Positions 1 through 64,000 of a stretch of DNA of 64,000 nt are shown here, piece by piece. Below the pieces are notes generated by a model that was not told where the DNA came from, did no database searches, and saw only the letters and a list, made by a program, of their open reading frames with translations. The position numbers and the translations under genes are program-made. Within the stretch, counting starts at the first letter, position 1, and the number at the start of each line of letters is the position of its first letter. Source of the DNA: Dictyostelium discoideum (taxonomy: Eukaryota); contig CM000154.2 of assembly GCA_000004695.1 (NCBI GenBank), positions 1,568,001 through 1,632,000 on the forward strand. Reading direction: 5' to 3'.

Positions 1-556
1 TTTTTTTATTTATTTTTTTTTTATTTTATTTTTTTTTTTTTGATATTCCTAAAAATGGTGCTCAATTAACAAATAATTTTTCCAAAAAAAAAAAAAAAAA
101 TTTAAATATTCATTGGTATAATTAATTTAATAAGTATAAAAACAATTCTAATGGAATTTAGATATTGAATAAAATAACAATATTTCATATCTTTTGTGTA
201 TTTTTGAGTGCTCTATTTTTAAACACAAATTCATATTAATAATAATAATTATTGAAAAAAAAAAAAATGGTTTCATTTTTCAAGTGTCAAATTTGGGTAT
301 TTTATTTTTTATTATTTATTTTTTTTTTGGAAAAATGGAAATGAGGTTAACATTTATTTTTAGAAACAATCTTAAAATAATAATAATAATAATAAAATAT
401 AAAAAATAAAAAAATAAACAAATTAATTTTAAATTCAGAAAAGTTGTTCTTTGTATTTCATTGAATAATAAAAATATAATATAATGAAACTTCGGGTAAT
501 TGTAAATTGTTTACAAAAGTGTCATGACAATGGTTAAATACCAGTTAGTTATGAGT

Positions 557-594
<38 letters not shown>

Positions 595-1034
595 TAAATT
601 CAAGAAAATCAATTTAAAATACAACCTTTGATCAAATAAAAATAGAGAAAAAAAAATAAAAATAGAAAAAAAAGGAAAAAAAAAAAAAAAAAAAAAAAAA
701 ATGAAAATAAAATAAAAAAAAATAAAATTTGAGTAATTTAAAAATTAAAAAAACCACACACACTGTGTGCTTGAAAATTAAAAAAAAAATAAAATAAAAA
801 TTAAAAAAAAAAAAATAAAAATAAAAAAAAAAATAAAAAAAAAAAATAAAACAAAAGCAATAGTTCCACAACACACAGTAACAATAAAACTTTATTTATA
901 TTTATATGTAACCAAATAAAAAAAAAAAGAAAAAAAAAATAAAAATTAAAAAAAAGAAAAAAAAAACAAATAAATAAATAAATAAAAAGTAAAAAGAAAT
1001 AGAAAGAGAGAAATAAAGAAAAGGAAATAGGAGT

Positions 1035-1439
1035 ATGGGTAATAATAGTAGTAGCTCTTATAAAAATAATAATAATAATAACAATAACAATAATAATAAT
1101 AATAATTCCAATGGTAATTTCAATAGTTTTCATACACCCATGCAATTGAATGGGACAAATTACACAAATCCAAAATGTAAAAGCAAAGAAGAGATTTTAT
1201 CAGTCCTAAATAAACAACCATTCCCAATAGCAGAAGAAATAAATGATTTAATTATATCATTGAGACAATCATTCTATGAAGGTCATATAGATACTCGACA
1301 ACTACTATCAAGATTAGAATACATTTTTTATGCATCTGAAGATTTTGAAAAAGTAAAATCATATTTTGTATCATTATCAAAACCAGTTTGTTGTAGTAGA
1401 GGTATGTTTTAATAAATTATTATTAAAAAAAAAAAAAAA

Positions 1440-1470
<31 letters not shown>

Positions 1471-1878
1471 ACAAATAATTAACATAGTTTTTTTTTGAAA
1501 AAAAAAAAAAAAAAGTATGGGGATCATCTTATGAAAATAAAGATACAAATAAAAATTTAAATTTTTTTTATAGATGTAAAACATGTGCATTATCACCAAA
1601 TTCAAGTATATGTTTTGAATGTTTTAAAGCAGGTCCACATGAAAGAGAGAAACATGATTATTCAATGAGTTTTGCATCCTATGGTGGATCATGTGATTGT
1701 GGAAGTTTGGATTCTTGGAAGAGAAGTGGATTTTGTTCGGAACATGAACATCCAGAAGTTGATTATTCACCATCTGGTGATATGGATAAATTACATTTAC
1801 TCACTACTCATTTAGTATTACGTCATATCTTATTAATCTTTTTAAATATAACTTTTGATCTTCATTCAAATAATAGTA

Positions 1879-1909
<31 letters not shown>

Positions 1910-1994
1910 TTTAACATCATTTACAACAAATACTACCACAACAACAACTACAACTACAACAACAACCACTTCTACATCTACGTCACCAACAAAG

Positions 1995-2042
<48 letters not shown>

Positions 2043-5000
2043 ATAACATTAAATACAATAGAAACAAAAGAAACAATTTCAATTAAAATTTTAAAATGGA
2101 TTAATGATATTGCACATGTTTCAAGATCAATATCACATGTATTATCAGAGGAATTGTGTTATCAATCATTGGATCCGATGTCATTAGATCCAAATAATAT
2201 TAAACCATTGATCTTTACATGTATGGAATATCAACTTGAATTAATTAAAAATTTACAACAACAACAACAAGAAGAAGAAGGACAAGAAGATGAAGAAAAA
2301 GAAAAAGATTCATTAAAATTAACAAATGAAGAAATTGAATTTTTAAAATTTGAATTTAAATTACCAAATGAATTTTCACCACCATTAAAAAGAATATTAT
2401 TTATTGAACAAAAGACAATTAGACAAGAGTATATGTTTATATTTTTATTCCTATTATGTGAACATACATTCAAATTTGGATTTTCACAATCGTATTTAAA
2501 TGTTTACAAGAGTTTATGTTACAAAGACACTGTGGATATATTGTTTAGATTCTCACCTCAAGTGTTTTCAGTTTGTTCAGTTAGTGAACAGTTTTCAATT
2601 GGAATGGAATTTGGTTTTTTGGATTGTATATTCGAATCGTTGTTCTTTCATTTACAAGCATCCGATAAGTTGGATAAGAATCATATTGCCATCGTATCCG
2701 ATTTAAAAACCATTCTACAACATAGGAATATAGCCCATCATATGATCTTTGAAAAGAGAAAGTATTTGAAATATTATATCAATTTGCTTCAAATTATTCA
2801 ATCCACAAGTAATGATATCAAAAGTGGTGGTATTGGTGGCGGTGGTGGCGATGAGCTCAATGATGAGGACTATTACTATCATCATAGTAACAACGACGGT
2901 ACCAACAATGGCGACTATCAAAGACGTTACATCGATACTCATATACCGTATGAAGATATCAATTGGATACAATTCTTTCAGATTGATACCGAGTTGAAGG
3001 ATATTTCAAACATTTTAATCGACTCTTTATCCACTCAAGACACATTGCAAGGCTTAAGAGATATGATTACTTTCATAGCGACTAATTTAATCACAGATCC
3101 ACAAATTCAAGAGTTACAGCCATACTACAATGTAATGGTTTCAAAGAAGGATATCTATTTGGGTGAGAAATCTATCACTACCACTCTACCCTTTCATCGT
3201 TTTTTGGGTGTAACCACTCATAAGGTCATCCAATTGTATAGTGGAATGGTGACAATTAAAGAGTTGCTTCCAATTGATTTCAATTGTTTTGCTTTCCTCT
3301 ATCCTTTGTTAAATGCTAATGTTTACACTCAACAAGTCAATTCCAATTATTGGGTTAGAAATGGTGATGTCAATGTAAAGAAGAAGGCATATGTTTACTC
3401 TTTGTTCTTTTTGGAAATGGATTTATCATTGATTCAAATGATCGCCTCTCTTATAAATGTAAACGATTTTTGTATTTTCACTTCAAAGGAGTTTGGTGCC
3501 CTCTTACCATACGGTTCAACCACTGTCATTGGAGGTAATGAGAAAAACAATTTATTTAGACCATCTTCAAATGTTTCACTCTCTTCCAATCATCATAGAT
3601 ATAGTCATTTCTTAAAGTTTATAATCGAGGTACTACAAGAACGTCTTTTCTTTATGACACCAGATCAACACACAAAATACACTTTGATTCAAATACTTTG
3701 TTCAAAACCAAAAACTCATAGTCAAATTGATTCCGTTATGAATTATGTTGAGCGTGAACTCAAGTATGAACATATTCTAAAGGAGATCTCTGATGAAATT
3801 CCACCTTCTGGTGATAATCCTACAAACTATAAAATGAAGAATGAATTTTGGAAGAATTTCAATCTCTACTATCCAATTTATACTCCTTATATTTTGGGTG
3901 AAGAATCACTTCAAGCATTTTTTGAATATAAAAAACAATTAAAAATTTCTTATCAAAATTCTTTACCAATGCCACCAAAATATGAAAATTTATCTTCAAT
4001 TGAATTTGAAAAATCATCACCATCATCATCGTCATCATCATCGTCATCATCATCATCATCGTCATCATCATCAACACCAAAAATAATAGAAGAATCTGTG
4101 GATGATAATTTTCCAACTACAACAACAACAACCACAACATCCACTGCAACTACTACAATCACAACTACAAATAATAATAATAATAATATTATTATTAAAA
4201 AAGATAATGATCAAATTAAATTCTTTGAAATTATGAATTCAGATTATTTACATTTTATGATTACAAATATTTTGTTATCATTCATTCAAGGTAGAGAAAC
4301 AAATGAAATTGGTTGTGGTATAAATGATGCATTTTATTTATTAGTTTTAATTTTAGAGAATAAAATTAAATTAAAATCATCATCGTCATCATCAACAACA
4401 ACAACAACAGAATTAATAAAAACTGAAATACCATGGACAATTTTAGATCAACCATTAAATTCATTTTCAACTTATGGTGATGCAATTTTATGTATACTTC
4501 AAAAGTTTAATTTCTTTGGTATTGGTAGATCAACATTAGATGTTTTGTTAGAGTATTATCAAGAATCTTATACCAATAATATTTATTTAGATAAAAAGGA
4601 ATACATTGATAAATGTTTATCAATACTTTATAATATTGATGAATCTATAGCAAAAAGAATAAAAACAAGATCACCAACTTTTTCACCAATTAAAAATTTA
4701 TCACTAAATAGTGATGGTAGCGTCATTTCTTCAAATGATGATAATAGTAACAGCAACAACAACAACAACAACAACAACAACAGCAATAATAATGGTGGTA
4801 ATCAAAATAATAATCAAAATAATAATAGCAATGAAGATGATGGTGATGAAAATAATAGTGGTAAACGTGATAATGAAAAGAAATTAAAGGATGCAAAGAA
4901 ACGTCAAGCTGAAATTATGGCAAAATTTGCAAAACAACAAACTCAATTCCTTCAAAATGTAGATGATTTAGGTTATGATGAAGATGACGATGAAATGGAT

Positions 5001-5672
5001 TATAGCTATAGCGCGCATAATAGTGGTAAAAAGAATAAACAAACTCCAATTTCATCACCTGGAAAAACCACTTCCACCACTGCAACATCTTCACCATCAC
5101 CATTTGTTAATAGTAGTAGTAGTAGTAATGGATTTGAATCAATTTCAAAGAGTAAAGAAATATTCAATGATAATATAAAGAATCAAAGTTGTGTATTGTG
5201 TTATGAATCTCATATTAGTGATTCTGATCCATTATCATTGATCTCATTCCTTCAACCAAGTAAAATGATAGCATACTCCAAGTGTCAATACGTTGAAAGA
5301 AAGTACCCCGAATTAACAAAGTATGATTTCTTTGTTGGTAGTGAACCAACCTATTACAATTTCCCACAAAAGAGAGATATGAATACTTTAAACTATATGT
5401 CATCATTACACATTCGTAGTTGTGGTCATTATATTCATAAGAAATGTCATTCAATTTACTTTTTAAAGGTACTCACTCAAGAACAGGATGAAAACTTTAA
5501 ACCATCTCTCAAGGAATTCTTATGTCCATTATGTAGAAGAGTTGCTAATATCATTATGCCAACCTATACTGAATCATCAGTGACATGTTCTCCAATCATC
5601 TCTTATTTTGATATTACCAATAGTACTAATAATAATAATAATAATTCAAATAATAATCTAAATAATAATCTA

Positions 5673-5703
<31 letters not shown>

Positions 5704-6048
5704 GTAATAGTAATAATAATAATATTAGTGGTAGCAATGGTTTAACAAATAGTAATGGTATTGGAAGTAGTAGTAATAGTGTTAACAATAGTCCAAATTT
5801 TGGTGGTAATGCCAATAATCTATCTATTTGGGTCGATTCATTAAAAAAGAGATTAAAAGATTTAGTAGTCATTGAACCAAGAAGTAAACTATTTTTCTCT
5901 GATTGGTTATCAACTTTAATACCTTCAATGATTGAAGGTATTACACCATGGGTACTTTATCAAATTGTTTCAAAAAATATTGAATTTTTAGAATTAGCTT
6001 CAAGATTAGTTGAATTATCACCATCATCATCATCAAATAATAATAATA

Positions 6049-6124
<76 letters not shown>

Positions 6125-7345
6125 GACAACATATCCAATTGGAAATGAATTATTTAGTAGAGATATGTTAACAATTCATACATTATTTAATTTAATTGGT
6201 TCATTAAATCAATCTTCAATTGATAGTAAATTTAAAGAAAGATTAGTTGATATAATCAAAGGTAAATCTGGATCAATTTTATCGGTTGATCCATTTTCAT
6301 TATTCATTGTTTTAGTTTCAATATTGGGTACACCAACAAATCAAGATGTTGAAATCATTACAACTTTGGTTTTAAATTTATTCATTACTCAATTTTATTT
6401 AACAAATTTATATTTAGAAAAAGGTATTAATTTATTAATTAAATTATTGTTTAATATAATTTATAAAACAACTAACATATTTCATAATATTATTTTTTTT
6501 TTTTTTTTTTTTTTCATTAAATTTTAGAAATTAATAAAAAACAAGTTAAATCAATATCACAAATTTTTCAACAAACATATACAGCAGCATCAACATCAAC
6601 ATTAAGAATGAAATATGAAGATAGATTAAAGAAAGTTATGGAACCATTAGCAAGATGTTTGTACATTGCATATCAATTCTTACAACCACCTCAAATTAGT
6701 GGTGATGGTATAAACTATATAAACAGAGAAGACCTTACCAATAAGGAAAAGATTTACTCAAGATTAGGTATAAATTCAATGGAAGAAATAGTCAATAGAG
6801 CATTATTTAACAATCCATACTTGAGTCAATGGTTATCACAAATGGAGAGTAAGAAAGTGGATCCATTCTTTATTGTAGAATATAGACGTCCAAAATTCAT
6901 AACACTTCCAGAGAGTTTTGAAGACTTTTTCGTTTCAAGTGCCCAAAGAGAATGTATGAATTGTAAGACTAAACCAGAGTTTTCTGCAGTTTGCTTACTT
7001 TGTAATCAATTGGTATGCTCTCATAGGAGCGAATGTTGTAATGATGATGATAAACATTATAACATATCCGAAGGCTATAAACATACTTTGAAATGTGGCA
7101 GTTTTAAGGTTGGTTTCTTTTTAGAAACTAAAGCTCCTCGAATCGATATCCTACGTGATCATAGAAAGAGTATTTTTAATAATGGTTACCTCGATCAATA
7201 TGGTGAATCCGATCCAACTTTGGATCGTGGTAAACCATTATTAAGAAATGATAATAACTTTCAAGATCTTTGGAATTGTTGGATTACTCATTCAATTGAG
7301 GATCGTTTCCTTTCAAACTCAACACTTTCTTCTAGAACTTTTTAA
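1035..7345 (+). CDS. UBR-box N-recognin E3 ubiquitin ligase (UBR1/UBR2-like). Proposed CDS join(1035..1401,1516..6423,6528..7345).
   Basis: Exon 1 ends ...VCCSR then GTATGT. Exon 2 continues VWGSSYE...YRCKTCALSPNSSICFECFKAGPHEREKHDYSMSFASYGGSCDCGSLDSWKRSGFCSEHE. This matches the UBR box of human UBR1 ([31 protein letters not shown]...GGFCDCGD..W...GFC..HE). Splice phases are consistent (114-bp and 104-bp AT-rich introns). The last exon carries the C-terminal Cys-rich UBR autoinhibitory region (CMNCKTKPEFSAVCLLCNQLVCSHRSECC). It also has long poly-N/Q/T/S tracts typical of Dictyostelium. Confidence 0.85.
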
Positions 7346-7451
7346 ATATATAAATATATAAAAAAAAAATAAAAATAAAAAATAAAAAAAAAATAAAAAA
7401 AAAAATTAGATTTTTTTTTTTGGAAGTGTTTATTAAAAAAGTTTAAAAATA

Positions 7452-7484
<33 letters not shown>

Positions 7485-7885
7485 TATTTTTTTTTTTTAA
7501 AAAATAGTTAATTAAAAAAAATATAAAGAAGAATATCCAAAATCACCAAAAACCCACCCATAAAAAAAAACATATGAGCTAACCTATTAAAGCTCGAAAT
7601 TTATTCATATATCTTGAAAAATAATATTCTTTTTTTTGATAGTCAAATGATGGGGTTGTGCAAAAAAAAAAAAAAATAAAAAAAATAAAAAATAAAAAAT
7701 ATCTTCATCAAATGTTTTATTAGAATTATTATTTTAAAATCTTTTTTTCCCACATTAAACTTCACATTCGCACTTAAAAAAACTAAACAATGTCCACCTT
7801 TATTTTAATTTTTTTTTTTTTTTTTTTTTAACTTCACTATTTAAACTTTAATTTTATTATAATTATTTAATAAAGTTTCAAAAAA

Positions 7886-10800
7886 ATGAAGTATTCAAGT
7901 TTTTTATTACTTTTTATATATATATTTTTTATTTTAAATAATGTAACTTTTTAAATTTGGACTTTAAAAAATAAAAAATAAAATTAATATAGGATTTATT
8001 AATAGTTTAATAATTATTTTAATTAGATAAATGCTCAATCATGTCCATCTACTAGTTCAACATGGAGACCAACAATGGCATCATTTGTAACACCAACATC
8101 TCCATCAATTGCAACAATTCAACCACAATTAGACTTTTTATTAGGTAAAAATAATTTGGTTTTTATGGGTCAATATGGTTACTCTGCAACTTCGATTACT
8201 GATGGTCCAACAGGTGTAGCAAATTCATTCACTATGAATTATGATACTTGGGGTCCAGCAATGCATTGGTTGGTTGTAAAGACACCTGTTCCCGCTCTTA
8301 AAGCAAATCAAAACTATGAATTTAGTTTTGGTTTTAAATTGGGTCAAGTTTTAGGTAGCTATAATAAAATTGCAAGTATTTCAGTAAACTTTTTTAATCC
8401 AGCCGATATTACAGATCCAAATGGAGGAAGTCAATATTTTGTAACTCCAGCACACCCAGCAGTATATAGTAAAACCGTTACCACTGGTTCGTGGACTTCA
8501 TCTACAACATTTGCCCAAAACATCATTACTCTTACACCTACTGTTGATATTGGTTTATCAATAATGGCAATTCAAATTACTCGTACCTCCCAAACTGGTC
8601 CAGCTATTACCACTATGTTTGTTAGTAACATGAAATTATCAATTCCATCCAGAACCGTTCCAGCTCCACCAACCAACTTAATTACCAAAGATTCCGAATT
8701 AATTGCTATTCCAAAACCATTATCAAGTCTTGATGCTCAAGATTCAACAACATGTCCATACTTAGCAACCGATTTAGTTCACTGGCACGACCCAACAATT
8801 TGGACTAGTGGTGTTGTACCATTACCATCAACTTCATCAAACATTATCATACCAGCAGGTAAAAAAGTTTTAATCTCACCATGCTCAATCAACCAAACCG
8901 GTATTTATCAAAAAATTACTATCCCAGCAACTTCTGAATTAATATTTGCAGATGCAAGCTTAACAATGAATATTCAAGATATTTATGTCCAAGGTAAATT
9001 TATCATGGGTACAACTAAATGTCGTTACAATGCCAATATTAATATTGTATTCAATGGTGCAATGACAACTGTTGATACAATTGCTCAATATTTTGGTTCA
9101 AAAGGTATTGCTGTTGCTTCAGGTGGTTTTATAAGTGTTCATGGTAGACAATACCATAATACTTGGACTAAATTGGCTGCCACTGCTTGGTCTGGTGATA
9201 ATGTTATCTATATTCAAGATGATGTTAATTGGATTGTTGGACAACAAGTTGTAGTTGCAACAAGTGTTTATCAAGATGAGAAATATCCAGAGAATGAAGT
9301 AATGACAATTGCTGCCATCCAAGGAAAAGTTATACAATTCACTGAACCACTTAAATACTATCATTATGGTGGTCAAGAATATCAAGCTGAAGTCGCTCTC
9401 CTAACAAGAAATATCGTTTTCCAAAGTGAGTCTTCATCTGCTGCTTCATCATTTGGTGGTCATGTTCTTGTAAGTGGTGAAGGTCAGTTTGCTGGTATTC
9501 AACTCATTCGTATGGGTCAAAGAAACATAAAAGGTCGTTATCCATTACATTTCCACATGGCAAACACAGTTAGCAAATCCTACATTTCTGATTGTTCAGT
9601 AGTCAGTAGTTATTATCGTTGTTACACAATTCATGCCACTAATAATGTAACTGTTACAAGAAATGTTGCATTTGATGTAAATGGACATTGTTATTATTTA
9701 GAAGATGGTGTTGAAATGGATAACACTCTTTCATTCAACTTTGCTTCATATGTTCATACGATTGGAACTCCAGCAGCAGGATATAATCAATATGGTCAAG
9801 ATTTTACCCAATCATCTTCACTTGCACAACCAGCTGATGTTGCTGCTGGTGGTTTCTATATTACAAACGCATGGAATTCATTTATTGGTAATGCAGCAAG
9901 TGGTGGTTGGGCAGGTTTTTCATTCCCAAACTTAGACGCACCAATTGGTAATTCAATTAATGTTCCAATCGTTCCAAAACAATTCACAACTAAAGTTTTC
10001 CAAGGTAATACAGCACATTCAAGTGGATACTTTTTTGAATTTGGTTCATCCATTTATGTAGGAGGCGATTTATCAACAGGATCAGATGGTTTATTGGTTT
10101 ATAATAGTGGTAGAATTTCAAGAGAAACCTATTTAAATGGTGTTGAATCTGGAGGTGAAATTTGGATGAGATTTAACAATACAAAAGTTTATCTTTCCAA
10201 TAGGGGTATTGGTATGTGGGGTGAACGTGTTGAAGTTATTTTATTAGAAAGTCATGACTCCATTCGTCCAGGTTCATTATTTGGTGAAGCATGGTTATCA
10301 GATGCAATTGTAAATGGTCAAACTGGTAATTTATTGTCTAAAACCACTGATTATTCAAGACAAGGTTTCCAATTTTATGATACTTATGTAAAGACAATTT
10401 TAACCAATATCATTTTCAGAAACTTTGTTCATAATCCATTATCAACAAGTCCAGAAGATGACAATAGAGTGATCATCAGTATGACCCATTCCGATGAATT
10501 TAAACCACAATTTATCTCTGCTACAAAGAATATTACCATTCAAGGTACAGCTGTCTCTCAATATATTGGACATCGTATTTTTGATACTGGTTCAAGTCGT
10601 CAATTTAATTTTGTAGATTATGACGGTACCATTTCAGGTAGAAGTGTTCCAACTATTTTTGGCGCACATGATAAATGGTGGCAATTCGATAACACTTGTA
10701 CATACAATAACGATTGGAATTCTTGGGTTTGTAATAAGGGTACTTATGAAGTTGCAAGTGTATCTGTTGAAGTACCAGGCTATATGGATCGTTCAGGTGA

Positions 10801-11329
10801 ATATGATGCAACATCCAATGTCGGTTATATTTATTTATTCGGTAGTGGAATTACAGATTCAAGAAGAATGAATGTAACAAGAAATGTTGGTATCACTGGT
10901 ATTTCTGACTTTGGATGGTATTTATATTGGACTGTAGGTACACCAAGTTATATTAAACTTTGGTTATCAGAAGTTCCATATGGCCACTATGTTTTCTTTG
11001 CAATTCCATACCCAGCAAGTACAACCTTTAAAGTTTCATGTGAATATAAATATAACTCTCAACATTCTTATAATTTCACACAAGCCACATCAGCCGCTGC
11101 AGTTAGAAGTGGTGATGGTAAGAAATATTATTTCAATGGTACTCATCTTTTTGTTAAAGTTATCAACTTTGTCTTAAATGGAAGTGAATACTTTAGTCGT
11201 GGAGGTGCCAAAATCAATGATGTATATTGGGAGTTCATTGTTCACATTACAGCAACCAATACCGTAAAACCACCTGTAAATGGATTTTATACTGGTTTAA
11301 CAGATGTATTACCTTCAAGTACACTTTAA
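7886..11329 (+). CDS. Secreted G8-domain / right-handed beta-helix protein (CEMIP/KIAA1199-TMEM2-like). Proposed CDS join(7886..7942,8027..11329).
   Basis: The G8 consensus region is CPYLATDLVHWHDPTIWTSGVVPLPSTSSNIIIPAGKKVLISPC...IFADASLTMNIQDIYVQGKFIMGTTKCRY. It is followed by the beta-helix block with GRYPLHFHMANTVSKSYISDCSVVSSYYRCYTIHATNNVTVTRNVAFDVNGHCYYLEDGVEMDNTLSFN, whose GRYPIHFH motif is typical of the CEMIP/TMEM2 family. A 19-codon upstream mini-exon (MKYSSFLLLFIYIFFILNN, a signal peptide) ends at GTAACT. It joins in phase 0 to an AG acceptor at 8025-8026, giving ...NN|INAQSCPSTSSTWRPTMASF. The mini-exon and splice are inferred only. Confidence 0.7.
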
Positions 11330-11461
11330 TAAATCAAAATAATAAAATAGTAAAATAATTATGTTTAATATACAAAATTAAAAATAATGTTTGTTTTTTT
11401 TTTTTTATAATTTTGATGTTCTTTTTATTTTAATATTTTTTATTTAATACTTTGAAATTCC

Positions 11462-11846
11462 AAAGTGGCAGTTTTAAGGTTGGTTTCTTTTTAGAAAATA
11501 AAGCTATTCGGGTGGATATCCTACGTGATAATAGAAAGAGTATTTTTAATGATGGTTCCAATACTGTGAATGTTGGCATCACTGGTATTTCTGACTTTGG
11601 TTGGTATTTAAATAAATAAGTAAATTGGACTGTGGGTGCACCAAGTTATATTAAACTTTGTTTATCAGAAGTTCCATATGCTCGTTATTTGAGAAATTGA
11701 AAAAAAATAATAAAATAAATCAAAATAAAATAATAATAAAATAATTATGTTTATTTTTTTAATTATTTAATCAATACCTCTAAAATAATTTCAGTAATTT
11801 GTAAATAGTTGATTTATTTTTTAGTTTTGATGTTTTTATTTATTTT

Positions 11847-11870
<24 letters not shown>
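11462..11870. repeat. Mosaic pseudo-duplication: a copy of UBR last-exon bases ~7090-7195, then a degraded copy of G8 gene bases ~10868-10990, then a copy of the G8 3' UTR (~11330-11450).
   Basis: 11470-11565 (gtggcagttttaaggttggtttctttttagaaaataaagctattcgggtggatatcctacgtgataatagaaagagtatttttaatgatgg) is ~90% identical to 7095-7195. 11566-11697 (gaatgttggcatcactggtatttctgactttggttggtattt...ccaagttatattaaactttgtttatcagaagttccatatg) matches 10873-10985, with a 14-bp insertion. 11700-11870 repeats 3' UTR motifs (aaatcaaaataa...taaaataattatgttta..., ttttgatgtt). No intact ORF. Confidence 0.8.
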
Positions 11871-11898
<28 letters not shown>

Positions 11899-12011
11899 AA
11901 TTATTATTAATTATTATTAATTATTATTAATTATTATTAATTATTAATTATTATTAATTATTATTATTTATTATTATTATTACTTATTATTATTATTATT
12001 ATTTTTAAAAA

Positions 12012-13925
12012 TTAAAATAATTCATCATCATCATCCTTCTTTTTCAATTTTTTTTCTAAATTCTTATTTTTGTTTTTATTTTGTTTGATTTGTTTATTTG
12101 ATAAACCTTCACCAGATACTGGGGCCAATTTGAATCTTTCTTCTTTTTCTTTTCTCTTTCTCTCTCTTTCTCTTTCCTCCTCTTCAAAAAGATCTAATTG
12201 AGCCTGAGTGATATTTTCTTTTGCCAACTCTTTTTGAATTTCCATTCTTTTTAAGGTTGCAGCAACGGAAGCAGCAACTTGAACTGGATCGGCATCAAGA
12301 CCCAACTCATATAAACGATCGATTTCATCTCTTTCCAATTTCTCTTTTAATCTCTCGGCTTCAGTATTCTCTTTCCTTTCAATTCTTTTAAGATGTTCTT
12401 GTCTCTCTTTAACTGTTAATGGTTGATAGAAACGACTAATGAGTAGACCATTTTTTTCAACATTAGTTTGAACCCTACCAATACCTTTAACCAAAGGTTC
12501 TAAAAGAGCGAAAATCTTTGGACCCTCTTGTGCCACTGGAGAATTACTATCTAAGACAATTCTATCTTTTTTGTCTTGGGGTGATTGTTTGTAGGTGATT
12601 GTAACTTCAACGCTGTGTCTTTTCAAAAGGAATTTAACAATCTGATCAAATTTAACGGCTCTGTCATTTTCATTGATATTTGAAGAGATGATAACACCCT
12701 TAGTTCCTTTGGTAGCATGATCAACTTTTCTTTCTCTCTCTTGTTCTAACCTTTTCTCTGAGATTTTAATGAAATCTTCCAAAGTGACAAGTCTTCCATA
12801 TACATTACCATTTTGACCAAATGTTAAAACGATATCCAACTTTTTAGTGTATGCGAGTCTATAAGCTTGTGGACCACTCATCAAGCCAATGTTAGTACCA
12901 TCGACATTAATCACTTGAACAGAATTTAGATTGATAACATCATCATTGAATTTTGTACGATTGTCTTTAAGTTTATCGACTTCATATAATCTAACACTTA
13001 ATTTTTTGATATCTCCATGATTTGAGAAAACTTTATTTGTAATATAGTTTGAAGGGCTTTTTGGATCACCAACTAAATCTTGATTTTTTGGAAACATTTC
13101 TGAAATCTCTTCATCAGCGAAACCAACCTCTGACAATAGTTTTTTCCTTCTATTCATTTCATAGTTGATTTTATATTCCAAAATCTTACTATTTTTCTTC
13201 TCCCTCATTTTTAAAAGGTTTGCTTTGTGTTCCATTGGTAATCTATCTTCTTGATACACCCTTCTCCCCCTTCTACGTCCATAAGCATCGTCTTCATCAA
13301 AATCGTCCTCTTCTTCTTCTTCTTCTTCTTCTTCTTCTTCAAAATCCTCCTCTTCTTCAAAATCCTCCTCTTCTTCTTCAATATCCTCTTCTTGATCTTC
13401 ATACTCCTCTTGATCATCGATTTCATTTTTTTGACGTCCATCATGAATTGGATTTTGTTTTGGACGAGATAAACTTGTCTTACCAAAATTTTTCTTTCGT
13501 GGTGGGAAAACGTGTAATTGATCATCATCTACCAAATCAACTTGTGGTTCTTTAAAATTTTCAGTTTCATCCAAATAGATATCAAATGATGAAATTTTAA
13601 TCTTTTTCTTTTGGTTAATTTCACGTTTTGATTTTTCAATCTTTGGATTTAATTGTTCTTCAATATATTTTTCATCTAAATCCATCTCTAAATCTTCAGC
13701 TCCCTCTTCTAAACCCATTGCACTTTTAATTTTTTCAGGTTCATAATTTGGAGTAATTGAAATTGAAGGTTTTTTAATATAATATCTATTTAAATTAATT
13801 TTATCATTATTAATTGAAACTAATGACAATGATGATGATGATGATGATGATGATGATAATGGTGTGAAAATTAATTTATTTAGGTATTGATTATTTCTTA
13901 AAATTTTATTTGTTACTGATAACAT
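12012..13925 (-). CDS. Translation initiation factor IF-3 (organellar/mitochondrial type) with long low-complexity N- and C-terminal extensions and an acidic E/D-rich insert.
   Basis: Single 637-aa ORF. VQVINVDGTNIGLMSGPQAYRLAYTKKLDIVLTFGQNGNVYGRLVTLEDF matches the IF3 N-domain (VRLIdedGeqlGvmstreALelAee.glDLVev.p.a.PPVcrimDygkf). KGVIISSNINENDRAVKFDQIVKFLLKRHSVEVTITYK matches the IF3 C-domain (KEIKFRP.iDEhDyqvKlr.i.rFLekG.kVKvti.fRGRE). The N-terminus (MLSVTNKILRNNQYLNKLIFTPLSSSSS) is consistent with a mitochondrial presequence. Confidence 0.75.
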   Translation of the reverse strand: MLSVTNKILRNNQYLNKLIFTPLSSSSSSSSSLSLVSINNDKINLNRYYIKKPSISITPNYEPEKIKSAMGLEEGAEDLEMDLDEKYIEEQLNPKIEKSKREINQKKKIKISSFDIYLDETENFKEPQVDLVDDDQLHVFPPRKKNFGKTSLSRPKQNPIHDGRQKNEIDDQEEYEDQEEDIEEEEEDFEEEEDFEEEEEEEEEEEDDFDEDDAYGRRRGRRVYQEDRLPMEHKANLLKMREKKNSKILEYKINYEMNRRKKLLSEVGFADEEISEMFPKNQDLVGDPKSPSNYITNKVFSNHGDIKKLSVRLYEVDKLKDNRTKFNDDVINLNSVQVINVDGTNIGLMSGPQAYRLAYTKKLDIVLTFGQNGNVYGRLVTLEDFIKISEKRLEQERERKVDHATKGTKGVIISSNINENDRAVKFDQIVKFLLKRHSVEVTITYKQSPQDKKDRIVLDSNSPVAQEGPKIFALLEPLVKGIGRVQTNVEKNGLLISRFYQPLTVKERQEHLKRIERKENTEAERLKEKLERDEIDRLYELGLDADPVQVAASVAATLKRMEIQKELAKENITQAQLDLFEEEERERERKRKEKEERFKLAPVSGEGLSNKQIKQNKNKNKNLEKKLKKKDDDDELF

Positions 13926-14463
13926 TTTATTTTATTTTATTTTATTTTTTTTAAAAAAATAAAAAAAAAAATTAAAAAAAAAAAAGATTATTATATGTTA
14001 AAAAAAAAAAAATTTAAATAAAAAAAAAAATTTGTGCAAATATGTGAATATACAAGACAATGGGTGGAAATTAATAAAAAAAAAAATAAAAATTAAAAAA
14101 AAAAAAATTATTAAGTTCAAAAAATTTATTGAAATTAAAATAAAAAAAAAAAAAAAAAAAAATTAAAATAAAAAAATTAAAAATTGTGACTTCAAAAAAA
14201 AAAAAAAATTAAGAAATTTGGAAATTAATTTCAAATAAAATAAATGATTTTATTATATTTATTTTAAAAATATAATAAAAATAAAAAATGATTTATGAAA
14301 ATAATAATAATGATTATAAAAATAATAAAAATAATTATAATAATGGTGATCAAATTTTTTTTTTTTTTTTTTTTTTTTATCATTTATGATTTATGAAAAT
14401 AATAATAAAAATGATCAAATATTTTTTTTTTTTTTTTTTTTTAATTTTGTCAAAATAATTTTA

Positions 14464-15167
14464 TTATTTTTTTAAAATTGATAAAACTGATTTAGTAGCT
14501 CTAAATAAATTTAAAGATTTGATTGTTGATTGAGAGATTTGTTGTCTTCTTTGAAATGCACCAAGTACAGCAGAGGTTGAATAAGTACGATCATATTTTC
14601 TAATACCAGCATTATCGACAGAAGATAAATAGAAAGAACCTGGGAACATATTTGTAGTTTCATCAGATGGTACATAATTTTTAAGATTATGTCTAGTTTC
14701 ACGAAGTGATAATTTCTCTGTGAAAATCTCTGGTTCAACACGAACTCTTTTAGCTAAACGATTCTTTAAATCAACTTTTTCAACGATATGATTAATTGGT
14801 TTTTCAACTTTGAATGAGAATGCAGATGCAGCCAAACCAGAACCATATGAAAAGGTTAATACTCTCTTACCAACTAAATCATTTGATTTTTCATCAAGTA
14901 ATGATAAAAGTCCAGAATAGGTTGAACCACAATAAGTATTACCCAATTGTTTGGCTAATAAAGTGGTTGGTGCAACCTTGGTAGCATAATCATTCTTGGT
15001 GATTGCTGACAATGCTTTTTCAAGTACACTATCGAAATAAGTATCTTCTGGTTTAACATTCTTATAAGCTTCCAATGATGCATATCTTGAATCATTTGGA
15101 TTATTTAAAAAGTCATTATATAACTAAATAAATAAATAAAAAAATAAATAAATAAATTTAGTTAATA

Positions 15168-15199
<32 letters not shown>

Positions 15200-16009
15200 T
15201 TTTTTTTTTTTAATATTTACCATTCTACCAAATGATTTTTGAACCAATTTATTGTATGGTGAATGGAAAAGAGCAAAATCAACTTGATCGAGTGAGAAAG
15301 ATTTACCATATTTCTTTTCAAAGGCTTTGGCATAACGATTGTAACAATTATCGATAGCTCTGAAATAGCAAGAGATTGAGAGTTTACCATCGACACGTGG
15401 ATATTCGGAATCCATATCTGGTTTATAGAAATCGTAGACATTTTCCATATGGACACCACGAAGACCAGATTCAAAGGTGATTGGTGCATTTGGACCAATT
15501 AACATTGCAACAACACCTGCACCACCAGTTGGACGAGCTGGACCTTTTTCATAGACTGCGATATCACCAGCGACAACAATAGCATTACGGCCATCCCAAT
15601 AGGAGGATTCCATCCATTGGAGTGCATTATGGAGTGCAGATGTACCACCATAGCAAGCGTTAATAGTGTCAATACCATCGATTGAAGTATTTCCATGTTT
15701 GGCAAAGAGATCCATTAAAACGGTTTTAACTGATTTGGATTTATCAATAACAGTTTCAGTACCGACTTCAAGACGACCAATTGAGTTTGGATCAACATTG
15801 AATTTATCCATTAAATTATTGACTGCATTTAATGAGAGCGAGTAGATATCTTCTCTGTCACCACAGAATGCCATATTAGTTTGACCGAGACCTAATGTGT
15901 ATTTACCTTGGCTGACACCATCGAATTTTTCTAAATCTTCTTGTGCGACATAAGTACTTGGGAAGTAAACTTCAATTCCGTGGATACCGATATTTTCTGG
16001 TTTTGTCAT
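14464..16009 (-). CDS. Hydroxymethylglutaryl-CoA synthase. CDS complement(join(15221..16009,14464..15123)).
   Basis: Exon 1 ([43 protein letters not shown]...[18 protein letters not shown]...[16 protein letters not shown]) ends at GTAAAT. After a 97-bp intron, exon 2 begins [31 protein letters not shown]... (compare human HMGCS1 ...KSLARM|LLNDFLNDQN...). Splice phase is 0/0. Dictyostelium has two paralogs (hgsA/hgsB); which one this is cannot be decided from sequence alone. Confidence 0.9.
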
Positions 16010-16891
16010 TTTAAAATTATTCTTTTTTTTTTTTTTTTTTTAAAAAAATTATTGATTGTTTGATTTTTTTTTTTTTTTTAATAAATAAAATTATGTAAAA
16101 TATTGGAAAATAAATAATAATAATAAATTTTTTTTTTTTTTTTTAATTTAAATTAAATTTAATTTTTTTTTTTTAAATATATATAAATATATAAAATACA
16201 AATGTTTAAGAAATAATATATCAAGTCGAAAAAGTTAATTGAACAAGATATAAATTAAGTTTTTTTTAATAATTAAAGATTGTCGAGATTAAATTGAACA
16301 ATTTTTATAATAAAAAAAAAAAAAAGGAGTGTTAAATGACAAAAAAAAAAAAAATTATTTTTTGTATTAGAAGGGTGGTGTGGTGATATACTAAATGTGA
16401 AGTGTCGGAAGTTTTTTTAAACAAAAAAGAGATAACTAGAAAAAGTAACAAGAATTATAATTTTTAGGTTATAATTTATTAGTATACTTTTGAATTAAAT
16501 TATTTCTATTAATGTGTGTGTGAATACTTGTTGGTAGTGATGAGGAAAAAAAAAAAAAAATGAAAAATAATTTAGTTTAAATATCGGTCGAATGAGCAAA
16601 GAAAAAAAAAAAAAAATTATGAAAATAATAATTTTATAAAAAATAATTATTTTTTAAAAAAAAATAAAAAAAATTAAAAATAAATAAAAAATATCTTCAT
16701 CAACCCAATTGTTTTCTTCACTCATAGGAGCTGGTTTTTCTATTTTTTAAAGTTTTTATTGGGGCCACAATGACGATCAGTAGGGCTGGGTGGGTTTCCA
16801 TTTTTTTAAAAAAAAAAAAAAAAAAAAAATTTTAAAAATAAAATTAAAAAAAATTAAAATATGAATTTACCACCAATCCCAATCCCAAAAT

Positions 16892-16934
<43 letters not shown>

Positions 16935-17840
16935 TTTTAAAAATGAGTGTGCACAAAAAAAAAAAAAATAATTATAAAAAAAAGTGTTTAGAAAAAAAAA
17001 AAAAAAATAATAAAAAAAAAAAAAAAAATAATAGGTTATATTTACATACCTATTATGGATTGGTACAATATTTAATGTTCAATTAAAAATTGAAGGAATA
17101 GTTTTTTTTTTAATATTTTATTTTAAATTAAATAATTAATTTTTTTTTAAAAAAATTAAAAAAAAAATATAAAAAAAATTAAAAATAAATTCCAACTTAA
17201 AAAAAATAAAAAAAAAATTTATTGGATAATTAAATTTTAAATAATAAAAATTTCAATCAAAGTAGTGGTTAAATAATGGGACCTAAAAATGTAAATAAGG
17301 TTGAATAATATTTTATATTTTTTAATATGAAAATAAGATAAGATTTTCCCCCTTTTTCATTTCAAATCACCAACAAAAGTCTAAATTTGAAAAAAGAATA
17401 AATAAAAAAAACAAATAGATATTGAAAAAAAAAAAAGAAAAAAAAAAACTAAAAAAAAAAAATATCAAAAGATTCAACTTTTTTTTTTTTTTTTTTTTTA
17501 ATATCCAATAACCGACTAGATTCTATTTTATTTTTATTTTTTTTTTTATTTTTTTTCATATGAAAAAAACAAAACATTTCAGATAATTTGTCTTTTTCAT
17601 TTGTGAAAATAAAGAAAAAAAAAAAAAAACTTTAATTAAAGCTAATAAAGGTTTTTTTTCACTTTATCCAAGGTATATATGCCACATATTAAAAATTTTT
17701 TTTTTTTTATAACAACAATATTGTTATCGGTTTATGAATTTAAATATACAATTTTTTTTATTTTTTATTTTTTGTCTTTTTTTTTCTTTTTCTTTTCTTT
17801 CTTTTCTTCTTTTATAGATTATTTTTATAAATTTTTGTAA

Positions 17841-18316
17841 TTAGTGGACAATAGGCTTCATCGGCTCTGCTATTATCTCTTTTAGGTTTAATTTTTTATC
17901 TAATTCATCATCTACTTCCCCTATTACAGCCCTATATTTTAATATTTGGAAGTAAAGTTTTTTTTTATTTTTTTTTTTATCTGTTAGTTTTTTTTTTTTT
18001 TTATGTTATTTTTAATTTTATTGTTATTATCTTTTTATTTTTTATTTTTTTATTTTTTAAAAAAATTTCTTAAATCTCTTTTATCTTTTATCTGTTTTTT
18101 TTTATTTATTTTTTAAAAGATATTCAAATAAAAAAATAAAATAAAAAAAATATATGTATATATAATATACATACACATCATCACCTTTTATTAAATGTAC
18201 ACCCAATGGAATAACTTCAATTCCTTCATCAGAGTAAACTCTTTCATGACACTTTTCTAAAACTACATTAATGGTTTGATCAATTCCTCTCAATGTACCC
18301 TATTTATTTATTAAAA

Positions 18317-18402
<86 letters not shown>

Positions 18403-18699
18403 CGATATTGATAGATTTTGATACGATATTTAATAATTTTGACATATTTATATTATTAGTATATGCTAAATTGAGTAGAAGTTGATTTGATAAAAATGAA
18501 TGTAAAATATTTTATTTAATAAATCCACATACAATTATACTTCTACCATCTGCTGTTAAAACAAGGACTTGTTCTGAAAAAAATAAAAATAAAAATATTA
18601 ATATGATAAATTGGTGATTTGAATAAGAAAAAAAAAAATTTTATATGTGTGTGGGATGAGAAATATATTACTCTTTAAATATGATTCTAACATTGCCAT
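17841..18699 (-). CDS. lsm8: U6 snRNA-associated Sm-like protein LSm8, four exons. CDS complement(join(18672..18699,18533..18573,18175..18299,17841..17931)), 94 aa.
   Basis: Reconstructed protein: MAMLESYLK|KQVLVLTADGRSII|GTLRGIDQTINVVLEKCHERVYSDEGIEVIPLGVHLIKGDD|VAVIGEVDDELDKKLNLKEIIAEPMKPIVH*. It aligns along its whole length with human LSM8 (MTSALENYINRTVAVITSDGRMIVGTLKGFDQTINLILDESHERVFSS...VRGDNVAVIGEIDEETDSALDLGNIRAEPLNSVAH). Donors are GTAATA, GTATGT and GTATGT, acceptors are AG, and all phases are consistent. The ORF track shows only the 63-aa exon-3 fragment. Confidence 0.85.
18319..18399. repeat. (ATT)n microsatellite inside LSm8 intron 2
   Basis: Perfect tattattatt... run of ~80 bp. 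Confidence 0.9.
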
Positions 18700-19099
18700 T
18701 TTTTTATTTTTTTATTAATGTTATATATAAATAATAAACATATAGGTATATATATTCCTTAATTGGTGATGATCGAATTTAATAAAATGAAAAAAATATG
18801 AAAAATGAAAATTTTATAAAAAAAAAAATAAAAAATTTTAGAAAAAAAAAAAAAAAATAAAAAAAAAATAAAAAATAAATTAAAATTAAAATTAAAAATT
18901 ATATATATATATATATGTCCAATAAAATCAAAGTAATATTAGAAACTATAGTTTTTTTTTTAATTAATTTTTAATTTTCTTTTTTCACAAAAATTAATTA
19001 ATTTTTTATTTTATATTTTTTTATTTTTTTTAATTTTTTTTTTTTTTTAATTTTTTTTATTTTTTTTTTATTATTTTTTTTAATTTTTTTTTTTTTTCA

Positions 19100-19540
19100 G
19101 TGAACATCCACAAGGCATTGAAAATGTTTAATTTTAATAGATATTTAGGTTCCAGTACAAGACCATATAATTGGTTATCAAATAATAGTAATAATATATC
19201 AAAGTTTACAATAAATAATAAAAATAATAATAAATTATTATTTACTTCCACATTTTCAAATATTAATAATCTCAATAATAATAATAAATACAATGAAATA
19301 AAATTTTATTCAACTACACCACCAAATTCATCAACTCCACCACCAATTCCACCAACCCATGGAAAGATTTCATTTTTTTTCACACAAACTTTTGATAAAG
19401 GAAATGGTTCAGTAAGTAATAAATTTTTAAATTTAGTTGGCTTAACAATTGTTTCATCAGCTCTTTTCTCTTTGGTAATGTACTTTTTTGATAATGCAGT
19501 GCAAGATGATGAATACATGTATAGAATTTTAAATTATTGT

Positions 19541-19613
<73 letters not shown>

Positions 19614-20567
19614 TTAATTTATTTACTAATATATAATTTTTTGTAATTATTATAGTTCCATCAACACCACCATTTTTATTAATGGATAAAAAAGGATACA
19701 TTAAAAAATTAGTTCAAGAATATAAAGAAGGTACAATTTCACCAACAGGATTAAAAATTATTGCATTGATTGCATCAACATTAGATGGTGATAAATATTT
19801 ATTAAAATATGATATGTTTGATATTGTTTGTGAAAAAGTAATCTCAAAAAAAGAAACAACTTTAAATAATTCTGATCAAGATTTTTTCATTCTCTTTCGT
19901 TTATCATTTAACTCAAAAAAAGCTGTACCAAATGAAATCGTTCAAAAAACTGAAAAAACTCATTTCTATAGATTTTTTACAGGTAAAAACATTTAAATAT
20001 ATATTTTTTAATCAAATTTATTAAAAAATAACTTTTAATTAACTTTTATTTATTTATATTATCATTTATTTTATTACTTGGGGGGAAAAAAAAAAAAAAG
20101 AAAATGAAAAAAGATTATCAGAATTAGAAGGAATGGTAGATTCATTTAAAATTAATTCAAAAGATGTTTTGTTATCTTTAATAGTTGCACCAATATTCGC
20201 ATTTGCAATTTTTTCCAGAAGAGTTTCACCAACAACTCTTTTTAATTCAATGAAAAGAAGTGCGGTCACATCAGGAATGGTAATGAGTGGTCCATTGCTT
20301 AGGGATTATATGAATGAAAATCTATTTGAAAATTGTGAAAACTTTACATGTCATGCATTGAAATCACAACTTCCATTCGTAGGTTATGGTTTGTTTTTAT
20401 TACAGTGCTCCCATTTTTCTTTTATCAGTTGGGTTTTGCCAGTTTTTACAACTTTATTTATTACAAAATCTTTTGAAGCCTACAGATACATTCCCAAAGT
20501 AACAGAGTTTTTACGTAAAAAGAAACCAAGAGATACTGATTTTTCAGTTGAACAAAAAAGTATTTAG
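19100..20567 (+). CDS. Hypothetical protein with mitochondrial-presequence-like N-terminus, coiled-coil segment and C-terminal hydrophobic helices. Proposed CDS join(19100..19415,19656..19982,20101..20567).
   Basis: Three ORFs in consistent phase. Exon 1 ends ...GNGSV+a at GTAATA. Exon 2 (tt CCA TCA...) gives ...I PSTPPFLLMDKKGYIKKLVQEYKEG...FYRFFT, with a GTAAAA donor. Exon 3 gives (E)NEKRLSELEGMVDSFK...LIVAPIFAFAIFSRR...FVGYGLFLLQCSHFSFISWVLPVFTTLFI.... Intron 1 contains a (TTTA)n repeat. No confident family assignment. Confidence 0.45.
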
Positions 20568-20757
20568 TTTAATATCCTTTCTTTTATAAAAAATGAATAA
20601 TAAATAAAAATTATTGTTTTTTATTTTTTTTTTAAACTAAATCATTTTTAAAAGTTTTTTTCCAAACATTATCACCAACATTGTATAATGGAACCAGGGT
20701 TTGAGTTTATAATTGATTCCTCAAGAAAATCGAAATAATAATTATTTACCAGATTAT

Positions 20758-20797
<40 letters not shown>

Positions 20798-21055
20798 TAA
20801 TAAATCTTTGTACTTTAATGGAGATAGATAATTATTAATAAGTTTATTTATGGATTTTTAAGTTTTTTTTTTTTTAAATACCAGTAAAGTTAAATAAATC
20901 GATTTTTGATTATTTAAAAGAAGATGGTATTTTTTTTTTTTTTTTTTTTTTTAATATTGGATTAACAAGATTGATATATGTCCATCTGTGTTAATACGAG
21001 TTTTTATTTAATATTTATTTATAGGCTTATCATTTAAGCTGAAGGGTTATTTTAA

Positions 21056-22587
21056 TCATATGAATTGATCAAAAGATATAATATTTGGGAGAGATGATTC
21101 TGGAATACAATAGTAATTAGCTGTTGTTTTTCTTAGCTTAATCGTTGAGGTGAGAAGGATCTTAGGATCTTTGAAATTATTATGGTCTTTTGCTGATAAG
21201 TTTTTCAGATCTTTTGCTTTTTTGATGTATTCTAGAGTGGCCAATTTGTGCCATTTCTTTAGAAGGGAGCTGTATGATAATGATTCATTTGTTAAAGGAT
21301 CTTCACTGTATATTTGATTGCAAATCCAAATCCAAATGTTGTGGAGGATAAGGGCCATTAGGTTTCTATATGCGAATGATCTGGTTAGATCATAGTCTAT
21401 TGCTTTATAGTTCCATTCAAAGTATTCTTTGTGGAATCTGTGGTTGGCGTAATCTGCATTCACTTCTTGATCTTTTTTGGCTGTCGGTGATAATTTTGGA
21501 GTTATTCTATTAATGAAATTGTTATTTTGCCTAATTCTTGTATGATGCCAGTTTTTACCTTTGCCTGTGGTAATATAGATGAAATTTTTGAGTTTATTTA
21601 TTTTTATGAATTGTTTTGTTTTCTTGCATGAGAAGAACAGGTGACCGTATGGGTCTTTGCTCATATCTTCTTTGCAGAGTGGGCATTGTTTGTTGTGAAG
21701 GTAGTTTATTGGAAGGCATCTGGCATGGAATCTAAACATTGTGTCTCTTGTTTTAGGGTCTTTTATCTTCAGTATGTTGTTGAAGAGTTGATTATAGCTG
21801 TAGCCTCTTAAGTTTAGAGATGATTGGAATTCCGTTTTAGGGATGGTTGGATTTTGGTCTTGAATTGTGGTATACCATTCTGCCAGTGAAAGTGGTTGTC
21901 CATTTTCGTTTTTTATGGATGTGAGATTATTGTTGAAGATTGCTTTTTTGATTCTTATTTTGTTCCATTCGTCTAAGTTTTCTTTTAGGTATCTGGATGT
22001 GAATTTGTTTTTTTGGATTTGATATTCCCAGCTTTTGTGATGAGATGAGTTTGTTTGTTTGGTTTCTAGTGCTAGGATGAATTGGTTTATGATCCAAAGT
22101 TTCTGCGCCAGTTGTCTCAATTCTATATTCCAAATGTTCCAGCCCCCTACTTTTAGTGGGTATCTTGCTCTTTTGGTTCTCATTAAATTAATAACTTGAA
22201 ATCCACTAGCATTTTTGTTGTTTGGTGCCGATAAAAACCATTCGACTAATTTATTGATTTGGTTTAATTCCTCTTCCTTAAAGTTCTCTACATATGAATA
22301 GTAGGTTAATTTAGAGAGTGCGAATGCTTTGAGGATGTTGGTTTTGGTTTTGATTGTTGAGTCAGTGGTTTTCCATAGTACTAAGGATGATCTTATTGTG
22401 TTTAATATTTCTGGCATTTTTCTTGTTATCCCTTTGCCTGTGAAGAAGTATCCCAAGTATCTTTCTGGATTTGTAGATATTGGAATTCTTTGGTTGGTAT
22501 TGTCTGGGTTGCCTATAAGAATTGATGAAGATTTGTCGATGTTTAGTTTTGAGGAAGTGGCTTTGCAAAATGAATTGAAGTGTTGTA
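21056..22587 (-). CDS. Retrotransposon ORF2, C-terminal portion (the N-terminal endonuclease/RT core is presumably lost in the gap)
   Basis: The frame is open from the gap edge: ...QHFNSFCKATSSKLNIDKSSSILIGNPDNTNQRIPISTNPERYLGYFFTGKG...CPLCKEDMSKDPYGHLFFSCKK.... It lies downstream of ORF1, as is typical for a LINE. Confidence 0.65.
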
Positions 22588-22687
22588 NNNNNNNNNNNNN
22601 NNNNNNNNNNNNNNNNNNNNNNNNNNNNNNNNNNNNNNNNNNNNNNNNNNNNNNNNNNNNNNNNNNNNNNNNNNNNNNNNNNNNNNN
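22588..22687. other. Assembly gap (100 N)
   Basis: Run of exactly 100 n inside the retrotransposon. Confidence 1.
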
Positions 22688-23769
22688 TGGTTGACTTCAT
22701 TGTTTGACTGGATTTCCTCGTTCTTGCGTTTATGTGATGGAGGGATGTTTAGTGTCTTCTCTCTGTTTTCCGAGGATGAATGGATGTTAGTGCTTGTTTT
22801 GTTGGCATTGTCTTTTTGGATGGCGTTGGATGTTGTGGTAGTGGTTGTGGTGGGTTTGACAGATTGAGATTCTGCTGGGTTTTTGGGGGGAAGAGGTTGA
22901 GATGACTTTTTTGCTTGGGCTTTTTTCTCTTGTGTTGATTGTTTATCAGACTGATTGTTTGCTGGGTTGTTTGTTTGTTGTTGTGGTTTTGGTTGAGAGG
23001 ATTTGATTGCTATCCTGTTTTGGGTGTTAGGAGGATCTGTCATCTCATCTTCTAATGGTTCCTCCGTGTTGTTTGTCTCTACTTTCTTGTTTTTCTTTTG
23101 TGAGGAGTAGGTTTTGGTGGCCGTTCTGATGGTAAAGTTTGCGATTTCTGTAATGTGTTGGCCAGATTTCATTTGATCGCCTATTTTGCATTCTATTAGA
23201 CCGAATACTATGAGGTGGTCGGTGGAGTATATAGTATTGTATATTGCATAGGGTATTTCTTCTGCAAAGGCAGTTTTGATGAGGGCGTCCACTATTCCTG
23301 CCTTTTCTCTGGGAATTCTTACTCTTCCTGTGAGGACGTGGAAGTCTCTACTGGAGGTGATGAAGGTTCCCAATTTGCTTCTATCTCTAATGATATTTAG
23401 GAGAGATTGTTCGTTTTTAATCATCAGGTGGATCATTTTTCTAGTTCCTTTGCCTATGTATATCTTGTCGATTGGGATATCGTAGTTTGAGAGTGTTTTT
23501 CTCATTTCTTCTAACCCCTTGAGATCCATTTTGGGGAATTCGAGTGTAATTGGGTAGAATCCGTTGTTCTTCTCGTAGGTTGAGAGCGCAGTCATGTTCA
23601 ATATGGTCTCGCAGTATTTGGAGATGTCTTTGAGGCCTATTGATAGTTTGGGGTAGGTCTCCTTTATCTCTGCTGTTTTTGTGGAGAATTCCTTAATGAA
23701 GTTCTCCGATGCCTCGTCCATATGGGTGGAGGGGTTGGCCATTTTAGCCGCGTCTGCGTAGGAATTCAT
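22688..23769 (-). CDS. Retrotransposon ORF1 (the frame stays open into the assembly gap)
   Basis: The ORF starts MNSYADAAKMANPSTHMDEASENFIKEF...HVLTGRVRIPREKAGIVDALIKT..., followed by a low-complexity Q/T/K-rich tail. It runs into the Ns at 22687. Confidence 0.65.
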
Positions 23770-24073
23770 CTCGATGGGATTCCTTTGAATCGGCGATTTG
23801 GTAAGTTAGATCTGTAGATCGTGGTGGATTGGTGATTTTTTTTGAAAGATTGGTTAAAATTGACCGAGATTAAGGATAGAAAAGGATGAATTACTTTTCA
23901 CGTGTATCTTGTATCCTCTTGATCGCGGTACGGGTTTTTTAAGATGGTATTGATCTATATCAAATAGTCTTCTGATTGTTTGTAATATGGTGAAATAATA
24001 AACAAAATTTGGTTACGCAGTTGTTTTAATAAGGAATCGATCATGTATACTTAGGTATGGTCCTATAAAATTT

Positions 24074-24146
24074 CGCCTAGACATGGGATCGAACCATGGA
24101 CCTAGCGGTTAACAGCCGCTCGCTCTGCCTACTGAGCCATCCAGGC
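24074..24146 (-). tRNA. tRNA-Asn (anticodon GTT), 73 nt
   Basis: The minus-strand sequence is GCCTGGATGGCTCAGTAGGCAGAGCGAGCGGCTGTTAACCGCTAGGTCCATGGTTCGATCCCATGTCTAGGCG. The 7-bp acceptor stem pairs (one G-U). The anticodon loop is CT-GTT-AA. The T-arm is CCATGG-TTCGATC-CCATG, which includes the B-box GGTTCGATCC. A T4 terminator follows directly 3'. Confidence 0.95.
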
Positions 24147-24197
24147 ATTTTTATATTTTTTTATAAATTTAGCTCCTTCTGATTTTTGATAAAGAAA

Positions 24198-24236
24198 TAA
24201 TAATAATAATAATAATAAAAAAATAAGAATAACAAG

Positions 24237-24278
<42 letters not shown>

Positions 24279-24333
24279 ATAAATAAACTCTCCTAGAACA
24301 CACTCAAATTGAGTGATGTTATTAAAAAAAAAA
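24198..24333 (+). mobile_element. 5'-truncated retroelement 3' end (or retrocopy) ending in oligo(A), flanked by the TSD
   Basis: ...ctataaataaactctcctagaacacactcaaattgagtgatgttatt followed by A10 and then the TSD. It sits at the TRE5 target position, in opposite orientation to the tRNA. Confidence 0.55.
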
Positions 24334-24348
24334 TTTTTGATAAAGAAA

Positions 24349-24440
24349 TGTATACGGCCATACTAGGTTGGAAACACATCATCCCGTTCGATCTGATAAT
24401 TAAATCGACCTCAGGCCTTCCAAGTCCAATTCAAAAAAAA
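24349..24440 (+). pseudogene. 5S rRNA retropseudogene fragment (5' ~75 nt of 5S rRNA) with oligo(A), flanked by the TSD
   Basis: tGTATACGGCCATACTAGGTTGGAAACACATCATCCCGTTCGATCTGATAATTAAATCGACCTCAGGCCTTCCAAGT carries the universal 5S features (GGCCATAC...CCCGTTCGATCTG...) and matches the Dictyostelium 5S 5' half as I remember it. It then breaks off (ccaattc) into A8 plus the TSD. Confidence 0.7.
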
Positions 24441-24461
24441 TTTTTGATAAAGAAAATTTAA

Positions 24462-24660
24462 TTTTTTTTTTTTTTTGATAAATTACCAAATAAGCTTTTT
24501 TTTTTTTCTTTCTTTATTTTAGCTCAAAGCAGATTTTTTATTTATAATGCCTTATCTATTTAAAAAAACATCTTTTATAAACCATCAAATAAGCTTTTTT
24601 ATATTCTTTTTTTATTTTAGCTCAAAGCCAATTTTTTATTTTGGTAATTTATTTCCATAA
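24462..24660. repeat. Two tandem copies of a ~95-100 bp unit (accaaataagctttttt...tttattttagctcaaagc(a/c)(g/a)atttttta)
   Basis: Direct comparison of 24470-24560 with 24578-24660. Possibly a retrotransposon 5'-UTR module. Confidence 0.6.
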
Positions 24661-24892
24661 TAATAAACATTGCACAAATTAGCTAGAATTTAAAAAAGAG
24701 AAAATTAAAAACTAACTCTTGAACGGACCAGAGAAATTTTAAATATCCAAATGAATTCCTTAAACAAATAAATAAATTAAGAAAATTTGTTTGAAAAGTT
24801 TATTGTATTCCAGAATAAGTGTTTCCAAGCATAGTATCCTTCGAGCAATTTAATAATTACAACTTATTATTGAATTTGTTTATTCAGAGGGT

Positions 24893-25020
24893 ATGTTGCC
24901 ATCATATAGAATAGTTCTGGATACTACTTCAATCACCATTACAAAGAGAGTAGGTGATAATGGATCTCCCTGTTTTACTCCTCTTTTTATAGTAAAGGGG
25001 GGTGTGGGTTTTCCATTGAT
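24893..25020 (-). pseudogene. Non-LTR retrotransposon reverse-transcriptase fragment
   Basis: The minus-strand translation PFTIKRGVKQGDPLSPTLFVMVIEVVSRTILYDGNIPSE* contains the LINE RT motif (compare L1 [23 protein letters not shown]). It is truncated on both sides. Confidence 0.65.
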
Positions 25021-25136
25021 TTTTATCCTGGTTTGAGTCTGTCAGTGGTTTCATAATTAGGTTTGTTAGGTTGGTGAGAACTTTGATATGTTGAAGCGTT
25101 CTAAGTATTGATTTGGAAAGAGTTATTTATCTCTGA

Positions 25137-25190
25137 TTTTTTTTTTTTTTTTAATATTATAAAATCAGTGTTTATCCATTAAAGGAAATA
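25137..25190. repeat. Left copy of ~45-bp inverted repeat: T16 TAATATTATAAAATCAGTGTTTATCCATT
   Basis: The reverse complement matches 29476-29525 (AATGGATAAACACTGATTAAACAATATTAA A15) at ~33 of 38 positions, plus the homopolymer tail. Confidence 0.7.
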
Positions 25191-25379
25191 AACATTAAAT
25201 AATAGTTTTATTTATGAATTTTAATTTAAAAAATAAAGTGGTTATTCTTTTTTAATTTGAGTTATCAAAGAGTTTTAATTTTAAAATGAAGTGTAGTTAA
25301 AATTGGTTTTGTGAATTGTTCGATTGGGGTTAGATATAATTTCAGTTATTTTTTTTATTTTTTTTTATTTTAGTTTATG

Positions 25380-25613
25380 ATAATGAAAAGAGAGAATGAA
25401 TGTATAGAAAATGGAGAAAAAAGAAATAATGTAAATTCATTTAATAGAATCATTAAGCTAACAGTAACTGATGGTATTGAATATAGTGAATTATTATTTT
25501 GGAAGATATTTAGAAATATAGTGACAATAAAATAATAATGTCAATTATTTCTTTTTTATTTCCAAGATATATTTTCGCAATTTTTTTATAATTTCTTTTT
25601 ATTTTTTAATTTT

Positions 25614-25650
<37 letters not shown>

Positions 25651-25790
25651 CATGTATTAATAATAATGACCAATCAGATTCAGCATCTCCTTCAATTACC
25701 ATTCAAGATATTGAAACATTTATAAAAATAACACCAAAAGAAAAATTAAAATCAACATTAGAAACCCAATAAATTCCAACTTTAATAATA
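25380..25790 (+). pseudogene. Partial upstream duplicate (pseudogene) of the 5' part of the 26285 gene
   Basis: 25375-25525 is ~95% identical to 26275-26425 (MKRENECIENGEKRNNVNSFNRIIKLTVTDGIEYSELLFWKIFRNIVTIK* versus the intact MKRENECKENGEKRNN...). 25660-25790 matches 27290-27415 (DQSDSASPSITIQDIETFIKITPKEKLKSTL). The copy is internally deleted and stop-containing. Confidence 0.8.
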
Positions 25791-25964
25791 ATTATCATTA
25801 TTAATAAGTTATAAAAAAAAAAAAAGGCGCTCTTTTGAATAATCAAAAAATGAAATGAATTATTATTATTATTATTATTATTAATAAGTTATAAAAAAAA
25901 ACAATGGGAGAGGGGTGATTTTTACTTTTTTTTGTTTATTTAATTATTTAATTATTTAATTATT

Positions 25965-26125
25965 TATCTATTAATTTGCATCCATATTAATTTCAGCAGT
26001 CATATTAATTTCAGCAGCCATATTAATTTGCAACCATATTAATTTCAGCAGGCTAAAATAAATATGACTATTAAGTTGCAGCCATATTAATTTCAGCAGC
26101 CATATTAATTTGTAACCATATTAAT
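25965..26125. repeat. Minisatellite: ~7 tandem units with core CATATTAATTT(CAGCAGC)
   Basis: catattaatttcagcagt catattaatttcagcagc catattaatttgcaac catattaatttcagcagg...catattaatttcagcagc catattaatttgtaac catattaatttt. It is GC-containing, unlike the surrounding DNA, and lies 150-320 bp upstream of the 26285 ATG. Confidence 0.85.
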
Positions 26126-26284
26126 TTTGGCATGGGACATTCAGTGCGAAAAAAAAAAATAAAAAAAAAAATAAAAAAATGAATAAAAAAATAAATAAAA
26201 AAATAAAAAAATAAAAAAATAAAATAAAAAATAGTATATTGCAACGTAATAAACTATTTTTTTTATTTATTTTAGTTTATAATA

Positions 26285-27059
26285 ATGAAAAGAGAGAATG
26301 AATGTAAAGAAAATGGGGAAAAAAGAAATAATGTAAATTCATTTAATAAAATCATTAAGCTAACAGTAACTGATGGTATTGAATATAGTGAATTATTATT
26401 TTGGAAGATATTTAGAAATATAGTGATCAATAAAATAATAATGTCATTCATGGATAAACGATTTACACCAAAATATAAAACAATTTCAGATGGAGCTGAA
26501 ATGATTCGAAATAATCAATTCAGTCTATTAAAAGATAAAATTAAAATAAATTGCAGATATTTACATTTTTATGACAAAAAAGGTTGTGAGATTGAAATTT
26601 TAAATAAATTATTCAAAACAATCATTAGCGATAATGAATTTTACAGAAAATTCTTTAGAAATCACCTTTTTGAATTTACTAATAGAAAAGTAATCATTTC
26701 ATTAATTACATCAAAGAATTTACAAGTATATCAAATATTTATAGAAGAGTTTAATCATATACCAACTGTTTATGATCTAAAAATAGCAATTTCAGTTGGT
26801 GCTAACAAATTCATTAGATATCTATTAGAACAATCACAACTAGAACAATCAAAATTTAAAATAAACATATCAAAAGATGATTTAGATAATTATAATTCAA
26901 TTGATACAATAGTTGCTCCAAATAAAGTTATTTCAAATTTAAGAAAAATTATTTTAAAAAATTCTTCTAAATTTTTTTTTCCATTTAAATTATTAAATTT
27001 AAAGAGAGATATGTTTAAAGGATTACTATGCTATTTTAATTGTTATCAAAGTTTAAGAG

Positions 27060-27155
<96 letters not shown>

Positions 27156-27770
27156 TTCAAGAACTAACGATTGATACTCTTTTGAGTATTCATTCGAATA
27201 GAGAAAATGAGTTGATAATAAAATCAACATCAACAATAAAATCACTAATTAGAGTTTGTATATTAATATTAAAATTAAAAGCAATGACGAAAACAAACGA
27301 CCAATCAGATTCAGCATCTCCTTCAATTACCATTCAAGATATTGAAACATTTATAAAAATAACACCAAAAGAAAAATTAAAATCAACATTAGGAAACCCA
27401 ATAAATTTCAACTTTAATAATAATGTCAAGTATGATGATGATGGTGATGATGAACAACGTTTTTCTAAATTAATAACATACCAAATTAAAGAATATAATA
27501 GTAATAGAAATAGAATACCACGGAAAGTATTCTATAAATCAAAAAGTGGTCAAATGGTTCAATTAATTTGTAAACATTGTGGAGATTCAAGCTTTACAAC
27601 ATTTTGTTCTTTTTTACTTCATTATCGATACGATCATTCTCGTATGGATTTTCCACAGTTTGAAGACGCCGAAGAAGTTAGTATTAATCCCGGTGGCGAG
27701 CTTGAAATATTATTATATACACCCGATTTAGACAGTAGTTTTTTCAAAAGATTTAATAAACAATCAGAAG

Positions 27771-27863
<93 letters not shown>

Positions 27864-29321
27864 GTTGTAGGTCTAATGATGATGATGATGAACATAAAAC
27901 CTTTATAAAGAAATTATTGGATGAATATTATTCAATATTTTGTAAAGATAGATCAGCCATTATATATTATTATTATTACGATGGATTTAATAATATCAAT
28001 TTAGAAAATAAAAGTTTATACAGTGTAGATTTAAAAGAATATTATGAATCATTTAGATTTGGAATTCCAACATTTGACTTGGTTGGTCATTTTCTTTATG
28101 ACCACCTTAATTTTATATCATTGATAGATATCATGAGATATCCAGATAAAAAGTCAATTTATATTTTATTCTCAAATTGTACAGATAGATTAAAAAAGAT
28201 TCAGTTTATAGATAAAACCATTCAATCAATAAAATCAAATGGTTTACGAAATGTTGAAAACCAATTAACGAATTTCTTTTATATGGTTGTCATGCACGAC
28301 GATTTAGAATTAATAAAGTATTTTTTCAAACAAATAAATGGTTATCAATTACATTTGGGTGGTGGGGGTGGAGATTTACATTACTTATATATGTTTAACC
28401 CAACAATTTATATTGGTTCGGTAGATGTTTTAAATTATTTATTTGAAAATCATAGAGAATATTTTATTGATGATAATTATAACTATTATTCCTATTTCAA
28501 GAATTTAAAATTATTAAAACACTTTGAAGCATTAACACTCAAAGTTCCATCAACATTAAGAATTTGTGAATACTTGGACCACTATACCAGAGGTGATAAT
28601 TTTCAAAATTATATATCACATATCATCAGAAACCGTTTGTATTTGAGTATTGATTTGATTGAATCAATTTTTTGTTTCTCTCCAAAGAATACATTATTCT
28701 CAACCAATTCTCTTCAATCTACAACTATTAATTTTAAAACATACAAACTATTAGCAAACATCTTTTTTTCACAAAAAAAACGCAGAACAATAAAAATTTG
28801 GCCATCACTTTACCAAAGATTTTTTAAACTTTTTAGATTGGATGTTTACAAATCATTTTAATAAAATGAAAAAAGGAGCAAGGTTTTTTAATTCGGATAA
28901 ACAGTTACAACTATTTCTTTTTCTAACTAACAGATTAAACATTGGTGACATTATTGATTTCGATGAACTTAGATTCATTGTTAATGATATTGAATTTTCA
29001 CCTAATATTCACCATTTGTTAGATTTGATGTTAAAAAATGTTAAAAATAATGAAATCTTTTTAAGGGTTCTAGAAATTGCTATTGTTAATTCAAGATTAC
29101 ATATTTTAGAATTTGTTAATGAAAACAGTGGCAACCTTTTAAAAGAAATAAAGAATCTTGGCGAACGATTTGATGTTTTTCTATATCGCGTATTTGAAGG
29201 TGATAATGTAAGGGTATCAGAATTTCTACTTCAATTTATCAACCAAGTAGATTCAGAAAAATTATTTGGTCCAAAATCATTATTATATATTTCAAATAAA
29301 TTAAAATCTTTAAATAAATAA
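26285..29321 (+). CDS. Orphan paralog-family protein (member A), apparently frameshifted: an 858-aa ORF plus a 159-aa ORF overlapping by 20 nt in different frames
   Basis: The N-terminus motif SELLFWKIFRNIV resembles EILFWKVYRNVY of the 1246-aa protein at 43473..47213. The C-terminal ORF (…RLHILEFVNENSGNLLKE…) resembles the C-terminus of that paralog (…RFKMLEILNENGFIKKD…). So the two ORFs are one gene broken at ~28842-28861 by a -1 frameshift or a sequencing error. It contains a C-x2-C...H-x4-H element (LICKHCGDSSFTTFCSFLLHYRYDH) and poly-N tracts. Confidence 0.55.
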
Positions 29322-29475
29322 ATAAATAAAAAAATTTAAAATAAAAATATTAACTGGGTTTAGAAAAAAAATAATTAAAAAATATATTATTAAGCAATTT
29401 CAAGTTGATCTGTGTAATCATTGATGCAGAATGGTCTGCAAAACTTTGGAACTTTTATCTTTGATCACTATCATT

Positions 29476-29525
29476 TAGTTTAAATGGATAAACACTGATT
29501 AAACAATATTAAAAAAAAAAAAAAA
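29476..29525. repeat. Right copy of the inverted repeat (a TIR candidate, or an inverted copy of a retroelement 3' stub)
   Basis: See the left copy. The similarity stops abruptly internal to CCATT on both sides. Confidence 0.7.
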
Positions 29526-30389
29526 TAACCATTCTCAAAAAAAAAAAAAAAAAGTGGTTAATTATTATTTTTTTTTTTTTTAATTTTGAAATTTTTTTAT
29601 TTGTTTTCAATATATTTTTTTTTTACTTCAAAACATAAAAATTCTCTTTAAAAATGGAAAGTAGTATTTCTAAAAAAAAAATTAAAGTTTTTGATGTAAG
29701 TAATCAGATTTTAAAAAAAAAAAAAAAAATATTAAGATTTCAAGATTCTAAGTGTAAAAAAAAAAAAAAAAAAAATAGTCTTATCATTTACATTCTAGAA
29801 CTGGTCAGAGATTTGTTTTTGCTACATTTTTTATTTTTATCTTTGATTATTTTAAAAAATAATCGAAATCATGTTTAAAAAAAAAAATCAAAAGTTAAAA
29901 AAAAAAAAATAAGAAAAAAAGGAAATAAAAGTAGTCCAAAATAAAAGAAATATTAAAAAAAAAAAAAAAAAAATAACAAATCAAATTTTAAACGAGATTT
30001 TTTAAATCATAAGGAAAATATTTTAAAATAAACATGATAGAATAAAAAACATATTTTTAAGACAGGGGATAGGTATCGAGCTACAATTATCTCTTTTATA
30101 TCTCTTTCACCCACTTTTTTTTTTTTTTTTTTTTGTTTTTTTTTTTATATTATTTTTTTTTTTTTTTTTTTTTTTTAATGAACCAGTTATTATAATATAC
30201 ACTTTTTATAAATAACTTTTATTAAAAAGAGTAATTTAATTATTTTTTAAATTTTATTTAATTTTTTTTTTTTTTTTGGATAAAATAAAAAAAAAAAAAT
30301 AAAAATTGACAATATAAAAAAGAATTTTTTTTTTTTTTACAATTATTTGTATTTAATAATAATTAAAATAAAAAAACAAAAAATTAGAA

Positions 30390-30713
30390 ATGGCAACAAT
30401 AAAAACAAATGAAACTGATAATAGATGGAATTTTTTAGATAACCAAATAAAAGAATATTTAAAAGAAAAACAAGAAAAAGTAAAACAAATTGGAAATTCA
30501 TGGGAATTTGTTGAACAAATTTATCCTCATTACAATAAAATTGATAATATTAATTATAAAAGAATCGATTTTATTAGAGATATTAAACCAATTTTTATGG
30601 TATGTAAATATTTTTTATTTTTTATTTTTTTTTTTTTTGATGTAAATATTAATATTTTTTATACTAAATTAAAGGAATTTTGCTATAAACATAAAATTAA
30701 TCCGGAAATATAA
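30390..30713 (+). CDS. Small hypothetical protein (~82 aa), two exons: join(30390..30599,30675..30713)
   Basis: The ORF MATIKTNETDNRWNFLDNQIKEYLKEKQEKVKQIGNSWEFVEQIYPHYNKIDNINYKRIDFIRDIKPIFM ends at GTATGT. After a 75-bp intron an AG acceptor gives, in phase 0, EFCYKHKINPEI*. Confidence 0.45.
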   Translation: MATIKTNETDNRWNFLDNQIKEYLKEKQEKVKQIGNSWEFVEQIYPHYNKIDNINYKRIDFIRDIKPIFMVCKYFLFFIFFFFDVNINIFYTKLKEFCYKHKINPEI

Positions 30714-31422
30714 TAATTTTCCTGAATTGAAATATAATAAAAAAAAAATAATAAAAAAAAAATAAACAAATATGACATCTTTTTTTTTTTTTTAAAAAAA
30801 AATCATTCTTTTTAATGAACTATTTGTTTCAATTAATATATGATATAGAACTATTAAATAATTCTCAAATCTAAGGTAATTTTTTTTTTTTTTTTATTTT
30901 TTTTTTTTATTTTTTTTTTAGTTTAAACAAAAATATCAATTTAATAGATCCTTTTCAAATAAAAAATAACATTGAGTATTAATTTTAATTTTAATTTTTT
31001 TTTTTTATTAAATTTTATTTTTTTTTTTTTTTTTTTTTTAGAACTATGATATGAAGTCTGGATATTTTTTTTTTTATATTTTTTTTTATTTTTTTTTTTT
31101 TTTTAAAACAATTTTTTTTTTAAAAATTAATTTTTTTAAAATACTAAAAAGGAAATTTTGTTTATTTATAGAAATTTTTAAGGAATCTAAAGTAAAAAAT
31201 CTTTTGTTGTTTTTTTTATTTTTTTATTTTTTTTTTTTTTTTATTTTTTTTTTTTGGAAATTGGTTTAAAAAAAAAAAATCCAAGTATTTTAAAATCATT
31301 AAAATAATTATCATTTTAATAAAAACCAACAAATAAATATTCTATAGAATAATTAATTAATAATTAAAATTAAAAAAAAAAAAAAAAAAATATTAAATAA
31401 TAATAAAAAAAAAAAAAAAAAA

Positions 31423-32265
31423 ATGTCAACAATGTATGCACGAGAATATGCTGGAAATCCAATTAAACCAGATGTTAATATCTTTCAAAATAAATCATTT
31501 AAACAAGGTGAAAAACCAAAAAAGTTGGATGAAGATTATTTCCTCTACTCGTTGAAATCTCTTTTCAAAGATAATTTGAATGAATATCCAGGTAAACAAT
31601 TAGACAGACCAAACAAACTCGATATTACCGCCGCCGATGATAGAGAATTGAATTTTCTTGAAGAGAAGAAATGGGATGAGAAAGAACTCCTTAAAGAACA
31701 ACGTGCTGAAACATTCAAGAATTTCACCTTCCCACCACATATGTCAATCCAAGAGAAATGCGTAGACCAATTGCAACAAGATTACGACGATTTCCATATG
31801 CTTTGCTTAAGAGATATGTTCCGTGATAAAGAATGTGATTTGGAAGGATTTAGTCGTACACCAGCTCAAGATAAAGATGAACTTAAAGAAATGAATCTTA
31901 CTCATGAATCATTACTAAAGGAGAAATCCAAACTTCCATTAAAGAAACAACAACAAAATAAATCCTCAAATAAAATCAATGGTAAATTAAATAAAAAGAA
32001 AATCTCACCAAATCAAAAGAGAACAATTATCCGTCAAACTAAAACTACAACAACAAGAATTTTTAAAAAACCAATCTCCTCAATGGAACCAATTACAAAA
32101 ACTGAAATAACCTCAAAAACTATTACTAGACCTGTAACTGAAATTCCTTCTAATGATCCAAAATCAAAACCAAAATTATCAACTCAAACAAGTTATTCTG
32201 TCGACCTTTCACACTTAAATAATAACTCTTGGGTTTGGGATAATGGTGAAACTAGAAAATTATAA
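31423..32265 (+). CDS. Hypothetical protein, 280 aa, charged/low-complexity
   Basis: Single [24 protein letters not shown]...[11 protein letters not shown] with typical codon usage. No family recognised. Confidence 0.5.
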
Positions 32266-32275
32266 AACTAAATAG

Positions 32276-32337
<62 letters not shown>

Positions 32338-32466
32338 TATATTGTTTGTTATTTTCTCAAATTCATTTAATCATTTTAATTAGTAAATAAATAAAAAATT
32401 TATATTGTAAATAAAAAAAAAAAAAAAAAAGATTTATATTTTAAAAATTAATTGTTTTTTATTTAT

Positions 32467-32764
32467 TTATTTATTTTTATTTGATAAAATTTTTTTAAAT
32501 TCTTTAATTGAAACCCATTCTTTAAGATAAATAAAAGTACAAGTTTGAATAAAACAAATTATACCAATTAATAAATGGATACATGTTGATTTAAAACTAA
32601 CAGCATTATATATATACTTATTTGATAAATTTGTAATTATAAATGATATTATAAATGATAATAATACCATTTTATTTGGTATCATATTTGATAATTTAAT
32701 ATCTTTAATATTTTTAAAAAATGATTTCATAAAATAAACACTATAAATAATTCTTAATAACATA

Positions 32765-32797
<33 letters not shown>

Positions 32798-33249
32798 AAA
32801 ATAAAATAAGTGTGTTAATATAAAATAATATTAATATTTAAAAATTATTTTTTAAAAAAAATAAAATCTTACTTAAACAATTTGCTAAAATAATACCAAT
32901 ATTTTGAAATAATTTACAAAATATTAAAGTGAATAATAAGTAAATGAAACCAATTATAATTAATACCCAATTAACAGTTTTTAATTGATCTTCTTTTGCA
33001 ACACTATGAACAAATGATTCAGAAACACCATTAATTGCTAAAAATCCAACATAAATACAATAGAAACCTAATAAAACACCAGCATTTGTATCTCTAAATT
33101 TATTATTATATAATAAATTTAATAATAAATGTGAAAAACCTGGTCCAAAACAAGTAAAAACTAATGAAACTAAAATTAAAAATTTCATAATTACAATTAA
33201 TACATTCGCACCATTTTTAAAATCATCATTATTATTATTATTTTCTTGA

Positions 33250-33308
<59 letters not shown>

Positions 33309-33708
33309 GATTGTTGGAAATAATTTTGGAAACATTAAAAAACAAGTTTCTTCAATTGGTAAAAATAAAAATCTAACAATTAATGAACCTAAATTTGATA
33401 CGATTGCAAAAATAGCTTGACCTTGATTTGTCTCTGAAAAGAATAAAACAAATTTTTCACCCTCTTGTAATAATAATTTATAAATTGATTGCCATGTATA
33501 AAGTAATGATAATTTAATTAAATTTCTATCAATTCTAGTTGAAAATTTTGGAAATAATTGATCAATTGATTTAAAACAATTTGAAAATTCTTTATTATCT
33601 TTATTTTTATTATTATTAATTATATTAATTAAAAAATATCCAAAATATCCAATTACTAATGTTAATGAATATAAAATTTGTGCATATCCAAATCCAATTA
33701 ATCCCATC

Positions 33709-33739
<31 letters not shown>

Positions 33740-34392
33740 TATATATATATATTAATATGTATATATTAATAATAAAATATAATAAATAAATAATTAATTA
33801 ATTAATTAATAATTACATTTAAAATTACAATAAAATAATAAGTTGAAAAAGTTTTAAAAAATAATGCAAAACCTTCAACTGTAGTTCTAATTTTAAAGAG
33901 TAATAAATTTTGAGCTAAAATATACATTGGTTCACTTAATAATTCTAATATTGAACTAATTGTAAATAATCTTAAACCGTAATGATAATTTAAGATTTCT
34001 AATGTTTCTTTTGTTGATGTGTAGAGGAAAAAGTTTTCAAAAATGATTGATAATCCAATACCAATTGGTAAAACTAACCATGATAAATTTATAACAGATT
34101 TTAAATTATTATCATTATTTAATTTATCTGTAATATTAACTCTTGTACATGCTCTTCTAATTGCTTCACGTGATAAAAATAAAATTATTGATGACAATAA
34201 TTGATATTGAATTGCTGATACTCCAAAAATACTATCATCAACTCCAACAATTACTAATGTATTAATAATAAATGTAAATAATCTTGATATAATTTGTAAT
34301 CCAATTAAATAGAATGCTCCAACTAAACCATTCTTTAATACATTTGATTCTGTTTGTGGTTGTTTCATTTTATTTTTTTGTTTATTCCTCAA
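32467..34392 (-). CDS. rft1: RFT1 homolog (oligosaccharidyl-lipid flippase family), three exons: complement(join(33828..34392,32873..33707,32467..32765)). The exon-1 donor could alternatively be at 33816.
   Basis: Exon 1 carries ...IIALFLSREAIRRA...LELLSEPMYILAQNLLLFKIRTTVEGFALFFKTFSTYYFI (compare human RFT1 ...TTLFLAREAFRRA...[42 protein letters not shown]). Exon 2 starts MGLIGFGYAQILYSL (human LPHLGLYIFSLAQLFY). Splice phases are consistent (0/0 and 1/1). The protein has multiple TM segments. Confidence 0.8.
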
Positions 34393-34407
34393 AAATTAAA
34401 AAATTAG

Positions 34408-34441
<34 letters not shown>

Positions 34442-34764
34442 AAATCCACCATCACAAATCTAAATCAAAAAAAAAAAAAAAACAGAATTTTCTTTTTCTT
34501 TTTATTATGATAAAGTATATTACAACTTTTAAGAAATTATTTTTTAATATAGTTTTTGATAATTATTTTTTTTTTTTTATTGTTTTTTTTTTTATTTTTT
34601 TTTTTTCTTTAAATAGAATTATACATTTGAAGATAAAAAGGTGGAGAAGGTAGGAAAAAGGAAGGAAGAGGAGGATTATTGTTATTACTGTAGTTTGTTT
34701 TTTTTTTTTTTTTAGTTTTTAATTTTTTAGTTTTTTTTTTTATTATTATTTATAATTATTATTA

Positions 34765-35564
34765 TTATTTATTTGATTTAATTAAACTAAAGAATTCAGC
34801 ACGAGTTCTAGAGTCTTTTTCAAAAATACCGCAAACAGATGAGGTGACAGTACTTGCACCTGGTTTTTGTACACCTCTCATAACCATACACATGTGTGAT
34901 GCTTCAATTACGACGGCAACACCCATTGGATTTAAGTGAGCTTGAATTGCTTGTGCTATTTGTCTGGTTAAACGTTCTTGAACTTGTAACCTTCTGGCAA
35001 AAATTTCAGCAACTCTTGCTAATTTACTTAAACCTAAAACTTTTTGATCTGGAATATAACCAATATGGCATTTACCATGGAATGGCACCATATGATGTTC
35101 ACATAATGAAAATATATCAATATCTCTGACAACAACCATCTATTTTTTTTGTAAAAATAAAAAATAAAAAAATAGTTAGTATTTATAGATCTATATAATT
35201 GTGTATGTTTATATATATAAAATTTTATATAAAAACTTACTTCATGATGATTTTCATTAAAAATTGCTTCACCAATAACTTCATCAACAGATTGCTCATA
35301 ACCTTGTGTAAAAAATAATAAAGCCTTTGACATTCTTAATGGTGTCTTTAATAAACCTTCTCTATCTGGATCTTCACCTAAACTACTTAATAATGTCTTT
35401 ACTGATGATTGCATTGTATTTAAAACTTCATGGTTATGGATTAATGGTTCTCTCTTCTTTCCAAAATCAACTAATTCCTTTCCTTTTCCATTTGATCTTT
35501 CATAAATTTCTTCATCTTCATTTTCAATATGATTATCTTGGTATGATTTTAAATTGTCACTCAT
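34765..35564 (-). CDS. gchA: GTP cyclohydrolase I. complement(join(35241..35564,34765..35139))
   Basis: Exon 1 ends ...[10 protein letters not shown] at GTAAGT. Exon 2 begins [30 protein letters not shown]...[26 protein letters not shown], the classic GCH1 core (compare [22 protein letters not shown]). The 101-bp intron is phase 0. Confidence 0.9.
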
Positions 35565-36183
35565 TTTATTTTATTTGTATATGTATATGTTATTATTGTT
35601 ATTGCTAAAGTTTTATTTTTGTATAAACAATAATTGTTGGATTTTTGAATAATTTTAAAAAAATAAAATATAAAAAAAAAAAAAAATAAATTGTCAGAAT
35701 TTTTTTAATTTAGAAAATAAAATAAAAAAAAAAAAAAAAAATTGAAATGAAATAAAAAAATAAAAAAAAAAAAATGAAATAAAAAAATATTAAAAAAAAG
35801 TTAAAAAAATAAAAAAAATGTGAAAAAATGATTTAATTAATGTTGGTTGGATTATAAAACTTAAGCATTAAAGAAGTAATTTTATGCGGCATTGGTGGGT
35901 TGGGCTCTTTCTTTTTTAAATTCACTTTTTTAATATTTATGATATGTTTATTTCTAATCTTTGGTTTTATTTATTATTTATTGTTATTTTTATTTTTTTA
36001 TCACTTTTTTTTTTTTTTTTTTTTTTTATTGGGCCAAAGAATGTGGTTGTGAAAGTATGAATAATTACATTTATAGAATAGTTTTTTTTATTTAATTTGG
36101 GTTTAATTTTTTTTTTTTTAATTTTTTTTTTTTTTAAAATTACATATATGTCGTGTTGCTTATAATTAGTTTTTAAGATTTCT

Positions 36184-36219
<36 letters not shown>

Positions 36220-36661
36220 AAAAAAAATTGTAGTATGAAAAAAAATGAAAAATTAATGAGAAAAAAAAAAAAAAAGAAAAAAATATTTTTCCTTTTTCTA
36301 GAACGAAAGAATGTTCCCAATTTTTTAAAATTTTTTTTTTTGAATTTTTTTTTTTTTAAATATCCCAAATATTCTGCAAACATTTTTTACAATTTTAAGA
36401 AAACCTATGGTTTATTTTTGATACCATCAAAAAAAACTAAAAAAAATTAAAAAATAAAAAAAAAAAAAAAAAAAAAAAAAACTATCAAGATATTTTTTTT
36501 TTTTTTTTATATCATCATAATTATCAAAACAAATAAATTTTATAAAAAAAAATATAATAAATAAATAAAAAAAAAAACAAAAAACACTAAAAATAGAAAT
36601 AAACTATCAAGATATTTTATTTTTTTATTCTTTTATTTTTTTATTTTTTTATTTTATTTTT

Positions 36662-37147
36662 TTATAAACCTAAATCTGATAAACTTGGATGATCATCAGG
36701 TCTTTTACCGCATGGCCAATGAAATAATCTTTGTGATTCACTAATTGAGAGATCATTTATTGATGCATGTCTTTGAACCATTAGACCAAATTCATTGAAT
36801 TCCCAATTTTCATTTCCATATGATCTAAACCAATTACCATTTAAATCTTTCCATTCATATGCAAATCTGACGGCAATTCTATTACTACCAGCTTGAAATG
36901 TCCACAACTCTTTAATTAGTCTATATTCAACCTCTTTTTCCCATTTCTTTTTTAAAAATTCAACAACTTGTGTTCTACCATTAATAAATTCATTCCTATT
37001 TCTCCATTTTGTATCCAAACTGTATGCAAGTGAAACAGTTTCTGCATTCCTTGAATTCCATGCATCTTCTGCCATTCTAACTTTTTTAATTGCATCTTCA
37101 ATATTATTAAATGGTGGTACTGGTAATTTTATTTCTTGCATTTTCAA
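36662..37147 (-). CDS. DUF1348-family protein (SnoaL/NTF2-like fold), single exon, 161 aa
   Basis: [134 protein letters not shown] matches the DUF1348 consensus as I remember it ([11 protein letters not shown].V.lAYT.DS.WRNR.EF..GR..I..FL.RKW..[13 protein letters not shown]..NRIAVRF.YEW.D..G.[12 protein letters not shown]...GLM..R.ASIND..I.E.eR.F.W). The consensus is recalled from memory and needs an HMM check. Confidence 0.75.
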
Positions 37148-37475
37148 ATTATTATTATTATTATTTTTATTATTATTTTTCTTTAAACTTTTCTTATTTT
37201 TTTATTTTATTATATTTTTCTCAACTAAAATACCTATATATATATGTTTTATTTTAATTTTAAAATTTTATTTTTTTTTTTAAAAATTAAATTGGATTCT
37301 GTTCTATTGATTCTATTAATCTTTGAATTTTTTGGATTAAAAAGAAAATTCTTTTTGTTGTCAATGAAAATAAAATTAAAAAAAAAAATCTTTTTTTATT
37401 TTTTTTTATTTTTTTTTAATTTTTTTTTTTAATTTCGACAAAAAAGTGTGTGTTGATTTTTTTTTTTTTTAATGT

Positions 37476-39192
37476 GTGAGGAAGATGATATCATATGAAT
37501 ATTGTGATAGTAGTGATAGCTTCTATTTTAATGATATTCAAGATTTTGATTTTAACCCATGGATAGAAGTAAAAAGTGTTTCTGAAAAAGGTAGATGTGT
37601 ATTTTCAAAGAAATTCATACCAAAGGGTACAATGGTATTTAGGGATATCCCATATGCCGCAATCGTTGATAATCAATTCAAAAGAAATATTTGTACAACT
37701 TGTTTTAAAATTTTATTAGAATCAAATAGACATAATTTTCAAACATGTCCTTCTTGTTTGTGAGTTTATTTTTTTTTTTTTTCTTTTTGTTTAATTTTTT
37801 ACCCCCTCCACCATTTAAAATTTTCCCACTAATCTATTTTTTCTTTTTTTTTTTTTTTAAATTTTTAGTCAAGTTAATTATTGTTCAAATTATTGTAAAC
37901 AGTATAGTAAAATTGAAACTAAACATACAGAATTAGAATGTAAATGGATTCAAGATTTCACAGTTTCATTTAAACATCAAATGGCAGAAGATGATAGAAA
38001 TATTGTATTATTAGTATTAAAAATTTTAGCTAGAAGAATTCATGAAAAACAATCTACAATATTTCATAATAAACCTTTAACAACCAATACTTTTGAAACT
38101 TGTACAAGTAATAATAATAATATAGACTTATTACCAATGATACCAAATGATATACCAGATTTAATTGATCATCTAGATGATTATTTCATTAATTCTAAAA
38201 ATAATAATGAATTTGAAAATGAAGAAGAAGAAGAAGAAGAACAAGAACAAAAAGGAGAAGGAGAACAAGAAGAAAATGAAAATAATGAAAATAATGAAAA
38301 AGTTAAAAAAAAAGTAATAATAATAGATGATAATGAAAAAGAAAAAGAAGAAATAAAGAAATTTAATAAAATTTGGAAAAATGATTTTAAAAGATTAATT
38401 AATATTGCCAAAGTTATTCAAATAATTATTGATGATTCAATAGATAGTTTGGAAAATATAAAATGTGATTATGGATTTGTTGATAATCAAGGTGATACTG
38501 AAATGGTTGATAATTCAATTGATCCAAAAGGATTAGATAAATTGGTTGATAATTTATCAAGTTCAGATTTAAATATCTTAAGATTATTATGTAAAATTAG
38601 AGCAAATTATTTTGGTTTATGGAATTCTGCTTATAAACCAATACCATTAAATTCAATTGATGATGATGATGATGATAATAATAATAATAAAGAGAAACCA
38701 AATAATGATTATTTATGGTGTGGATCTGGTGTATATTTAAAATTGTCATTATTTAATCATAGTTGTTTTCCAAATTGTACAACTTTAATTGAATATAATA
38801 TAAATAAAAAGAATAGTAATAATAATAATGGTAATAATGGTAATAATAATAGTTATGGTGATACTAATCAATTAACAATTTCAATTATAACATTACGTGA
38901 TATTGAAGAGAATCAAGAGTTATTAATTACTTATATACCTTTGAATCAAAAAATTAATGATAGAGTAAAGAGTTTAAAATCAAATTGGCTCTTTCAATGT
39001 GATTGTAAACGTTGTCATTTCGAAAAGATAAATGAAAATCAAACTGAAAAAATTTATAAAGATTCTTGTTGTACAAATCAAAAGTGTTCTGGTGGTTTAT
39101 TGATACCATTGGAACAAAATTCAACTCAAGGTATATGTAGAGTTTGTAAAAACACTTATACATTACCAACTGTATTCTATCCACTAAAATAA
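37476..39192 (+). CDS. SET and MYND domain (SMYD-like) protein. join(37476..37759,37869..39192)
   Basis: The MYND finger is split by a 109-bp intron (GTGAGT donor, phase 2): ...CTTCFKILLESNRHNFQTCPSC|FQVNYCSNYCKQYSKIETKHTELEC. The SET/post-SET region is ...LWCGSGVYLKLSLFNHSCFPNCTTLIEYN...ELLITYIPLNQ...WLFQCDCKRCHFEK. It has a long acidic/N-rich insert. Confidence 0.8.
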
Positions 39193-39200
39193 ACATGTAG

Positions 39201-39262
<62 letters not shown>

Positions 39263-39319
39263 ATAATAATGATAATAATAAAAATAAATAAATAAAAAAA
39301 AGTATTATTTCTTTCTTTT

Positions 39320-39359
<40 letters not shown>

Positions 39360-39943
39360 TTTTTAAAAAAAATCCACTTAATTTTAAGGGTTTGGAATTG
39401 TATAAAATCCCAAAGGTTAAGATTGTGTCTTTTAAAAAAGTAATGGTTTTCAGTAAAAGAAAAGATTAAGATGGTGTCTTTTAATAAACCAAAAGATAAA
39501 AAGAATATTATTTAAAACACGTAATCGTTTTATTTTTTTATTTTTTTTTGGGTAATAAAATTAGGTGTTGTAATGGAATAAAGAATATAGAATATGGAAT
39601 ATGGTATTTTTTTTTTTTTTATTCCTTTCCTAACAAAAAAAAAAAAAACGATAAAAAAAAAAAATAATAAAAAAAAATTATGATCAAATACTCAACTCAA
39701 ATAATAGTTTTGGGGTTATAAATAATTAATAATAATATTTCGATCCAGTTTCATTTTTGAAAATAAAATAAAAAAAATAAAAAAAATAAAAAAAAAAATA
39801 AAAAAATGAAAAAATAAATTATTTTTTGTTTTTTTTTTTTATTTTTTTAATTTTTAAAATTTCGTAGGGTTGTATAAATGCACATAAAATTATTTAATAT
39901 CAAATAGAATCAAATAAAAAAAGTATATAAAAATATATATAGC

Positions 39944-40049
39944 ATGTCAAAAAGAGTTAGTGCATTTGGAGCTGAGGGTGATGATGAACCTCAAGAAAAA
40001 CCAATGAAACCTTTTATATCATTTAGTAGTAATATCAATAACAACAATA

Positions 40050-40116
<67 letters not shown>

Positions 40117-43100
40117 TAATATTGGAACTGGAATTAATTTAAATATTAAAAATAATAATAATATAAATAATAATAATAATAAAAGTGGTTTCCCAGTTAA
40201 AAAATCAAGATTTAATGGAGAGGATGATGACGATGATTATTTCTTTTCAAATGTTCCACCTAAATCATCAATGACCACATTAAATAAATCTCCACCAAAC
40301 TTTGAAAATGCTAGTAGCAACAACAATAACAACAATAATAATAATAATCAAGAATCTGATAGTAAAAATCAAAATGAAGATGAAGACGATGAAATCGATC
40401 CATTAGATGCATTCATGGAAAATGTCAATGCACAAGCGGCAATTGATAACAGTAAATCCATTGAAAAAGGGCAACAGCAACAGCAATCACTAAAAGTATT
40501 GTATTTTCTTCACCACCATCTCGCTGGGATACAAAACTTTCATTTTGTCCACTACTAATTTTCACCCCTTTTTCTATAATTAATCTCTTTTTTTTTTTTT
40601 AAAAAAAAAAAATATTTATAAATAATTATAATAATAATTTTTATAATAAATAATAATAATAATTATAATTTTTATTATTATTATTATTATTTTTTTTTGT
40701 AATCATATTGATACAAAAAAATAAATAAAATAAAATAAAATAAAATAAAATAAAATAAAATAAAATAAAATAAAATAAATTTATAAAGTCTAAAAGAGAT
40801 GATATTGATAATGAAGATGATGAAGAAATATTCTATAAATTAAGACAAAAGCAATTGGCTAACAAATCATCAAAACAACAACAAGATGATGATGTAGATT
40901 ATTCAAGTTTAGACGAGTAAGTGACACCACAATTATATATAGATAAAAATATATTTAATTATTTTATTAATTCATTTTTTTTTTTTTTTTTTAATAATTT
41001 TTTTTTTTAGTGATGATGGATATTTTGATGATGAAGAATCATTAAAGAATGGTCAAAGTAAAGGTAAAAGAATTATTGAACCATTACCACCAATTGACCA
41101 TTCAAAAGAGGAATACATTGAGTTTAATAAAATCTTTTATGAAGAACATCCAGATATTGCCAATTTAACAGAAGAACAAGTATTTGAAATTAGAAAGAAT
41201 TTAGATATTAGAATGACAGGTACTGATTTAATTAATCCTGTCACTTCATTTGGTCATTATGGTTTCGATGATATTTTATTACAAGCTATAGCAAAACAAT
41301 CAATTGAAACACCAACACCAATTCAAAAACAAGCCATCCCCATCGCATTGTCAGGTCGTGATTTAATTGCAATTGCTAAAACCGGTTCTGGTAAAACCGC
41401 TACTTTCATTTGGCCTTCCATTTCACACATTATGGATCAACCCTATCTTGAAAAAGGTGATGGTCCAATCGCTTTATTCTTGGCACCAACTAGAGAATTG
41501 GCTCATCAAATTTATTTAGAAACTTTAAAATATTCAAAATATTTTAAATTAAAGTAAGTAATTTTAAAAAAAAAAAAAAAATGAAAAAAAAATTATTTAA
41601 TAAATTAAATATTTTTGATATTAATATTTTCCTTTTTTTTTATTTTTTTATAATAATATTAAATAGAACAACAGTATTATATGGTGGTGTATCAAAACAA
41701 CAACAATGTAAAGAATTAAAAGCAGGATGTGAAATTATTGTAGCAACACCTGGTAGATTAATAGATATGATAAAATTAAAAGCAACCAAATTAAATCGTG
41801 TTAGTTATTTAGTATTGGATGAAGCTGATAAAATGTTTGATTTCGGATTTGGACCACAAGTGTTATCAATTGTTAATCATGTTAGACCAGATAGACAAAC
41901 ATTATTATTTTCTGCTACTTTCAAACCAAATGTTGAAGAATTTGCACGTACTATTCTATCAGATCCAATAAAGATTTCAATTGGTATGATTGGTAGTGCC
42001 AATTCTGATATCACCCAAATCGTTCAAGTTTTAAAATCAGATTCTGACAAATGGAATTGGCTAACCAATCAACTAGCACTACTATTGAGCCAAGGTAGTG
42101 TATTAATCTTTGTTAGTACCAAAGTTGCCGTGGAACAATTGTCAAGCAATTTAACAAAATTTGGCTTTCAAACATGTACATTACATGGTGACAAGAATCA
42201 AATTGAAAGATCACAAACTATTCAAACTTTTAAAGAGGGAAAGATTAACATTTTAATTGCCACTGATGTTGCAGCTAGAGGTTTAGATATTCCATTGATT
42301 AAGAATGTAGTAAATTATGATACATCAAGAGACATTGAATCACATACTCATCGTATTGGTAGAACTGGAAGAGCAGGTAATACTGGTGTTGCTTATACTT
42401 TAATAACTCCAAAGGATATTCATTTCTCTGTTGATTTAATTAAAAATTTAGAATCTGCAAGTCAATTTGTGCCACCTGAATTAATAGATGTTGCAATGAA
42501 TAATCCTCATTTCAAAAGAGAAAGAGGAGGCGGTGGTGGTGGTTCAAATAGAGGTAGAGGCAGAGGTGGTGGCGGTGTGGGTTATCGTAGAAATAGTAGA
42601 GGCGGTGGTGTAGCTTTTAATAGTAATAGAGATAGCAGTAGAAGTGATTCTCAAAATAAATTTATTCCTGCACAATCTGTCGAGGGTGGAAGGTTATTTA
42701 ATCCAAATAATACAGATAATAGTGAAATCAATAATGAAAATGAAAAAAGTATCAATAATGAAAATAAATTCAGTAATAATAATAGTGGCTCAAGCAATGA
42801 TAGAAACAGCATTAACTACAGAAATAATAGTTTCAATAATAATAGTAATAATACTAATAATAGTGGAAACAGTAACTTCAACAATAGCAATAGCAACAAT
42901 GGCTACAGCAATAATAACTATAATAATAATTATAAAAATAATAGTAATTATAACAATAGTAATAATAATAATAATAGCTATTATAATAATAACAATAGTA
43001 ATAATAACAATAATAGTAATTATAATAATAGTAGTAATAATAACAATAATAATAATAATAATTATAGGAATGGCAATAATAATAATAATTATAACAACAA

Positions 43101-43404
43101 TAACTATTATAATAATAACAATAGTAATAATAACAGTAGCAATAATAACAATAGTAATAATAACAGTAGCAATAATAACTTCAACAATAACTTTAACAAT
43201 AATAATAATAATAATGATAATAGTAATTTCAATAGAGCTTTACCTTTTAATGATTTTAATAATAATAATAATAATAGTAATAATAATAACTTTAATTACA
43301 ACAATAACTTCAATAATAGTTATAATGCTAATAATAGTAACCACTACAAGAATAACAATAACTCCAATAATTTTAACCAACGTTCTCAATACAATAGACG
43401 ATAA
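39944..43404 (+). CDS. ddx42: ATP-dependent RNA helicase DDX42 (SF3b125) homolog. join(39944..40495,40789..40916,41011..41553,41667..43404)
   Basis: Compare human DDX42: DPLDAFMENVNAQAAID ~ DPLEAFMAEVEDQAARD; IEPLPPIDHSKEEYIEFNKIFYEEHPDIANLTEEQ ~ IDPLPPIDHSEIDYPPFEKNFYNEHEEITNLTPQQ; GSGKTATFIWPSISHIMDQPYLEKGDGPIALFLAPTRELAHQI ~ [67 protein letters not shown] ~ SKWNWLTRRLVEFTSSGSVLLFVT; the HRIGRTGRAG motif. Splice phases check (0/0, 2/2, 2/2). The C-terminal ~250 aa are N/S/Y/G-rich low complexity. Confidence 0.9.
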
Positions 43405-43472
43405 AACATTAATAAATCTTTTTTTTTTTTTTTTATTTTTATTTTTAAAAACTAAAAATTCTTTTAATAAAT

Positions 43473-47213
<3,741 letters not shown>

Positions 47214-47237
47214 TATTTAATAATTATAATCTTTTGA

Positions 47238-47268
<31 letters not shown>

Positions 47269-48057
47269 AGAAAAACTGATAAAAAAAAAAAAAGTTAGAA
47301 AAAATTAAGAAATTTAAAAAAAAAGAAAAAATATCTTTTTTTATTTTTATTTTATTTTATTTTATTTTTTAAAATAAGATATTTTTGTGAAAAGTGTTTA
47401 AATGAAATTAAAAAAAAAAAAAAATAACTGAACTTCTCAAAAATTTTATTTTTTTTATTTTTTTTTTATTTATTTTATTGTTTTATTCATTTTATTTTTA
47501 TTTTTATTTTTTTTAAATGAAGTATTCTGTTTTTTTTTTTTTAAATTGATTGACATTTTGATTGAAATTATACTCTGGTAAATAAAACAAAACTATTTTT
47601 AAAATTAATCTCACCTTCCAATTTGTTTGTTGCCATGTTTCGCTTTGATCACATTTTGATTTTTTTTTCCTTTTTTTTTTAATTTTCAATTTTTTTTTTA
47701 TTTTTTTCATTTTTTTATGAAAATTTTTGGTAACCATCGCATCGCGTGATTAAAACGTTTTAATTAATATTTTTTTGAATTATTTTTTTTTTTAAATTTT
47801 TTTTTTTTTTTTTTTTTGCGCACATTTATAACTATTAATAACAATTTAACCTTACAACTTTGTTTTATTTATATTTATATTTACTGGGTTTCCTTTTCTA
47901 TAAAAAAAAAAATAAAAAAATAAAAAAAAAAAATAAACACCAAAAAAAAATAAAAAAATAAAAAAATAAAAATAAAAAAAAAATAAAAATATAAATATAA
48001 AAAAATAAAAAAATATTTAAAAAAAAAAAACCCTTTTTTCAGTAATATTATTTATAA

Positions 48058-48549
48058 TTGCATACAATTATAATGAATAAAATAAGTGATACAATAATTA
48101 TTACCTCTACATCAAATGAAGATGAAGTAGATAATAATAACAATAATAATAATTTAAAAGAAATTGATCGCTCACCTAGAGTGAATAATAATAATAATAA
48201 TATTTTGACCAATGTAAATAATAATAAAAACAATACTATTACTAGTAGTGGCGGTAGTGATAGTAGCAGTAGTAGTAGTAATAATAATAATAATAAAATA
48301 AAAAAAAGTAAAAAACATAAAGAAAAAGAACACATGGATTCAATCGTTAAATTATATTCTGGTAAATTTGATTCTTGGATGGTGATTTGCCATCTTTTTA
48401 AATATAGGGATAACCCAGGTATAGTTGATTTTTTATGTAATAAAATGTATAATTTAGAAGATAAAGATATTGATTTCTATATAACCCAACTTTGGTAAGT
48501 TTAATAATATTTCAAAAATTATTTATATTAATATATATATTTTTCAAAA

Positions 48550-48603
<54 letters not shown>

Positions 48604-49371
48604 ATAAAAAAAATTTTTGCCAACACTTTTTTTTTTTATTACTTAATTTAATTAACTAATTATTTATTATAATTATTATTATTTAGTATATTATTAATTA
48701 ATCAACCACATGATCAAAAAGCATCATTTTCATCATTAGCAAGATTTATCTTGGATAGATGTGCAAGTTCATTTAGGTTTGCAATAAAAGCATATTGGAT
48801 TTTTCAAGCATTTGAAGAGGATGGAGAGAAAAATTTATTCAGTATTGAAGGTAGTGTATATTTGCATTCACCTTCAACATCACCAAAAGATGTACCAATG
48901 TATAGTAATGATCAAATAGTTCCTATAGATTTAGATAAAATATATAATCAAAGCCAATATGATGATGATGATTTCGATCTGTCTGATGATGATGGTGGTT
49001 TTGAAATAATAAAAAAAAATGACCATCATTATGAAAATGATCATCATATTGAAAATGATCCTAAGAAAGATATAAATAGCAATAACAATAATAATAATAA
49101 TATTAATAATAATAATAGTAATAATGATGATAATAATAATAATGAAATTTTGCCAAATGAAAATAGCGATAATAGTATAAATGATGAAAACAACCAATAT
49201 GGAAATAGTAATAATAATAATAATATTAGTGGTGAAAATGATAATATAAAAATCGATATAAATAGTCAGAATAAGAGTGATAGTAATATAGAAACATTAA
49301 ATTCAACATTATGCGAAGAAACAAAGACATCACCAATAAAGGATGATATGGAAAATAATAATAATAATAAC

Positions 49372-49417
<46 letters not shown>

Positions 49418-50921
49418 TTAATAATAATAATATTAATAATAATAATATTAATAATAATAATAATATTAATTATGGACATATTAATGGATCATTATCAACA
49501 TTGGATGGAATTGGTCAACCATATATATCACAACCAAATGATCCAATTGAAAATATTACACAAATTTTAAAAAGAAATAGAATTATTTATAAAAAAGTTG
49601 AAGAGAAAAAAGAATTGGCAACTAGATTAAGAGAATTTTGTGAAATGTCTGTAATTACTTGTTCTAGACCTTTAATTACAAGACCAAGAACATCTTCATT
49701 ACCTTCACCATTAATAAGTTATAATAGTGGTAAAATAGGTGGTAATTACCATAAAATTTTATCACCATCCTCAGTTGATTCAACTTCACTAATTAGTGAG
49801 GATGATAAAATCATTGAGAAAGAAGAAGAAGATAATGTTGTTGAAGATGATGATGATGATGAGGTTAACAGTGAAGATTTTATACCAACTGCCACAACAA
49901 CAGCAACAACAACAACAACAACAATACCAAATCACCTTTCAAAAACTACATCTGGTGTTGGTATCAATAGTAATTCAAGTACACCAATCAATATAAATAG
50001 TGCAGGAGCAGGTGCAGGTGGTGGTGGTGAAATTAATCATATCGGTTATGATGATATCTCTTATTTGGATAAATGCAAAACTCCACCTGCTGAATCAAAA
50101 TTATCTGATCATGATTTCGAATTTGAGCTTTCAAAAAGTCATAGATGTGATTATTTAAATGATATCCTTTCTTTTATTCAAAAATTAGCTCACATTTCTA
50201 AAATTTTATTACCAATTCCGATCGATTTAAGACGTATGTAAAAAATTATAGGAAAGGAAAAAAAAAAAAATTAAAAATTATTAATAATAATTATTATTAT
50301 TTTTCAGAGGCAAAATTAAAACATGAAATTAGTTTATTAAATATTAATTTACCATTAGGATTATATGTCCCATTATGGCAAAGTTCAAATCATCATTGTG
50401 TTGTTAGAATTCCACCAGAAGAAGTAAAGATATTGAATTCAAGGGAAAGAGTACCATTTTTATTAGTATTGGAAGTGATTGAAAGTGAACATGAAGCATT
50501 ATCAAGTAATATATTTGAAGTTGTTTCATCTTATCTTCAATATACAACAGGTAATAGTGCTTTAAAGAAAGATGATATCAAACGTAAATATTACTCTGAG
50601 AAATTTAAGAAAAGCTTTTTAAATTCTTCAATAAATTCTACAATTAGTAATTCTAGTGATAGTTGTACAACTGAAACAACAACAACAAGTCCTGTAGCAA
50701 CATCACCAACATTACCAATAAATATTCCACATTCAAAATTAATTAATGATGGATCAAATTCAATAAGTAAATCATTACCAGTTACACCAACTCAATCAAC
50801 AGTTTTAAATAATTTAATTTCAACTTCAACAGCAATATCACCACCATCACAACAACAACAATTGCCATCACCATCCAATACTACTACTACTACAACAACA
50901 ACAACAACAAATACTAATAAT

Positions 50922-50954
<33 letters not shown>

Positions 50955-51881
50955 TTATCAACATCACCAACAAATGAAAAAATTTTAAATGAAAATAAAC
51001 AAAATTCATCACCATTTGGTGAATCATGGCAAGAAAAGATTGAACGTTATAAAAAGATATCACCATTTGGTGATTATCCAAATTGGAGATTATATTCAGT
51101 GATTGTTAAAACTGGTGATGATTGTAGACAAGAACAAATGGCAGTACAATTAATTAGTAAATTTGACGAGATTTGGAAAGAAACAAGGCTACCTTTATAT
51201 CTAAGACCTTACTCGATATTGGTAACAAGTAGTGGTGGTGGTATCATTGAAACTATTCCCGATACAATGAGTTTACACAATTTAAAGAAATCAACACCAG
51301 GTTTTACGACCCTATTAAATTATTTCAAATCAACCTATGGCGATCCAAGTGGATTAAGATTCCGTACAGCTCAATCCAACTTTATTGAATCAATGGCAGC
51401 TTACTCAATAGTTACCTATATCTTACAAATTAAAGATCGTCATAATGGTAATATTTTAATTGATAAGGAAGGTCATATTGTTCATATCGATTTTGGTTTC
51501 ATCCTATCCAATAGTCCTGGTAATATTTCCTTTGAATCTGCTCCTTTCAAATTAACTCAAGAATTGGTCGATGTTATGGGTGGTATTCAATCTGGTCAAT
51601 TCCAATACTTTAAGGTTTTATGTGTCCGTGGTTTAATTGAGGCTAGAAAACAAGTGGATAAAATCATATCTCTCATTGAAATTATGATGTCTGGTCCAAA
51701 AATGTCTTGTTTTGTTGGTGGTAAAGAAGTAATCGAACAATTGAAAGCACGTTTCTTTTTAGATGTAAATGAACGTGAATGTTCAACTTTAGTAGAGAAT
51801 TTAATTTCTTATTCAATTGATCACTTTAAAACTCGTTACTATGATAAATATCAGTCATGGTTAAATGGTATATATCAATAA
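48058..51881 (+). CDS. pikD: Phosphatidylinositol 4-kinase, type III beta / yeast Pik1-like. join(48058..48494,48687..50233,50308..51881)
   Basis: The C-terminal PI3/4-kinase catalytic domain is ...LLNYFKSTYGDPSGLRFRTAQSNFIESMAAYSIVTYILQIKDRHNGNILIDKEGHIVHIDFGFILSNSPGN...FKLTQELVDVMGG.... The N-terminal block NKMYNLEDKDIDFYITQL|CILLINQPHDQ...RCASSFRFAIKAYWIFQAF and ...ISLLNINLPLGLYVPLWQSSNHHCVVRIPPEEVKILNSRERVPFLLVLEVIESE match PI4KB ([52 protein letters not shown]). Splice phases are 2/2 and 1/1. The symbol is inferred from DdPIK4 being the Pik1-like PI4K and is uncertain. Confidence 0.85.
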
Positions 51882-52019
51882 ATATTCTCTCTTTTTAATA
51901 ATCAATTGTTTATAAAAATAATAATAATTATTCATTAACTATAATAATAATTATTATTTATTATTCAAATTTTAAATTAAAATAAATAAAAACAAATAAA
52001 TAATTAATTGATCAAATAA

Positions 52020-52052
<33 letters not shown>

Positions 52053-52140
52053 TTTTAATAATAAATGAAATTAATTTTTTTTTTACATGAAATATTACTT
52101 TTTATTTATTTATTTATTGGTTAATTAAAATTTTATTTAT

Positions 52141-53859
52141 TTATGTAATTACATTGGGTTCATTTCTACCAGTATAATGATTTAATTTTGAAATTTCAAC
52201 AAGTGCAATATGAATTAAAGATTTAAGATGAGTTTGAACATCATTATTTAATTGAGTAGGTTGAGTTTCATATTTATCGAAATAAACACGAACTGTGGCA
52301 CCAGTTGAACCAGTACCACTTAAACGATAGATAATTCTTGAGCCATCAGTGAAAATGATACGAAGACCTTGATGAGAGGAAACTGAACTATCAATTGGAT
52401 CTTTATATTCAAAATCATCACAAGATGCAATTTCATATTCCAAAGAATCAGAGATACCAGTGAATTTCTTACCAATCAATTGTTTGGATTCAATTTGTTG
52501 AGAAACATGTTTCATCATTGCTTCGGCTGGAGCAGTGTCAATTTCTTCATAATCGTAACGAGAATAATAGTTTCTACCATATTTTGCCCAATGTTGTTTG
52601 ACAATCTCTTCAATGGAAACAAAGTTCTTATCATTGGTTGATTGATTATGATGAGTTAAAATTTGTAACCAACAAATGATAGCCCAAATACCATCTTTTT
52701 CACGAATATGATCAGAACCAGTACCAAATGATTCCTCACCACAAATTGAGAGGGTACCAGCATCCATAAGGTTACCAAAGAATTTCCAACCTGTTGGTAC
52801 TTCAAAGAATGGAACCTTTAAATCAGTGGCAACTCTTTCCAAAGCTGCACTTGTTGGCATTGAACGAGCTAAACCTTTTAATCCACCCTTATTGAAATAT
52901 GGGATTGCTTTGTAATTTGAAGCTATAACTGCAACGGAATCGGATGGATTAAGGAAGAAACGTTTACCAAGGATCATATTTCTATCACCATCACCATCAG
53001 AAGCACAACCCATATCAAATTCGCCATTATTCATTTTCTTTACCAAAAGTGGTGCATAGGTTAAATTTGGATCTGGATGACCACCATTGAAGTCCTGGGA
53101 TGGATTACAATTGATGAGACAACTCTCTGGGATACCTAACTCATCTGTGAAAATTCTTTTGCCATAGGCACCAGTGACGCCACTCATTGCATCGAAATTG
53201 AATGTGAAATTTGGATGATTCTTTACAAACTTTCTAATTCCATCAAAGTCAAAGATGGTTTTCAATAGGGAAACATAGTCATCTGCACTATCAATAACCT
53301 CTATAACGAATTCACCATCATTCCATTCATAAGTTTTAAGCAAACCCAAATTGTCGACACTTACATTTCTAGTAGTCTTAATTTGTGTGATTGATGTGGT
53401 ATGTTTATAGATTGCATTGGTGATTGATTCTGGAGCTGGACCACCATTGGACATATTATATTTAATACCAAAATCACCATTTGGACCACCTGGATTATGT
53501 GATGCTGTTAAAATGATTGCACCCAATGCTGAACGAGCACGAACGATTGCAGAGATTGCTGGTGTTGAAAGTAAACCATATCTTCCTACTAAAATCTTTC
53601 CAACTCCATTGGCTGCTGCAATTTGAAAAATTAATTGAATAGCATCATTATTGTAGTAACGACCATCACCACCAACAACAATAGTTGATCCTTTTAATTT
53701 ATCTTCTGGTAAAGCATTGAAAATTGATTGAACAAAGTTACCAAGGTAATTTGTCTTCATTACTTCAGTTACTTTTTTTCTTAAACCAGATGTACCTGGT
53801 TTTTGACCTTCAAATGGTTGGGTCGGTATAATATTTACTTTAAATGTTTGTTTGAACAT
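52141..53859 (-). CDS. pgmA: Phosphoglucomutase (alpha-D-phosphohexomutase family), single exon, 572 aa
   Basis: The N-terminal PGM signature is ...KPGTSGLRKKV.... The active-site loop is TASHNPGGPNGDFGIKYN. It has GDGDRNM and the C-terminal RLSGTGS...GATVRVY. The symbol assumes this is the Dictyostelium pgmA paralog. Confidence 0.85.
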   Translation of the reverse strand: MFKQTFKVNIIPTQPFEGQKPGTSGLRKKVTEVMKTNYLGNFVQSIFNALPEDKLKGSTIVVGGDGRYYNNDAIQLIFQIAAANGVGKILVGRYGLLSTPAISAIVRARSALGAIILTASHNPGGPNGDFGIKYNMSNGGPAPESITNAIYKHTTSITQIKTTRNVSVDNLGLLKTYEWNDGEFVIEVIDSADDYVSLLKTIFDFDGIRKFVKNHPNFTFNFDAMSGVTGAYGKRIFTDELGIPESCLINCNPSQDFNGGHPDPNLTYAPLLVKKMNNGEFDMGCASDGDGDRNMILGKRFFLNPSDSVAVIASNYKAIPYFNKGGLKGLARSMPTSAALERVATDLKVPFFEVPTGWKFFGNLMDAGTLSICGEESFGTGSDHIREKDGIWAIICWLQILTHHNQSTNDKNFVSIEEIVKQHWAKYGRNYYSRYDYEEIDTAPAEAMMKHVSQQIESKQLIGKKFTGISDSLEYEIASCDDFEYKDPIDSSVSSHQGLRIIFTDGSRIIYRLSGTGSTGATVRVYFDKYETQPTQLNNDVQTHLKSLIHIALVEISKLNHYTGRNEPNVIT

Positions 53860-54545
53860 ATCTTTATTTAAATTCTATATATATATATATAAATTTTTGT
53901 TTATACAGTGATTATAAAATAAAAAATAATGAATTAAAAAAAAAAATAAAAAAATAATAAAAAAAAAAAAGTGGGGTTTTTTTGATTTAAAAAAAAATAA
54001 AAAAATAAAAAAATAAAAAAAAAAATTAAAAAAATAAAAAAAAATTTCTAAATTTTAATATAAAATTAAAATATTAAAAAGGGAATTTGTAAATTGATTT
54101 ATGTTTTTTTTTTTTTTTTTTTTTTTGTAATAATTTTTTTTTTTTTTTTTTTTTATTTGTGTAAACATTAGTTTTAAGTAAAATATTTTATATGCAAATA
54201 TTTTATTTTAACTTTTTTTGGTAAAAAATAAATAAATAAAAAAATTTTAATTTAATAAAAAAAAAAAATTACAAAAAAAAAGGTATCAAAAATGTTAAAC
54301 CATCAGAATTCCCACTAATAATTTGTTTTTTATTTATTTTATTTTTTTTTTTTTTAATTTTTTTTTTTTTTTGATATCTTTTTTTTTTTTTTTTTTGATA
54401 TCTTTTTTTTTTTTTTTTTGATATCTTTTTTTTTACGAACCAGTAAAAAAAAAAAAAAAAGAACGATGAGTCAATTGTTTTGTTTTTTGTTTAGAAAAAA
54501 TATTTTTTAATTATTTTTAATTTTAATTTTATTTTACTACCTTAT

Positions 54546-55654
54546 ATGTGTATTAAAATAATAATGAATCCATTTACAGATTATCAAGTACAATTTTTTG
54601 AAAGAATAAAATTGAAACCAAGAATAATTGAATCATTAGATGATATTTCAGAAGTTTTAGTAGCTTGTTCAAAAGTATTTACATTTGAAAATTTAGATAT
54701 CATAAGTAATACTCAAGAAGCATTAACAAGAAAAGTTTTAATAAAACAAGTTTTAATTAATAAACAAGGTGGATTATGTTATAAAGCAAATACTTTATTA
54801 TATTATTTCCTTTTAGATTTCGGTTTAAATGTTCACCAAACTAGAGCAACTTGTGAAAATCAAGGTATTTTTCTTTTTTTTTTTTTATTTCATTTTATTT
54901 TATTTTATTTTATTTTATTTTATTTTATTTTATTTTTAGTTTTAGTTTTGTTAATAAATATTTTTTTTTTTTTAAAGAGAGTCATAGTCGTTGGAATATT
55001 GGCCATGGTCATATGATTAATATATTGAATTTTGAAAATAAATTATATGTAATGGATGTTGCATTTGGATGTAATTTATCATTAAGGCCAGTACCAATTA
55101 CAGATGATGGTAGTGAAGTTATTGAATCTTGTATTGGATTATATAGAGTTATTAAAAGAGAAAATATAGTTGCTGGAGTATATCATTATACACATATTTT
55201 AGAACATAGAAAACCAGATACTTATTTAATTGAATCTGCAAAGAATTGGGTAATTGGTTATGCATTTGATCCTTTATTAATTTGTAAAAATGATGGTGAT
55301 GATGATGATGATGATAATAATAATAATAATAATACTCATCAAACTCAAATTCAACAATTAGTAATAGATGATCCAAATAAAGATTTTTGTGTAAAGCCAT
55401 TAGCAACTAAATTAATAAATAATACAGATAATAATAATAATAATAATTCAATAGCGACATTAACCTTAAATTCATTCACACTTACAAATTGTAAAACTGG
55501 CGAAAAAATTAAAACAAATTTTGATAATGATAATTTATTTGAACAATTTAATCAACATTTAATTTCAATTTTTAATTTACCACCTTTAAAAATTATACCT
55601 CAAATATTTTTAAATCAAACATCAAATTTTCCTATAAATAATTTAAATAGTTAA
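54546..55654 (+). CDS. Arylamine N-acetyltransferase (NAT) family protein, copy 1. join(54546..54864,54978..55654)
   Basis: ...FENLDIISNTQEAL...NKQGGLCYKANTLLYYFLLDFG (NAT catalytic Cys, compare human [23 protein letters not shown]) ...ENQG|ESHSRWNIGHGHMINILNFENKLYVMDVAFG (His/Asp of the triad, compare HLLLQVTIDGRNYIVDAGFG). A phase-1 intron follows ENQG (GTATTT...AAAG). Confidence 0.8.
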
Positions 55655-55806
55655 ATAATAAGATTTAAAAAAAAAAAAAAAAATTTTTAAAAAAAATAAA
55701 TTAATTAATAATTTTTATTTCTTTCGATATATCTTATTTAATAAAAACAAAAAACTGCGAAAAAAATAAAAAAAATAAAAAGAATTAATTGTTCTAAAAA
55801 TGAAAA

Positions 55807-55906
55807 NNNNNNNNNNNNNNNNNNNNNNNNNNNNNNNNNNNNNNNNNNNNNNNNNNNNNNNNNNNNNNNNNNNNNNNNNNNNNNNNNNNNNNNNNNNNNN
55901 NNNNNN
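55807..55906. other. Assembly gap (100 N)
   Basis: Run of 100 n between NAT copies 1 and 2. Confidence 1.
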
Positions 55907-56316
55907 TAACTTTTTTTATTACTTTTTGGGTCACTATCTTTTTTTGGTCAAAAAGCAAGATTTTTTTTATGTTACAATCTTTTTTTGGTAATAACTTTTT
56001 TTATGTAAAATAAAAAATAAAAAAAAAAAATACCCCAAAAAAGGGTCGGAATAGAAGGAGTTTAAAAACATTGCTGACATCATTGATTGACGGTTAAAAA
56101 ATAAAATTAAAAAAAAAAAAAAAAATTTAATGTAAAATTAACAAAAATATGATTCCGAACTTTTTTGGGTAATTCCGAGCTTTGGTATAAGATTTTTTCG
56201 AATTCTTATTATTATTTTTTTTTTATTTAACTTTTTTTTTTTTTTTTTTTTTTTCATATTTTATTTTAGTCTAATAAAAGTTTAAAAACAAATATATATA
56301 TATAAACAAATAAAAA

Positions 56317-57307
56317 ATGGAACCAAATCCAATATTTAGCGAATTTCAATTAGAATTTTTTAAAAGAATTAAAATGCAACCAAAATCAATAGAAACATTA
56401 AATGATGTTTCAGAAGTGATGAGTGGTTGTGCACAAATTTTTTCATTTGAAAATTTAGATGTAGTTGCAAATACAACTGAACCTTTAAATAGAGAAGTGA
56501 TAATTCAACAACTTGTAAATAATAAACAAGGTGGATTATGTTATAAAATTAATTCTGTATTTTATTATTTTATTAAAAGTTTTGGTTTTAATATTTATCA
56601 AGTTAGATGTTGTGTTGAAAATCAAGGTATGTTTTTTTGGTTAAAAAAAAAAAGTTGAAAAAAAAAAAAAAAATTTTATTAACAAATTTTTAAAAAAATA
56701 AAAAATAAAAAATAAAGAAACACATGATTGTTGGCAAATTAATGGTGCACATATTATAAATATAATTGAATATGAAAATAAAAAATATTTAGCAGACGTT
56801 GCATTTGGATGTAATTTATCATATGAACCAATTCCATTTTCAGAAGAGATTATTGAATCATGTACAGGTTTATATCGTATTCGTAAAGTTGATAATATTA
56901 TTAGGGATATTAAATATACATATCTTTTAGAATTTAAAAAACCAGATTCATTTTCACCAGAATCTGCTCGTTTATGGACCAATGGTTATGCATTTGATCC
57001 ATTGGTAAAAGCAATTGATATTGATGAAAATGATAAAATTGATAGTCATGCAACTCAAATTCAACAATTAATTATTGATGATCCAACAAAAGAATTTAGT
57101 GTTAAACCTTTAGCTACAAAAGTTGTAAACAATGAATCAATAGCAACTTTAACCTCAAATTCATTCACTTTAACAAATTGTAAAACTGGTGAAAAAACAA
57201 AAGTTACCTTTGATATCAATAATGAAATCAAACAATTAGAACAATTTAATCAACATTTAATTTCAATTTTTAATTTACCACCTTTAAAATTTTTACCAAA
57301 AATTTAA
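56317..57307 (+). CDS. Arylamine N-acetyltransferase family protein, copy 2. join(56317..56626,56718..57307)
   Basis: MEPNPIFSEFQLEFFKRIKMQPKSIETLNDVSEVMSGCAQIFSFENLDVVANT...NKQGGLCYKINSVFYYFIKSFGFNIYQVRCCVENQG|ETHDCWQINGAHIINIIEYENKKYLADVAFGCNL.... The intron position and phase match copy 1 (GTATGT donor). Exon 2 is open from the acceptor, and the ORF track shows only its last 101 aa. Confidence 0.8.
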
Positions 57308-57651
57308 AAATAATATGAAAATAAAAAAATAAAAAAAAAATAAAAAAAAAATAAAAAAAATAAAAAAAAAAAAACAATTGATTCGTGTCTGAAAGTGTGG
57401 ATTTAAAAAAGAATCTAAATTTTAATTCAGGAATCTTCTTTTTTTAGAAAATGTTTGTGCAATAATTTATTTTTTTTTTTATTTTTTTAATTTTTTTTTT
57501 TTTATTTTTAATTTTAAAAGAAAAAAAAAAAAAAAAAAACAAAAAAAAATAAAAAAAATAAAAAAACCATATTTTTTTTCAACCTTTTACAACAGATATA
57601 TCTAAAAAAAAAAAAAAAATAAAAAAAAATAAAAAAAATAAAAAAAAAAAA

Positions 57652-57989
57652 ATGGAAGCAATTTCAATATTTTCAGATTATCAATTACAATTTTTTAAAA
57701 GAATTGGAATGAAACCAAAACCAATTGAAACATTAGATGATGTTTCAGATGTAATGAAAGCATGCTCAAATGTATTTTCTTTTGAGAATTTAGATATTGT
57801 ATCTAATTCATGTGAACCTTTAAATAAGGATGTATTAATAAAACAAGTAATATGTAATAATCAAGGTGGACTATGTTATAAAATCAACACTTTATTATAT
57901 CATTTTCTTTTAGAATTTGGTTTCAAAATTCATATAATTAGAGGTAGTGTTGAAAATCAAGGTATGTGAATAAAAATTAATTTTTAAAA

Positions 57990-58030
<41 letters not shown>

Positions 58031-58671
58031 TAATAATTGTTTACATTAATAATTTTATAGAAACTCATTCAGATTGGAATATTCCAACTGGTCATATGAT
58101 TAATATAATTAATTTTGAAAATAGGTTATATGTTGTTGATGTTGCATTTGGATGTAATCTTTCATTGAGACCAATTCCAATTACAGATGATGGTAGTGAA
58201 GTAGTTGAATCCTGCACAGGTTTATATCGTGTTCGTAAAGTTGAAAATTGTGTTTCTGGAAAATATAATTATACACATATTCTAGAACATAGGAAATTGG
58301 ATAGTTTTTTAATTGAATCTGGAAAGACCTGGGTGACAGGTTATGCATTTGATCCATTATTAATTGTTGATAATAATAATAATAATGAAAAAACAACCCA
58401 CCAAACACTTGTACAACAATTAGTAATTGATGATCCAACTAAAGAATTTAGTACTAAACCTTTGGCTACTAAAATTGTAAATGATGGTTCATCATTCTCT
58501 ATTGCAACTTTAACTGCAAATTCATTCACACTTACAGATTGTAAAACTGGTCAAAAAACTAAAACCAATTTTGATAATGATAAATCATCATTTGAACAAT
58601 TTAATCAACATTTAATTTCAATTTTTAATTTACCACCTTTAAAAACAATTCCGCCAATATTTTTAAATTAA
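57652..58671 (+). CDS. Arylamine N-acetyltransferase family protein, copy 3. join(57652..57961,58061..58671)
   Basis: MEAISIFSDYQLQFFKRIGMKPKPIETLDDVSDVMKACSNVFSFENLDIVSNS...NNQGGLCYKINTLLYHFLLEFGFKIHIIRGSVENQG|ETHSDWNIPTGHMINIINFENRLYVVDVAFGCNLSLRPIPITDDGSEV.... Same phase-1 intron position. Confidence 0.8.
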
Positions 58672-59369
58672 TCAGAAAAAATAATAAAAAATAAAAATAA
58701 AAATAATACTTTTATTTTTTTTATTTTTTTTTTTAAAAAAATTTTAATTTTTTATTTATTTTTTTTTTTTTTTTTTATGTCGACTAAACGATACATATAA
58801 AAAAGACAACCGGAAATCTTTGGGCGATAATTTATTGGTGATTGTCTTTGGGCGAAATTTAATTGAAAAATGTTTTTTGTTTTTTTTTTTTTTTTTTATA
58901 TTTTTTTTTTTTTTTTTTTTTAAAATAAAATTTTTATTACTGTTATTTTTTTTTTTTATTTTATTTTATTTTTTTTATAAAATATATACTAATCTAAATT
59001 TAGTACTTTATAGGATCTTTTATAACAATTTCTTTTTTTTATACAAATAAACGAAACATATAAAGGTAGCTCAAAAAAATTAAAAACAAATAATTGGAAA
59101 TTAATAATAAAAAAAAAAAAAAACCCACACACAAGCCTTTGGTATCATCCTTTAACACAAAAATCTAATCAAAAAAAAAATAAAAAAAAATAAAAAAATA
59201 AAAAATAAAAGAAAAGAAAAAAAATGAAAAATAAAAAACACAAAGGTTTAATTCAAACCAATAACGAACACACAACACAAAATTAACACTACCACCATTA
59301 TTCTCATAACACACAACGATCATGGGTTAATTATTTTTATTATTATTGTTGGTTTACAAAATAATTAAA

Positions 59370-59401
<32 letters not shown>

Positions 59402-59535
59402 AAAAAAAAGTGATTGTGAGAGATTATTAATTTTTTAAATATTTTGTGTGTGTTTTTCAAAACAATAATAATAAAAAATCAATAAAATTAAAAAATTAAA
59501 AAATTAAATATAATAATAATAATAATATCAGCTAC

Positions 59536-59569
<34 letters not shown>

Positions 59570-59736
59570 AAGAGAGTGTGCAGGGGTAAAATAATTTTAA
59601 ATATTTTGTTTTTAGTTAATTATTATTATTTTTTTTCTTTTATTTGTTTATTTTTAATTTTATTTTATTTTTTGTTTTTTTGTTTTTAAAATATTTTTTT
59701 TTTATTTATTTTTTTTTAAAAATTTTATATTTTTTT

Positions 59737-59836
59737 NNNNNNNNNNNNNNNNNNNNNNNNNNNNNNNNNNNNNNNNNNNNNNNNNNNNNNNNNNNNNNNN
59801 NNNNNNNNNNNNNNNNNNNNNNNNNNNNNNNNNNNN
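59737..59836. other. Assembly gap (100 N), followed by ~150 bp of low-quality-looking sequence
   Basis: A run of n is followed by ttaaggggatttaaggggttttaaggggattt...ttttcccccccggggggtaagg, with homopolymer stutter atypical of this genome. Confidence 0.9.
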
Positions 59837-59984
59837 TTAAGGGGATTTAAGGGGTTTTAAGGGGATTTAAATTTTTTTGGAAACCTTACCGGTATTTTTA
59901 AATTATTTTGCCCCAAAACCCCCTTCCAAAAAATTTTCCCCCCCGGGGGGTAAGGTTGGTTAATTTTTAAAAAATATTCTGGGG

Positions 59985-60048
<64 letters not shown>

Positions 60049-60210
60049 CTTTTTGTTAATTAATACATATTATTAATATTCAAAATTCTAACGATTTTTT
60101 TATTTTTATTTTTATTTTTATTATAAAAAGGATTCAATCTTTAAACTACAAAACTAAAAATAGAACACAAAAAATTTTAAAATAGAAAAAAAAAACACAA
60201 AAAAAAAAAG

Positions 60211-60243
<33 letters not shown>

Positions 60244-60361
60244 CTTTCATCAAAAAGTTTTTTTTTTTAATTTTTTTATTTTTCGTATCTCAACTGTCAC
60301 AAAGTTTTTTTTTTTTTTTTTTTAAAATTTTTTTTTTAAAAAAAAAAAAAAAAAAATTTTT

Positions 60362-62997
<2,636 letters not shown>

Positions 62998-63606
62998 CCC
63001 TATATAAATATATTAAAAAAAAATTAAAAAAAAAAAAAAATAAAATAAAATAAAAAAAACCATAAAAATATAATAACCCAAAAAATCAAATAATATAAAT
63101 GTTATTTATTTTTATTTTCTATTTTTATTTTTATTTTTTTATTTTTTTATTTTTTATTTTTATTTTTTTATAAAGATATATACAAATTCTCATACATAAA
63201 CACCCCCTCACACGATACTCAATCAAAACTTTTAAATTTTTTTTTTATAGTTTTTTTAGTTTAATATGTAATTAATTAAATTCATTCATATAATATATTA
63301 TGTCATAATGTGGGTTTGATAACCACACCTATATATCAAGTACTTATATAAAAAAATAAAAATAAAAATAAAAAAAAAAAAAAAAAAAAAAAAATAAAAA
63401 TAAAAAAAGGTGTGGTATCGACCGAATGGAAAACTATAAATAGAATTAGATTTTTTATTTTTTTTTTATTAGTATTAGTTTTTTTTAAAAAATAAATAAA
63501 AAATAAAAAAACTTAATAAATATAACAAAAAATAATTCAATAATATTAAACAATAGTTATATAATAATATTTGGGGAAAAAAAAAAAAAAAAAAATTAAA
63601 ATAACA

Positions 63607-64000
63607 ATGAGATTTTTAAAATCATTGTTATTATTATTTGTTTTAATTGGAAGTGGTAATGCTTCAAGATCAATTAATTTTGATAGATTCAATTTAGAAT
63701 TTAATAGTTGTGGTGGTGAAAATCAAAAACAACAACAATTACAAAATTTAAAAATTAATAAATGTTCAAAAATTGATATTAAAGATTGTTTAAATGGTTC
63801 ATTTATGTTAACAAAAATGGATGATGGATTTGTTGGTACTCATTACTCTGATTCAAAATGTCAAAATCCAAGTAACAAATTATTTTTCACATGTGATGGT
63901 AAAGAAGGTCAATTAATGAATAATAGTTTTTTTAAAGTTGCGTGTTTTCAATCAAATCAATTAAAATTTAATTATAATCAAACCCAAGAAAAATATCATA
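63607..64000 (+). CDS. Secreted cysteine-containing protein, partial (continues beyond the window end)
   Basis: The ATG at 63607 gives MRFLKSLLLLFVLIGSGNASRS (signal peptide), then INFDRFNLEFNSCGGENQKQQQLQNLKINKCSKIDIKDCLNGSF...CQNPSNKLFFTCDGKEGQ.... The frame is open to the last base. Confidence 0.5.
   Translation, partial: MRFLKSLLLLFVLIGSGNASRSINFDRFNLEFNSCGGENQKQQQLQNLKINKCSKIDIKDCLNGSFMLTKMDDGFVGTHYSDSKCQNPSNKLFFTCDGKEGQLMNNSFFKVACFQSNQLKFNYNQTQEKYH

Follow-up and report, generated by a model that had tools for sequence, protein, structure and literature searches.

In the genome of Dictyostelium discoideum, the short spacer between a G8/CEMIP-like gene and the convergent IF3-like gene carries a mosaic block, which we read with a probability of about 0.65 as a non-functional scar left by several steps of duplication and DNA repair in the order proposed below. 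A piece of the last exon of a UBR1-like E3 ligase gene is joined here to a piece of the adjacent G8 gene. This pair is followed by a short duplicate of the G8 3′ flank, which is itself interrupted by the relic of a third gene, here called X. At its core, the block is a chimeric pseudo-duplication, as the original prediction had taken it to be; it was assembled from DNA, not RNA, with two genomic sources on the same strand, and its decay speaks against a function. Its assumed single origin and its supposed effect on the G8 transcript fared less well in the comparison with orthologous loci.

The window—the whole 64-kb stretch of D. discoideum DNA that was analyzed—has a G+C content of 22.8% (78% A+T). 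The spacer that holds the mosaic measures 681 nt between the convergent 3′ ends of the G8 (+) and IF3-like (−) genes; its A+T content is 90%, and AATAAA-like strings occur everywhere within it. The flanking genes and the two source segments are, in window coordinates:

ORFs 1665–6527 and 6608–7345, plus strand: exons of the UBR1-like E3 ligase gene, with matches to the UBR1-like winged-helix domain and the PRT6_C domain (E = 4e-36)
7083–7208, plus strand: source of the UBR patch, within the last UBR exon (ORF 6608–7345, PRT6_C domain)
ORF 8075–11329 with stop codon 11328–11330, plus strand: G8/CEMIP-like gene with G8 and CEMIP beta-helix domains
10683–10982, plus strand: duplicated G8 source segment, of which AX4 keeps a copy of 10883–10982 only and FIY keeps copies of ~10683–10784 and 10902–10982
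11849–12005, no strand: T49 homopolymer (11849–11897), then an (ATT)n-type microsatellite extending as far as the 3′ end of the IF3-like gene
12012–13925, minus strand: IF3-like gene, convergent with the G8 gene

By the members listed in a homologue search, the G8 gene shares a 90%-identity cluster with DDB_G0288475 of strain AX4. It is 3.4 kb long and bears a short 5′ exon at 7887–7943, which encodes the signal-peptide-like MKYSSFLLLFIYIFFILNN and is followed by an 83-nt intron ending at 8026. Because of this exon, the ORF from 8075 represents an incomplete protein, the annotated G8 protein having 1119 aa. The G8 paralogues reach at most 63% protein identity, and the adjacent gene is therefore the only possible source of a DNA copy that is 93% identical. 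The T49/(ATT)n tract at 11849–12005 is a candidate for a fragile or slippage-prone element.

The spacer itself is composed of the following elements:

11331–11446, plus strand: G8 3′ flank, copy 1 (the genuine 3′ UTR region, immediately adjoining the stop codon)
11447–11571, plus strand: UBR-derived patch, ~88% identical to 7083–7208 by gapped alignment
11569–11680, plus strand: G8-derived fragment, source 10883–10982 by gapped alignment
11681–11713, no strand: spacer between the G8 fragment and flank copy 2, with a homologous spacer in FIR, FIW, and FIY
11714–11753, plus strand: G8 3′ flank, copy 2, part A, 37/40 identical to 11328–11367
11749–11817, minus strand: relic of the lost gene X, 83% identical over 65 nt to the X ORF of D. 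citrinum
11825–11856, plus strand: G8 3′ flank, copy 2, part B, 29/32 identical to 11411–11441

Nine orthologous loci were retrieved by means of the G8 protein cluster, making ten assemblies together with the window. Their locus tags and their set of species agree with the nanopore genomes of PMC12745789, among which is the laboratory strain AX2-214. The loci are:

L002, D. discoideum (GCA_054883475.1, chromosome-level): intact block, 100% identical to the window
L006 and L007, wild D. discoideum with the tags FIR and FIW: UTR-to-UBR junction and G8 3′ boundary as in AX4
L005, 'cf. discoideum' FIY: without UBR sequence, with a longer G8 copy (~10683–10784 plus 10902–10982)
L009, 'cf. discoideum' FIZ: no second copy of the UBR or G8 piece, an unrelated insert of ~520 nt instead
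L003 and L008, D. citrinum: no second copy, X and cytochrome P450 genes present
L004, D. dimigraforme: no second copy, X decayed, P450 present
L001, D. firmibasis: no second copy, spacer of 240 nt

In DNA of such composition, the reality of any repeat has to be established before its history is discussed. The block is richer in G+C (32%) and not of low complexity. Its best match elsewhere in the window scores 133 bits, whereas 200 triplet shuffles averaged 27.8 and did not exceed 35.3. With AT-rich DNA hard-masked, the UBR and G8 pairs take first and third place by strength among the internal repeats of the 64 kb. These values lie far outside chance expectation for AT-rich DNA. A collapse or mis-join during assembly could be suspected from the three 100-N gaps elsewhere in the reference window and from the long homopolymer and microsatellite tracts that flank the spacer. 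However, the independent assembly L002 differs from the window over 17.4 kb by no mismatch and by seven indels only, and it carries the identical block despite a different homopolymer length—its T run measures ~36 nt, ~13 nt shorter than the T49 of the window. Three wild genomes bear diverged and decayed orthologous versions in addition. Both artefact and chance similarity are already refuted as explanations of the block.

The UBR-derived patch was detected by a repeat search of the window as a match of 7092–7187 to 11462–11557 with 91% identity over 96 nt, and gapped alignment extends it to 7083–7208 versus 11447–11571, with a 6-nt insertion (11459–11464) and 7 nt of deletions relative to the source. 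A UBR piece close to the G8 stop codon, as claimed earlier, is hence present; its source was picked within the window, a protein search with the UBR C terminus returned nothing, and a UBR paralogue elsewhere in the genome would be a possible alternative. The G8-derived fragment falls into two blocks of 93% identity each (10883–10927 versus 11569–11613 and 10923–10982 versus 11621–11680), which are split by a 12-nt insertion at ~11611–11623. It lies 239 nt downstream of the G8 stop codon on the plus strand, adjacent to its parent and in the parent's orientation. The claim that this piece represents the last ~120 coding bases of the gene has to be corrected: the copied segment is internal and ends at 10982, 347 nt upstream of the stop codon, in every strain that carries a copy. 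The predicted same-strand sources about 4 kb apart agree with the coordinates, as both lie on the plus strand at a distance of 3.8 kb, and the UBR template is found 4.2 kb upstream of the patch. At the right junction, the trinucleotide AAT (11569–11571) is common to the UBR patch and the G8 fragment; at the left junction, AT is shared by both sides of the UTR/UBR join—overlaps of 2–3 nt that are weak in 78% A+T DNA.

The duplicate of the 3′ flank is more difficult to judge, because both of its parts, although collinear with copy 1, are AT-rich. Loose-scoring BLAST of this downstream part returned matches of 65–70% to every AT-rich spacer and was replaced by an empirical null of 3000 random AT-rich window segments. 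The score of flank copy 1 versus copy 2 in AX4 was reached by 0.23% of these segments with strict and by 1.7% with loose scoring, corresponding to empirical p values of 0.002 and 0.017. In the other strains, the corresponding fractions were 0.9% in FIY, 0/1500 in FIR, and 0/1500 in FIW. Two hand-typed UTR patterns, searched with up to three mismatches, each matched their own site only and were uninformative. The flank duplication is real but short and modestly supported. Of the 3′ UTR duplicate postulated at first, the two collinear matches (p ~0.002–0.02) have stood, while the middle part at 11749–11817 turned out to be the minus-strand relic of gene X.

In D. citrinum, X is a minus-strand ORF of 1005 residues directly downstream of G8, and the counterpart of the relic lies at 12841–12905 of L008. 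On the minus strand, the relic translates to INQLFTNY*NYFRGID versus LNQLFTNYPNYFSDID of X. The relic recurs, stop codon included, in the wild strains FIR and FIW, and a shorter remnant, in which the stop is also present, is found in FIY. X belongs to an uncharacterized Dictyostelium family; a search with the D. citrinum protein found only members of 31–33% identity. Between the G8 and IF3-like genes, X is accompanied by a cytochrome P450 gene in both D. citrinum genomes (L003 10530–16180 and L008 10528–15753) and in D. dimigraforme (L004 11702–14934), where X is decayed. Both genes are absent at this locus in the discoideum clade and in D. firmibasis, and the synteny difference falls exactly on the spacer. 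As X and P450 are present in D. citrinum and absent in the discoideum clade, the spacer is also the scar of a gene loss.

The comparison across genomes separates the two halves of the mosaic. AX4/L002, FIR, and FIW all have the UBR patch and FIY lacks it; most simply, the patch would have arisen in the D. discoideum stem. FIR and FIW show extra losses, namely a 30-nt deletion within the UBR piece and a larger deletion across the UBR/G8 join. In FIY, the longer G8 copy sits directly behind a first flank copy that includes poly-T and microsatellite, and poly-T/microsatellite together with the copy of 10683–10784 occupy the place where AX4, FIR, and FIW carry the UBR patch. This arrangement points to a tandem duplication with a unit reaching from G8 position 10683 to the microsatellite. 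The block is missing from five genomes—FIZ, the two of D. citrinum, D. firmibasis, and D. dimigraforme. The insert of FIZ (L009 ~10560–11090, ~520 nt) is moderately GC-containing, bears only short ORFs, and shows no match to G8, UBR, the X and P450 region, or any compared locus. A further observation concerns the G8 copy of FIY, which at L005 ~10590–10605 reads AAGGTTGG while the G8 parent reads ACGATTGG; an 8-mer of this copy equals the core of the UBR patch (window 11474–11490) at the equivalent place in AX4, FIR, and FIW. This agreement may be due to chance or may be the microhomology that seeded a template switch.

A handful of informative sites, read by parsimony, allows for a relative dating. 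At 10722, 10909, and 10932, the G8 copies carry the derived states of D. discoideum and FIY, from which FIZ and all outgroups differ; therefore, the duplication is younger than the split from FIZ. At 10744, the FIY copy still shows the ancestral A, in contrast to the T of every parent gene in D. discoideum and FIY, and the duplication is therefore older than the split between D. discoideum and FIY. For the UBR patch, evidence is sparse: site 7099 is C in the copies of AX4 and FIW as well as in the AX4 source, but T in FIY and the outgroups. Two further UBR sites are in conflict: 7177 puts the copy after the FIZ split, while at 7195 the copy shows the state of FIZ and D. citrinum. On balance, at least two separate events—a tandem duplication and a later UBR patch in D. 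discoideum proper—are favored over one.

From these sites and from the boundaries in each genome, we infer the following order of steps. In the beginning, X and the P450 gene would have been lost from the spacer in the discoideum clade, leaving behind the 65-nt piece of X. After the FIZ split and before D. discoideum and FIY separated, a tandem duplication might then have copied a unit comprising no less than 300 nt of the G8 coding region from 10683 on, the remainder of the gene, and the 3′ flank as far as the poly-T/(ATT)n tract. The last 347 coding nucleotides of the copy were probably lost early, because this boundary is common to all copies. In the D. discoideum stem, a single break-repair event may have deleted the poly-T/microsatellite of the first flank together with the copy of 10683–10882. 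The gap would have been filled with ~126 nt synthesized from the last UBR exon, 4 kb upstream on the same strand, and the AT and AAT microhomologies at the junctions would fit a templated insertion via template switching, either in break repair or in replication. Since then, the block appears to have drifted neutrally, each strain acquiring its own deletions and substitutions. Template switching or aberrant repair, the mechanism suggested at the outset, seems about right in general; the comparative data favor at least two events over the single one in which it was supposed to have acted.

Such a single origin was conceived as one complex event, in which serial switching of the FoSTeS/MMBIR kind would have joined UTR, UBR exon, G8 interior, and UTR in one go, followed by later losses of the UBR part in FIY and of the copy of 10683–10882 in the AX4 lineage. 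All pieces lie on the same strand within 4.4 kb and share microhomologies of 2–3 nt at their joins; their divergences from the source are similar (~9–12% for UBR and ~6–7% for G8 with the insertion left out), and the state of FIZ and D. citrinum at UBR site 7195 could mean an older origin. However, at least three extra deletions would be needed, each ending by coincidence right where a surviving piece begins or ends; in FIY, poly-T/microsatellite and the copy of 10683–10784 occupy precisely the position of the patch in AX4; and UBR site 7099 ties the patch to the D. discoideum source and not to that of FIY. A single complex event is less parsimonious than the two-step history, and we regard it as unlikely. 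The arrangement of FIY bears even more heavily on an origin via RNA, be it a retrocopy of a chimeric or read-through UBR–G8 transcript or template switching of a reverse transcriptase between two mRNAs. The source genes are neighbors on one strand, the pieces follow each other in transcript order, and the block ends in UTR-like sequence, all of which a retrocopy would explain. Yet no poly(A) follows the UTR copy—there is a T49 on the plus strand instead—and the block lies directly beside its parent gene. The boundaries of its pieces show no GT/AG splice sites, and neither a target-site duplication, flanking direct repeats, or a retroelement nor tRNA genes, which TRE elements target, are found nearby. 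In FIY, the longer copy sits behind a duplicated flank including the microsatellite, a genomic structure and not that of an mRNA. This structure largely refutes the retrocopy, which we consider highly improbable. Pack-MULE-like or Helitron-like elements typically carry mosaics of unrelated gene fragments, and the block resembles such cargo in its make-up. The inverted repeats around it, however, amount to complementarity of A/T runs only (70–92%), no further copy exists in the window or at the nine loci, and FIY shows the arrangement of a local tandem duplication, so that capture by a transposon has next to no credibility.

Whether the block does anything at all bears on the remaining alternative, a functional element, which might act as a second polyadenylation or termination region for G8, as an alternative 3′ exon, or—upon read-through from the IF3-like gene—as a source of antisense or small RNA against UBR and G8. 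Its position between two convergent 3′ ends makes transcription across it conceivable, and the UBR and G8 pieces happen to share the same phase. The frame through both pieces, however, is interrupted by TAA at 11431–11433 and 11617–11619 and contains no ATG, the second stop lying in the reading frame within the 12-nt insertion of the G8 fragment. In the main block of the UBR patch, two of eight substitutions fall on third codon positions and show no third-position bias, whereas the orthologous UBR genes have 16 of 20 variable sites at third positions over the same stretch, as counted from the site table. The copies of AX4 and the wild strains are ~92% identical as compared with 97–99% for the parent segments; different strains have deleted different parts of the block, and FIZ and four other genomes do without it. 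The block contains no tRNA gene, and all of its Rfam matches stay below threshold, mir-1006 coming closest with 22.8 bits versus a gathering score of 64 (E = 0.14). Readings as an RNA gene or a coding exon were rejected on these stops, the absent tRNA gene, and the subthreshold Rfam matches. Neither an ORF nor signs of constraint or function were found in the block; judging from its decay, it would be non-functional, and we consider a functional element, with its RNA-source variant included, very unlikely. The notion that a second polyadenylation region could affect how the G8 transcript is processed at its 3′ end has no specific support: other strains have lost the block piece by piece, and AATAAA-like strings are ubiquitous in the spacer anyway.

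The preferred reading as a duplication and repair scar places the block among known kinds of genomic debris. It is like a non-processed pseudogene fragment in lying adjacent to its parent in the same orientation, in including non-coding flank collinearly, and in being disabled by indels and a stop, free of codon constraint, and deletion-polymorphic between strains. Unlike such fragments, it only ever kept ~100–300 nt of a 3.4-kb gene and is fused to a piece of another gene beside the relic of a third. Break-repair junctions more generally acquire filler DNA via polymerase-theta end joining, via synthesis-dependent strand annealing with template switching, or via FoSTeS/MMBIR. The UBR patch resembles such templated insertions, as it brings ~126 nt from 4 kb away on the same chromosome and strand. 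The microhomologies of 2–3 nt at its borders are too short to be significant in AT-rich DNA, and a replacement of deleted sequence in one event would, by parsimony, be consistent with the arrangement in FIY. Templated insertions by polymerase theta typically comprise tens of nucleotides. The patch is longer than that and, unlike fresh insertions, ancient—at ~10% divergence, the original junctions are blurred. With processed pseudogenes and chimeric retrocopies, the block has in common the exon mosaic of two genes followed by 3′ UTR-like sequence, but it lacks poly(A) and a target-site duplication, is parent-adjacent, and corresponds to a genomic tandem duplication in the sister lineage. A literature search turned up no work on this locus and none on Dictyostelium templated insertions. 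The block represents a known kind of genomic scar, of which it is an ordinary and undescribed case.

The closest parallel in the same genus and genome set is the hypermutable tgrBC hotspot, whose unalignable spacers hold duplicates and partial fragments of neighboring genes and which gains and loses genes between close relatives; repeated local double-strand breaks with non-homologous repair are proposed by the authors as the cause (PMC12745789). Fragments of neighboring genes in an unalignable spacer are shared by both loci (PMC12745789). In contrast, the spacer described here is shorter than 1 kb, lies in a UBR / G8 / IF3-like / HMG-CoA synthase neighborhood, and comes without recognition genes or an evident selective benefit. 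It nevertheless displays at least six states among ten assemblies: X and P450 present (D. citrinum), X decayed (D. dimigraforme), a minimal 240 nt (D. firmibasis), an unrelated insert of ~520 nt (FIZ), a tandem G8 copy (FIY), and the UBR/G8 mosaic in two stages of decay (AX4/L002 and FIR/FIW). One might therefore entertain the tentative idea, for which we see about one chance in a handful or slightly better, that the convergent spacer with its T36–T49 and (ATT)n end is a small recurrent breakage hotspot, similar in kind to tgrBC. The UBR patch would then document, from nature, that Dictyostelium can repair breaks by long (>100 nt) templated insertions, and fork stalling at the homopolymer would perhaps be the trigger.

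For annotation, the mosaic should be excluded from the gene models and 3′-UTR annotations of DDB_G0288475. Beyond that, its value is modest: it offers a datable multi-genome record of break repair in an extremely AT-rich Dictyostelium spacer—covering tandem duplication, gene loss, a ~126-nt patch from 4 kb away, and deletion-driven decay. Moreover, fragments of neighboring genes in unalignable spacers, as described for tgrBC (PMC12745789), occur at an unremarkable housekeeping locus, too.

Elsewhere in the window, the 100-N gaps are located at 22588–22687, 55807–55906, and 59737–59836. Apart from the repeats of the mosaic, the non-low-complexity pairs 55062–55251 / 58145–58334 and 57062–57190 / 58414–58551 have the appearance of a diverged paralogue pair (80–88%), and 25997–26045 / 26079–26127 form a short, likewise non-low-complexity direct repeat of 96% identity.

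Follow-up and report, generated by a model that had tools for sequence, protein, structure and literature searches.

Two unrelated inserts between three copies of one target-site duplication upstream of a Dictyostelium discoideum tRNA-Asn gene: probable reuse of a nick pair by two TRE5 families, with an apparent 5S rRNA/TRE5-A chimera

The 64,000-nt stretch of Dictyostelium discoideum DNA analysed here (the window) contains a single tRNA gene, a tRNA-Asn(GTT) on the minus strand whose upstream side lies towards the higher coordinates. Just upstream of it, two short and mutually unrelated A-tailed inserts are found between three identical copies of a 15-bp target-site duplication (TSD). The reading that we consider probable is that of two successive TPRT insertions made with an identical nick pair, the first of them carrying a chimera of 5S rRNA and the TRE5-A 3' terminus, and the second the tail of a TRE5-B-type element. 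A single TPRT event leaves two copies of its TSD, and therefore three copies around two unrelated inserts call for two events at the same nick pair, which agrees with the two retrotransposition events at one site that had been postulated from the sequence.

The features of the locus are listed in Table 1. The 15-mer TTTTTGATAAAGAAA was recovered by exact search at the three positions originally predicted and nowhere else in the 64 kb, while its chance expectation from base composition (GC content ~22%) is ~0.01 copies per window. Copies 1 and 2 have also the next base in common, forming the 16-mer TTTTTGATAAAGAAAT, and copy 3 is followed by A. As had equally been predicted, both inter-copy segments, of 136 nt (insert 1) and 91 nt (insert 2), close with oligo(A), the A8 of the latter being located at 24433–24440. 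The predicted spacing of the repeat from the tRNA was also recovered, although the figure given for it (37–51 bp upstream) was off by one base, the measured one being 36–50 bp. Insert 1 has its 5' end pointing to the tRNA and its 5' junction at −50/−51 from the tRNA +1, and both inserts, on the plus strand versus a minus-strand tRNA, are arranged head-to-head with it. Junction position, orientation, A10 and A8 tails and 15-bp TSDs all fit the TRE5-like tRNA distance that had been proposed for the site; TRE5-A integrates ~47 ± 3 bp upstream of tRNA genes, within an observed range of 23–211 bp (PMC5391098). The six TRE5-type inserts examined in this work are all head-to-head with a tRNA (6/6), with 5' junctions from −40 to −51 and recognisable TSDs of 10–15 bp.

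Table 1. Features of the tRNA-Asn locus in window coordinates.
Feature	Position	Strand	Basis
tRNA-Asn(GUU) gene, Pol III target presumed to position the insertions	24073–24147	−	ARAGORN; Rfam RF00005, 64.3 bits
TSD copy 1, TTTTTGATAAAGAAA	24183–24197	+	exact match; −36 to −50 relative to tRNA +1
Insert 1, putative 5'-truncated TRE5-B-type 3' UTR	24198–24333	+	match to the 3' end of the L008 element
Insert 1, (TAA)7	24198–24218
Insert 1, TAAGAATAACAAG	24224–24236
Insert 1, A40	24237–24276
Insert 1, unique core	24277–24323
Insert 1, A10	24324–24333
TSD copy 2, TTTTTGATAAAGAAA	24334–24348	+	exact match
Lone T between TSD copy 2 and 5S G1	24349	+	16-mer only in copies 1 and 2
5S rRNA fragment, nt 1–76 (presumed end)	24350–24425	+	Rfam RF00001
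CCAATTC + A8	24426–24440	+	with T24425 gives TCCAATTC(A)8, the TRE5-A C-module 3' terminus
TSD copy 3, TTTTTGATAAAGAAA, then original distal flank	24441–24455	+	exact match

Insert 1 is composed of (TAA)7, A7, TAAGAATAACAAG, A40, CTATAAATAAACTCTCCTAGAACACACTCAAATTGAGTGATGTTATT, and A10, and no second copy of it was found in the window. A search with the ORF2 of the neighbouring transposable element led us to another locus (L008), which holds a distant reverse-transcriptase relative (P0054) and a full-length non-LTR element (L008 5177–11394) with ORF1 at 5565–6929 and ORF2, including an RT domain, at 7001–11196. A tRNA-Asp gene on the minus strand is arranged head-to-head with this element, whose 5' end is 40 bp upstream of it, and an 11-bp TSD, TTTTAATAAAA, flanks the element. 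Its 3' UTR reads (TAA)n...TAAAAATAAGAATAACAAG A25 TACAAATAAACTCTCCTAGAACACACTCAAATTGAGTGATGTTATT A14, followed by the TSD. The final 43 nt of insert 1 are identical to this 3' UTR, TAAGAATAACAAG is common to both, their (TAA)n and A-run architecture is alike, and they have the same terminus, GTTATT(A)n, next to the TSD. Judged by these matches, insert 1 appears to be one contiguous, 5'-truncated 3' UTR copy of an L008-type element. We also considered two separate events parted by the A40 run and rejected them, since an A25 run sits inside the 3' UTR of the full-length element itself and the internal A-run of insert 1 thus belongs to the element.

Comparison with retroelement 3' ends had been named as a check on insert 1, and the match just described bears out the idea that it is a TRE5 3' end. 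What had to be given up is its assignment to a TRE5-A C-module, because insert 1 has no C-module similarity and matches instead an element with neither a C-module nor a 3' B-module. TRE5-B is the only one described as devoid of a C-module, differing thereby from TRE5-A and TRE5-C (PMC3159450), and the family of insert 1 would accordingly be of TRE5-B type, a name given by elimination from literature descriptions. The ORF1 of the L008 element has no BLASTP similarity to TRE5-A ORF1, which is compatible with the published 25% identity and is not diagnostic. Full-text literature searches with the insert 1 core, the C-module strings, and the 5S sequence gave no match.

Insert 2 begins with a 5S fragment, in accordance with the original prediction, recognised by Rfam RF00001 with 36.4 bits (E = 3.6e-5), just under the gathering score of 38. 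Model positions 1–66 are aligned and ~43 are skipped; the 5' end is complete and the 3' domain is missing. A functional 5S gene would have ~119 nt, the 3' strand of helix I, helices IV and V, and a score above the gathering value, and insert 2 does not have them. We take the 5S homology to end at nt 76, based on the Rfam alignment together with the published D. discoideum 5S sequence. The first 5S nucleotide, G1, lies one base past TSD copy 2, and at its other end the fragment is joined straight to TCCAATTC with a 1-nt overlap, T24425 being assignable to either 5S or TRE5-A (1-nt microhomology). TSD copies 2 and 3 bracket the whole unit, and there is none between its two parts.

The second part is recognised by its terminus, as TCCAATTC(A)n closes the three TRE5-A C-module copies that were retrieved (L007 2968–2987; L007 7392–7399, minus strand; L003 11907–11924), and the probability of TCCAATTC at a fixed position by chance, estimated from composition, is ~1e-5. 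One of the elements concerned, L007 607–2990, is a TRE5-A.2 by its layout of A-module, B-module, ORF1, B-module, and shortened C-module; it is found 47 bp upstream of another tRNA-Asn and ends in ...GCGTTATCCAATTC(A)12. The second copy in L007 is 5'-truncated, lies 45 bp upstream of a tRNA-Lys, ends in ...GCGTTTTCCAATTC(A)9, and has a 10-bp TSD. L008 also has a C-module copy that has diverged and may belong to TRE5-C; its end, TCCCATTC, has one mismatch versus TCCAATTC.

Insert 2 is apparently a template-switch chimera made by TRE5-A, in which the TRE5-A part amounts to only 8 nt. A 5S sequence that is complete at 5' and truncated at 3' agrees with an internal template jump, and incomplete reverse transcription of 5S rRNA should produce the reverse pattern. 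In addition, the C-module structure is needed for TRE5-A retrotransposition (PMC3159450), and therefore it is more plausible that reverse transcription started on genuine TRE5-A RNA and then jumped than that 5S was mobilised directly. Of the 5S copy proposed originally, the 5S identity is thus retained, and the plain retrocopy is replaced by a fusion to the TRE5-A terminus. In the predicted fold of the last 54 nt of the C-module, 5 nt are unpaired and the outer stem starts from nt 6–8 before the end, so that the foot of this stem may be the switch point. Were the chimera reading right, native D. discoideum 5S genes or rDNA would be expected without ...CCAAGTCCAATTC, and native 5S would be expected to run on ...CCAAGTACTC..., with CCAATTC nowhere. 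Transcription of a chimeric 5S-TRE5-A RNA from the rDNA element was judged unlikely, as a 5S gene would then have to contain a TRE5-A stub of 8 nt.

A further occurrence of the TRE5-A terminus was seen in L008, where directly past the distal TSD of the TRE5-B-type element there is a lone 8-nt TRE5-A terminus, TTTCCAATTCAAATAA (11406–11420), and after it an older TE fragment (~11420–11985) ending in a diverged C-module (...GGGCTATCCCATTC). This lone stub may correspond to a second reverse-transcription stop after 8 nt, or to chance, and hints at a recurrent stop at the 8-nt position.

The whole structure is present in the independent chromosome-level, AX4-type assembly GCA_054883475.1 (L002, L004), with the internal A-run of 27 bases, versus 40 in the window, as the sole difference. 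An assembly artefact is thereby ruled out, despite the neighbouring N-gap. We also compared the orthologous tRNA-Asn of four other lineages (ACTFIR, ACTFIW, ACTFIY, and ACTFIZ), where it is kept between the same flanking genes. The neighbouring proteins of these lineages are 91–97.5% identical to those of AX4 (3–9% diverged), and differences extend to the target sequence. Neither of the two AX4 inserts is found at the orthologous locus in any of the four, nor are the repeated 15-mer and the 858-aa gene (see below), and the repeat is therefore not ancestral. Both comparisons had been suggested as checks on the original prediction, the second one specifically against a pre-existing tandem repeat, and neither outcome speaks against it. 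Exact look-ups with short ORFs across the locus, aimed at short-read contigs of other isolates, gave no match.

The lineage ACTFIR carries an insert of its own at −47 of the orthologous tRNA-Asn (L003 11767–11939), a TRE5-A tail of 133 nt plus A-tail that ends in ...GCGTTATCCAATTC(A)n and is flanked by a 15-bp TSD, ATTTTATCTAATTTT. A single copy of ATTTTATCTAATTTT marks the matching empty site in ACTFIW (L005 11782–11796). This tail is an independent insertion at the same tRNA in another lineage.

The proposed course of events would be as follows. In both insertions, the priming nick would be placed in the minus strand opposite 24182/24183 (−35/−36), at the tRNA-proximal edge of the TSD, and the second nick in the plus strand, between −50 and −51. 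In the first event, a TRE5-A RNP anchored to the tRNA gene would start reverse transcription on TRE5-A RNA, copying the A-tail and only the last 7–8 nt (TCCAATTC) before switching template to 5S rRNA at nt 76. The 5S would then be copied to its 5' end, one untemplated base added, and the product joined to the target, leaving the 5S/TRE5-A chimera between two TSDs. In the second event, a TRE5-B-type element would enter the TSD copy next to the tRNA, which was still at the canonical distance, leaving a 5'-truncated copy of 136 nt and duplicating the same 15 bases (16 with the added T), giving rise to the three copies.

If there were two events, arrival of the 5S insert before the other is quite likely, because the proximal TSD copy is then left at its canonical spacing from the tRNA, and the cut would just be repeated in the TRE5-B-type event. 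The same order had been favoured originally, and it stands as the most parsimonious one, drawing on parsimony and on the clue of the 16-mer, with no single-insert intermediate allele or AX4-type empty allele among the lineages examined. The presence of the 16-mer in copies 1 and 2 only fits, weakly, an untemplated T added first and a 16-bp duplication afterwards. T24349 could be either the untemplated 5'-junction base of the 5S event or base 16 of the TSD of the second event; untemplated 5' nucleotides are common in TRE5-A (PMC5391098). Later elements have been described to enter between the tRNA and the older elements, displacing these outward (PMC5006619), and L008 is also stacked, with the diverged C-module-bearing fragment outside the TRE5-B-type element. 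With the 5S insert in place first, the second-strand nick would have recurred despite the changed distal sequence, which suggests that its position is set from the tRNA side. We can go a step further and propose, on evenly balanced terms, that the TRE5-A RT, tethered to the Pol III complex, can detach from its own RNA once 8 nt have been copied, at the foot of the C-module stem, and finish on a Pol III transcript (5S), with the exact nucleotide of both nicks dictated by tRNA/TFIIIB geometry together with the proximal sequence.

The final structure is equally compatible with the reverse order, in which the TRE5-B tail would have come first at the canonical site, followed by the 5S/TRE5-A chimera into the distal TSD copy, ~187–201 bp from the tRNA. 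TRE5-A integrations up to 181–211 bp upstream are known (PMC5391098), and the (TAA)n tract of TRE5-B could simply begin with T24198. However, ~80% of the TRE5-A integrations are found at 47 ± 3 bp, making an event at −200 rare (PMC5391098), both strands would have to be nicked in a sequence-directed manner at the same 15-mer without the tRNA/TFIIIB ruler, and the T common after copies 1 and 2 would become a coincidence. For these reasons we regard the reverse order as unlikely.

Far less probable still is the joining of two single-insert alleles by unequal crossover in the 15-bp TSD, or its variant, a single compound TPRT with several jumps, including one onto the target DNA. D. discoideum has a sexual cycle, which counts in favour of the crossover. 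Insertions at identical positions in different cells have been documented as well (PMC5391098), but recombination would have only 15 bp of homology available, and two independent insertions at the same nick pair would still be needed with nothing extra explained. In the case of the single compound event, the internal TSD copy is hard to produce. We give the least credit of all to an artefact, be it a misassembly of repeat-rich sequence or a tandem repeat of ancestral origin with no link to retrotransposition. It is true that the window has N-gaps, one of them inside the neighbouring TRE3 element (22588–22687), and that the region is rich in low-complexity sequence, yet the independent assembly is identical save for the A-run length, and a pre-existing repeat accounts neither for inter-copy segments that are mutually unrelated, each matching a known RNA 3' end, nor for its absence in all four other lineages.

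Other elements surround the same tRNA gene. A TRE3-type non-LTR element (20931–23940, minus strand; ORF1 22543–23769, ORF2 C-terminus 21056–22456) shares the orientation of the tRNA-Asn, starts ~123 bp downstream from it, and has a 10-bp TSD, ATACCATCTT on the element strand, with copies at 20921–20930 and 23941–23950. It is interrupted in the window by the N100 gap mentioned above and is complete in L004 (ORF2 1059 aa, ORF1 416 aa). This element is absent in ACTFIR, ACTFIW, and ACTFIY, the three lineages examined downstream of the tRNA. With a TRE3-type element downstream and the TRE5 inserts upstream, the tRNA is a landing pad on both sides. Past the TRE3 3' end (~20760–20920, minus strand) there are two short segments ending in A14 and A33, which are absent at this position in ACTFIR; one of them has the motif ATAAATAAAC, also found near TRE 3' UTR starts. 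Possibly these segments are tails of TRE3 type that have become stacked on the downstream side of the tRNA.

On the other side, beyond the inserts, a ~98-bp direct repeat (24497–24543 and 24595–24641, within 24476–24641) resembles the immediate 5' flank of the tRNA-Asn. The corresponding place in ACTFIW (L005 ~11815–11860) and ACTFIR (L003 ~11960–12005) is occupied by half a tRNA-Asn pseudogene (5' half) with the same flank, and it is probable that part of the tRNA gene was duplicated in tandem at the ancestral locus. Old TRE3-like ORF2 fragments are located at 24693–24851 (+) and 24892–25114 (−), with identities to the protein of the neighbouring element of 47% at the C-terminus and ~65% in the RT motif region. 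The adjoining ~24790–24838 is conserved in other lineages, so that this stretch predates the split.

Further along, the 858-aa ORF (26285–28861) contains poly-Asn tracts and is accompanied by fragments at 25352–25543 and 25665–25793. It belongs to a Dictyostelium-specific multigene family with paralogues 34–38% identical and a closer tandem pair (87–90% DNA identity) elsewhere in ACTFIW. These 34–38% paralogues were all that the whole ORF returned as a query, the search being swamped by poly-N, and the protein had no exact match in the protein collection, nor had the AX4 reference TE proteins P0037 and P0043. An 83% paralogue obtained with a C-terminal query was rejected as the orthologous locus, since L001 is a paralogous gene cluster. 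Both the ORF and the upstream pseudo-fragments are missing in the four lineages, where the flanking genes are only 2.4–3.6 kb apart. Elsewhere in the window, the ORF 20133–20564 corresponds exactly to parts of DDB_G0294591 and the ORF 31423–32262 to DDB_G0288489, and there are further N100 assembly gaps at 55807–55906 and 59737–59836.

The locus shares with the TRE5-A and TRE5-B elements studied by the Winckler, Dingermann, and Gloeckner laboratories the tRNA distance, the 5' end turned to the tRNA, 5' truncation, oligo(A), variable TSDs, untemplated 5' bases, and exact-position reuse (PMC5391098, PMC3159450). It differs from these published cases in what would be two sequential events in one lineage with three identical TSDs, in which both nicks, and not just the 5' junction, would have recurred; the same-position TRE5 hits in the literature were recorded as 5' junctions in populations of cells, and their TSD data were not shown (PMC5391098). 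Stacked TREs at a single tRNA gene (Spaller et al., 2016; PMC5006619) are similar in having the newer element at the tRNA-defined distance and the older one displaced outward. Unlike those stacks, the inserts described here are very short and have an identical TSD, making their history readable base by base.

Insert 2 is comparable to the LINE-1 chimeras of mammals (U6/L1 and 5S rRNA/L1) and to MINE/WEIRD-MGL of Magnaporthe, in which a small, abundant, and non-polyadenylated RNA with an intact 5' end is followed by a LINE 3' end and an A-tail, with one TSD pair around the whole and 0–1 nt of junction microhomology (PMC2104539, PMC4476161, PMC13174262). It departs from them in the size of the LINE part, limited to 8 nt, in the 3' truncation of the 5S (an internal jump), and in the enzyme, which would be the tRNA-targeted TRE5-A of an amoebozoan. 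No report of template-switch chimeras in Dictyostelium was found in the searchable literature. The same two players, 5S and TRE5-A, are known to meet at the 5S gene of the D. discoideum extrachromosomal rDNA, where the 5S is the DNA target and integration takes place 35–42 bp upstream, head-to-head (PMC5391098), whereas in the window the 5S would be the copied RNA. We rejected the idea that the 5S fragment had targeted the TRE5-B tail, as the two are only 16 bp apart and tail-to-head.

Overall, tRNA targeting, exact-position reuse, and stacking have already been published, and the locus is a tidy illustration of them that does not overturn current understanding, the modestly new item being the 5S/TRE5-A chimera. 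It provides a reference-genome record, in line with the TRE5-A assays in cell populations, that separate events can reuse an identical nick pair, and in this case the reuse would involve two different TRE5 families. The chimera also points to template switching in Dictyostelium TRE5-A, as described before for L1 of mammals and for a LINE of a fungus, and X-TCCAATTC(A)n near tRNA genes, and likewise GTGATGTTATT(A)n, could serve as a signature for more cases. If true, this would be a LINE/small-RNA chimeric retrocopy in an amoebozoan, and would represent a route by which non-polyadenylated Pol III RNAs can be copied into a gene-dense haploid genome.

Follow-up and report, generated by a model that had tools for sequence, protein, structure and literature searches.

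The locus described here raises the question of how a piece of 5S rRNA came to lie in chromosomal DNA of Dictyostelium discoideum, upstream of a tRNA gene and between two copies of a short direct repeat. The 5S gene of this organism is carried on the extrachromosomal rDNA palindrome, as a preliminary description of the locus had stated and as the literature confirms (PMC2175303, PMC5911963). The piece was found in a stretch of 64,000 nucleotides, referred to below as the window, and its surroundings are listed in Table 1. Our answer is that the insert is very probably a chimeric retrocopy, composed of 5S nt 1-76, the last 7-8 nt of the LINE TRE5-A and an oligo(A) tract, and placed by TRE5-A proteins in one target-primed event.

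Table 1. Features of the insertion site next to the tRNA-Asn gene, in window coordinates (TSD, target-site duplication).
Feature	Position	Strand	Remarks
tRNA-Asn(GTT) gene	24074..24146	-	Rfam tRNA 64.3 bits; ARAGORN; 5' end (24146) towards the inserts
TSD copy 1, TTTTTGATAAAGAAA	24183..24197	+	exact match; 37-51 bp upstream of tRNA nt +1
Element 1, 136 bp, poly(A)-ended	24198..24333	+	ends GATGTTATT-A10
TSD copy 2, TTTTTGATAAAGAAA	24334..24348	+	exact match
Single extra T, 5' junction	24349	+	non-templated, or a chance match to position -1 (T) of the 5S gene in rDNA
5S rRNA nt 1-76	24350..24425	+	75/76 vs L001; Rfam 36.4 bits
CCAATTC, last 7 nt of the TRE5-A C-module	24426..24432	+	same terminus in L002, L006 and L008
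A8 tail	24433..24440	+	read as the TRE5-A oligo(A) where reverse transcription began
TSD copy 3, TTTTTGATAAAGAAA	24441..24455	+	exact match

The identification of the 5S part comes from an ungapped alignment to L001:2073-2148, in which the two sequences agree at 98.7% of positions and differ only at nt 51 (G51->T). The match of about 75 nt to the 5' part of 5S rRNA that had been claimed earlier is thus borne out, at an identity above the 85% set as its floor. The reference is a complete 119-nt 5S gene (L001:2073-2191) on a metagenome contig, the one contig found when a metagenome collection was scanned with a 36-nt piece of the window fragment, and was taken as D. discoideum rDNA by assumption. 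This gene scores 95.9 bits against Rfam 5S_rRNA, has a T-run (TTTT) at its end, and presumably agrees with the published D. discoideum 5S RNA sequence. The window piece (E 3.6e-6) lacks the 3' 43 nt and for that reason falls just under the Rfam gathering score of 38. A 28-nt 5S probe has one match in the window and none in 100 shuffles. No second 5S fragment was found in the 259 kb of Dictyostelium DNA sampled, and the 5S pattern is, as expected, absent from 185,579 bacterial and archaeal genomes.

The boundaries of the piece are informative about its source. It begins precisely at mature nt 1, and its match to L001 ends at nt 76 and extends at most to one shared T at position -1. No rDNA flank lies beside it; L001 differs from the window on both sides of the 5S gene. 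The full 5S sequence continues after nt 76 as ACTCTGGTTGG, with no A-rich tract there (L001). According to the Rfam alignment and a ViennaRNA fold, the piece keeps the 5' strand of helix I, helices II and III, and the 5' side of helix V/loop E, lacks box C together with the 3' 43 nt, and breaks off at the border of loop E and helix IV, which answers the earlier suggestion that the breakpoint be set against 5S secondary structure. The combination expected of a functional gene (119 nt, box A/IE/box C, a T-run terminator and a score at the gathering level) is not found in it. The 76-nt piece is neither a 5S gene nor an rDNA segment, and it should be annotated as a 5S/TRE5-A chimeric retro-fragment, not as a 5S gene. 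There is no box C of the internal promoter and no C-module hairpin, and therefore neither 5S transcription nor re-mobilisation is expected; the chimera would be a non-functional relic for which no cellular function is anticipated.

The reference contig has a feature of its own. The spacer 5' of the 5S gene (L001:1-2070) holds about five repeats of ~370 bp, each with a GG(G/A)(T/C)TCGAAGTCGCACCC motif that is like a tRNA B box. This motif is reminiscent of the isolated B boxes described on the D. discoideum rDNA palindrome (PMC3159450).

The filler between 5S nt 76 and the A8 tail, CCAATTC, is the terminus of the TRE5-A C-module. The TRE5-A 3' end reads ...GCGTTATCCAATTC-An in three remnants (L002, L006 and L008) from two strains, and the terminus is directly followed by A10-A22 in all TRE5-A remnants sampled, so that TRE5-A RNA ends in ...CCAATTC-An. 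When T24425 is included, the match amounts to 8 nt, TCCAATTC, and overlaps 5S U76 by 1 nt. From base composition, the chance of CCAATTC at this place is about 3e-5. Among the 1381 runs of at least eight A in 238 kb scanned, six are preceded by it. Five of these six sites are found upstream of tRNA genes; besides the focal one, they comprise three in which the C-module homology extends further and an 8-nt mini-insert. The junction can be taken as a perfect match to TRE5-A, yet a short one of 7-8 nt.

The TRE5-A reference was rebuilt from genomic remnants and four published nucleotide positions, not taken from a deposited TRE5-A.1 record. Its most instructive part is another insert at the same tRNA-Asn gene in L008, in the same orientation, which consists of 133 nt and A11 and ends ...GCAACTAATAATTGCGTTATCCAATTC-An. 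This insert is flanked by a 14-bp TSD (TTTTATCTAATTTT) and is missing from the otherwise collinear L009. Its length fits the published 134-137-bp C-module, and the four residues that Siol et al. 2011 mutated in the C-module (PMC3159450), T15, C26, A35 and C38 when numbered from the 3' end, are all present in it. When its last 54 nt are folded with ViennaRNA, these positions fall in two separate stems that match the published stems I and III. The C-module stem-loops are essential: replacement led to no events, and stem mutations caused a 98-100% loss of activity (PMC3159450). The same terminus closes a B+C-module remnant that lies upstream of tRNA-Leu in TRE5 orientation (L002), and it occurs again upstream of tRNA-Glu (L006). 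The elements first considered as sources of a TRE5-A 3' end, in L002, L004 and L005, lie downstream of tRNA genes (TRE3-type).

At the target site, tRNA-Asn(GTT) is the Pol III gene that attracts TRE5-type integration. The TRE5 target window lies ~44-54 bp upstream of the tRNA gene (PMC5911963, PMC5391098); TRE5-A itself is always ~47 bp upstream, with its 5' end towards the tRNA 5' end, and makes TSDs (PMC5391098), and extra nucleotides are often found at its 5' junctions (PMC5391098, PMC3159450). Here, the integration position is 51 bp upstream of the minus-strand tRNA-Asn gene, the 5' end of the insert faces the 5' end of the tRNA, and the chimera has an exact 15-bp repeat on both sides (24334-24348 and 24441-24455). 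The chance of such a 15-mer at one fixed position is about 5e-8, as calculated from base composition. The chimera follows the TRE5-A rules of target type, orientation, TSD and extra nucleotide. The repeat around the 5S piece is identical over 23 nt, as the A10 tail of element 1 adjoins TSD copy 2. This means that A8 could be a tail of the insert's own or part of a longer, 23-bp TSD, and both fit this locus; the earlier report of an A8-ended fragment within a TSD stands with that second way of reading A8 added.

Some further repeats are present nearby. TTTTTGATAAA recurs at 24473-24483, 32 bp to the right of TSD copy 3 (within 24441-24483); it is probably ancestral low-complexity sequence, not another TSD, and a similar imperfect internal repeat occurs in diverged strains. 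The direct-repeat units at 24497-24543 and 24595-24641 of the window are a decayed second 5' half of tRNA-Asn in AX4. The diverged strains (L009:7792-7840, L008:7715-7755) have a degenerate copy of the tRNA-Asn 5' half and its upstream region, ~100 bp upstream of the real gene.

The course of events that would produce such an insert can be outlined as follows. Going by what is known of TRE5-A, TFIIIB and TFIIIC would direct the integration complex to a place ~50 bp upstream of tRNA-Asn, and the endonuclease, to judge by the junction, would nick the bottom strand at 5'-...ATCAAAAA/TCAG-3'. As the sequence shows, reverse transcription began at the oligo(A) tract of a TRE5-A RNA that was itself genuine, and copied A8 and (T)CCAATTC. 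The enzyme would then leave the TRE5-A template inside the C-module stem-loop structure, resume on 5S rRNA from nt 76 (or 75) and run to its 5' end. Since RNA 3' ends are where template jumps usually land, a 5S fragment with its end at nt 76 (or 75) most likely served as the acceptor. The junctions show that one extra nucleotide was then added and that a second-strand nick 15 bp away generated the TSD. A later TRE5-type event would have re-used the tRNA-proximal TSD copy, as the fixed distance from the tRNA suggests, creating the third TSD copy and pushing the chimera ~150 bp further from the tRNA. A start on TRE5-A RNA followed by a switch is the simplest course because an RNA of the form 5S(1-76)+CCAAUUC+An would be without the essential C-module structure.

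The junctions hold more detail on this course. The bottom-strand primer that they imply ends ...ATCAAAAA-3' and does not pair with poly(A), which fits initiation by protein-RNA recognition, not by annealing. Microhomology at the switch is at most 1 nt (T). Annealing of the cDNA to 5S CCAA (nt 71-74) was considered and rejected, since the product keeps both CCAAGT and CCAATTC. If the insert is a chimera, the 5S sequence of the palindrome is expected to have G51 and to be without ...CCAAGTCCAATTC; an rDNA palindrome sequence containing GGCCTTCCAAGTCCAATTC would indicate an origin at the DNA level.

The neighbouring insert, element 1, has an A-rich 5' part with a long A-run, followed by 48 unique nt with a hairpin among them (CACTCAA/TTGAGTG). 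In alignments to the TRE5-A C-module, its 3' 54 nt outscored each of 500 shuffles. The TRE5-A C-module itself was rejected as its identity: element 1 ends in GATGTTATT-A10, and the similarity is distant, though significant. Element 1 is C-module-like and could represent a TRE5-C-type 3' end, TRE5-C being the sole other family reported with a terminal C-module (PMC3159450). No second copy of it was found in the 259 kb sampled, and it is absent from L008-L010.

An arrangement of the same kind is seen in L002 (9250-9840, minus strand), upstream of tRNA-Leu (9872-9954), where four copies of a GCCAATACAAT-type repeat, GCCAAATACAAT, separate three poly(A)-ended inserts. These are a 37-nt piece (AAATTGCGTTATTCTGAAGAATAAAT-A8-GTG), a mini-insert of TT+CCAATTC+A22, and a ~480-bp TRE5-A B+C-module remnant. 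At TRE5 sites, serial re-use of one target position is thus a recurring outcome. Given that the tRNA gene is the point from which integration distance is measured, the chimera is probably the older of the two inserts in the window and element 1, nearer the tRNA, the younger. In the reverse order, which is also possible, element 1 would have come first, and the chimera would have entered the distal TSD copy, making a 23-bp TSD and bringing no tail. The mechanism would stay the same. The tandem identical TSDs at tRNA genes are explained by serial re-use of one TFIIIB-measured position. Of the repeats here, the preliminary description had recognised the pair around the 5S piece, which stands; it had missed the third copy (24183-24197) and the insert next to it.

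Two sites offer a view of how TRE5-A reverse transcription may break off. Between its TSD copies, the L002 mini-insert contains TT+CCAATTC+A22 only. At L006:8460-8560, the B-module runs at its end straight into the last 14-19 nt of the C-module (...ACATTCAAAATT|GCGTTATCCAATTC-A10), with an AATT microhomology at the joint; this has the appearance of an intramolecular template jump, or else of a deletion variant. Taken at face value, both would show the enzyme quitting the C-module template very early.

Orthologous loci in other assemblies were found through the protein DDB_G0288489 (ORF 31423-32265, strain AX4, exact) and the members of its cluster. The whole block recurs unchanged in L007 (GCA_054883475.1), an independent assembly of D. 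discoideum, but for one A-run that differs in length, and because two independent assemblies share the junctions, an assembly artefact is excluded. L008 and L009, labelled D. discoideum, and L010, labelled D. cf. discoideum, are ~86-90% identical to the window. The tRNA-Asn orthologue is present in L007-L010. No 5S piece is present in L008, L009 or L010, though tRNA-Asn and the flanking genes are kept; these strains are ~10% diverged. When 24198-24455 is removed, the window is collinear with L008-L010, and none of these strains, whose target sequence differs, offers an identical empty site.

The same comparison brings out other differences between the strains. L008 and L009 (GCA_054859385.1, GCA_054859355.1) show ~90% identity to window 29479-42156 over 13 kb, mostly genic. 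For assemblies labelled D. discoideum, ~90% identity to AX4 is a divergence far above within-species expectation. On the other side of the tRNA-Asn gene, window 20600-23950 (minus strand) is occupied by a non-LTR element with ORF1 at 22543-23769 and an ORF2 fragment at 21056-22456 that is 99% identical to DDB_G0285835. The element has an assembly gap in it (N run 22588-22687) and does not occur in L008-L010. It sits downstream of tRNA-Asn and is oriented like it, which is the TRE3 arrangement. Window 24885-29478 is a block found in the AX4 lineage only, in comparison with L008 and L009. It has a minus-strand reverse-transcriptase fragment at ~24860-25030 (RVT_1, E 2.5e-4), and 25352-25543 and 25665-25793 are partial copies of the 5' part of the ORF at 26285-28861, which continues out of frame in 28842-29321. 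In strain ACTFIW (L003), tandem paralogues occur on the same contig at a distance of ~77 kb. Homology searches with the 858-aa ORF were dominated by low-complexity candidates, and its C-terminal part returned one paralogue only.

Template switching is one of several ways in which such an insert could have been made. The final DNA would be identical if the RNAs had been ligated first, with a 5S fragment (nt 75/76, with a 2',3'-cyclic phosphate) joined to a TRE5-A 3' fragment in the manner of RtcB and a single template being copied afterwards. Prior ligation with RtcB is documented for U6/LINE-1 (PMC6789731), the debate over the U6/LINE-1 mechanism is mentioned in 10.1101/2025.02.02.635956, and an acceptor that ends within 5S suits an RNA fragment. 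However, the ligated RNA would be without the C-module stem-loops, the loss of which abolishes 98-100% of retrotransposition (PMC3159450), and the donor would have to be merely 7-8 nt with a short A-tail. The early exits at the same place, in the L002 mini-insert and the L006 jump, are also simpler to understand as polymerase behaviour, and prior ligation is judged unlikely. A classical 5S processed pseudogene is a good deal less probable still. It would require a truncated 5S RNA that was oligoadenylated as a decay intermediate or internally primed, with CCAATTC as filler or as a slipped copy of CCAAGT. Of course, an A-tail and a TSD are generic hallmarks of such pseudogenes, and CCAAGT resembles CCAATT. 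Against this, a random 7-mer would equal the TRE5-A terminus at ~3e-5 and would have to sit just where the terminus always sits, before an A-run; the 5S sequence after nt 76 (ACTCTGGTTGG) has no A-rich tract for internal priming; TRE5-A needs its own 3' UTR (PMC3159450); and the A-tail does not directly follow the source RNA, as seven TRE5-A nt intervene.

It is equally hard to credit two DNA-level events, in which a longer 5S retrocopy or rDNA piece was followed by a truncated TRE5-A (7 nt and A8) that inserted and deleted the 3' part of the 5S. Mini-insertions of 8 nt of TRE5-A tail and poly(A) do exist (L002), and target-site deletions are known for truncated TRE5-A (PMC3159450). Yet the same 15-bp TSD abuts 5S nt 1 and A8, so that both junctions belong to a single event; rDNA flank is lacking, and a 5S piece at -51 would itself require retrotransposition. 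Next to no likelihood attaches to a chromosomal 5S gene, whether functional or variant, or to an assembly artefact caused by contaminating rDNA reads. rDNA makes up ~20% of nuclear DNA (PMC3159450), so mis-joins are conceivable, but the same junctions appear in two independent assemblies, and a sub-gathering piece of 76 out of 119 nt, with no box C or terminator, does not suit a gene. Template switching by the TRE5-A enzyme is therefore preferred. The central idea of the preliminary description, an RNA-derived 5S fragment placed by the TRE5 machinery, is supported by the start at nt 1, the lack of rDNA flank, the position and orientation, and the TSD. Its phrase "polyadenylated 5S" is not the best one, as the tail and CCAATTC would come from TRE5-A RNA and not from an adenylated 5S RNA. 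As for the cause of the truncation, it had offered internal priming or template switching; the sequence after nt 76 speaks against the former, and CCAATTC favours the latter.

The nearest parallels are the 5S/L1 and U6/L1 chimeras of mammals, as had been noticed at the outset, and the likeness holds: a 5S copy is fused to a LINE 3' terminus within one TSD. In both, the 5' part comes from a Pol III RNA and is followed by the LINE 3' end and poly(A), the site is of the mobilising LINE's own target type, and 5S is usually truncated in the mammalian cases (10.1101/2025.02.02.635956). L1 chimeras with U6, U3, U5 and 5S have been catalogued, and ~10% of 253 primate chimeras involve 5S (10.1101/2025.02.02.635956). 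There are differences, however. TRE5-A is targeted to tRNA genes and needs its own 3' UTR structure, a need that L1 does not have, and the host is an amoebozoan instead of a mammal. The LINE part is 7-8 nt here compared to tens to thousands of nt for L1, and the 5S part is in sense orientation and ends at nt 76, while human 5S/L1 chimeras are mostly antisense and end at ~nt 46 and 90 (10.1101/2025.02.02.635956).

Other systems share some of these features. The MGL LINE of the fungus Magnaporthe grisea also makes template jumps in one integration, leaving directly fused cDNAs within one TSD, with other partners, among them WEIRD RNA and MGL, and without targeting of Pol III genes (PMC2104539). 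Within D. discoideum, 5'-truncated TRE5-A and the trans-mobilised non-autonomous TRE5-A.2 follow the same target rule (~47-51 bp) and orientation and have the same TSD, 5' extra nucleotide, oligo(A) and 3' terminus as the chimera (PMC3159450, PMC5391098). They are pure TRE5-A with a C-module, whereas in the chimera all but 7-8 nt have been replaced by host RNA. The 5S-derived SINEs (SINE3 etc.) also have a 5S head, a LINE tail and an A-rich end. Unlike the chimera, which lacks box C and the C-module hairpin and was seen once in the 259 kb sampled, they are multi-copy, with a full 5S promoter and a LINE tail recognised by the reverse transcriptase. No report of a TRE5-A chimera, or of a 5S pseudogene or chimera in Dictyostelium, was found in the literature searched, the older DRE/TRE5-A structure papers lying outside the search, and full-text searches for the 5S sequence and the element 1 3' sequence gave no match.

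Chimeras of small RNAs and LINEs are already known from mammals and fungi. What is distinctive here is a tRNA-targeting LINE that depends on its 3' UTR, a LINE part of 7-8 nt, and a 5S part in sense orientation to nt 76. As a natural record in sequence, the chimera documents how reverse transcription by TRE5-A starts and how it fails: the start of the enzyme on its own oligo(A) and last few nt is consistent with the experimental need for the C-module, and a jump to a host RNA follows. It extends LINE-driven RNA recombination from mammalian L1 and a fungal LINE to a tRNA-targeting element in a compact amoebozoan genome. The 5S gene is itself a TRE5-A target. One could consider, as a tentative and so far rather doubtful proposal, that the TRE5-A reverse transcriptase recurrently exits 7-14 nt into its own 3' UTR, within the essential C-module structure, and can then capture Pol III transcripts, such as 5S, that are concentrated at its TFIIIB-bound targets. 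If this is true, D. discoideum would hold a small unrecognised class of tRNA-associated chimeric retrocopies and mini-insertions, and with them chimeric retrocopies would be reported for the first time both in an amoebozoan and for a LINE dependent on its own 3' UTR.

Follow-up and report, generated by a model that had tools for sequence, protein, structure and literature searches.

Features of the tRNA-Asn locus

The window, by which we mean the whole stretch of 64,000 nt analysed, is the region around a tRNA-Asn gene on chromosome 5 of Dictyostelium discoideum AX4 (Table 1), and the neighbouring protein of 280 residues is DDB_G0288489 of that strain. We compared it with ten loci from eight genomes, about 270 kb in all; the tRNA-Asn gene is conserved in L001, L002, L006, L007 and L008. 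Sites around such a gene are where tRNA-gene-targeted (TRE) non-LTR retrotransposons normally land. The TRE3-type element downstream of it contains a gap of Ns (approximately 22590-22700), has YYCIPESSLPNIISFDQFI at the C-terminus of its ORF2 and ends in ...GTTAATCCAATATTA-A23; the element is missing from L006, L007 and L002.

Table 1. Annotated features around the tRNA-Asn gene, in window coordinates
Feature	Position	Strand	Description or evidence
TRE3-type non-LTR retrotransposon, downstream of tRNA-Asn	20940..24000	-	ORF1, partial ORF2; 5' boundary approximate
tRNA-Asn (GTT)	24073..24147	-	ARAGORN; Rfam RF00005, 64.3 bits
Putative resident TRE3-like stub, proximal half	24693..24884	+	53 decayed ORF2 C-terminal codons (24693-24851, with stop codons) and first part of the 3'UTR
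AX4-lineage-specific insertion, 4,591 bp	24885..29475	+	Empty sites in L006, L007 and L002
RT fragment, part A (…SILRTLQHIKV…GVKQGDPLSPTLF…)	24885..25136	-	Left end of the insert
Left arm, putative TRE3-like 3' stub	25137..25285	-	A16 tail (25137-25152), terminal 29 nt (25153-25181), about 100 nt more of 3'UTR
Partial gene copy	25355..25793	+	First 47 codons and a 32-codon internal piece, with a T-rich spacer between
Minisatellite, 18/34 nt (TATTAATTTCAGCAGCCA)	25969..26127		TRF
Family gene	26285..29321	+	ORFs, paralogues; Dictyostelium-specific family, proteins of about 900-1000 residues
RT fragment, part B (…KFQSFADHSASMITQ, YxDD-box region)	29385..29475	-	Right end of the insert
Right arm, putative distal end of the resident TRE3-like stub	29476..29525	+	Last part of the 3'UTR and A15; outside the insert, ancestral at the locus

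A previous reading of this DNA, made from the letters alone (the sequence-only reading), had described a block bracketed by inverted repeats and containing a gene, a partial duplicate of it and a minisatellite. All three are confirmed. The gene is frameshifted near 28803-28861, as judged by the intact gene 1 of L009, and contains two (AAT)31 tracts. Its identity to copies in a gene array (see below) is 90-94% for gene 2 of L009 and up to 97% for a remnant in L010. Paralogues of its 858-residue open reading frame are 31-43% identical, and an exhaustive search of representative sequences gave 83-95% identity over partial stretches; exact look-ups of this frame and of the reconstructed 913-residue product returned no match. 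Pfam gave no matches, and no transposase domain, for the window gene. In the paralogues it revealed no transposase or integrase domain, only a Rho_N-type domain that scores above the cut-off in P0008 and sub-threshold in P0005 and is absent from P0001 and from gene 1 of L009. The two pieces of the partial copy (25355-25543 and 25665-25793) are 96-97% identical to the gene (26257-26426 and 27296-27398) and 95-98% identical to gene 1 of L009.

The inverted repeat

The near-exact inverted repeat noted in the earlier reading is real. The left arm consists of T16 (25137-25152) followed by AATATTATAAAATCAGTGTTTATCCATT (25153-25180), and the right arm of AATGGATAAACACTGATTAAACAATATT (29483-29510) followed by A15 (29511-29525). 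When the arms are aligned, 40 of 43 bases pair, with one gap in the homopolymer, and the only differences are three mismatches (ATAA versus GTTT). The arms share an exact 18-mer, AATCAGTGTTTATCCATT, which occurs exactly twice within the window, once per strand; simple repeats aside, it is the sole exact inverted 18-mer in the window with at least four G/C. One comparable inverted match was obtained in 5 of 30 block shuffles of the window, and the 18-mer by itself is only suggestive of a real repeat. What carries the repeat beyond chance is that AATATT and a homopolymer adjoin the 18-mer and that both copies are conserved in other genomes. AATATTA12 occurs seven times in the window, where 0.02 occurrences are expected, but is not diagnostic as a family signature because three of the seven are intron starts or A-rich spacers. 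A metagenome scan for the 18-mer returned 21 chance matches, none of them with the AATATTA-poly(A) extension. The sequences beside the arms, TTATCTCTGA (25127-25136) and TAACCATTCT (29526-29535), agree at 4 of 10 positions and do not constitute a target site duplication (TSD).

The arms as 3' ends of TRE-type retrotransposons

By its sequence, each arm comes from a non-LTR retrotransposon of the TRE type (TRE3-like), of which it is the final ~29 nt together with the poly(A) tail. The subfamily call of TRE3-like is a sequence-based one for displaced copies, and was judged against the window's own TRE3-type element. TREs have poly(A) tails at their ends and cluster at tRNA genes (PMC5006619). 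Both arms carry such a tail, the left one on the minus strand; tail lengths are A16 (left), A15 (right), A14, A15 and A18 (homologues) and A23 (window TRE3), and five tailed termini at the locus share the ending …TTAAWCMAATATTA(n). A 3'UTR adjoining ORF2, which encodes an APE-RT-Zn finger protein, is present in the resident stub and in the L008 homologue of the left arm. The proximal half of the resident stub is 47% identical over 53 residues to the ORF2 C-terminus of the window TRE3 (tblastn, E=8.5e-10), and in L006, L007 and L002 the ORF2 C-terminal codons continue through the 3'UTR directly into ...TTTAAATGGATAAACACTGATTAAACAATATTA-A15, unbroken. The left arm is 89% identical to L008 6637-6787 (shuffle z=21), a sequence located downstream of tRNA-Asn; a TRE3 ORF2 remnant (E=3e-20) lies on its strand at a distance of about 95 nt. 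The left stub is about 150 nt long, and the right stub was at least ~240 nt long before it was split by the insertion described below. An extended 3'UTR relationship between the two stubs has modest support (shuffle z about 3), and in nucleotide comparisons with the 3'UTR of the window TRE3 the inner flanks of the arms do not score significantly above shuffled sequence (z=1.2 and 0.2).

Like members of the TRE3 family (TRE3-A to TRE3-D; PMC5006619), both stubs combine a poly(A) tail with adjoining ORF2 C-terminal codons or remnants. The ORF2 sequence of the stubs is homologous to that of the TRE3-type element downstream of the window's tRNA-Asn, the stubs cluster around a tRNA gene among other TRE fragments, and the homologue in strain ACTFIZ is found at the canonical place downstream of the tRNA. 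Unlike typical family members, the resident stub of the right arm is now upstream of tRNA-Asn (which is on the minus strand), the array-borne stubs have no tRNA gene within 10 kb, and both stubs are short and degenerate. Neither arm of the window occupies the TRE3 position about 100 bp downstream of a tRNA gene; only the L008 homologue does. The arms are two separate TRE3-like insertions with different histories.

Two other assignments of the flanking sequences were rejected. We had considered the minus strand of 24795-24853 as RT-coding (KLLEGYYAWK…), with the arm encoding LISVYPFK after a YADD box, but tblastn assigned this region to the plus-strand ORF2 C-terminus. The right inner flank (29385-29472) had been a candidate for the C-terminus of an ORF2 on the plus strand (…FIFDHYHLV*); its shuffle score was z=0.2, and in the donor described below the sequence is minus-strand RT with FADH.

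An insertion specific to the AX4 lineage

The block is missing from four strains of the D. discoideum group (L002, L006, L007 and L008) and also from D. firmibasis, D. citrinum and D. dimigraforme. L001, a second assembly, is 99.5% identical to the window and has the same structure. The empty site in L007 reads GTTTATT|TAGTTTTAAATGG, and the junctions in the window are GTTTATT|CAGAGGG … CACTATCATT|TAGTTTAAATGG. There is no TSD at these true junctions (24885 and 29475), only a 3-bp overlap, ATT, that is common to both sides. The resident stub was interrupted within its 3'UTR, at a point 8 nt upstream of an AATGG motif.

Comparison with the empty sites of the four other strains places the left arm within the insert, 252 bp from its edge, and leaves the right arm outside. 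The right arm is found at the orthologous site, with the same right flank, in L002, L006 and L007, all three of which are without the block. The sequence-only reading had remarked that similarity ends sharply on the inner side, and in the window this is true; the inner edge of the right arm, however, is sharp because the insertion junction falls there, and the remainder of the stub is found at 24693-24884, on the other side of the insert.

A donor array on the same chromosome

L010, which comes from the same assembly as L001, contains an array of paralogous genes that lies 83-93 kb upstream on this chromosome. In this array the final bases of the insert, …CACTATCATT, run straight into its first bases, CAGAGGGT…, and L010 16520-16537 is unbroken (...GATCACTATCATT|CAGAGGGT...). 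Judged from these sequences, the insert is a circularly permuted copy of an array segment. The order in L010 is RT part B, RT part A, T14 and a left-arm core identical to that of the window. On the donor coding strand part A directly follows part B, the RT frame is continuous across the point at which it is split in the window, and a single tblastn alignment, QGDTLSPTLF…FADHSASM, spans that point (E=1.2e-12). Part A is approximately 96-97% identical to L010 16530-16790, indels aside, and window positions 29282-29478 are 93% identical to L010 16342-16532. L010 16790-16830 matches the left-arm core exactly, private ATAA variant included; at this point the left arm agrees with the donor, and the right arm has GTTT. 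Minisatellite units related to those of the window adjoin the donor stub (L010 ~17090-17230, by BLAST). Homology to L010 stops at about 25331, a candidate internal junction.

Part A matches the ORF2 of a TRE in L003 (tblastn, E=2.6e-13) and in another comparison gave 50% identity over 68 residues (E=2.7e-18); a homologous-protein search with the 71-residue RT fragment returned no candidates. The donor as it stands today has deletions and is only 93-97% identical to the insert; it may be a sister of the unit from which the insert was derived.

These comparisons establish that DNA was inserted, where the insert begins and ends, which region it came from, and that its two ends lie next to each other in that region. 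They also bear on the second of two explanations offered in the sequence-only reading, namely that opposite poly(A) retroelement 3' stubs of about 45 bp happen to flank the block. This explanation is supported, with two corrections. The stubs are longer than had been thought, and they do not flank the block by chance; one moved as part of the inserted DNA, and the other was the target of the insertion.

Proposed history of the locus

We consider it very probable that the arms are TRE stubs and that the block is an insertion in the AX4 lineage, derived from the array ~90 kb away, and not the cargo of a new transposon. On this view the locus began with an old, degenerate stub of ORF2 C-terminal codons, 3'UTR and A15, which all D. 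discoideum-group strains examined carry in the interval from tRNA-Asn to the neighbouring gene. A second stub of the same family would have become part of the array spacer, adjoining the RT fragment. Then, in AX4 and its lineage, the 3'UTR of the resident stub received 4,591 bp of the array, comprising the RT fragment, the left-arm stub, the partial gene copy, the minisatellite and the frameshifted gene, and this gave the look of a block bracketed by inverted repeats. The arms are without a mechanistic role in this move.

A circular DNA intermediate is suggested because the insertion is permuted. In this scheme the array segment would have been excised or copied as an extrachromosomal circle. 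That circle would have been opened within the RT fragment, and the 3-bp (ATT) microhomology would have served to join it at a break in the stub; we give this sequence of events slightly less than even weight. That a unit of the lineage-specific array, as a circle, reintegrated ~90 kb away into retroelement debris beside a tRNA gene is a proposal we make tentatively.

Insertion-based duplication via extrachromosomal circular DNA (eccDNA) turns a donor order A-B into B-A in the duplicate (Takahashi and Innan 2020, PMC7188851; also PMC7450558). The present case has this permutation (L010 16520-16537, with a continuous RT frame): in the donor one end of the insert lies next to the other, the source is still in place, and the junctions show only microhomology. 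Unlike the described events, the insertion is small (4.6 kb), intrachromosomal and about 90 kb from its source; the source is a tandem-like gene array in which homologous pop-out is possible, the present donor is only 93-97% identical, and the circle is putative. In cattle, serial translocation proceeded via circular intermediates.

Alternative explanations

The other explanation in the sequence-only reading was that the arms are terminal inverted repeats (TIRs) of an undescribed DNA transposon that mobilised the 4.4 kb block as cargo. A 45-nt inverted repeat does bracket a gene-containing block, and the block really is a strain-specific insertion, but the boundaries of the insert (24885/29475) differ from the arms: the insert includes the left arm and excludes the right one, which is present at the empty site in three strains. 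Furthermore, a TSD is found neither at the arms nor at the true junctions, each homopolymer shares the orientation of its arm, as expected of a poly(A) tail, and the gene and its paralogues are without a transposase or integrase domain. Nor do other paired copies at similar spacing exist among the loci examined (~270 kb, eight genomes). The motif is single in L002, L006, L007 and L009, L010 has two copies in the same orientation, and the two inverted copies in L008 flank the tRNA gene and not a gene block. We therefore regard a TIR transposon as extremely improbable. The likeness to Tdd-4, DDT-A/B/S and thug, an inverted repeat around a few kilobases, is superficial; the arms here do not form the termini of the DNA that moved and have inverted homopolymer tails, and TSD and transposase are lacking, a distinction drawn by general class features.

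It is also very improbable that the block is ancestral at this site and was deleted in the other strains, with the arms as remnants of one old structure. The ATT microhomology could equally mediate a deletion. However, the supposedly deleted state is an intact, collinear retroelement 3' end, which a random deletion would not recreate, the RT fragment that is split at the insert ends is unbroken and in frame in the array, and the block is missing from three other species in addition to L002, L006, L007 and L008. The nearly equal homopolymers (16 versus 15) would fit a left arm that arose while the block was being inserted, copied in inverted form from the right arm by a process such as fold-back repair. 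This idea is hardly credible given that the left-arm core with its ATAA, the T-run and the adjoining RT fragment pre-exist in L010 16790-16830, and that more distant relatives of the left arm are found in L009, L010 and L008. Twin priming or inversion of a single TRE, considered as a source of the opposite orientations, was rejected in view of the donor arrangement.

A real competitor to the circle retains the origin and boundaries of the insert, and invokes either a unit-length linear fragment, drawn from two adjacent array units and captured at a double-strand break, or template switching of the MMBIR/FoSTeS type during replication, to the array and back again. Junctions with 3-bp microhomology are typical of end joining or template switching, the repeated units and partial copies of the array could supply two equivalent breakpoints, and a linear fragment or replicative template switching would leave identical junctions. 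Since the ends of the insert meet without a gap in the donor, a linear copy would need both of its termini at the same nucleotide phase of two units, whereas a circle opened once explains the abutting ends without coincidence; moreover, the current donor region has only one RT-containing unit. Such a route without a circle is a serious possibility, if somewhat less than an even one.

Implications

The locus provides a useful negative: a "TIR plus cargo" pattern in an AT-rich genome turned out to be two poly(A) retroelement stubs, and homopolymers inverted along with the arms are a pointer to retroelement tails and not to transposon ends. If the circular route were confirmed, gene-family members in a compact genome would have a non-transposon means of dispersal, and Dictyostelium would offer a natural example, resolved at the sequence level, of a gene relocated by way of a circle; the retroelement graveyards near tRNA genes would then serve as landing pads that tolerate such insertions. 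The AX4 reference is structurally unlike wild isolates at this locus. Around this one tRNA gene we observed polymorphic TRE insertions, a possible chimeric retro-copy of 5S rRNA, and the strain-specific relocation of an array gene.

The inverted repeat and its locus

The inverted repeat described in the sequence-only reading is present, with T16 and A15 arms that pair at 40 of 43 positions with one gap in the homopolymer, as are the gene, its partial copies and the minisatellite reported from the block between them. The window contains exactly two copies of the 18-mer core of the arms, one per strand, and this is the sole complex exact inverted 18-mer in the 64 kb. One such match appeared in 5 of 30 block shuffles, and by itself the core is weak evidence against chance. 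Chance is untenable for the repeat because AATATT and a homopolymer adjoin the core and both copies are conserved in other genomes. The census of motif copies comprised 10 loci, and the assignment made below is at the level of TRE3-like elements.

The window lies on AX4 chromosome 5, and its 280-aa ORF at 31423-32265 is DDB_G0288489. An independent assembly (GCA_054883475.1) has the same structure, with 99.5% identity across 19.6 kb, which rules out faulty assembly as the source of the block.

Features of the window and sequences at the insertion junctions (a slash marks the junction)
Feature	Position	Strand	Sequence or remarks
TRE3-type non-LTR retrotransposon	20940-~24000	minus	downstream of tRNA-Asn; ORF1 and partial ORF2; near full-length
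tRNA-Asn gene	24073-24147	minus	
Repeats around 5S piece	24183-24197, 24336-24350, 24441-24455		
Left arm	T16 at 25137-25152		T16, then AATATTATAAAATCAGTGTTTATCCATT
Right arm	A15 at 29511-29525		AATGGATAAACACTGATTAAACAATATT, then A15
Arm 3'-terminal motif			AATGGATAAACACTGATTWWAYAATATTA + A run
Empty site (ACTFIW)			GTTTATT/TAGTTTTAAATGG
Left junction, window			GTTTATT/CAGAGGGTATG…
Right junction, window			…GATCACTATCATT/TAGTTTAAATGG

Both arms are TRE3-like 3' stubs

Orthologous loci were retrieved via the conserved 280-aa neighbour from D. cf. discoideum ACTFIY and from D. discoideum ACTFIR and ACTFIW. The 4.4 kb block is missing from each of the three, which contain a single copy of the motif in right-arm orientation; this copy is joined to the same right-hand flank as in the window and terminates one collinear sequence, …AAAGTTTATTGTATTCCAGAATAAGTGTTTCCAAGCA…GATTTGTTTATTTAGTTTTAAATGGATAAACACTGATTAAACAATATTA-A15. 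The upstream half of this sequence is found in the window at 24693-24884. Translated with its stop codons (…KVYCIPE*VFPSIVSFEQF), it is 47% identical over 53 residues to the C-terminus of the window TRE3-type ORF2 (…YYCIPESSLPNIISFDQFI*; E=8.5e-10). Taken together, collinearity and the ORF2 match identify the right arm as the final 3'UTR bases and tail of an old TRE3-like stub. The right arm is ancestral at this locus.

In D. cf. discoideum ACTFIZ, the region downstream of tRNA-Asn includes a sequence with 89% identity to window 25132-25285 (shuffle z=21), and a TRE3 ORF2 remnant is present ~95 nt away in the same orientation. The left arm is therefore a TRE3-like 3' stub as well. An origin of the arms as two opposed poly(A) retroelement 3' stubs, one of the two possibilities raised from the sequence alone, is thus borne out for both, except that the left stub is ~150 nt long and not 45 nt. 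The resemblance between the left-arm and resident-stub 3'UTRs runs ~40 nt past the arm (z=3.1; 9 of 1000 shuffles); arm similarity appears to end abruptly because, in the window, this further part of the resident stub has been moved away to 24846-24884. Neither arm now occupies the canonical TRE3 position. ACTFIZ also has two inverted arm-type stubs flanking tRNA-Asn itself (6641-6790 and 7960-8000 of the locus), which are separated by ~1.3 kb and enclose no gene block, showing that such inverted tail pairs arise without mobile cargo.

The block is a permuted copy of array-derived DNA

Comparison with the ACTFIW empty site defines an insert of 4,591 bp (24885-29475), with a 3-bp ATT ambiguity and no target-site duplication (TSD) at its junctions. 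The left arm lies 252 bp within the insert and the right arm outside it. The block is missing also from D. firmibasis, D. citrinum and D. dimigraforme. The other possibility raised, that the arms are terminal inverted repeats of a cargo-carrying DNA transposon, is refuted by this placement of the arms, by the lack of a TSD both at the junctions and beside the arms (where the two 10-mers proposed as TSDs agree at just 4 of 10 positions), and by the Pfam search, which found no transposase or integrase in the block gene or its paralogues.

Close relatives of the 858-aa ORF were found by exhaustive protein search. Over the matched stretches, identity to it is 83% for ACTFIW_012402, 95% for DDB_G0288445 and 87% for DDB_G0288409, the latter two being small ORFs of AX4. 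The array loci are on the target's chromosome, upstream of it by 67-77 kb in ACTFIW and 83-93 kb in the AX4-like assembly. The ACTFIW locus contains tandem paralogues with 87-94% identity to the window gene and a left-arm-type stub directly after gene 2. The AX4-like locus, which is the donor region, contains a decayed gene copy with identity of up to 97% to the window gene, followed by a 3' flank that is 93% identical to window 29282-29478. Right after this flank comes the counterpart of window 24885-25330 (~96-97% identity outside two indels), which includes T14 and an identical left-arm core with a private ATAA variant; the left arm thus pre-existed in the donor.

In the donor, the last bases of the insert continue directly into its first (…GATCACTATCATT/CAGAGGGT…), and one tblastn alignment to TRE ORF2 spans this point, from QGDTLSPTLF to FADHSASM (YxDD box; E=1.2e-12). 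In the window, the same reverse transcriptase fragment is split between 24885-25136 and 29385-29475. It follows that the donor retains the original order and that the window copy is circularly permuted. These comparisons show that DNA from the array was duplicated and, in a strain-specific event, inserted into the 3'UTR of a retroelement stub; the two ends of the insert adjoin each other in the donor, and the junctions have 3-bp microhomology. The donor region is 3-7% diverged from the insert and has deletions. Its family members at 8087-11080 and 15052-16375 of the locus are annotated as a number of short ORFs, including ones of 183, 292, 140 and 113 aa, into which they have been broken up, and DDB_G0288445 and DDB_G0288409 are short ORFs matching family fragments, indicating that the array is decaying in the AX4 lineage.

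A permuted copy is most simply explained by a circular intermediate, which we consider plausible but somewhat short of probable. A circle could have formed from the array, by pop-out or by circularisation of a fragment; a single opening would then have allowed it to be joined to a break in the stub. Homology to the donor locus stops near 25331, making this point a candidate circle junction. Nearly as likely is a route with no circle, either through a linear fragment of unit length or through template switching. The arms have no role in any of these routes. A change of order from A-B to B-A has been described as the signature of human insertion-based duplications (PMC7188851; PMC7450558), and the window insert resembles these in its order change. 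The insertion of a permuted array unit thus adds one case to a type of rearrangement that is already known.

The block gene

The block gene encodes a member of a protein family that is specific to Dictyostelium and whose members are roughly 900-1000 aa long. The sole Pfam match in the paralogues is to a Rho_N-type domain, which exceeds the cut-off in one paralogue and falls below threshold in a second. Comparison with an intact paralogue (ACTFIW array locus, 4947-7898) shows that the block gene is frameshifted near 28803-28861; the 913-aa product annotated in GCA_054883475.1 implies 295 nt of intron sequence, which apparently spans the frame break. The gene is probably a pseudogene, or else the frameshift reflects a homopolymer sequencing error common to both assemblies. 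It also contains two perfect (AAT)31 tracts of ~94 nt each (27060-27153 and 27771-27863), encoding poly-Asn. These apparently swamped the word-indexed protein search, and closer relatives were found only by exhaustive search.

Insertions around the tRNA-Asn gene

TRE elements have poly(A) tails at their ends; TRE5 integrates ~50 bp upstream and TRE3 ~100 bp downstream of tRNA genes, and in D. discoideum 61% of these genes have at least one TRE (PMC5006619). The TRE3-type element of the window ends in …GTTAATCCAATATTA-A23 and carries an assembly gap (Ns at ~22590-22700). It is missing from ACTFIR, ACTFIW and ACTFIY and is therefore a polymorphic insertion. An additional tailed stub, …TTATTAATATTA-A40, is found at 20760-20870.

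Upstream of tRNA-Asn there are several short poly(A) insertions with a common 15-nt target sequence, which is repeated and lies at ~50 bp from the tRNA. A piece of 5S rRNA at 24350-24440 (plus strand) comprises the first ~84 nt followed by CCAATTC and A8, and scores slightly below the gathering score of Rfam RF00001 (36.4 bits, E=1.5e-4). It is bracketed by direct repeats (TTTTTGATAAAGAAA), and its position ~50 bp upstream of the tRNA matches the spacing of TRE5-type targets. The piece has the appearance of a chimeric 5S/TRE retro-copy produced by template switching. At the ACTFIR locus, a different insertion (7530-7672) likewise ends in …TCCAATTC-A11 and has its own TSD.

The syntenic tRNA-Asn genes of D. 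citrinum (3795-3867 of its locus) and D. firmibasis (7005-7079) are on the strand opposite to that in the D. discoideum group. If the plus orientation is ancestral, the resident stub would have begun as a canonical downstream TRE3 insertion. In wild D. discoideum strains, the interval from tRNA-Asn to the resident stub contains a partial, diverged tRNA-like 5' half on the minus strand (ACTFIR ~7715-7755; ACTFIW 7780-7841), which suggests that part of the tRNA gene was duplicated long ago.

What the first reader, a model, noticed from the sequence alone, without database searches (positions are those of the whole stretch)
54546..58671. Tandem triplication of arylamine N-acetyltransferase genes with a conserved phase-1 intron
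Three head-to-tail paralogs (~1.7 kb period). Each has exon 1 ending …VENQG and exon 2 starting E[ST]H…W…GHMINI. They retain the NAT Cys/His/Asp catalytic triad context, and their C-terminal halves share …HQT.IQQLVIDDP.K(E/D)F…KPLATK…NSFTLT.CKTG.K.K..FD…FEQFNQHLISIFNLPPLK. They are diverged enough (about 50-70% identity) to suggest sub-functionalisation of a xenobiotic or small-molecule acetylation function. A 100-N gap between copies 1 and 2 could hide a further copy.
Basis: partly seen in the sequence, partly recalled or inferred. Interest (0 to 1): 0.5.

Follow-up and report, generated by a model that had tools for sequence, protein, structure and literature searches.

The report
Three tandem Dictyostelium NAT genes, already annotated

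Summary
Three head-to-tail, two-exon genes lie on the + strand: 54564-55654, 56317-57307 and 57652-58671. Each has one phase-1 intron at the same codon (…ENQ|E…). The spliced products (325, 299 and 306 aa) are residue-for-residue identical to D. discoideum AX4 "Probable arylamine N-acetyltransferase 1/2/3" (Q54IU9, Q54IU8, Q54IU7). The NAT nomenclature group lists (DICDI)NAT genes, so nothing here is new.

All three match Pfam PF00797 (E 1e-21 to 1e-27). All keep the Cys-His-Asp triad on alignment to solved NATs, and the model of NAT3 matches the NAT fold. Pairwise identity is 55-69%.

The 100-N gap hides no extra copy. In a gapless assembly it is 84 bp: a poly-A run plus the missing arm of a 53-bp perfect palindrome.

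The triplet, its order and its intron are conserved in D. firmibasis and D. dimigraforme. Each ortholog group has 100% bootstrap support and dN/dS of 0.12-0.33, so all three copies are long-maintained functional genes.

One extra result: the nearest relatives outside dictyostelids are Bacillales NATs, many of them plasmid-borne. More distant dictyostelid NATs have no intron. This suggests an old bacterial origin followed by intron gain, but my tree resolves it only weakly.

The parts
54564..54864 (+). NAT1 exon 1 (codons 1-100 plus the first base of Glu101). The catalytic Cys72 codon TGT is at 54777-54779.
   Evidence: The spliced model equals Q54IU9 / XP_636704 exactly. Codon position.
54865..54977 (+). 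NAT1 intron: 113 nt, phase 1, GTATTT...AAAG, containing an (ATTTT)n run.
   Evidence: This is the only open splice found. The same position and phase occur in 4 genomes.
54978..55654 (+). NAT1 exon 2 including the stop codon. His112 is at 55010-55012 and Asp127 at 55055-55057. It carries poly-Asp/Asn low-complexity inserts.
55807..55906 (.). 100-N assembly gap between NAT1 and NAT2. The true content is 84 bp: an A-rich run plus the left arm of a palindrome. It holds no gene.
   Evidence: Window 52000-55806 matches L002 3713-7506 and window 55907-59736 matches L002 7591-11400 at 99.4% identity. Sequence shown.
55916..55968 (.). Right arm of a 53-bp perfect palindrome. The 6-nt loop is at 55910-55915 and the left arm lies inside the gap.
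   Evidence: DNA fold of L002 7540-7655 gives -57.6 kcal/mol, z = -19. Coordinates were mapped through.
56317..56626 (+). NAT2 exon 1. Cys75 codon is at 56539-56541.
   Evidence: The spliced model equals Q54IU8 / XP_636690 exactly.
56627..56717 (+). NAT2 intron: 91 nt, phase 1, GTATGT...AAAG.
56718..57307 (+). NAT2 exon 2 including the stop codon. His115 is at 56750-56752 and Asp130 at 56795-56797.
57652..57961 (+). NAT3 exon 1. Cys75 codon is at 57874-57876.
   Evidence: The spliced model equals Q54IU7 / XP_636691 exactly.
57962..58060 (+). NAT3 intron: 99 nt in the window, 87 nt in the gapless AX4-like assembly because a T-run differs in length. Phase 1, GTATGT...TATAG.
58061..58671 (+). NAT3 exon 2 including the stop codon. 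His115 is at 58093-58095 and Asp130 at 58138-58140.

Best explanation
The window is Dictyostelium discoideum AX4 chromosomal DNA. The region carries the annotated genes for arylamine N-acetyltransferase family proteins NAT1, NAT2 and NAT3.

Mechanism (inferred from established knowledge of the NAT family, not tested here). Each protein is a roughly 300-aa NAT-fold enzyme that should work by the family's ping-pong route. The Cys of the Cys-His-Asp triad takes the acyl group from acetyl-CoA as a thioester, then passes it to the nitrogen of an arylamine or hydrazine, or to the oxygen of an N-hydroxyarylamine. The natural substrates are unknown. The likeliest are aromatic amines from soil, prey bacteria or fungi, or Dictyostelium's own metabolites.

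History (partly shown). A two-exon ancestor was duplicated twice at the DNA level, in tandem. The intron was therefore copied along with the gene, which rules out retroposition. This happened before D. discoideum, D. firmibasis and D. dimigraforme diverged. All three copies have since been kept under purifying selection.

Deeper origin (inferred). The wider dictyostelid NAT family is most similar to Bacillales NATs over the full length, and its other sampled members have no intron. The family probably came from a Bacillales-type bacterial gene, and the NAT1-3 lineage gained its intron later.
For: Identity: the three spliced models are exact matches to EAL63200/XP_636704 (Q54IU9), EAL63187/XP_636690 (Q54IU8) and EAL63188/XP_636691 (Q54IU7). 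The NAT nomenclature group uses (DICDI)NAT1 and (DICDI)NAT4 (PMC11213898), and a TPA entry names a D. discoideum NAT6.

Family: PF00797 hits are far above the cutoff. The PDB sequence search finds only NAT-family entries (arylamine N-acetyl/acyltransferases and the NAT-fold amide synthase GdmF), best 4dmo at 1.9e-44 and 3lnb at 5e-33. In the profile search these are 2.6e-50 and 5.9e-44. Cys, His and Asp align with the triad columns of Salmonella NAT and of human NAT1. C75, H115 and D130 are invariant in 15 sequences. The AF2 model of NAT3 (pLDDT 66.7, pTM 0.65) has NAT structures as its top 40 Foldseek hits.

Age and retention: the order pgmA(-), NAT1, NAT2, NAT3, Ank/PH gene is conserved in D. 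firmibasis and D. dimigraforme. The intron sits at the same codon and phase in all 12 genes of 4 genomes. The NAT1-3 clade and each ortholog group have 100/100 NJ bootstrap support. Ortholog dN/dS is 0.12-0.33 for all three genes.

Origin: in an exhaustive scan of 1.84 billion representatives, the next hits (about 35% identity, E 1e-33 to 1e-27) are dictyostelids interleaved with Bacillales. All 8 non-dictyostelid neighbours that carry an organism name are Bacillales. The top 25 plasmid hits are all Bacillus cereus-group or Brevibacillus, at 89-98% coverage. Human NAT1 matches only the N-terminal 133 residues, at 7.6e-11. The D. purpureum, Cavenderia and Tieghemostelium NAT genes checked have lengths of exactly 3 x (aa + 1), so they have no intron.
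Against: No enzymatic, expression or knockout data could be found for these genes, so activity, acyl donor and substrate are inferred from family membership alone. The AF2 model is of only moderate confidence, and I could not measure triad geometry. The backbone of the origin tree is weak: dictyostelid monophyly has 41% bootstrap, the 'inner' dictyostelid + Bacillales group 69%, and NAT1+NAT3 57%. Synonymous differences between paralogs are saturated (pS about 0.38), so the duplications cannot be dated from dS.
Confidence: 0.85

Rival explanations
1. The proteins have the NAT fold but are not xenobiotic acetyltransferases. They would use another acyl donor or act as amide synthases in Dictyostelium secondary metabolism, like the Fusarium FDB2 malonyltransferase, the GdmF/RifF macrolactam synthases or the Streptomyces N-acyltransferase.
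For: Such enzymes are in the hit lists: GdmF 8ot2/8oom, 8k51 and 7qi3. PMC11213898 argues that secondary metabolism is a major role of microbial NATs and flags (DICDI)NAT4 as possibly lying in a gene cluster. From my own knowledge, Dictyostelium has many polyketide synthases. Three diverged paralogs are compatible with different substrates.
Against: The neighbours are housekeeping or signalling genes: phosphoglucomutase, a PI3/PI4-kinase, and an ankyrin/PH protein. There are no PKS, NRPS or tailoring genes. The closest solved relatives by a wide margin are Bacillus NATs deposited as arylamine N-acetyltransferase / N-hydroxyarylamine O-acetyltransferase. PMC11213898 reports no antiSMASH hit for protist NATs other than NAT4.
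Confidence: 0.12
2. One or more of the three copies is a decaying, non-functional duplicate.
For: NAT1 carries long poly-Asp/Asn inserts. Vertebrate NAT clusters evolve by birth and death and include pseudogenes (PMC3601968).
Against: All three have intact reading frames, canonical splice sites and the full triad in four genomes. Ortholog dN/dS is 0.12-0.33 for each gene. The low-complexity inserts fall in a poorly conserved stretch that is modelled at low confidence.
Confidence: 0.03
3. Alternative origin: dictyostelid NATs were inherited vertically from an early eukaryote. On this view the similarity to Bacillales reflects transfer in the opposite direction or uneven evolutionary rates, not acquisition from bacteria.
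For: NATs occur in many eukaryotic groups, including another amoebozoan lineage, the Centramoebida (PMC11213898).
Against: Full-length similarity to Bacillales NATs is as strong as to other dictyostelid NATs: 125.6 bits for Metabacillus against 130.6 for D. purpureum. Human NAT1 reaches 45 bits over the N-terminal part only. Every named non-dictyostelid neighbour is from Bacillales. The distant dictyostelid members have no intron.
Confidence: 0.3
4. The triplication, or the gap next to it, is an assembly artefact: either a collapsed or expanded repeat, or a hidden further copy.
For: The reference has a 100-N gap at 55807-55906, and clearly low-quality sequence follows a second gap at 59837-59990.
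Against: Three independent gapless assemblies show the same three genes. The copies differ by 31-45% at the protein level, so they cannot be mis-assembled reads of one gene. The gap is 84 bp.
Confidence: 0.01

Closest known systems
D. discoideum AX4 'Probable arylamine N-acetyltransferase 1/2/3' (UniProt Q54IU9, Q54IU8, Q54IU7; XP_636704, XP_636690, XP_636691); (DICDI)NAT genes of the NAT nomenclature
   Same: The proteins are identical, residue for residue, to the three spliced models. The order and flanks are the same in the gapless AX4-like assembly.
   Different: Nothing differs; these are the same genes. The only additions here are the gap closure, the conservation of intron and synteny across species, and the selection estimates.
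(BACCR)NAT3 of Bacillus cereus (PDB 4DMO) and the Bacillus anthracis NAT (PDB 3LNB)
   Same: These are the best solved relatives over almost the full length, at about 30-35% identity. They share the GGLCY Cys motif, the His, the three-domain order and the C-terminal helix.
   Different: 4DMO has Glu where the Dictyostelium proteins have the canonical Asp ('lylievgfg' against 'lyvvdvafg'). The Dictyostelium genes carry a spliceosomal intron, AT-rich codons, low-complexity inserts and a 10-30 residue longer C-terminus with the invariant motif EQFNQ(H/Y)LISIFNLP.
Human NAT1 / NAT2 (PDB 2PQT, 2PFR) and vertebrate NAT clusters
   Same: They share the fold and the Cys-His-Asp triad. They are also small tandem clusters of paralogs that evolve by duplication (PMC3601968).
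   Different: Sequence similarity is detectable only in the N-terminal 130-odd residues (E about 1e-10, 16-18% structural identity). Vertebrate coding regions have no intron (PMC3601968), whereas these three genes each have one coding intron.
Other dictyostelid NATs (D. purpureum XP_003287909, Cavenderia fasciculata XP_004356142, Tieghemostelium lacteum KYQ89981, Heterostelium pallidum NAT2, D. discoideum NAT6)
   Same: Same family at 31-39% identity. Tandem pairs also occur in Cavenderia (L006 6001-6867 and 7155-7994) and probably in Tieghemostelium, judging from adjacent accessions.
   Different: The three that were checked have no intron. None is a close ortholog of NAT1-3. The D. purpureum gene sits in a different neighbourhood, next to an SNF2/bromodomain gene.

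Membership tests
Arylamine N-acetyltransferase family (Pfam PF00797, EC 2.3.1.5-type NAT fold) | Significant match to the family profile above the curated threshold, with no competing family | tested here: met
   PF00797 is the only hit: 77.6, 96.2 and 94.0 bits against a cutoff of 22.8. For NAT1 the match covers only profile positions 2-152, because low-complexity inserts interrupt the C-terminal half.
Arylamine N-acetyltransferase family (Pfam PF00797, EC 2.3.1.5-type NAT fold) | Catalytic Cys-His-Asp triad at the aligned positions | tested here: met
   The triad is Cys72/His112/Asp127 in NAT1 and Cys75/His115/Asp130 in NAT2 and NAT3. These align with the Cys, His and Asp columns of Salmonella NAT (1e2t) and human NAT1. 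They are invariant in 15 orthologs and paralogs and in an alignment with Bacillales NATs.
Arylamine N-acetyltransferase family (Pfam PF00797, EC 2.3.1.5-type NAT fold) | [quoted passage not shown] | tested here: met
   The motifs are present in variant form: F(S/T)FENL, QGGLC, (G/A)H(M/I)I and (V/M/A)DV. The catalytic residues within them are kept, and the GGLCY variant is shared with Bacillales NATs.
Arylamine N-acetyltransferase family (Pfam PF00797, EC 2.3.1.5-type NAT fold) | Three-domain fold: helical bundle, beta-barrel, alpha/beta lid | tested here: met
   The AF2 model of NAT3 has helices 9-88, then strands 92-200, then a mixed C-terminal part. Its Foldseek top 40 are all NAT structures, with TM up to 0.74 on the target. 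Model confidence is only moderate (pLDDT 66.7).
Arylamine N-acetyltransferase family (Pfam PF00797, EC 2.3.1.5-type NAT fold) | Acetyl-CoA-dependent N-acetylation of arylamines or hydrazines through an acetyl-Cys intermediate | not testable with these tools
   No biochemical data on the Dictyostelium enzymes were found in the searchable literature.
Tandem gene triplication by DNA-level duplication | Same orientation, adjacent, shared exon-intron structure, and paralogs that form one clade | tested here: met
   All three genes are on the + strand with no gene between them. The intron position and phase are identical. The NAT1-3 clade has 100% bootstrap support.
Bacterium-to-Dictyostelia horizontal gene transfer | Recipient clade nested within, or sister to, one bacterial group with strong support, to the exclusion of other eukaryotes | tested here: inconclusive
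   All named nearest neighbours are Bacillales, and eukaryotic NATs in the PDB are far more distant.

The most novel reading that the evidence does not exclude
Dictyostelid NATs descend from a Bacillales-type NAT, possibly plasmid-borne as in soil B. cereus, B. mycoides and B. thuringiensis. It would have been taken up from bacterial prey before the dictyostelid radiation. In the D. discoideum lineage one copy then gained a spliceosomal intron in a surface loop and was triplicated. That would give a dated example of intron gain and family expansion in a gene of bacterial origin. I could not check whether the 2010 NAT phylogeny paper (Glenn et al., FEBS Lett) already says this.
Probability: 0.45. 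Interest if true: 0.3.

Novelty: already known. Interest (0 to 1): 0.12.

Why it matters
It matters little beyond bookkeeping. The genes have been in the AX4 annotation and UniProt for years, and the NAT nomenclature group lists D. discoideum NAT genes.

The useful outputs are these:
- A clean confirmation that a tool-less reading of raw sequence got the gene structure and family right.
- Closure of the reference gap: 84 bp, caused by a perfect palindrome, with no hidden gene.
- Evidence that all three paralogs are old, syntenic and selectively maintained. This makes them reasonable targets for anyone studying how a soil amoeba handles aromatic amines from prey or competitors.
- A lead that the family is of Bacillales origin with later intron gain.

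Tried and rejected
- The bacterial promoter/terminator scan of 53860-59700 found fewer promoter-like sites than shuffles and is meaningless for a eukaryote.
- An Rfam scan of the whole window found only a tRNA-Asn at 24074-24146, and nothing in or near the cluster.
- The search for related loci on bacterial genomes failed three times. With A2 the patterns were too clade-specific (67 pattern matches, none confirmed). With A3 and A4 no stretch was conserved enough.
- The second homologous-protein run, with a dictyostelid profile (A5), returned only 16 Dictyostelium proteins and did not even recover some query members. It gave no named outgroups and was a poor use of the budget.
- Gene conversion between paralogs was tested by sliding-window pN/pS. 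The two ends have somewhat lower pS (0.22-0.29 against 0.32-0.56). Orthologs show the same dip, and the invariant C-terminal peptide uses mostly preferred AT-rich codons, so I saw no convincing conversion tract.
- Synteny between the D. purpureum NAT locus and the window was rejected. The large neighbouring ORF at 43473-47213 has no SNF2 or bromodomain hit.
- Literature: Glenn et al. 2010 is not held. The supplements of PMC11213898 held as text contain no DICDI rows. No paper in the library links Dictyostelium NATs with expression, function or gene transfer.
- The palindrome is not present as such in the divergent D. discoideum strain, D. firmibasis or D. dimigraforme. It is therefore a recent AX4-lineage feature, not a conserved element.
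Full report
**What is there.** The window is 23% G+C. Between 54.5 and 58.7 kb it carries three + strand reading frames, each broken once. I tried every AG acceptor after the conserved donor AATCAAG|GTA. For each gene, one intron gives an open frame that keeps the conserved E[ST]H junction. NAT3 also has a second open-frame acceptor at 58072, which would delete ETHS; it is rejected because the annotated protein keeps those residues. The resulting genes are:
- NAT1: 54564-54864 + 54978-55654, 325 aa, 113-nt intron.
- NAT2: 56317-56626 + 56718-57307, 299 aa, 91-nt intron.
- NAT3: 57652-57961 + 58061-58671, 306 aa, 99-nt intron.

All three introns are phase 1 and split a Glu codon directly after ENQ.

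**Identity.** An exact-sequence look-up shows that the three spliced proteins are the annotated D. discoideum AX4 proteins XP_636704, XP_636690 and XP_636691. UniProt names them Q54IU9, Q54IU8 and Q54IU7, 'Probable arylamine N-acetyltransferase 1, 2, 3' (for NAT3). The NAT nomenclature group uses (DICDI)NAT1 as its protist reference sequence and discusses (DICDI)NAT4 (PMC11213898). A TPA entry names a D. discoideum NAT6. The finding is therefore correct and already known.

**Family membership.**
- Pfam gives PF00797 (Acetyltransf_2) as the only family, at 78-96 bits against a cutoff of 22.8.
- Against PDB sequences, every hit is a NAT-family entry. The best two by a wide margin are Bacillus enzymes: 4dmo at 1.9e-44 and 3lnb at 5e-33. 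Human NAT1 scores 7.6e-11 over the N-terminal 133 residues only. A 15-sequence profile gives the same picture.
- In these alignments the Cys of GGLCYK, the His of G/A-H-M/I-I-N-I and the Asp of (V/M/A)DVAFG fall on the catalytic Cys, His and Asp of Salmonella NAT and human NAT1. In 4dmo the third position is Glu, as that entry's title states.
- The triad is invariant in 15 orthologs and paralogs and in an alignment with Bacillales NATs. Its codons are located.
- An AlphaFold2 model of NAT3 from the shallow alignment is of moderate quality (pLDDT 66.7, pTM 0.65). It has the expected order of helical bundle, barrel and lid, and its 40 best Foldseek hits in the PDB are all NAT structures.
It lines up with the C-terminal F-N-x-x-L...F helix of the Bacillales NATs and, weakly, with human NAT1.

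Protein identities are 69% (NAT1-NAT3), 60% (NAT2-NAT3) and 55% (NAT1-NAT2), as estimated. The spacing is 1753 and 1335 bp, not a constant 1.7 kb. tblastn finds no further copy anywhere in the 64 kb.

**The gap.** A gapless AX4-like assembly (GCA_054883475.1, CM142511.1; locus L002) encodes the same three proteins. It aligns at 99.4% with the window on both sides of the gap. Window 55806 corresponds to L002 7506 and window 55907 to L002 7591, so the 100 Ns stand for 84 bp. Those 84 bp are an A-rich run plus the left arm of a perfect 53-bp palindrome with a 6-nt loop. Its right arm is window 55916-55968. As single-stranded DNA it folds at -57.6 kcal/mol, z = -19. This very likely explains why the Sanger-era assembly broke there (inference). 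No gene is hidden.

**Age and maintenance.** The order pgmA (minus strand), NAT1, NAT2, NAT3, ankyrin/PH gene is the same in a divergent D. discoideum strain, in D. firmibasis and in D. dimigraforme. In all 12 genes of four genomes the intron is at the same codon and phase, with lengths from 87 to 219 nt. In a neighbour-joining tree with 100 bootstraps:
- the NAT1-3 clade and each of the three ortholog groups have 100% support;
- the NAT1+NAT3 pairing has 57%.

Both duplications therefore predate these species, and there has been no whole-gene homogenisation since. Nei-Gojobori dN/dS between orthologs is 0.12-0.33 for each gene, so all three are under purifying selection. Synonymous differences between paralogs sit at a plateau (pS about 0.38) and cannot date the duplications. 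A sliding-window comparison gave no convincing gene-conversion tract. Retention of three distinct lineages fits functional divergence, but retention for dosage would look the same. Nothing here tests expression or substrate.

**Where the family comes from.** An exhaustive HMMER scan of 1.84 billion cluster representatives puts NAT1-3 in one 50% cluster. The next hits all lie near 35% identity. Naming 20 of them showed two groups:
- Other dictyostelids: D. purpureum, Cavenderia, Tieghemostelium, Heterostelium, Synstelium, Polysphondylium violaceum, D. dimigraforme, D. discoideum NAT6, and one unnamed EukProt sequence that clusters with them.
- Bacillales: Metabacillus, Paenibacillus, Bacillus testis, the B. 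cereus group and Sporosarcina.

All eight non-dictyostelid sequences that carry an organism name are Bacillales. They score as high as the dictyostelid ones (125.6 bits for Metabacillus, 130.6 for D. purpureum). A tblastn of NAT3 against 72,556 plasmids gives the same answer. The top 25 are all B. cereus-group or Brevibacillus plasmids, covering 89-98% of the protein at about 31% identity, and 106 of 157 matching records are Bacillus. The D. purpureum, Cavenderia and Tieghemostelium genes I fetched are exactly 3 x (aa + 1) bases long, so they have no intron.

The simplest reading is an old acquisition of a Bacillales-type NAT by the dictyostelid lineage, with intron gain in the ancestor of NAT1-3 before the triplication. 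I hold this at about 45-55%, for three reasons:
- NJ support for dictyostelid monophyly is 41%, and for the dictyostelid + Bacillales group 69%.
- I could not read the 2010 phylogeny paper.

**Surroundings.** Nothing around the cluster suggests a biosynthetic gene cluster. Upstream are a PI3/PI4-kinase gene and phosphoglucomutase; downstream is an ankyrin/PH-domain gene. Opposite-strand ORFs inside the genes are short and low-complexity. Rfam finds nothing here.

**Verdict.** This is a correct reading of an ordinary, already annotated tandem gene family. Novelty: already known. Interest: low. The one lead with some novelty is the Bacillales affinity with later intron gain. It needs a proper, named, maximum-likelihood phylogeny.

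Noticed in passing
window 55907-55968, with the other half hidden in the N-gap 55807-55906; L002 7541-7652: There is a perfect 53-bp palindrome with a 6-nt loop between NAT1 and NAT2 (DNA fold -57.6 kcal/mol, z = -19). Only its right arm is in the reference, and the gap coincides with the left arm. It is not found as a palindrome in the divergent D. discoideum strain, D. firmibasis or D. dimigraforme, so it appears to be a recent inverted duplication in the AX4 lineage.
   Followed up: partly
window 59837-59990 (after the N-gap 59737-59836): The sequence here (runs such as ccccccc/gggggg and 'aaggggattt') looks like a low-quality read end. It does not align by megablast with the gapless assembly. 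That assembly has 323 bp of ordinary AT-rich sequence (L002 11401-11723) with a recognisably similar but cleaner tail.
   Followed up: partly
window 54373-54425: About 150 bp upstream of the NAT1 start, three GATATC sites are each embedded in long T-runs with a period of about 24 bp. The AX4-like assembly has three and the divergent D. discoideum strain has two. D. firmibasis and D. dimigraforme have none.
   Followed up: partly
window 54546-54563: An in-frame ATG lies 18 nt upstream of the annotated NAT1 start and would add MCIKII. Orthologs start at MNPFT/MDPFT, and NAT2 and NAT3 align from there, so the annotated start at 54564 is the more likely one.
   Followed up: partly
L006 6001-6867 and 7155-7994 (Cavenderia fasciculata); Tieghemostelium KYQ93982/KYQ93983: Independent tandem pairs of intronless NAT genes occur in other dictyostelids, so tandem duplication of NATs seems to recur in the group.
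   Followed up: no
window 24073-24147 (- strand): A tRNA-Asn (GTT) gene, found by both ARAGORN and Rfam. It is the only RNA family hit in the window.
   Followed up: no
window 55296-55350 and 55420-55455 (NAT1 exon 2): Poly-Asp/poly-Asn low-complexity inserts interrupt the C-terminal domain of NAT1. Their length varies between D. discoideum strains (325, 327 and 316 aa versions), and they truncate the Pfam match for NAT1.
   Followed up: no
window 22588-22687: A third 100-N assembly gap, which I did not examine.
   Followed up: no
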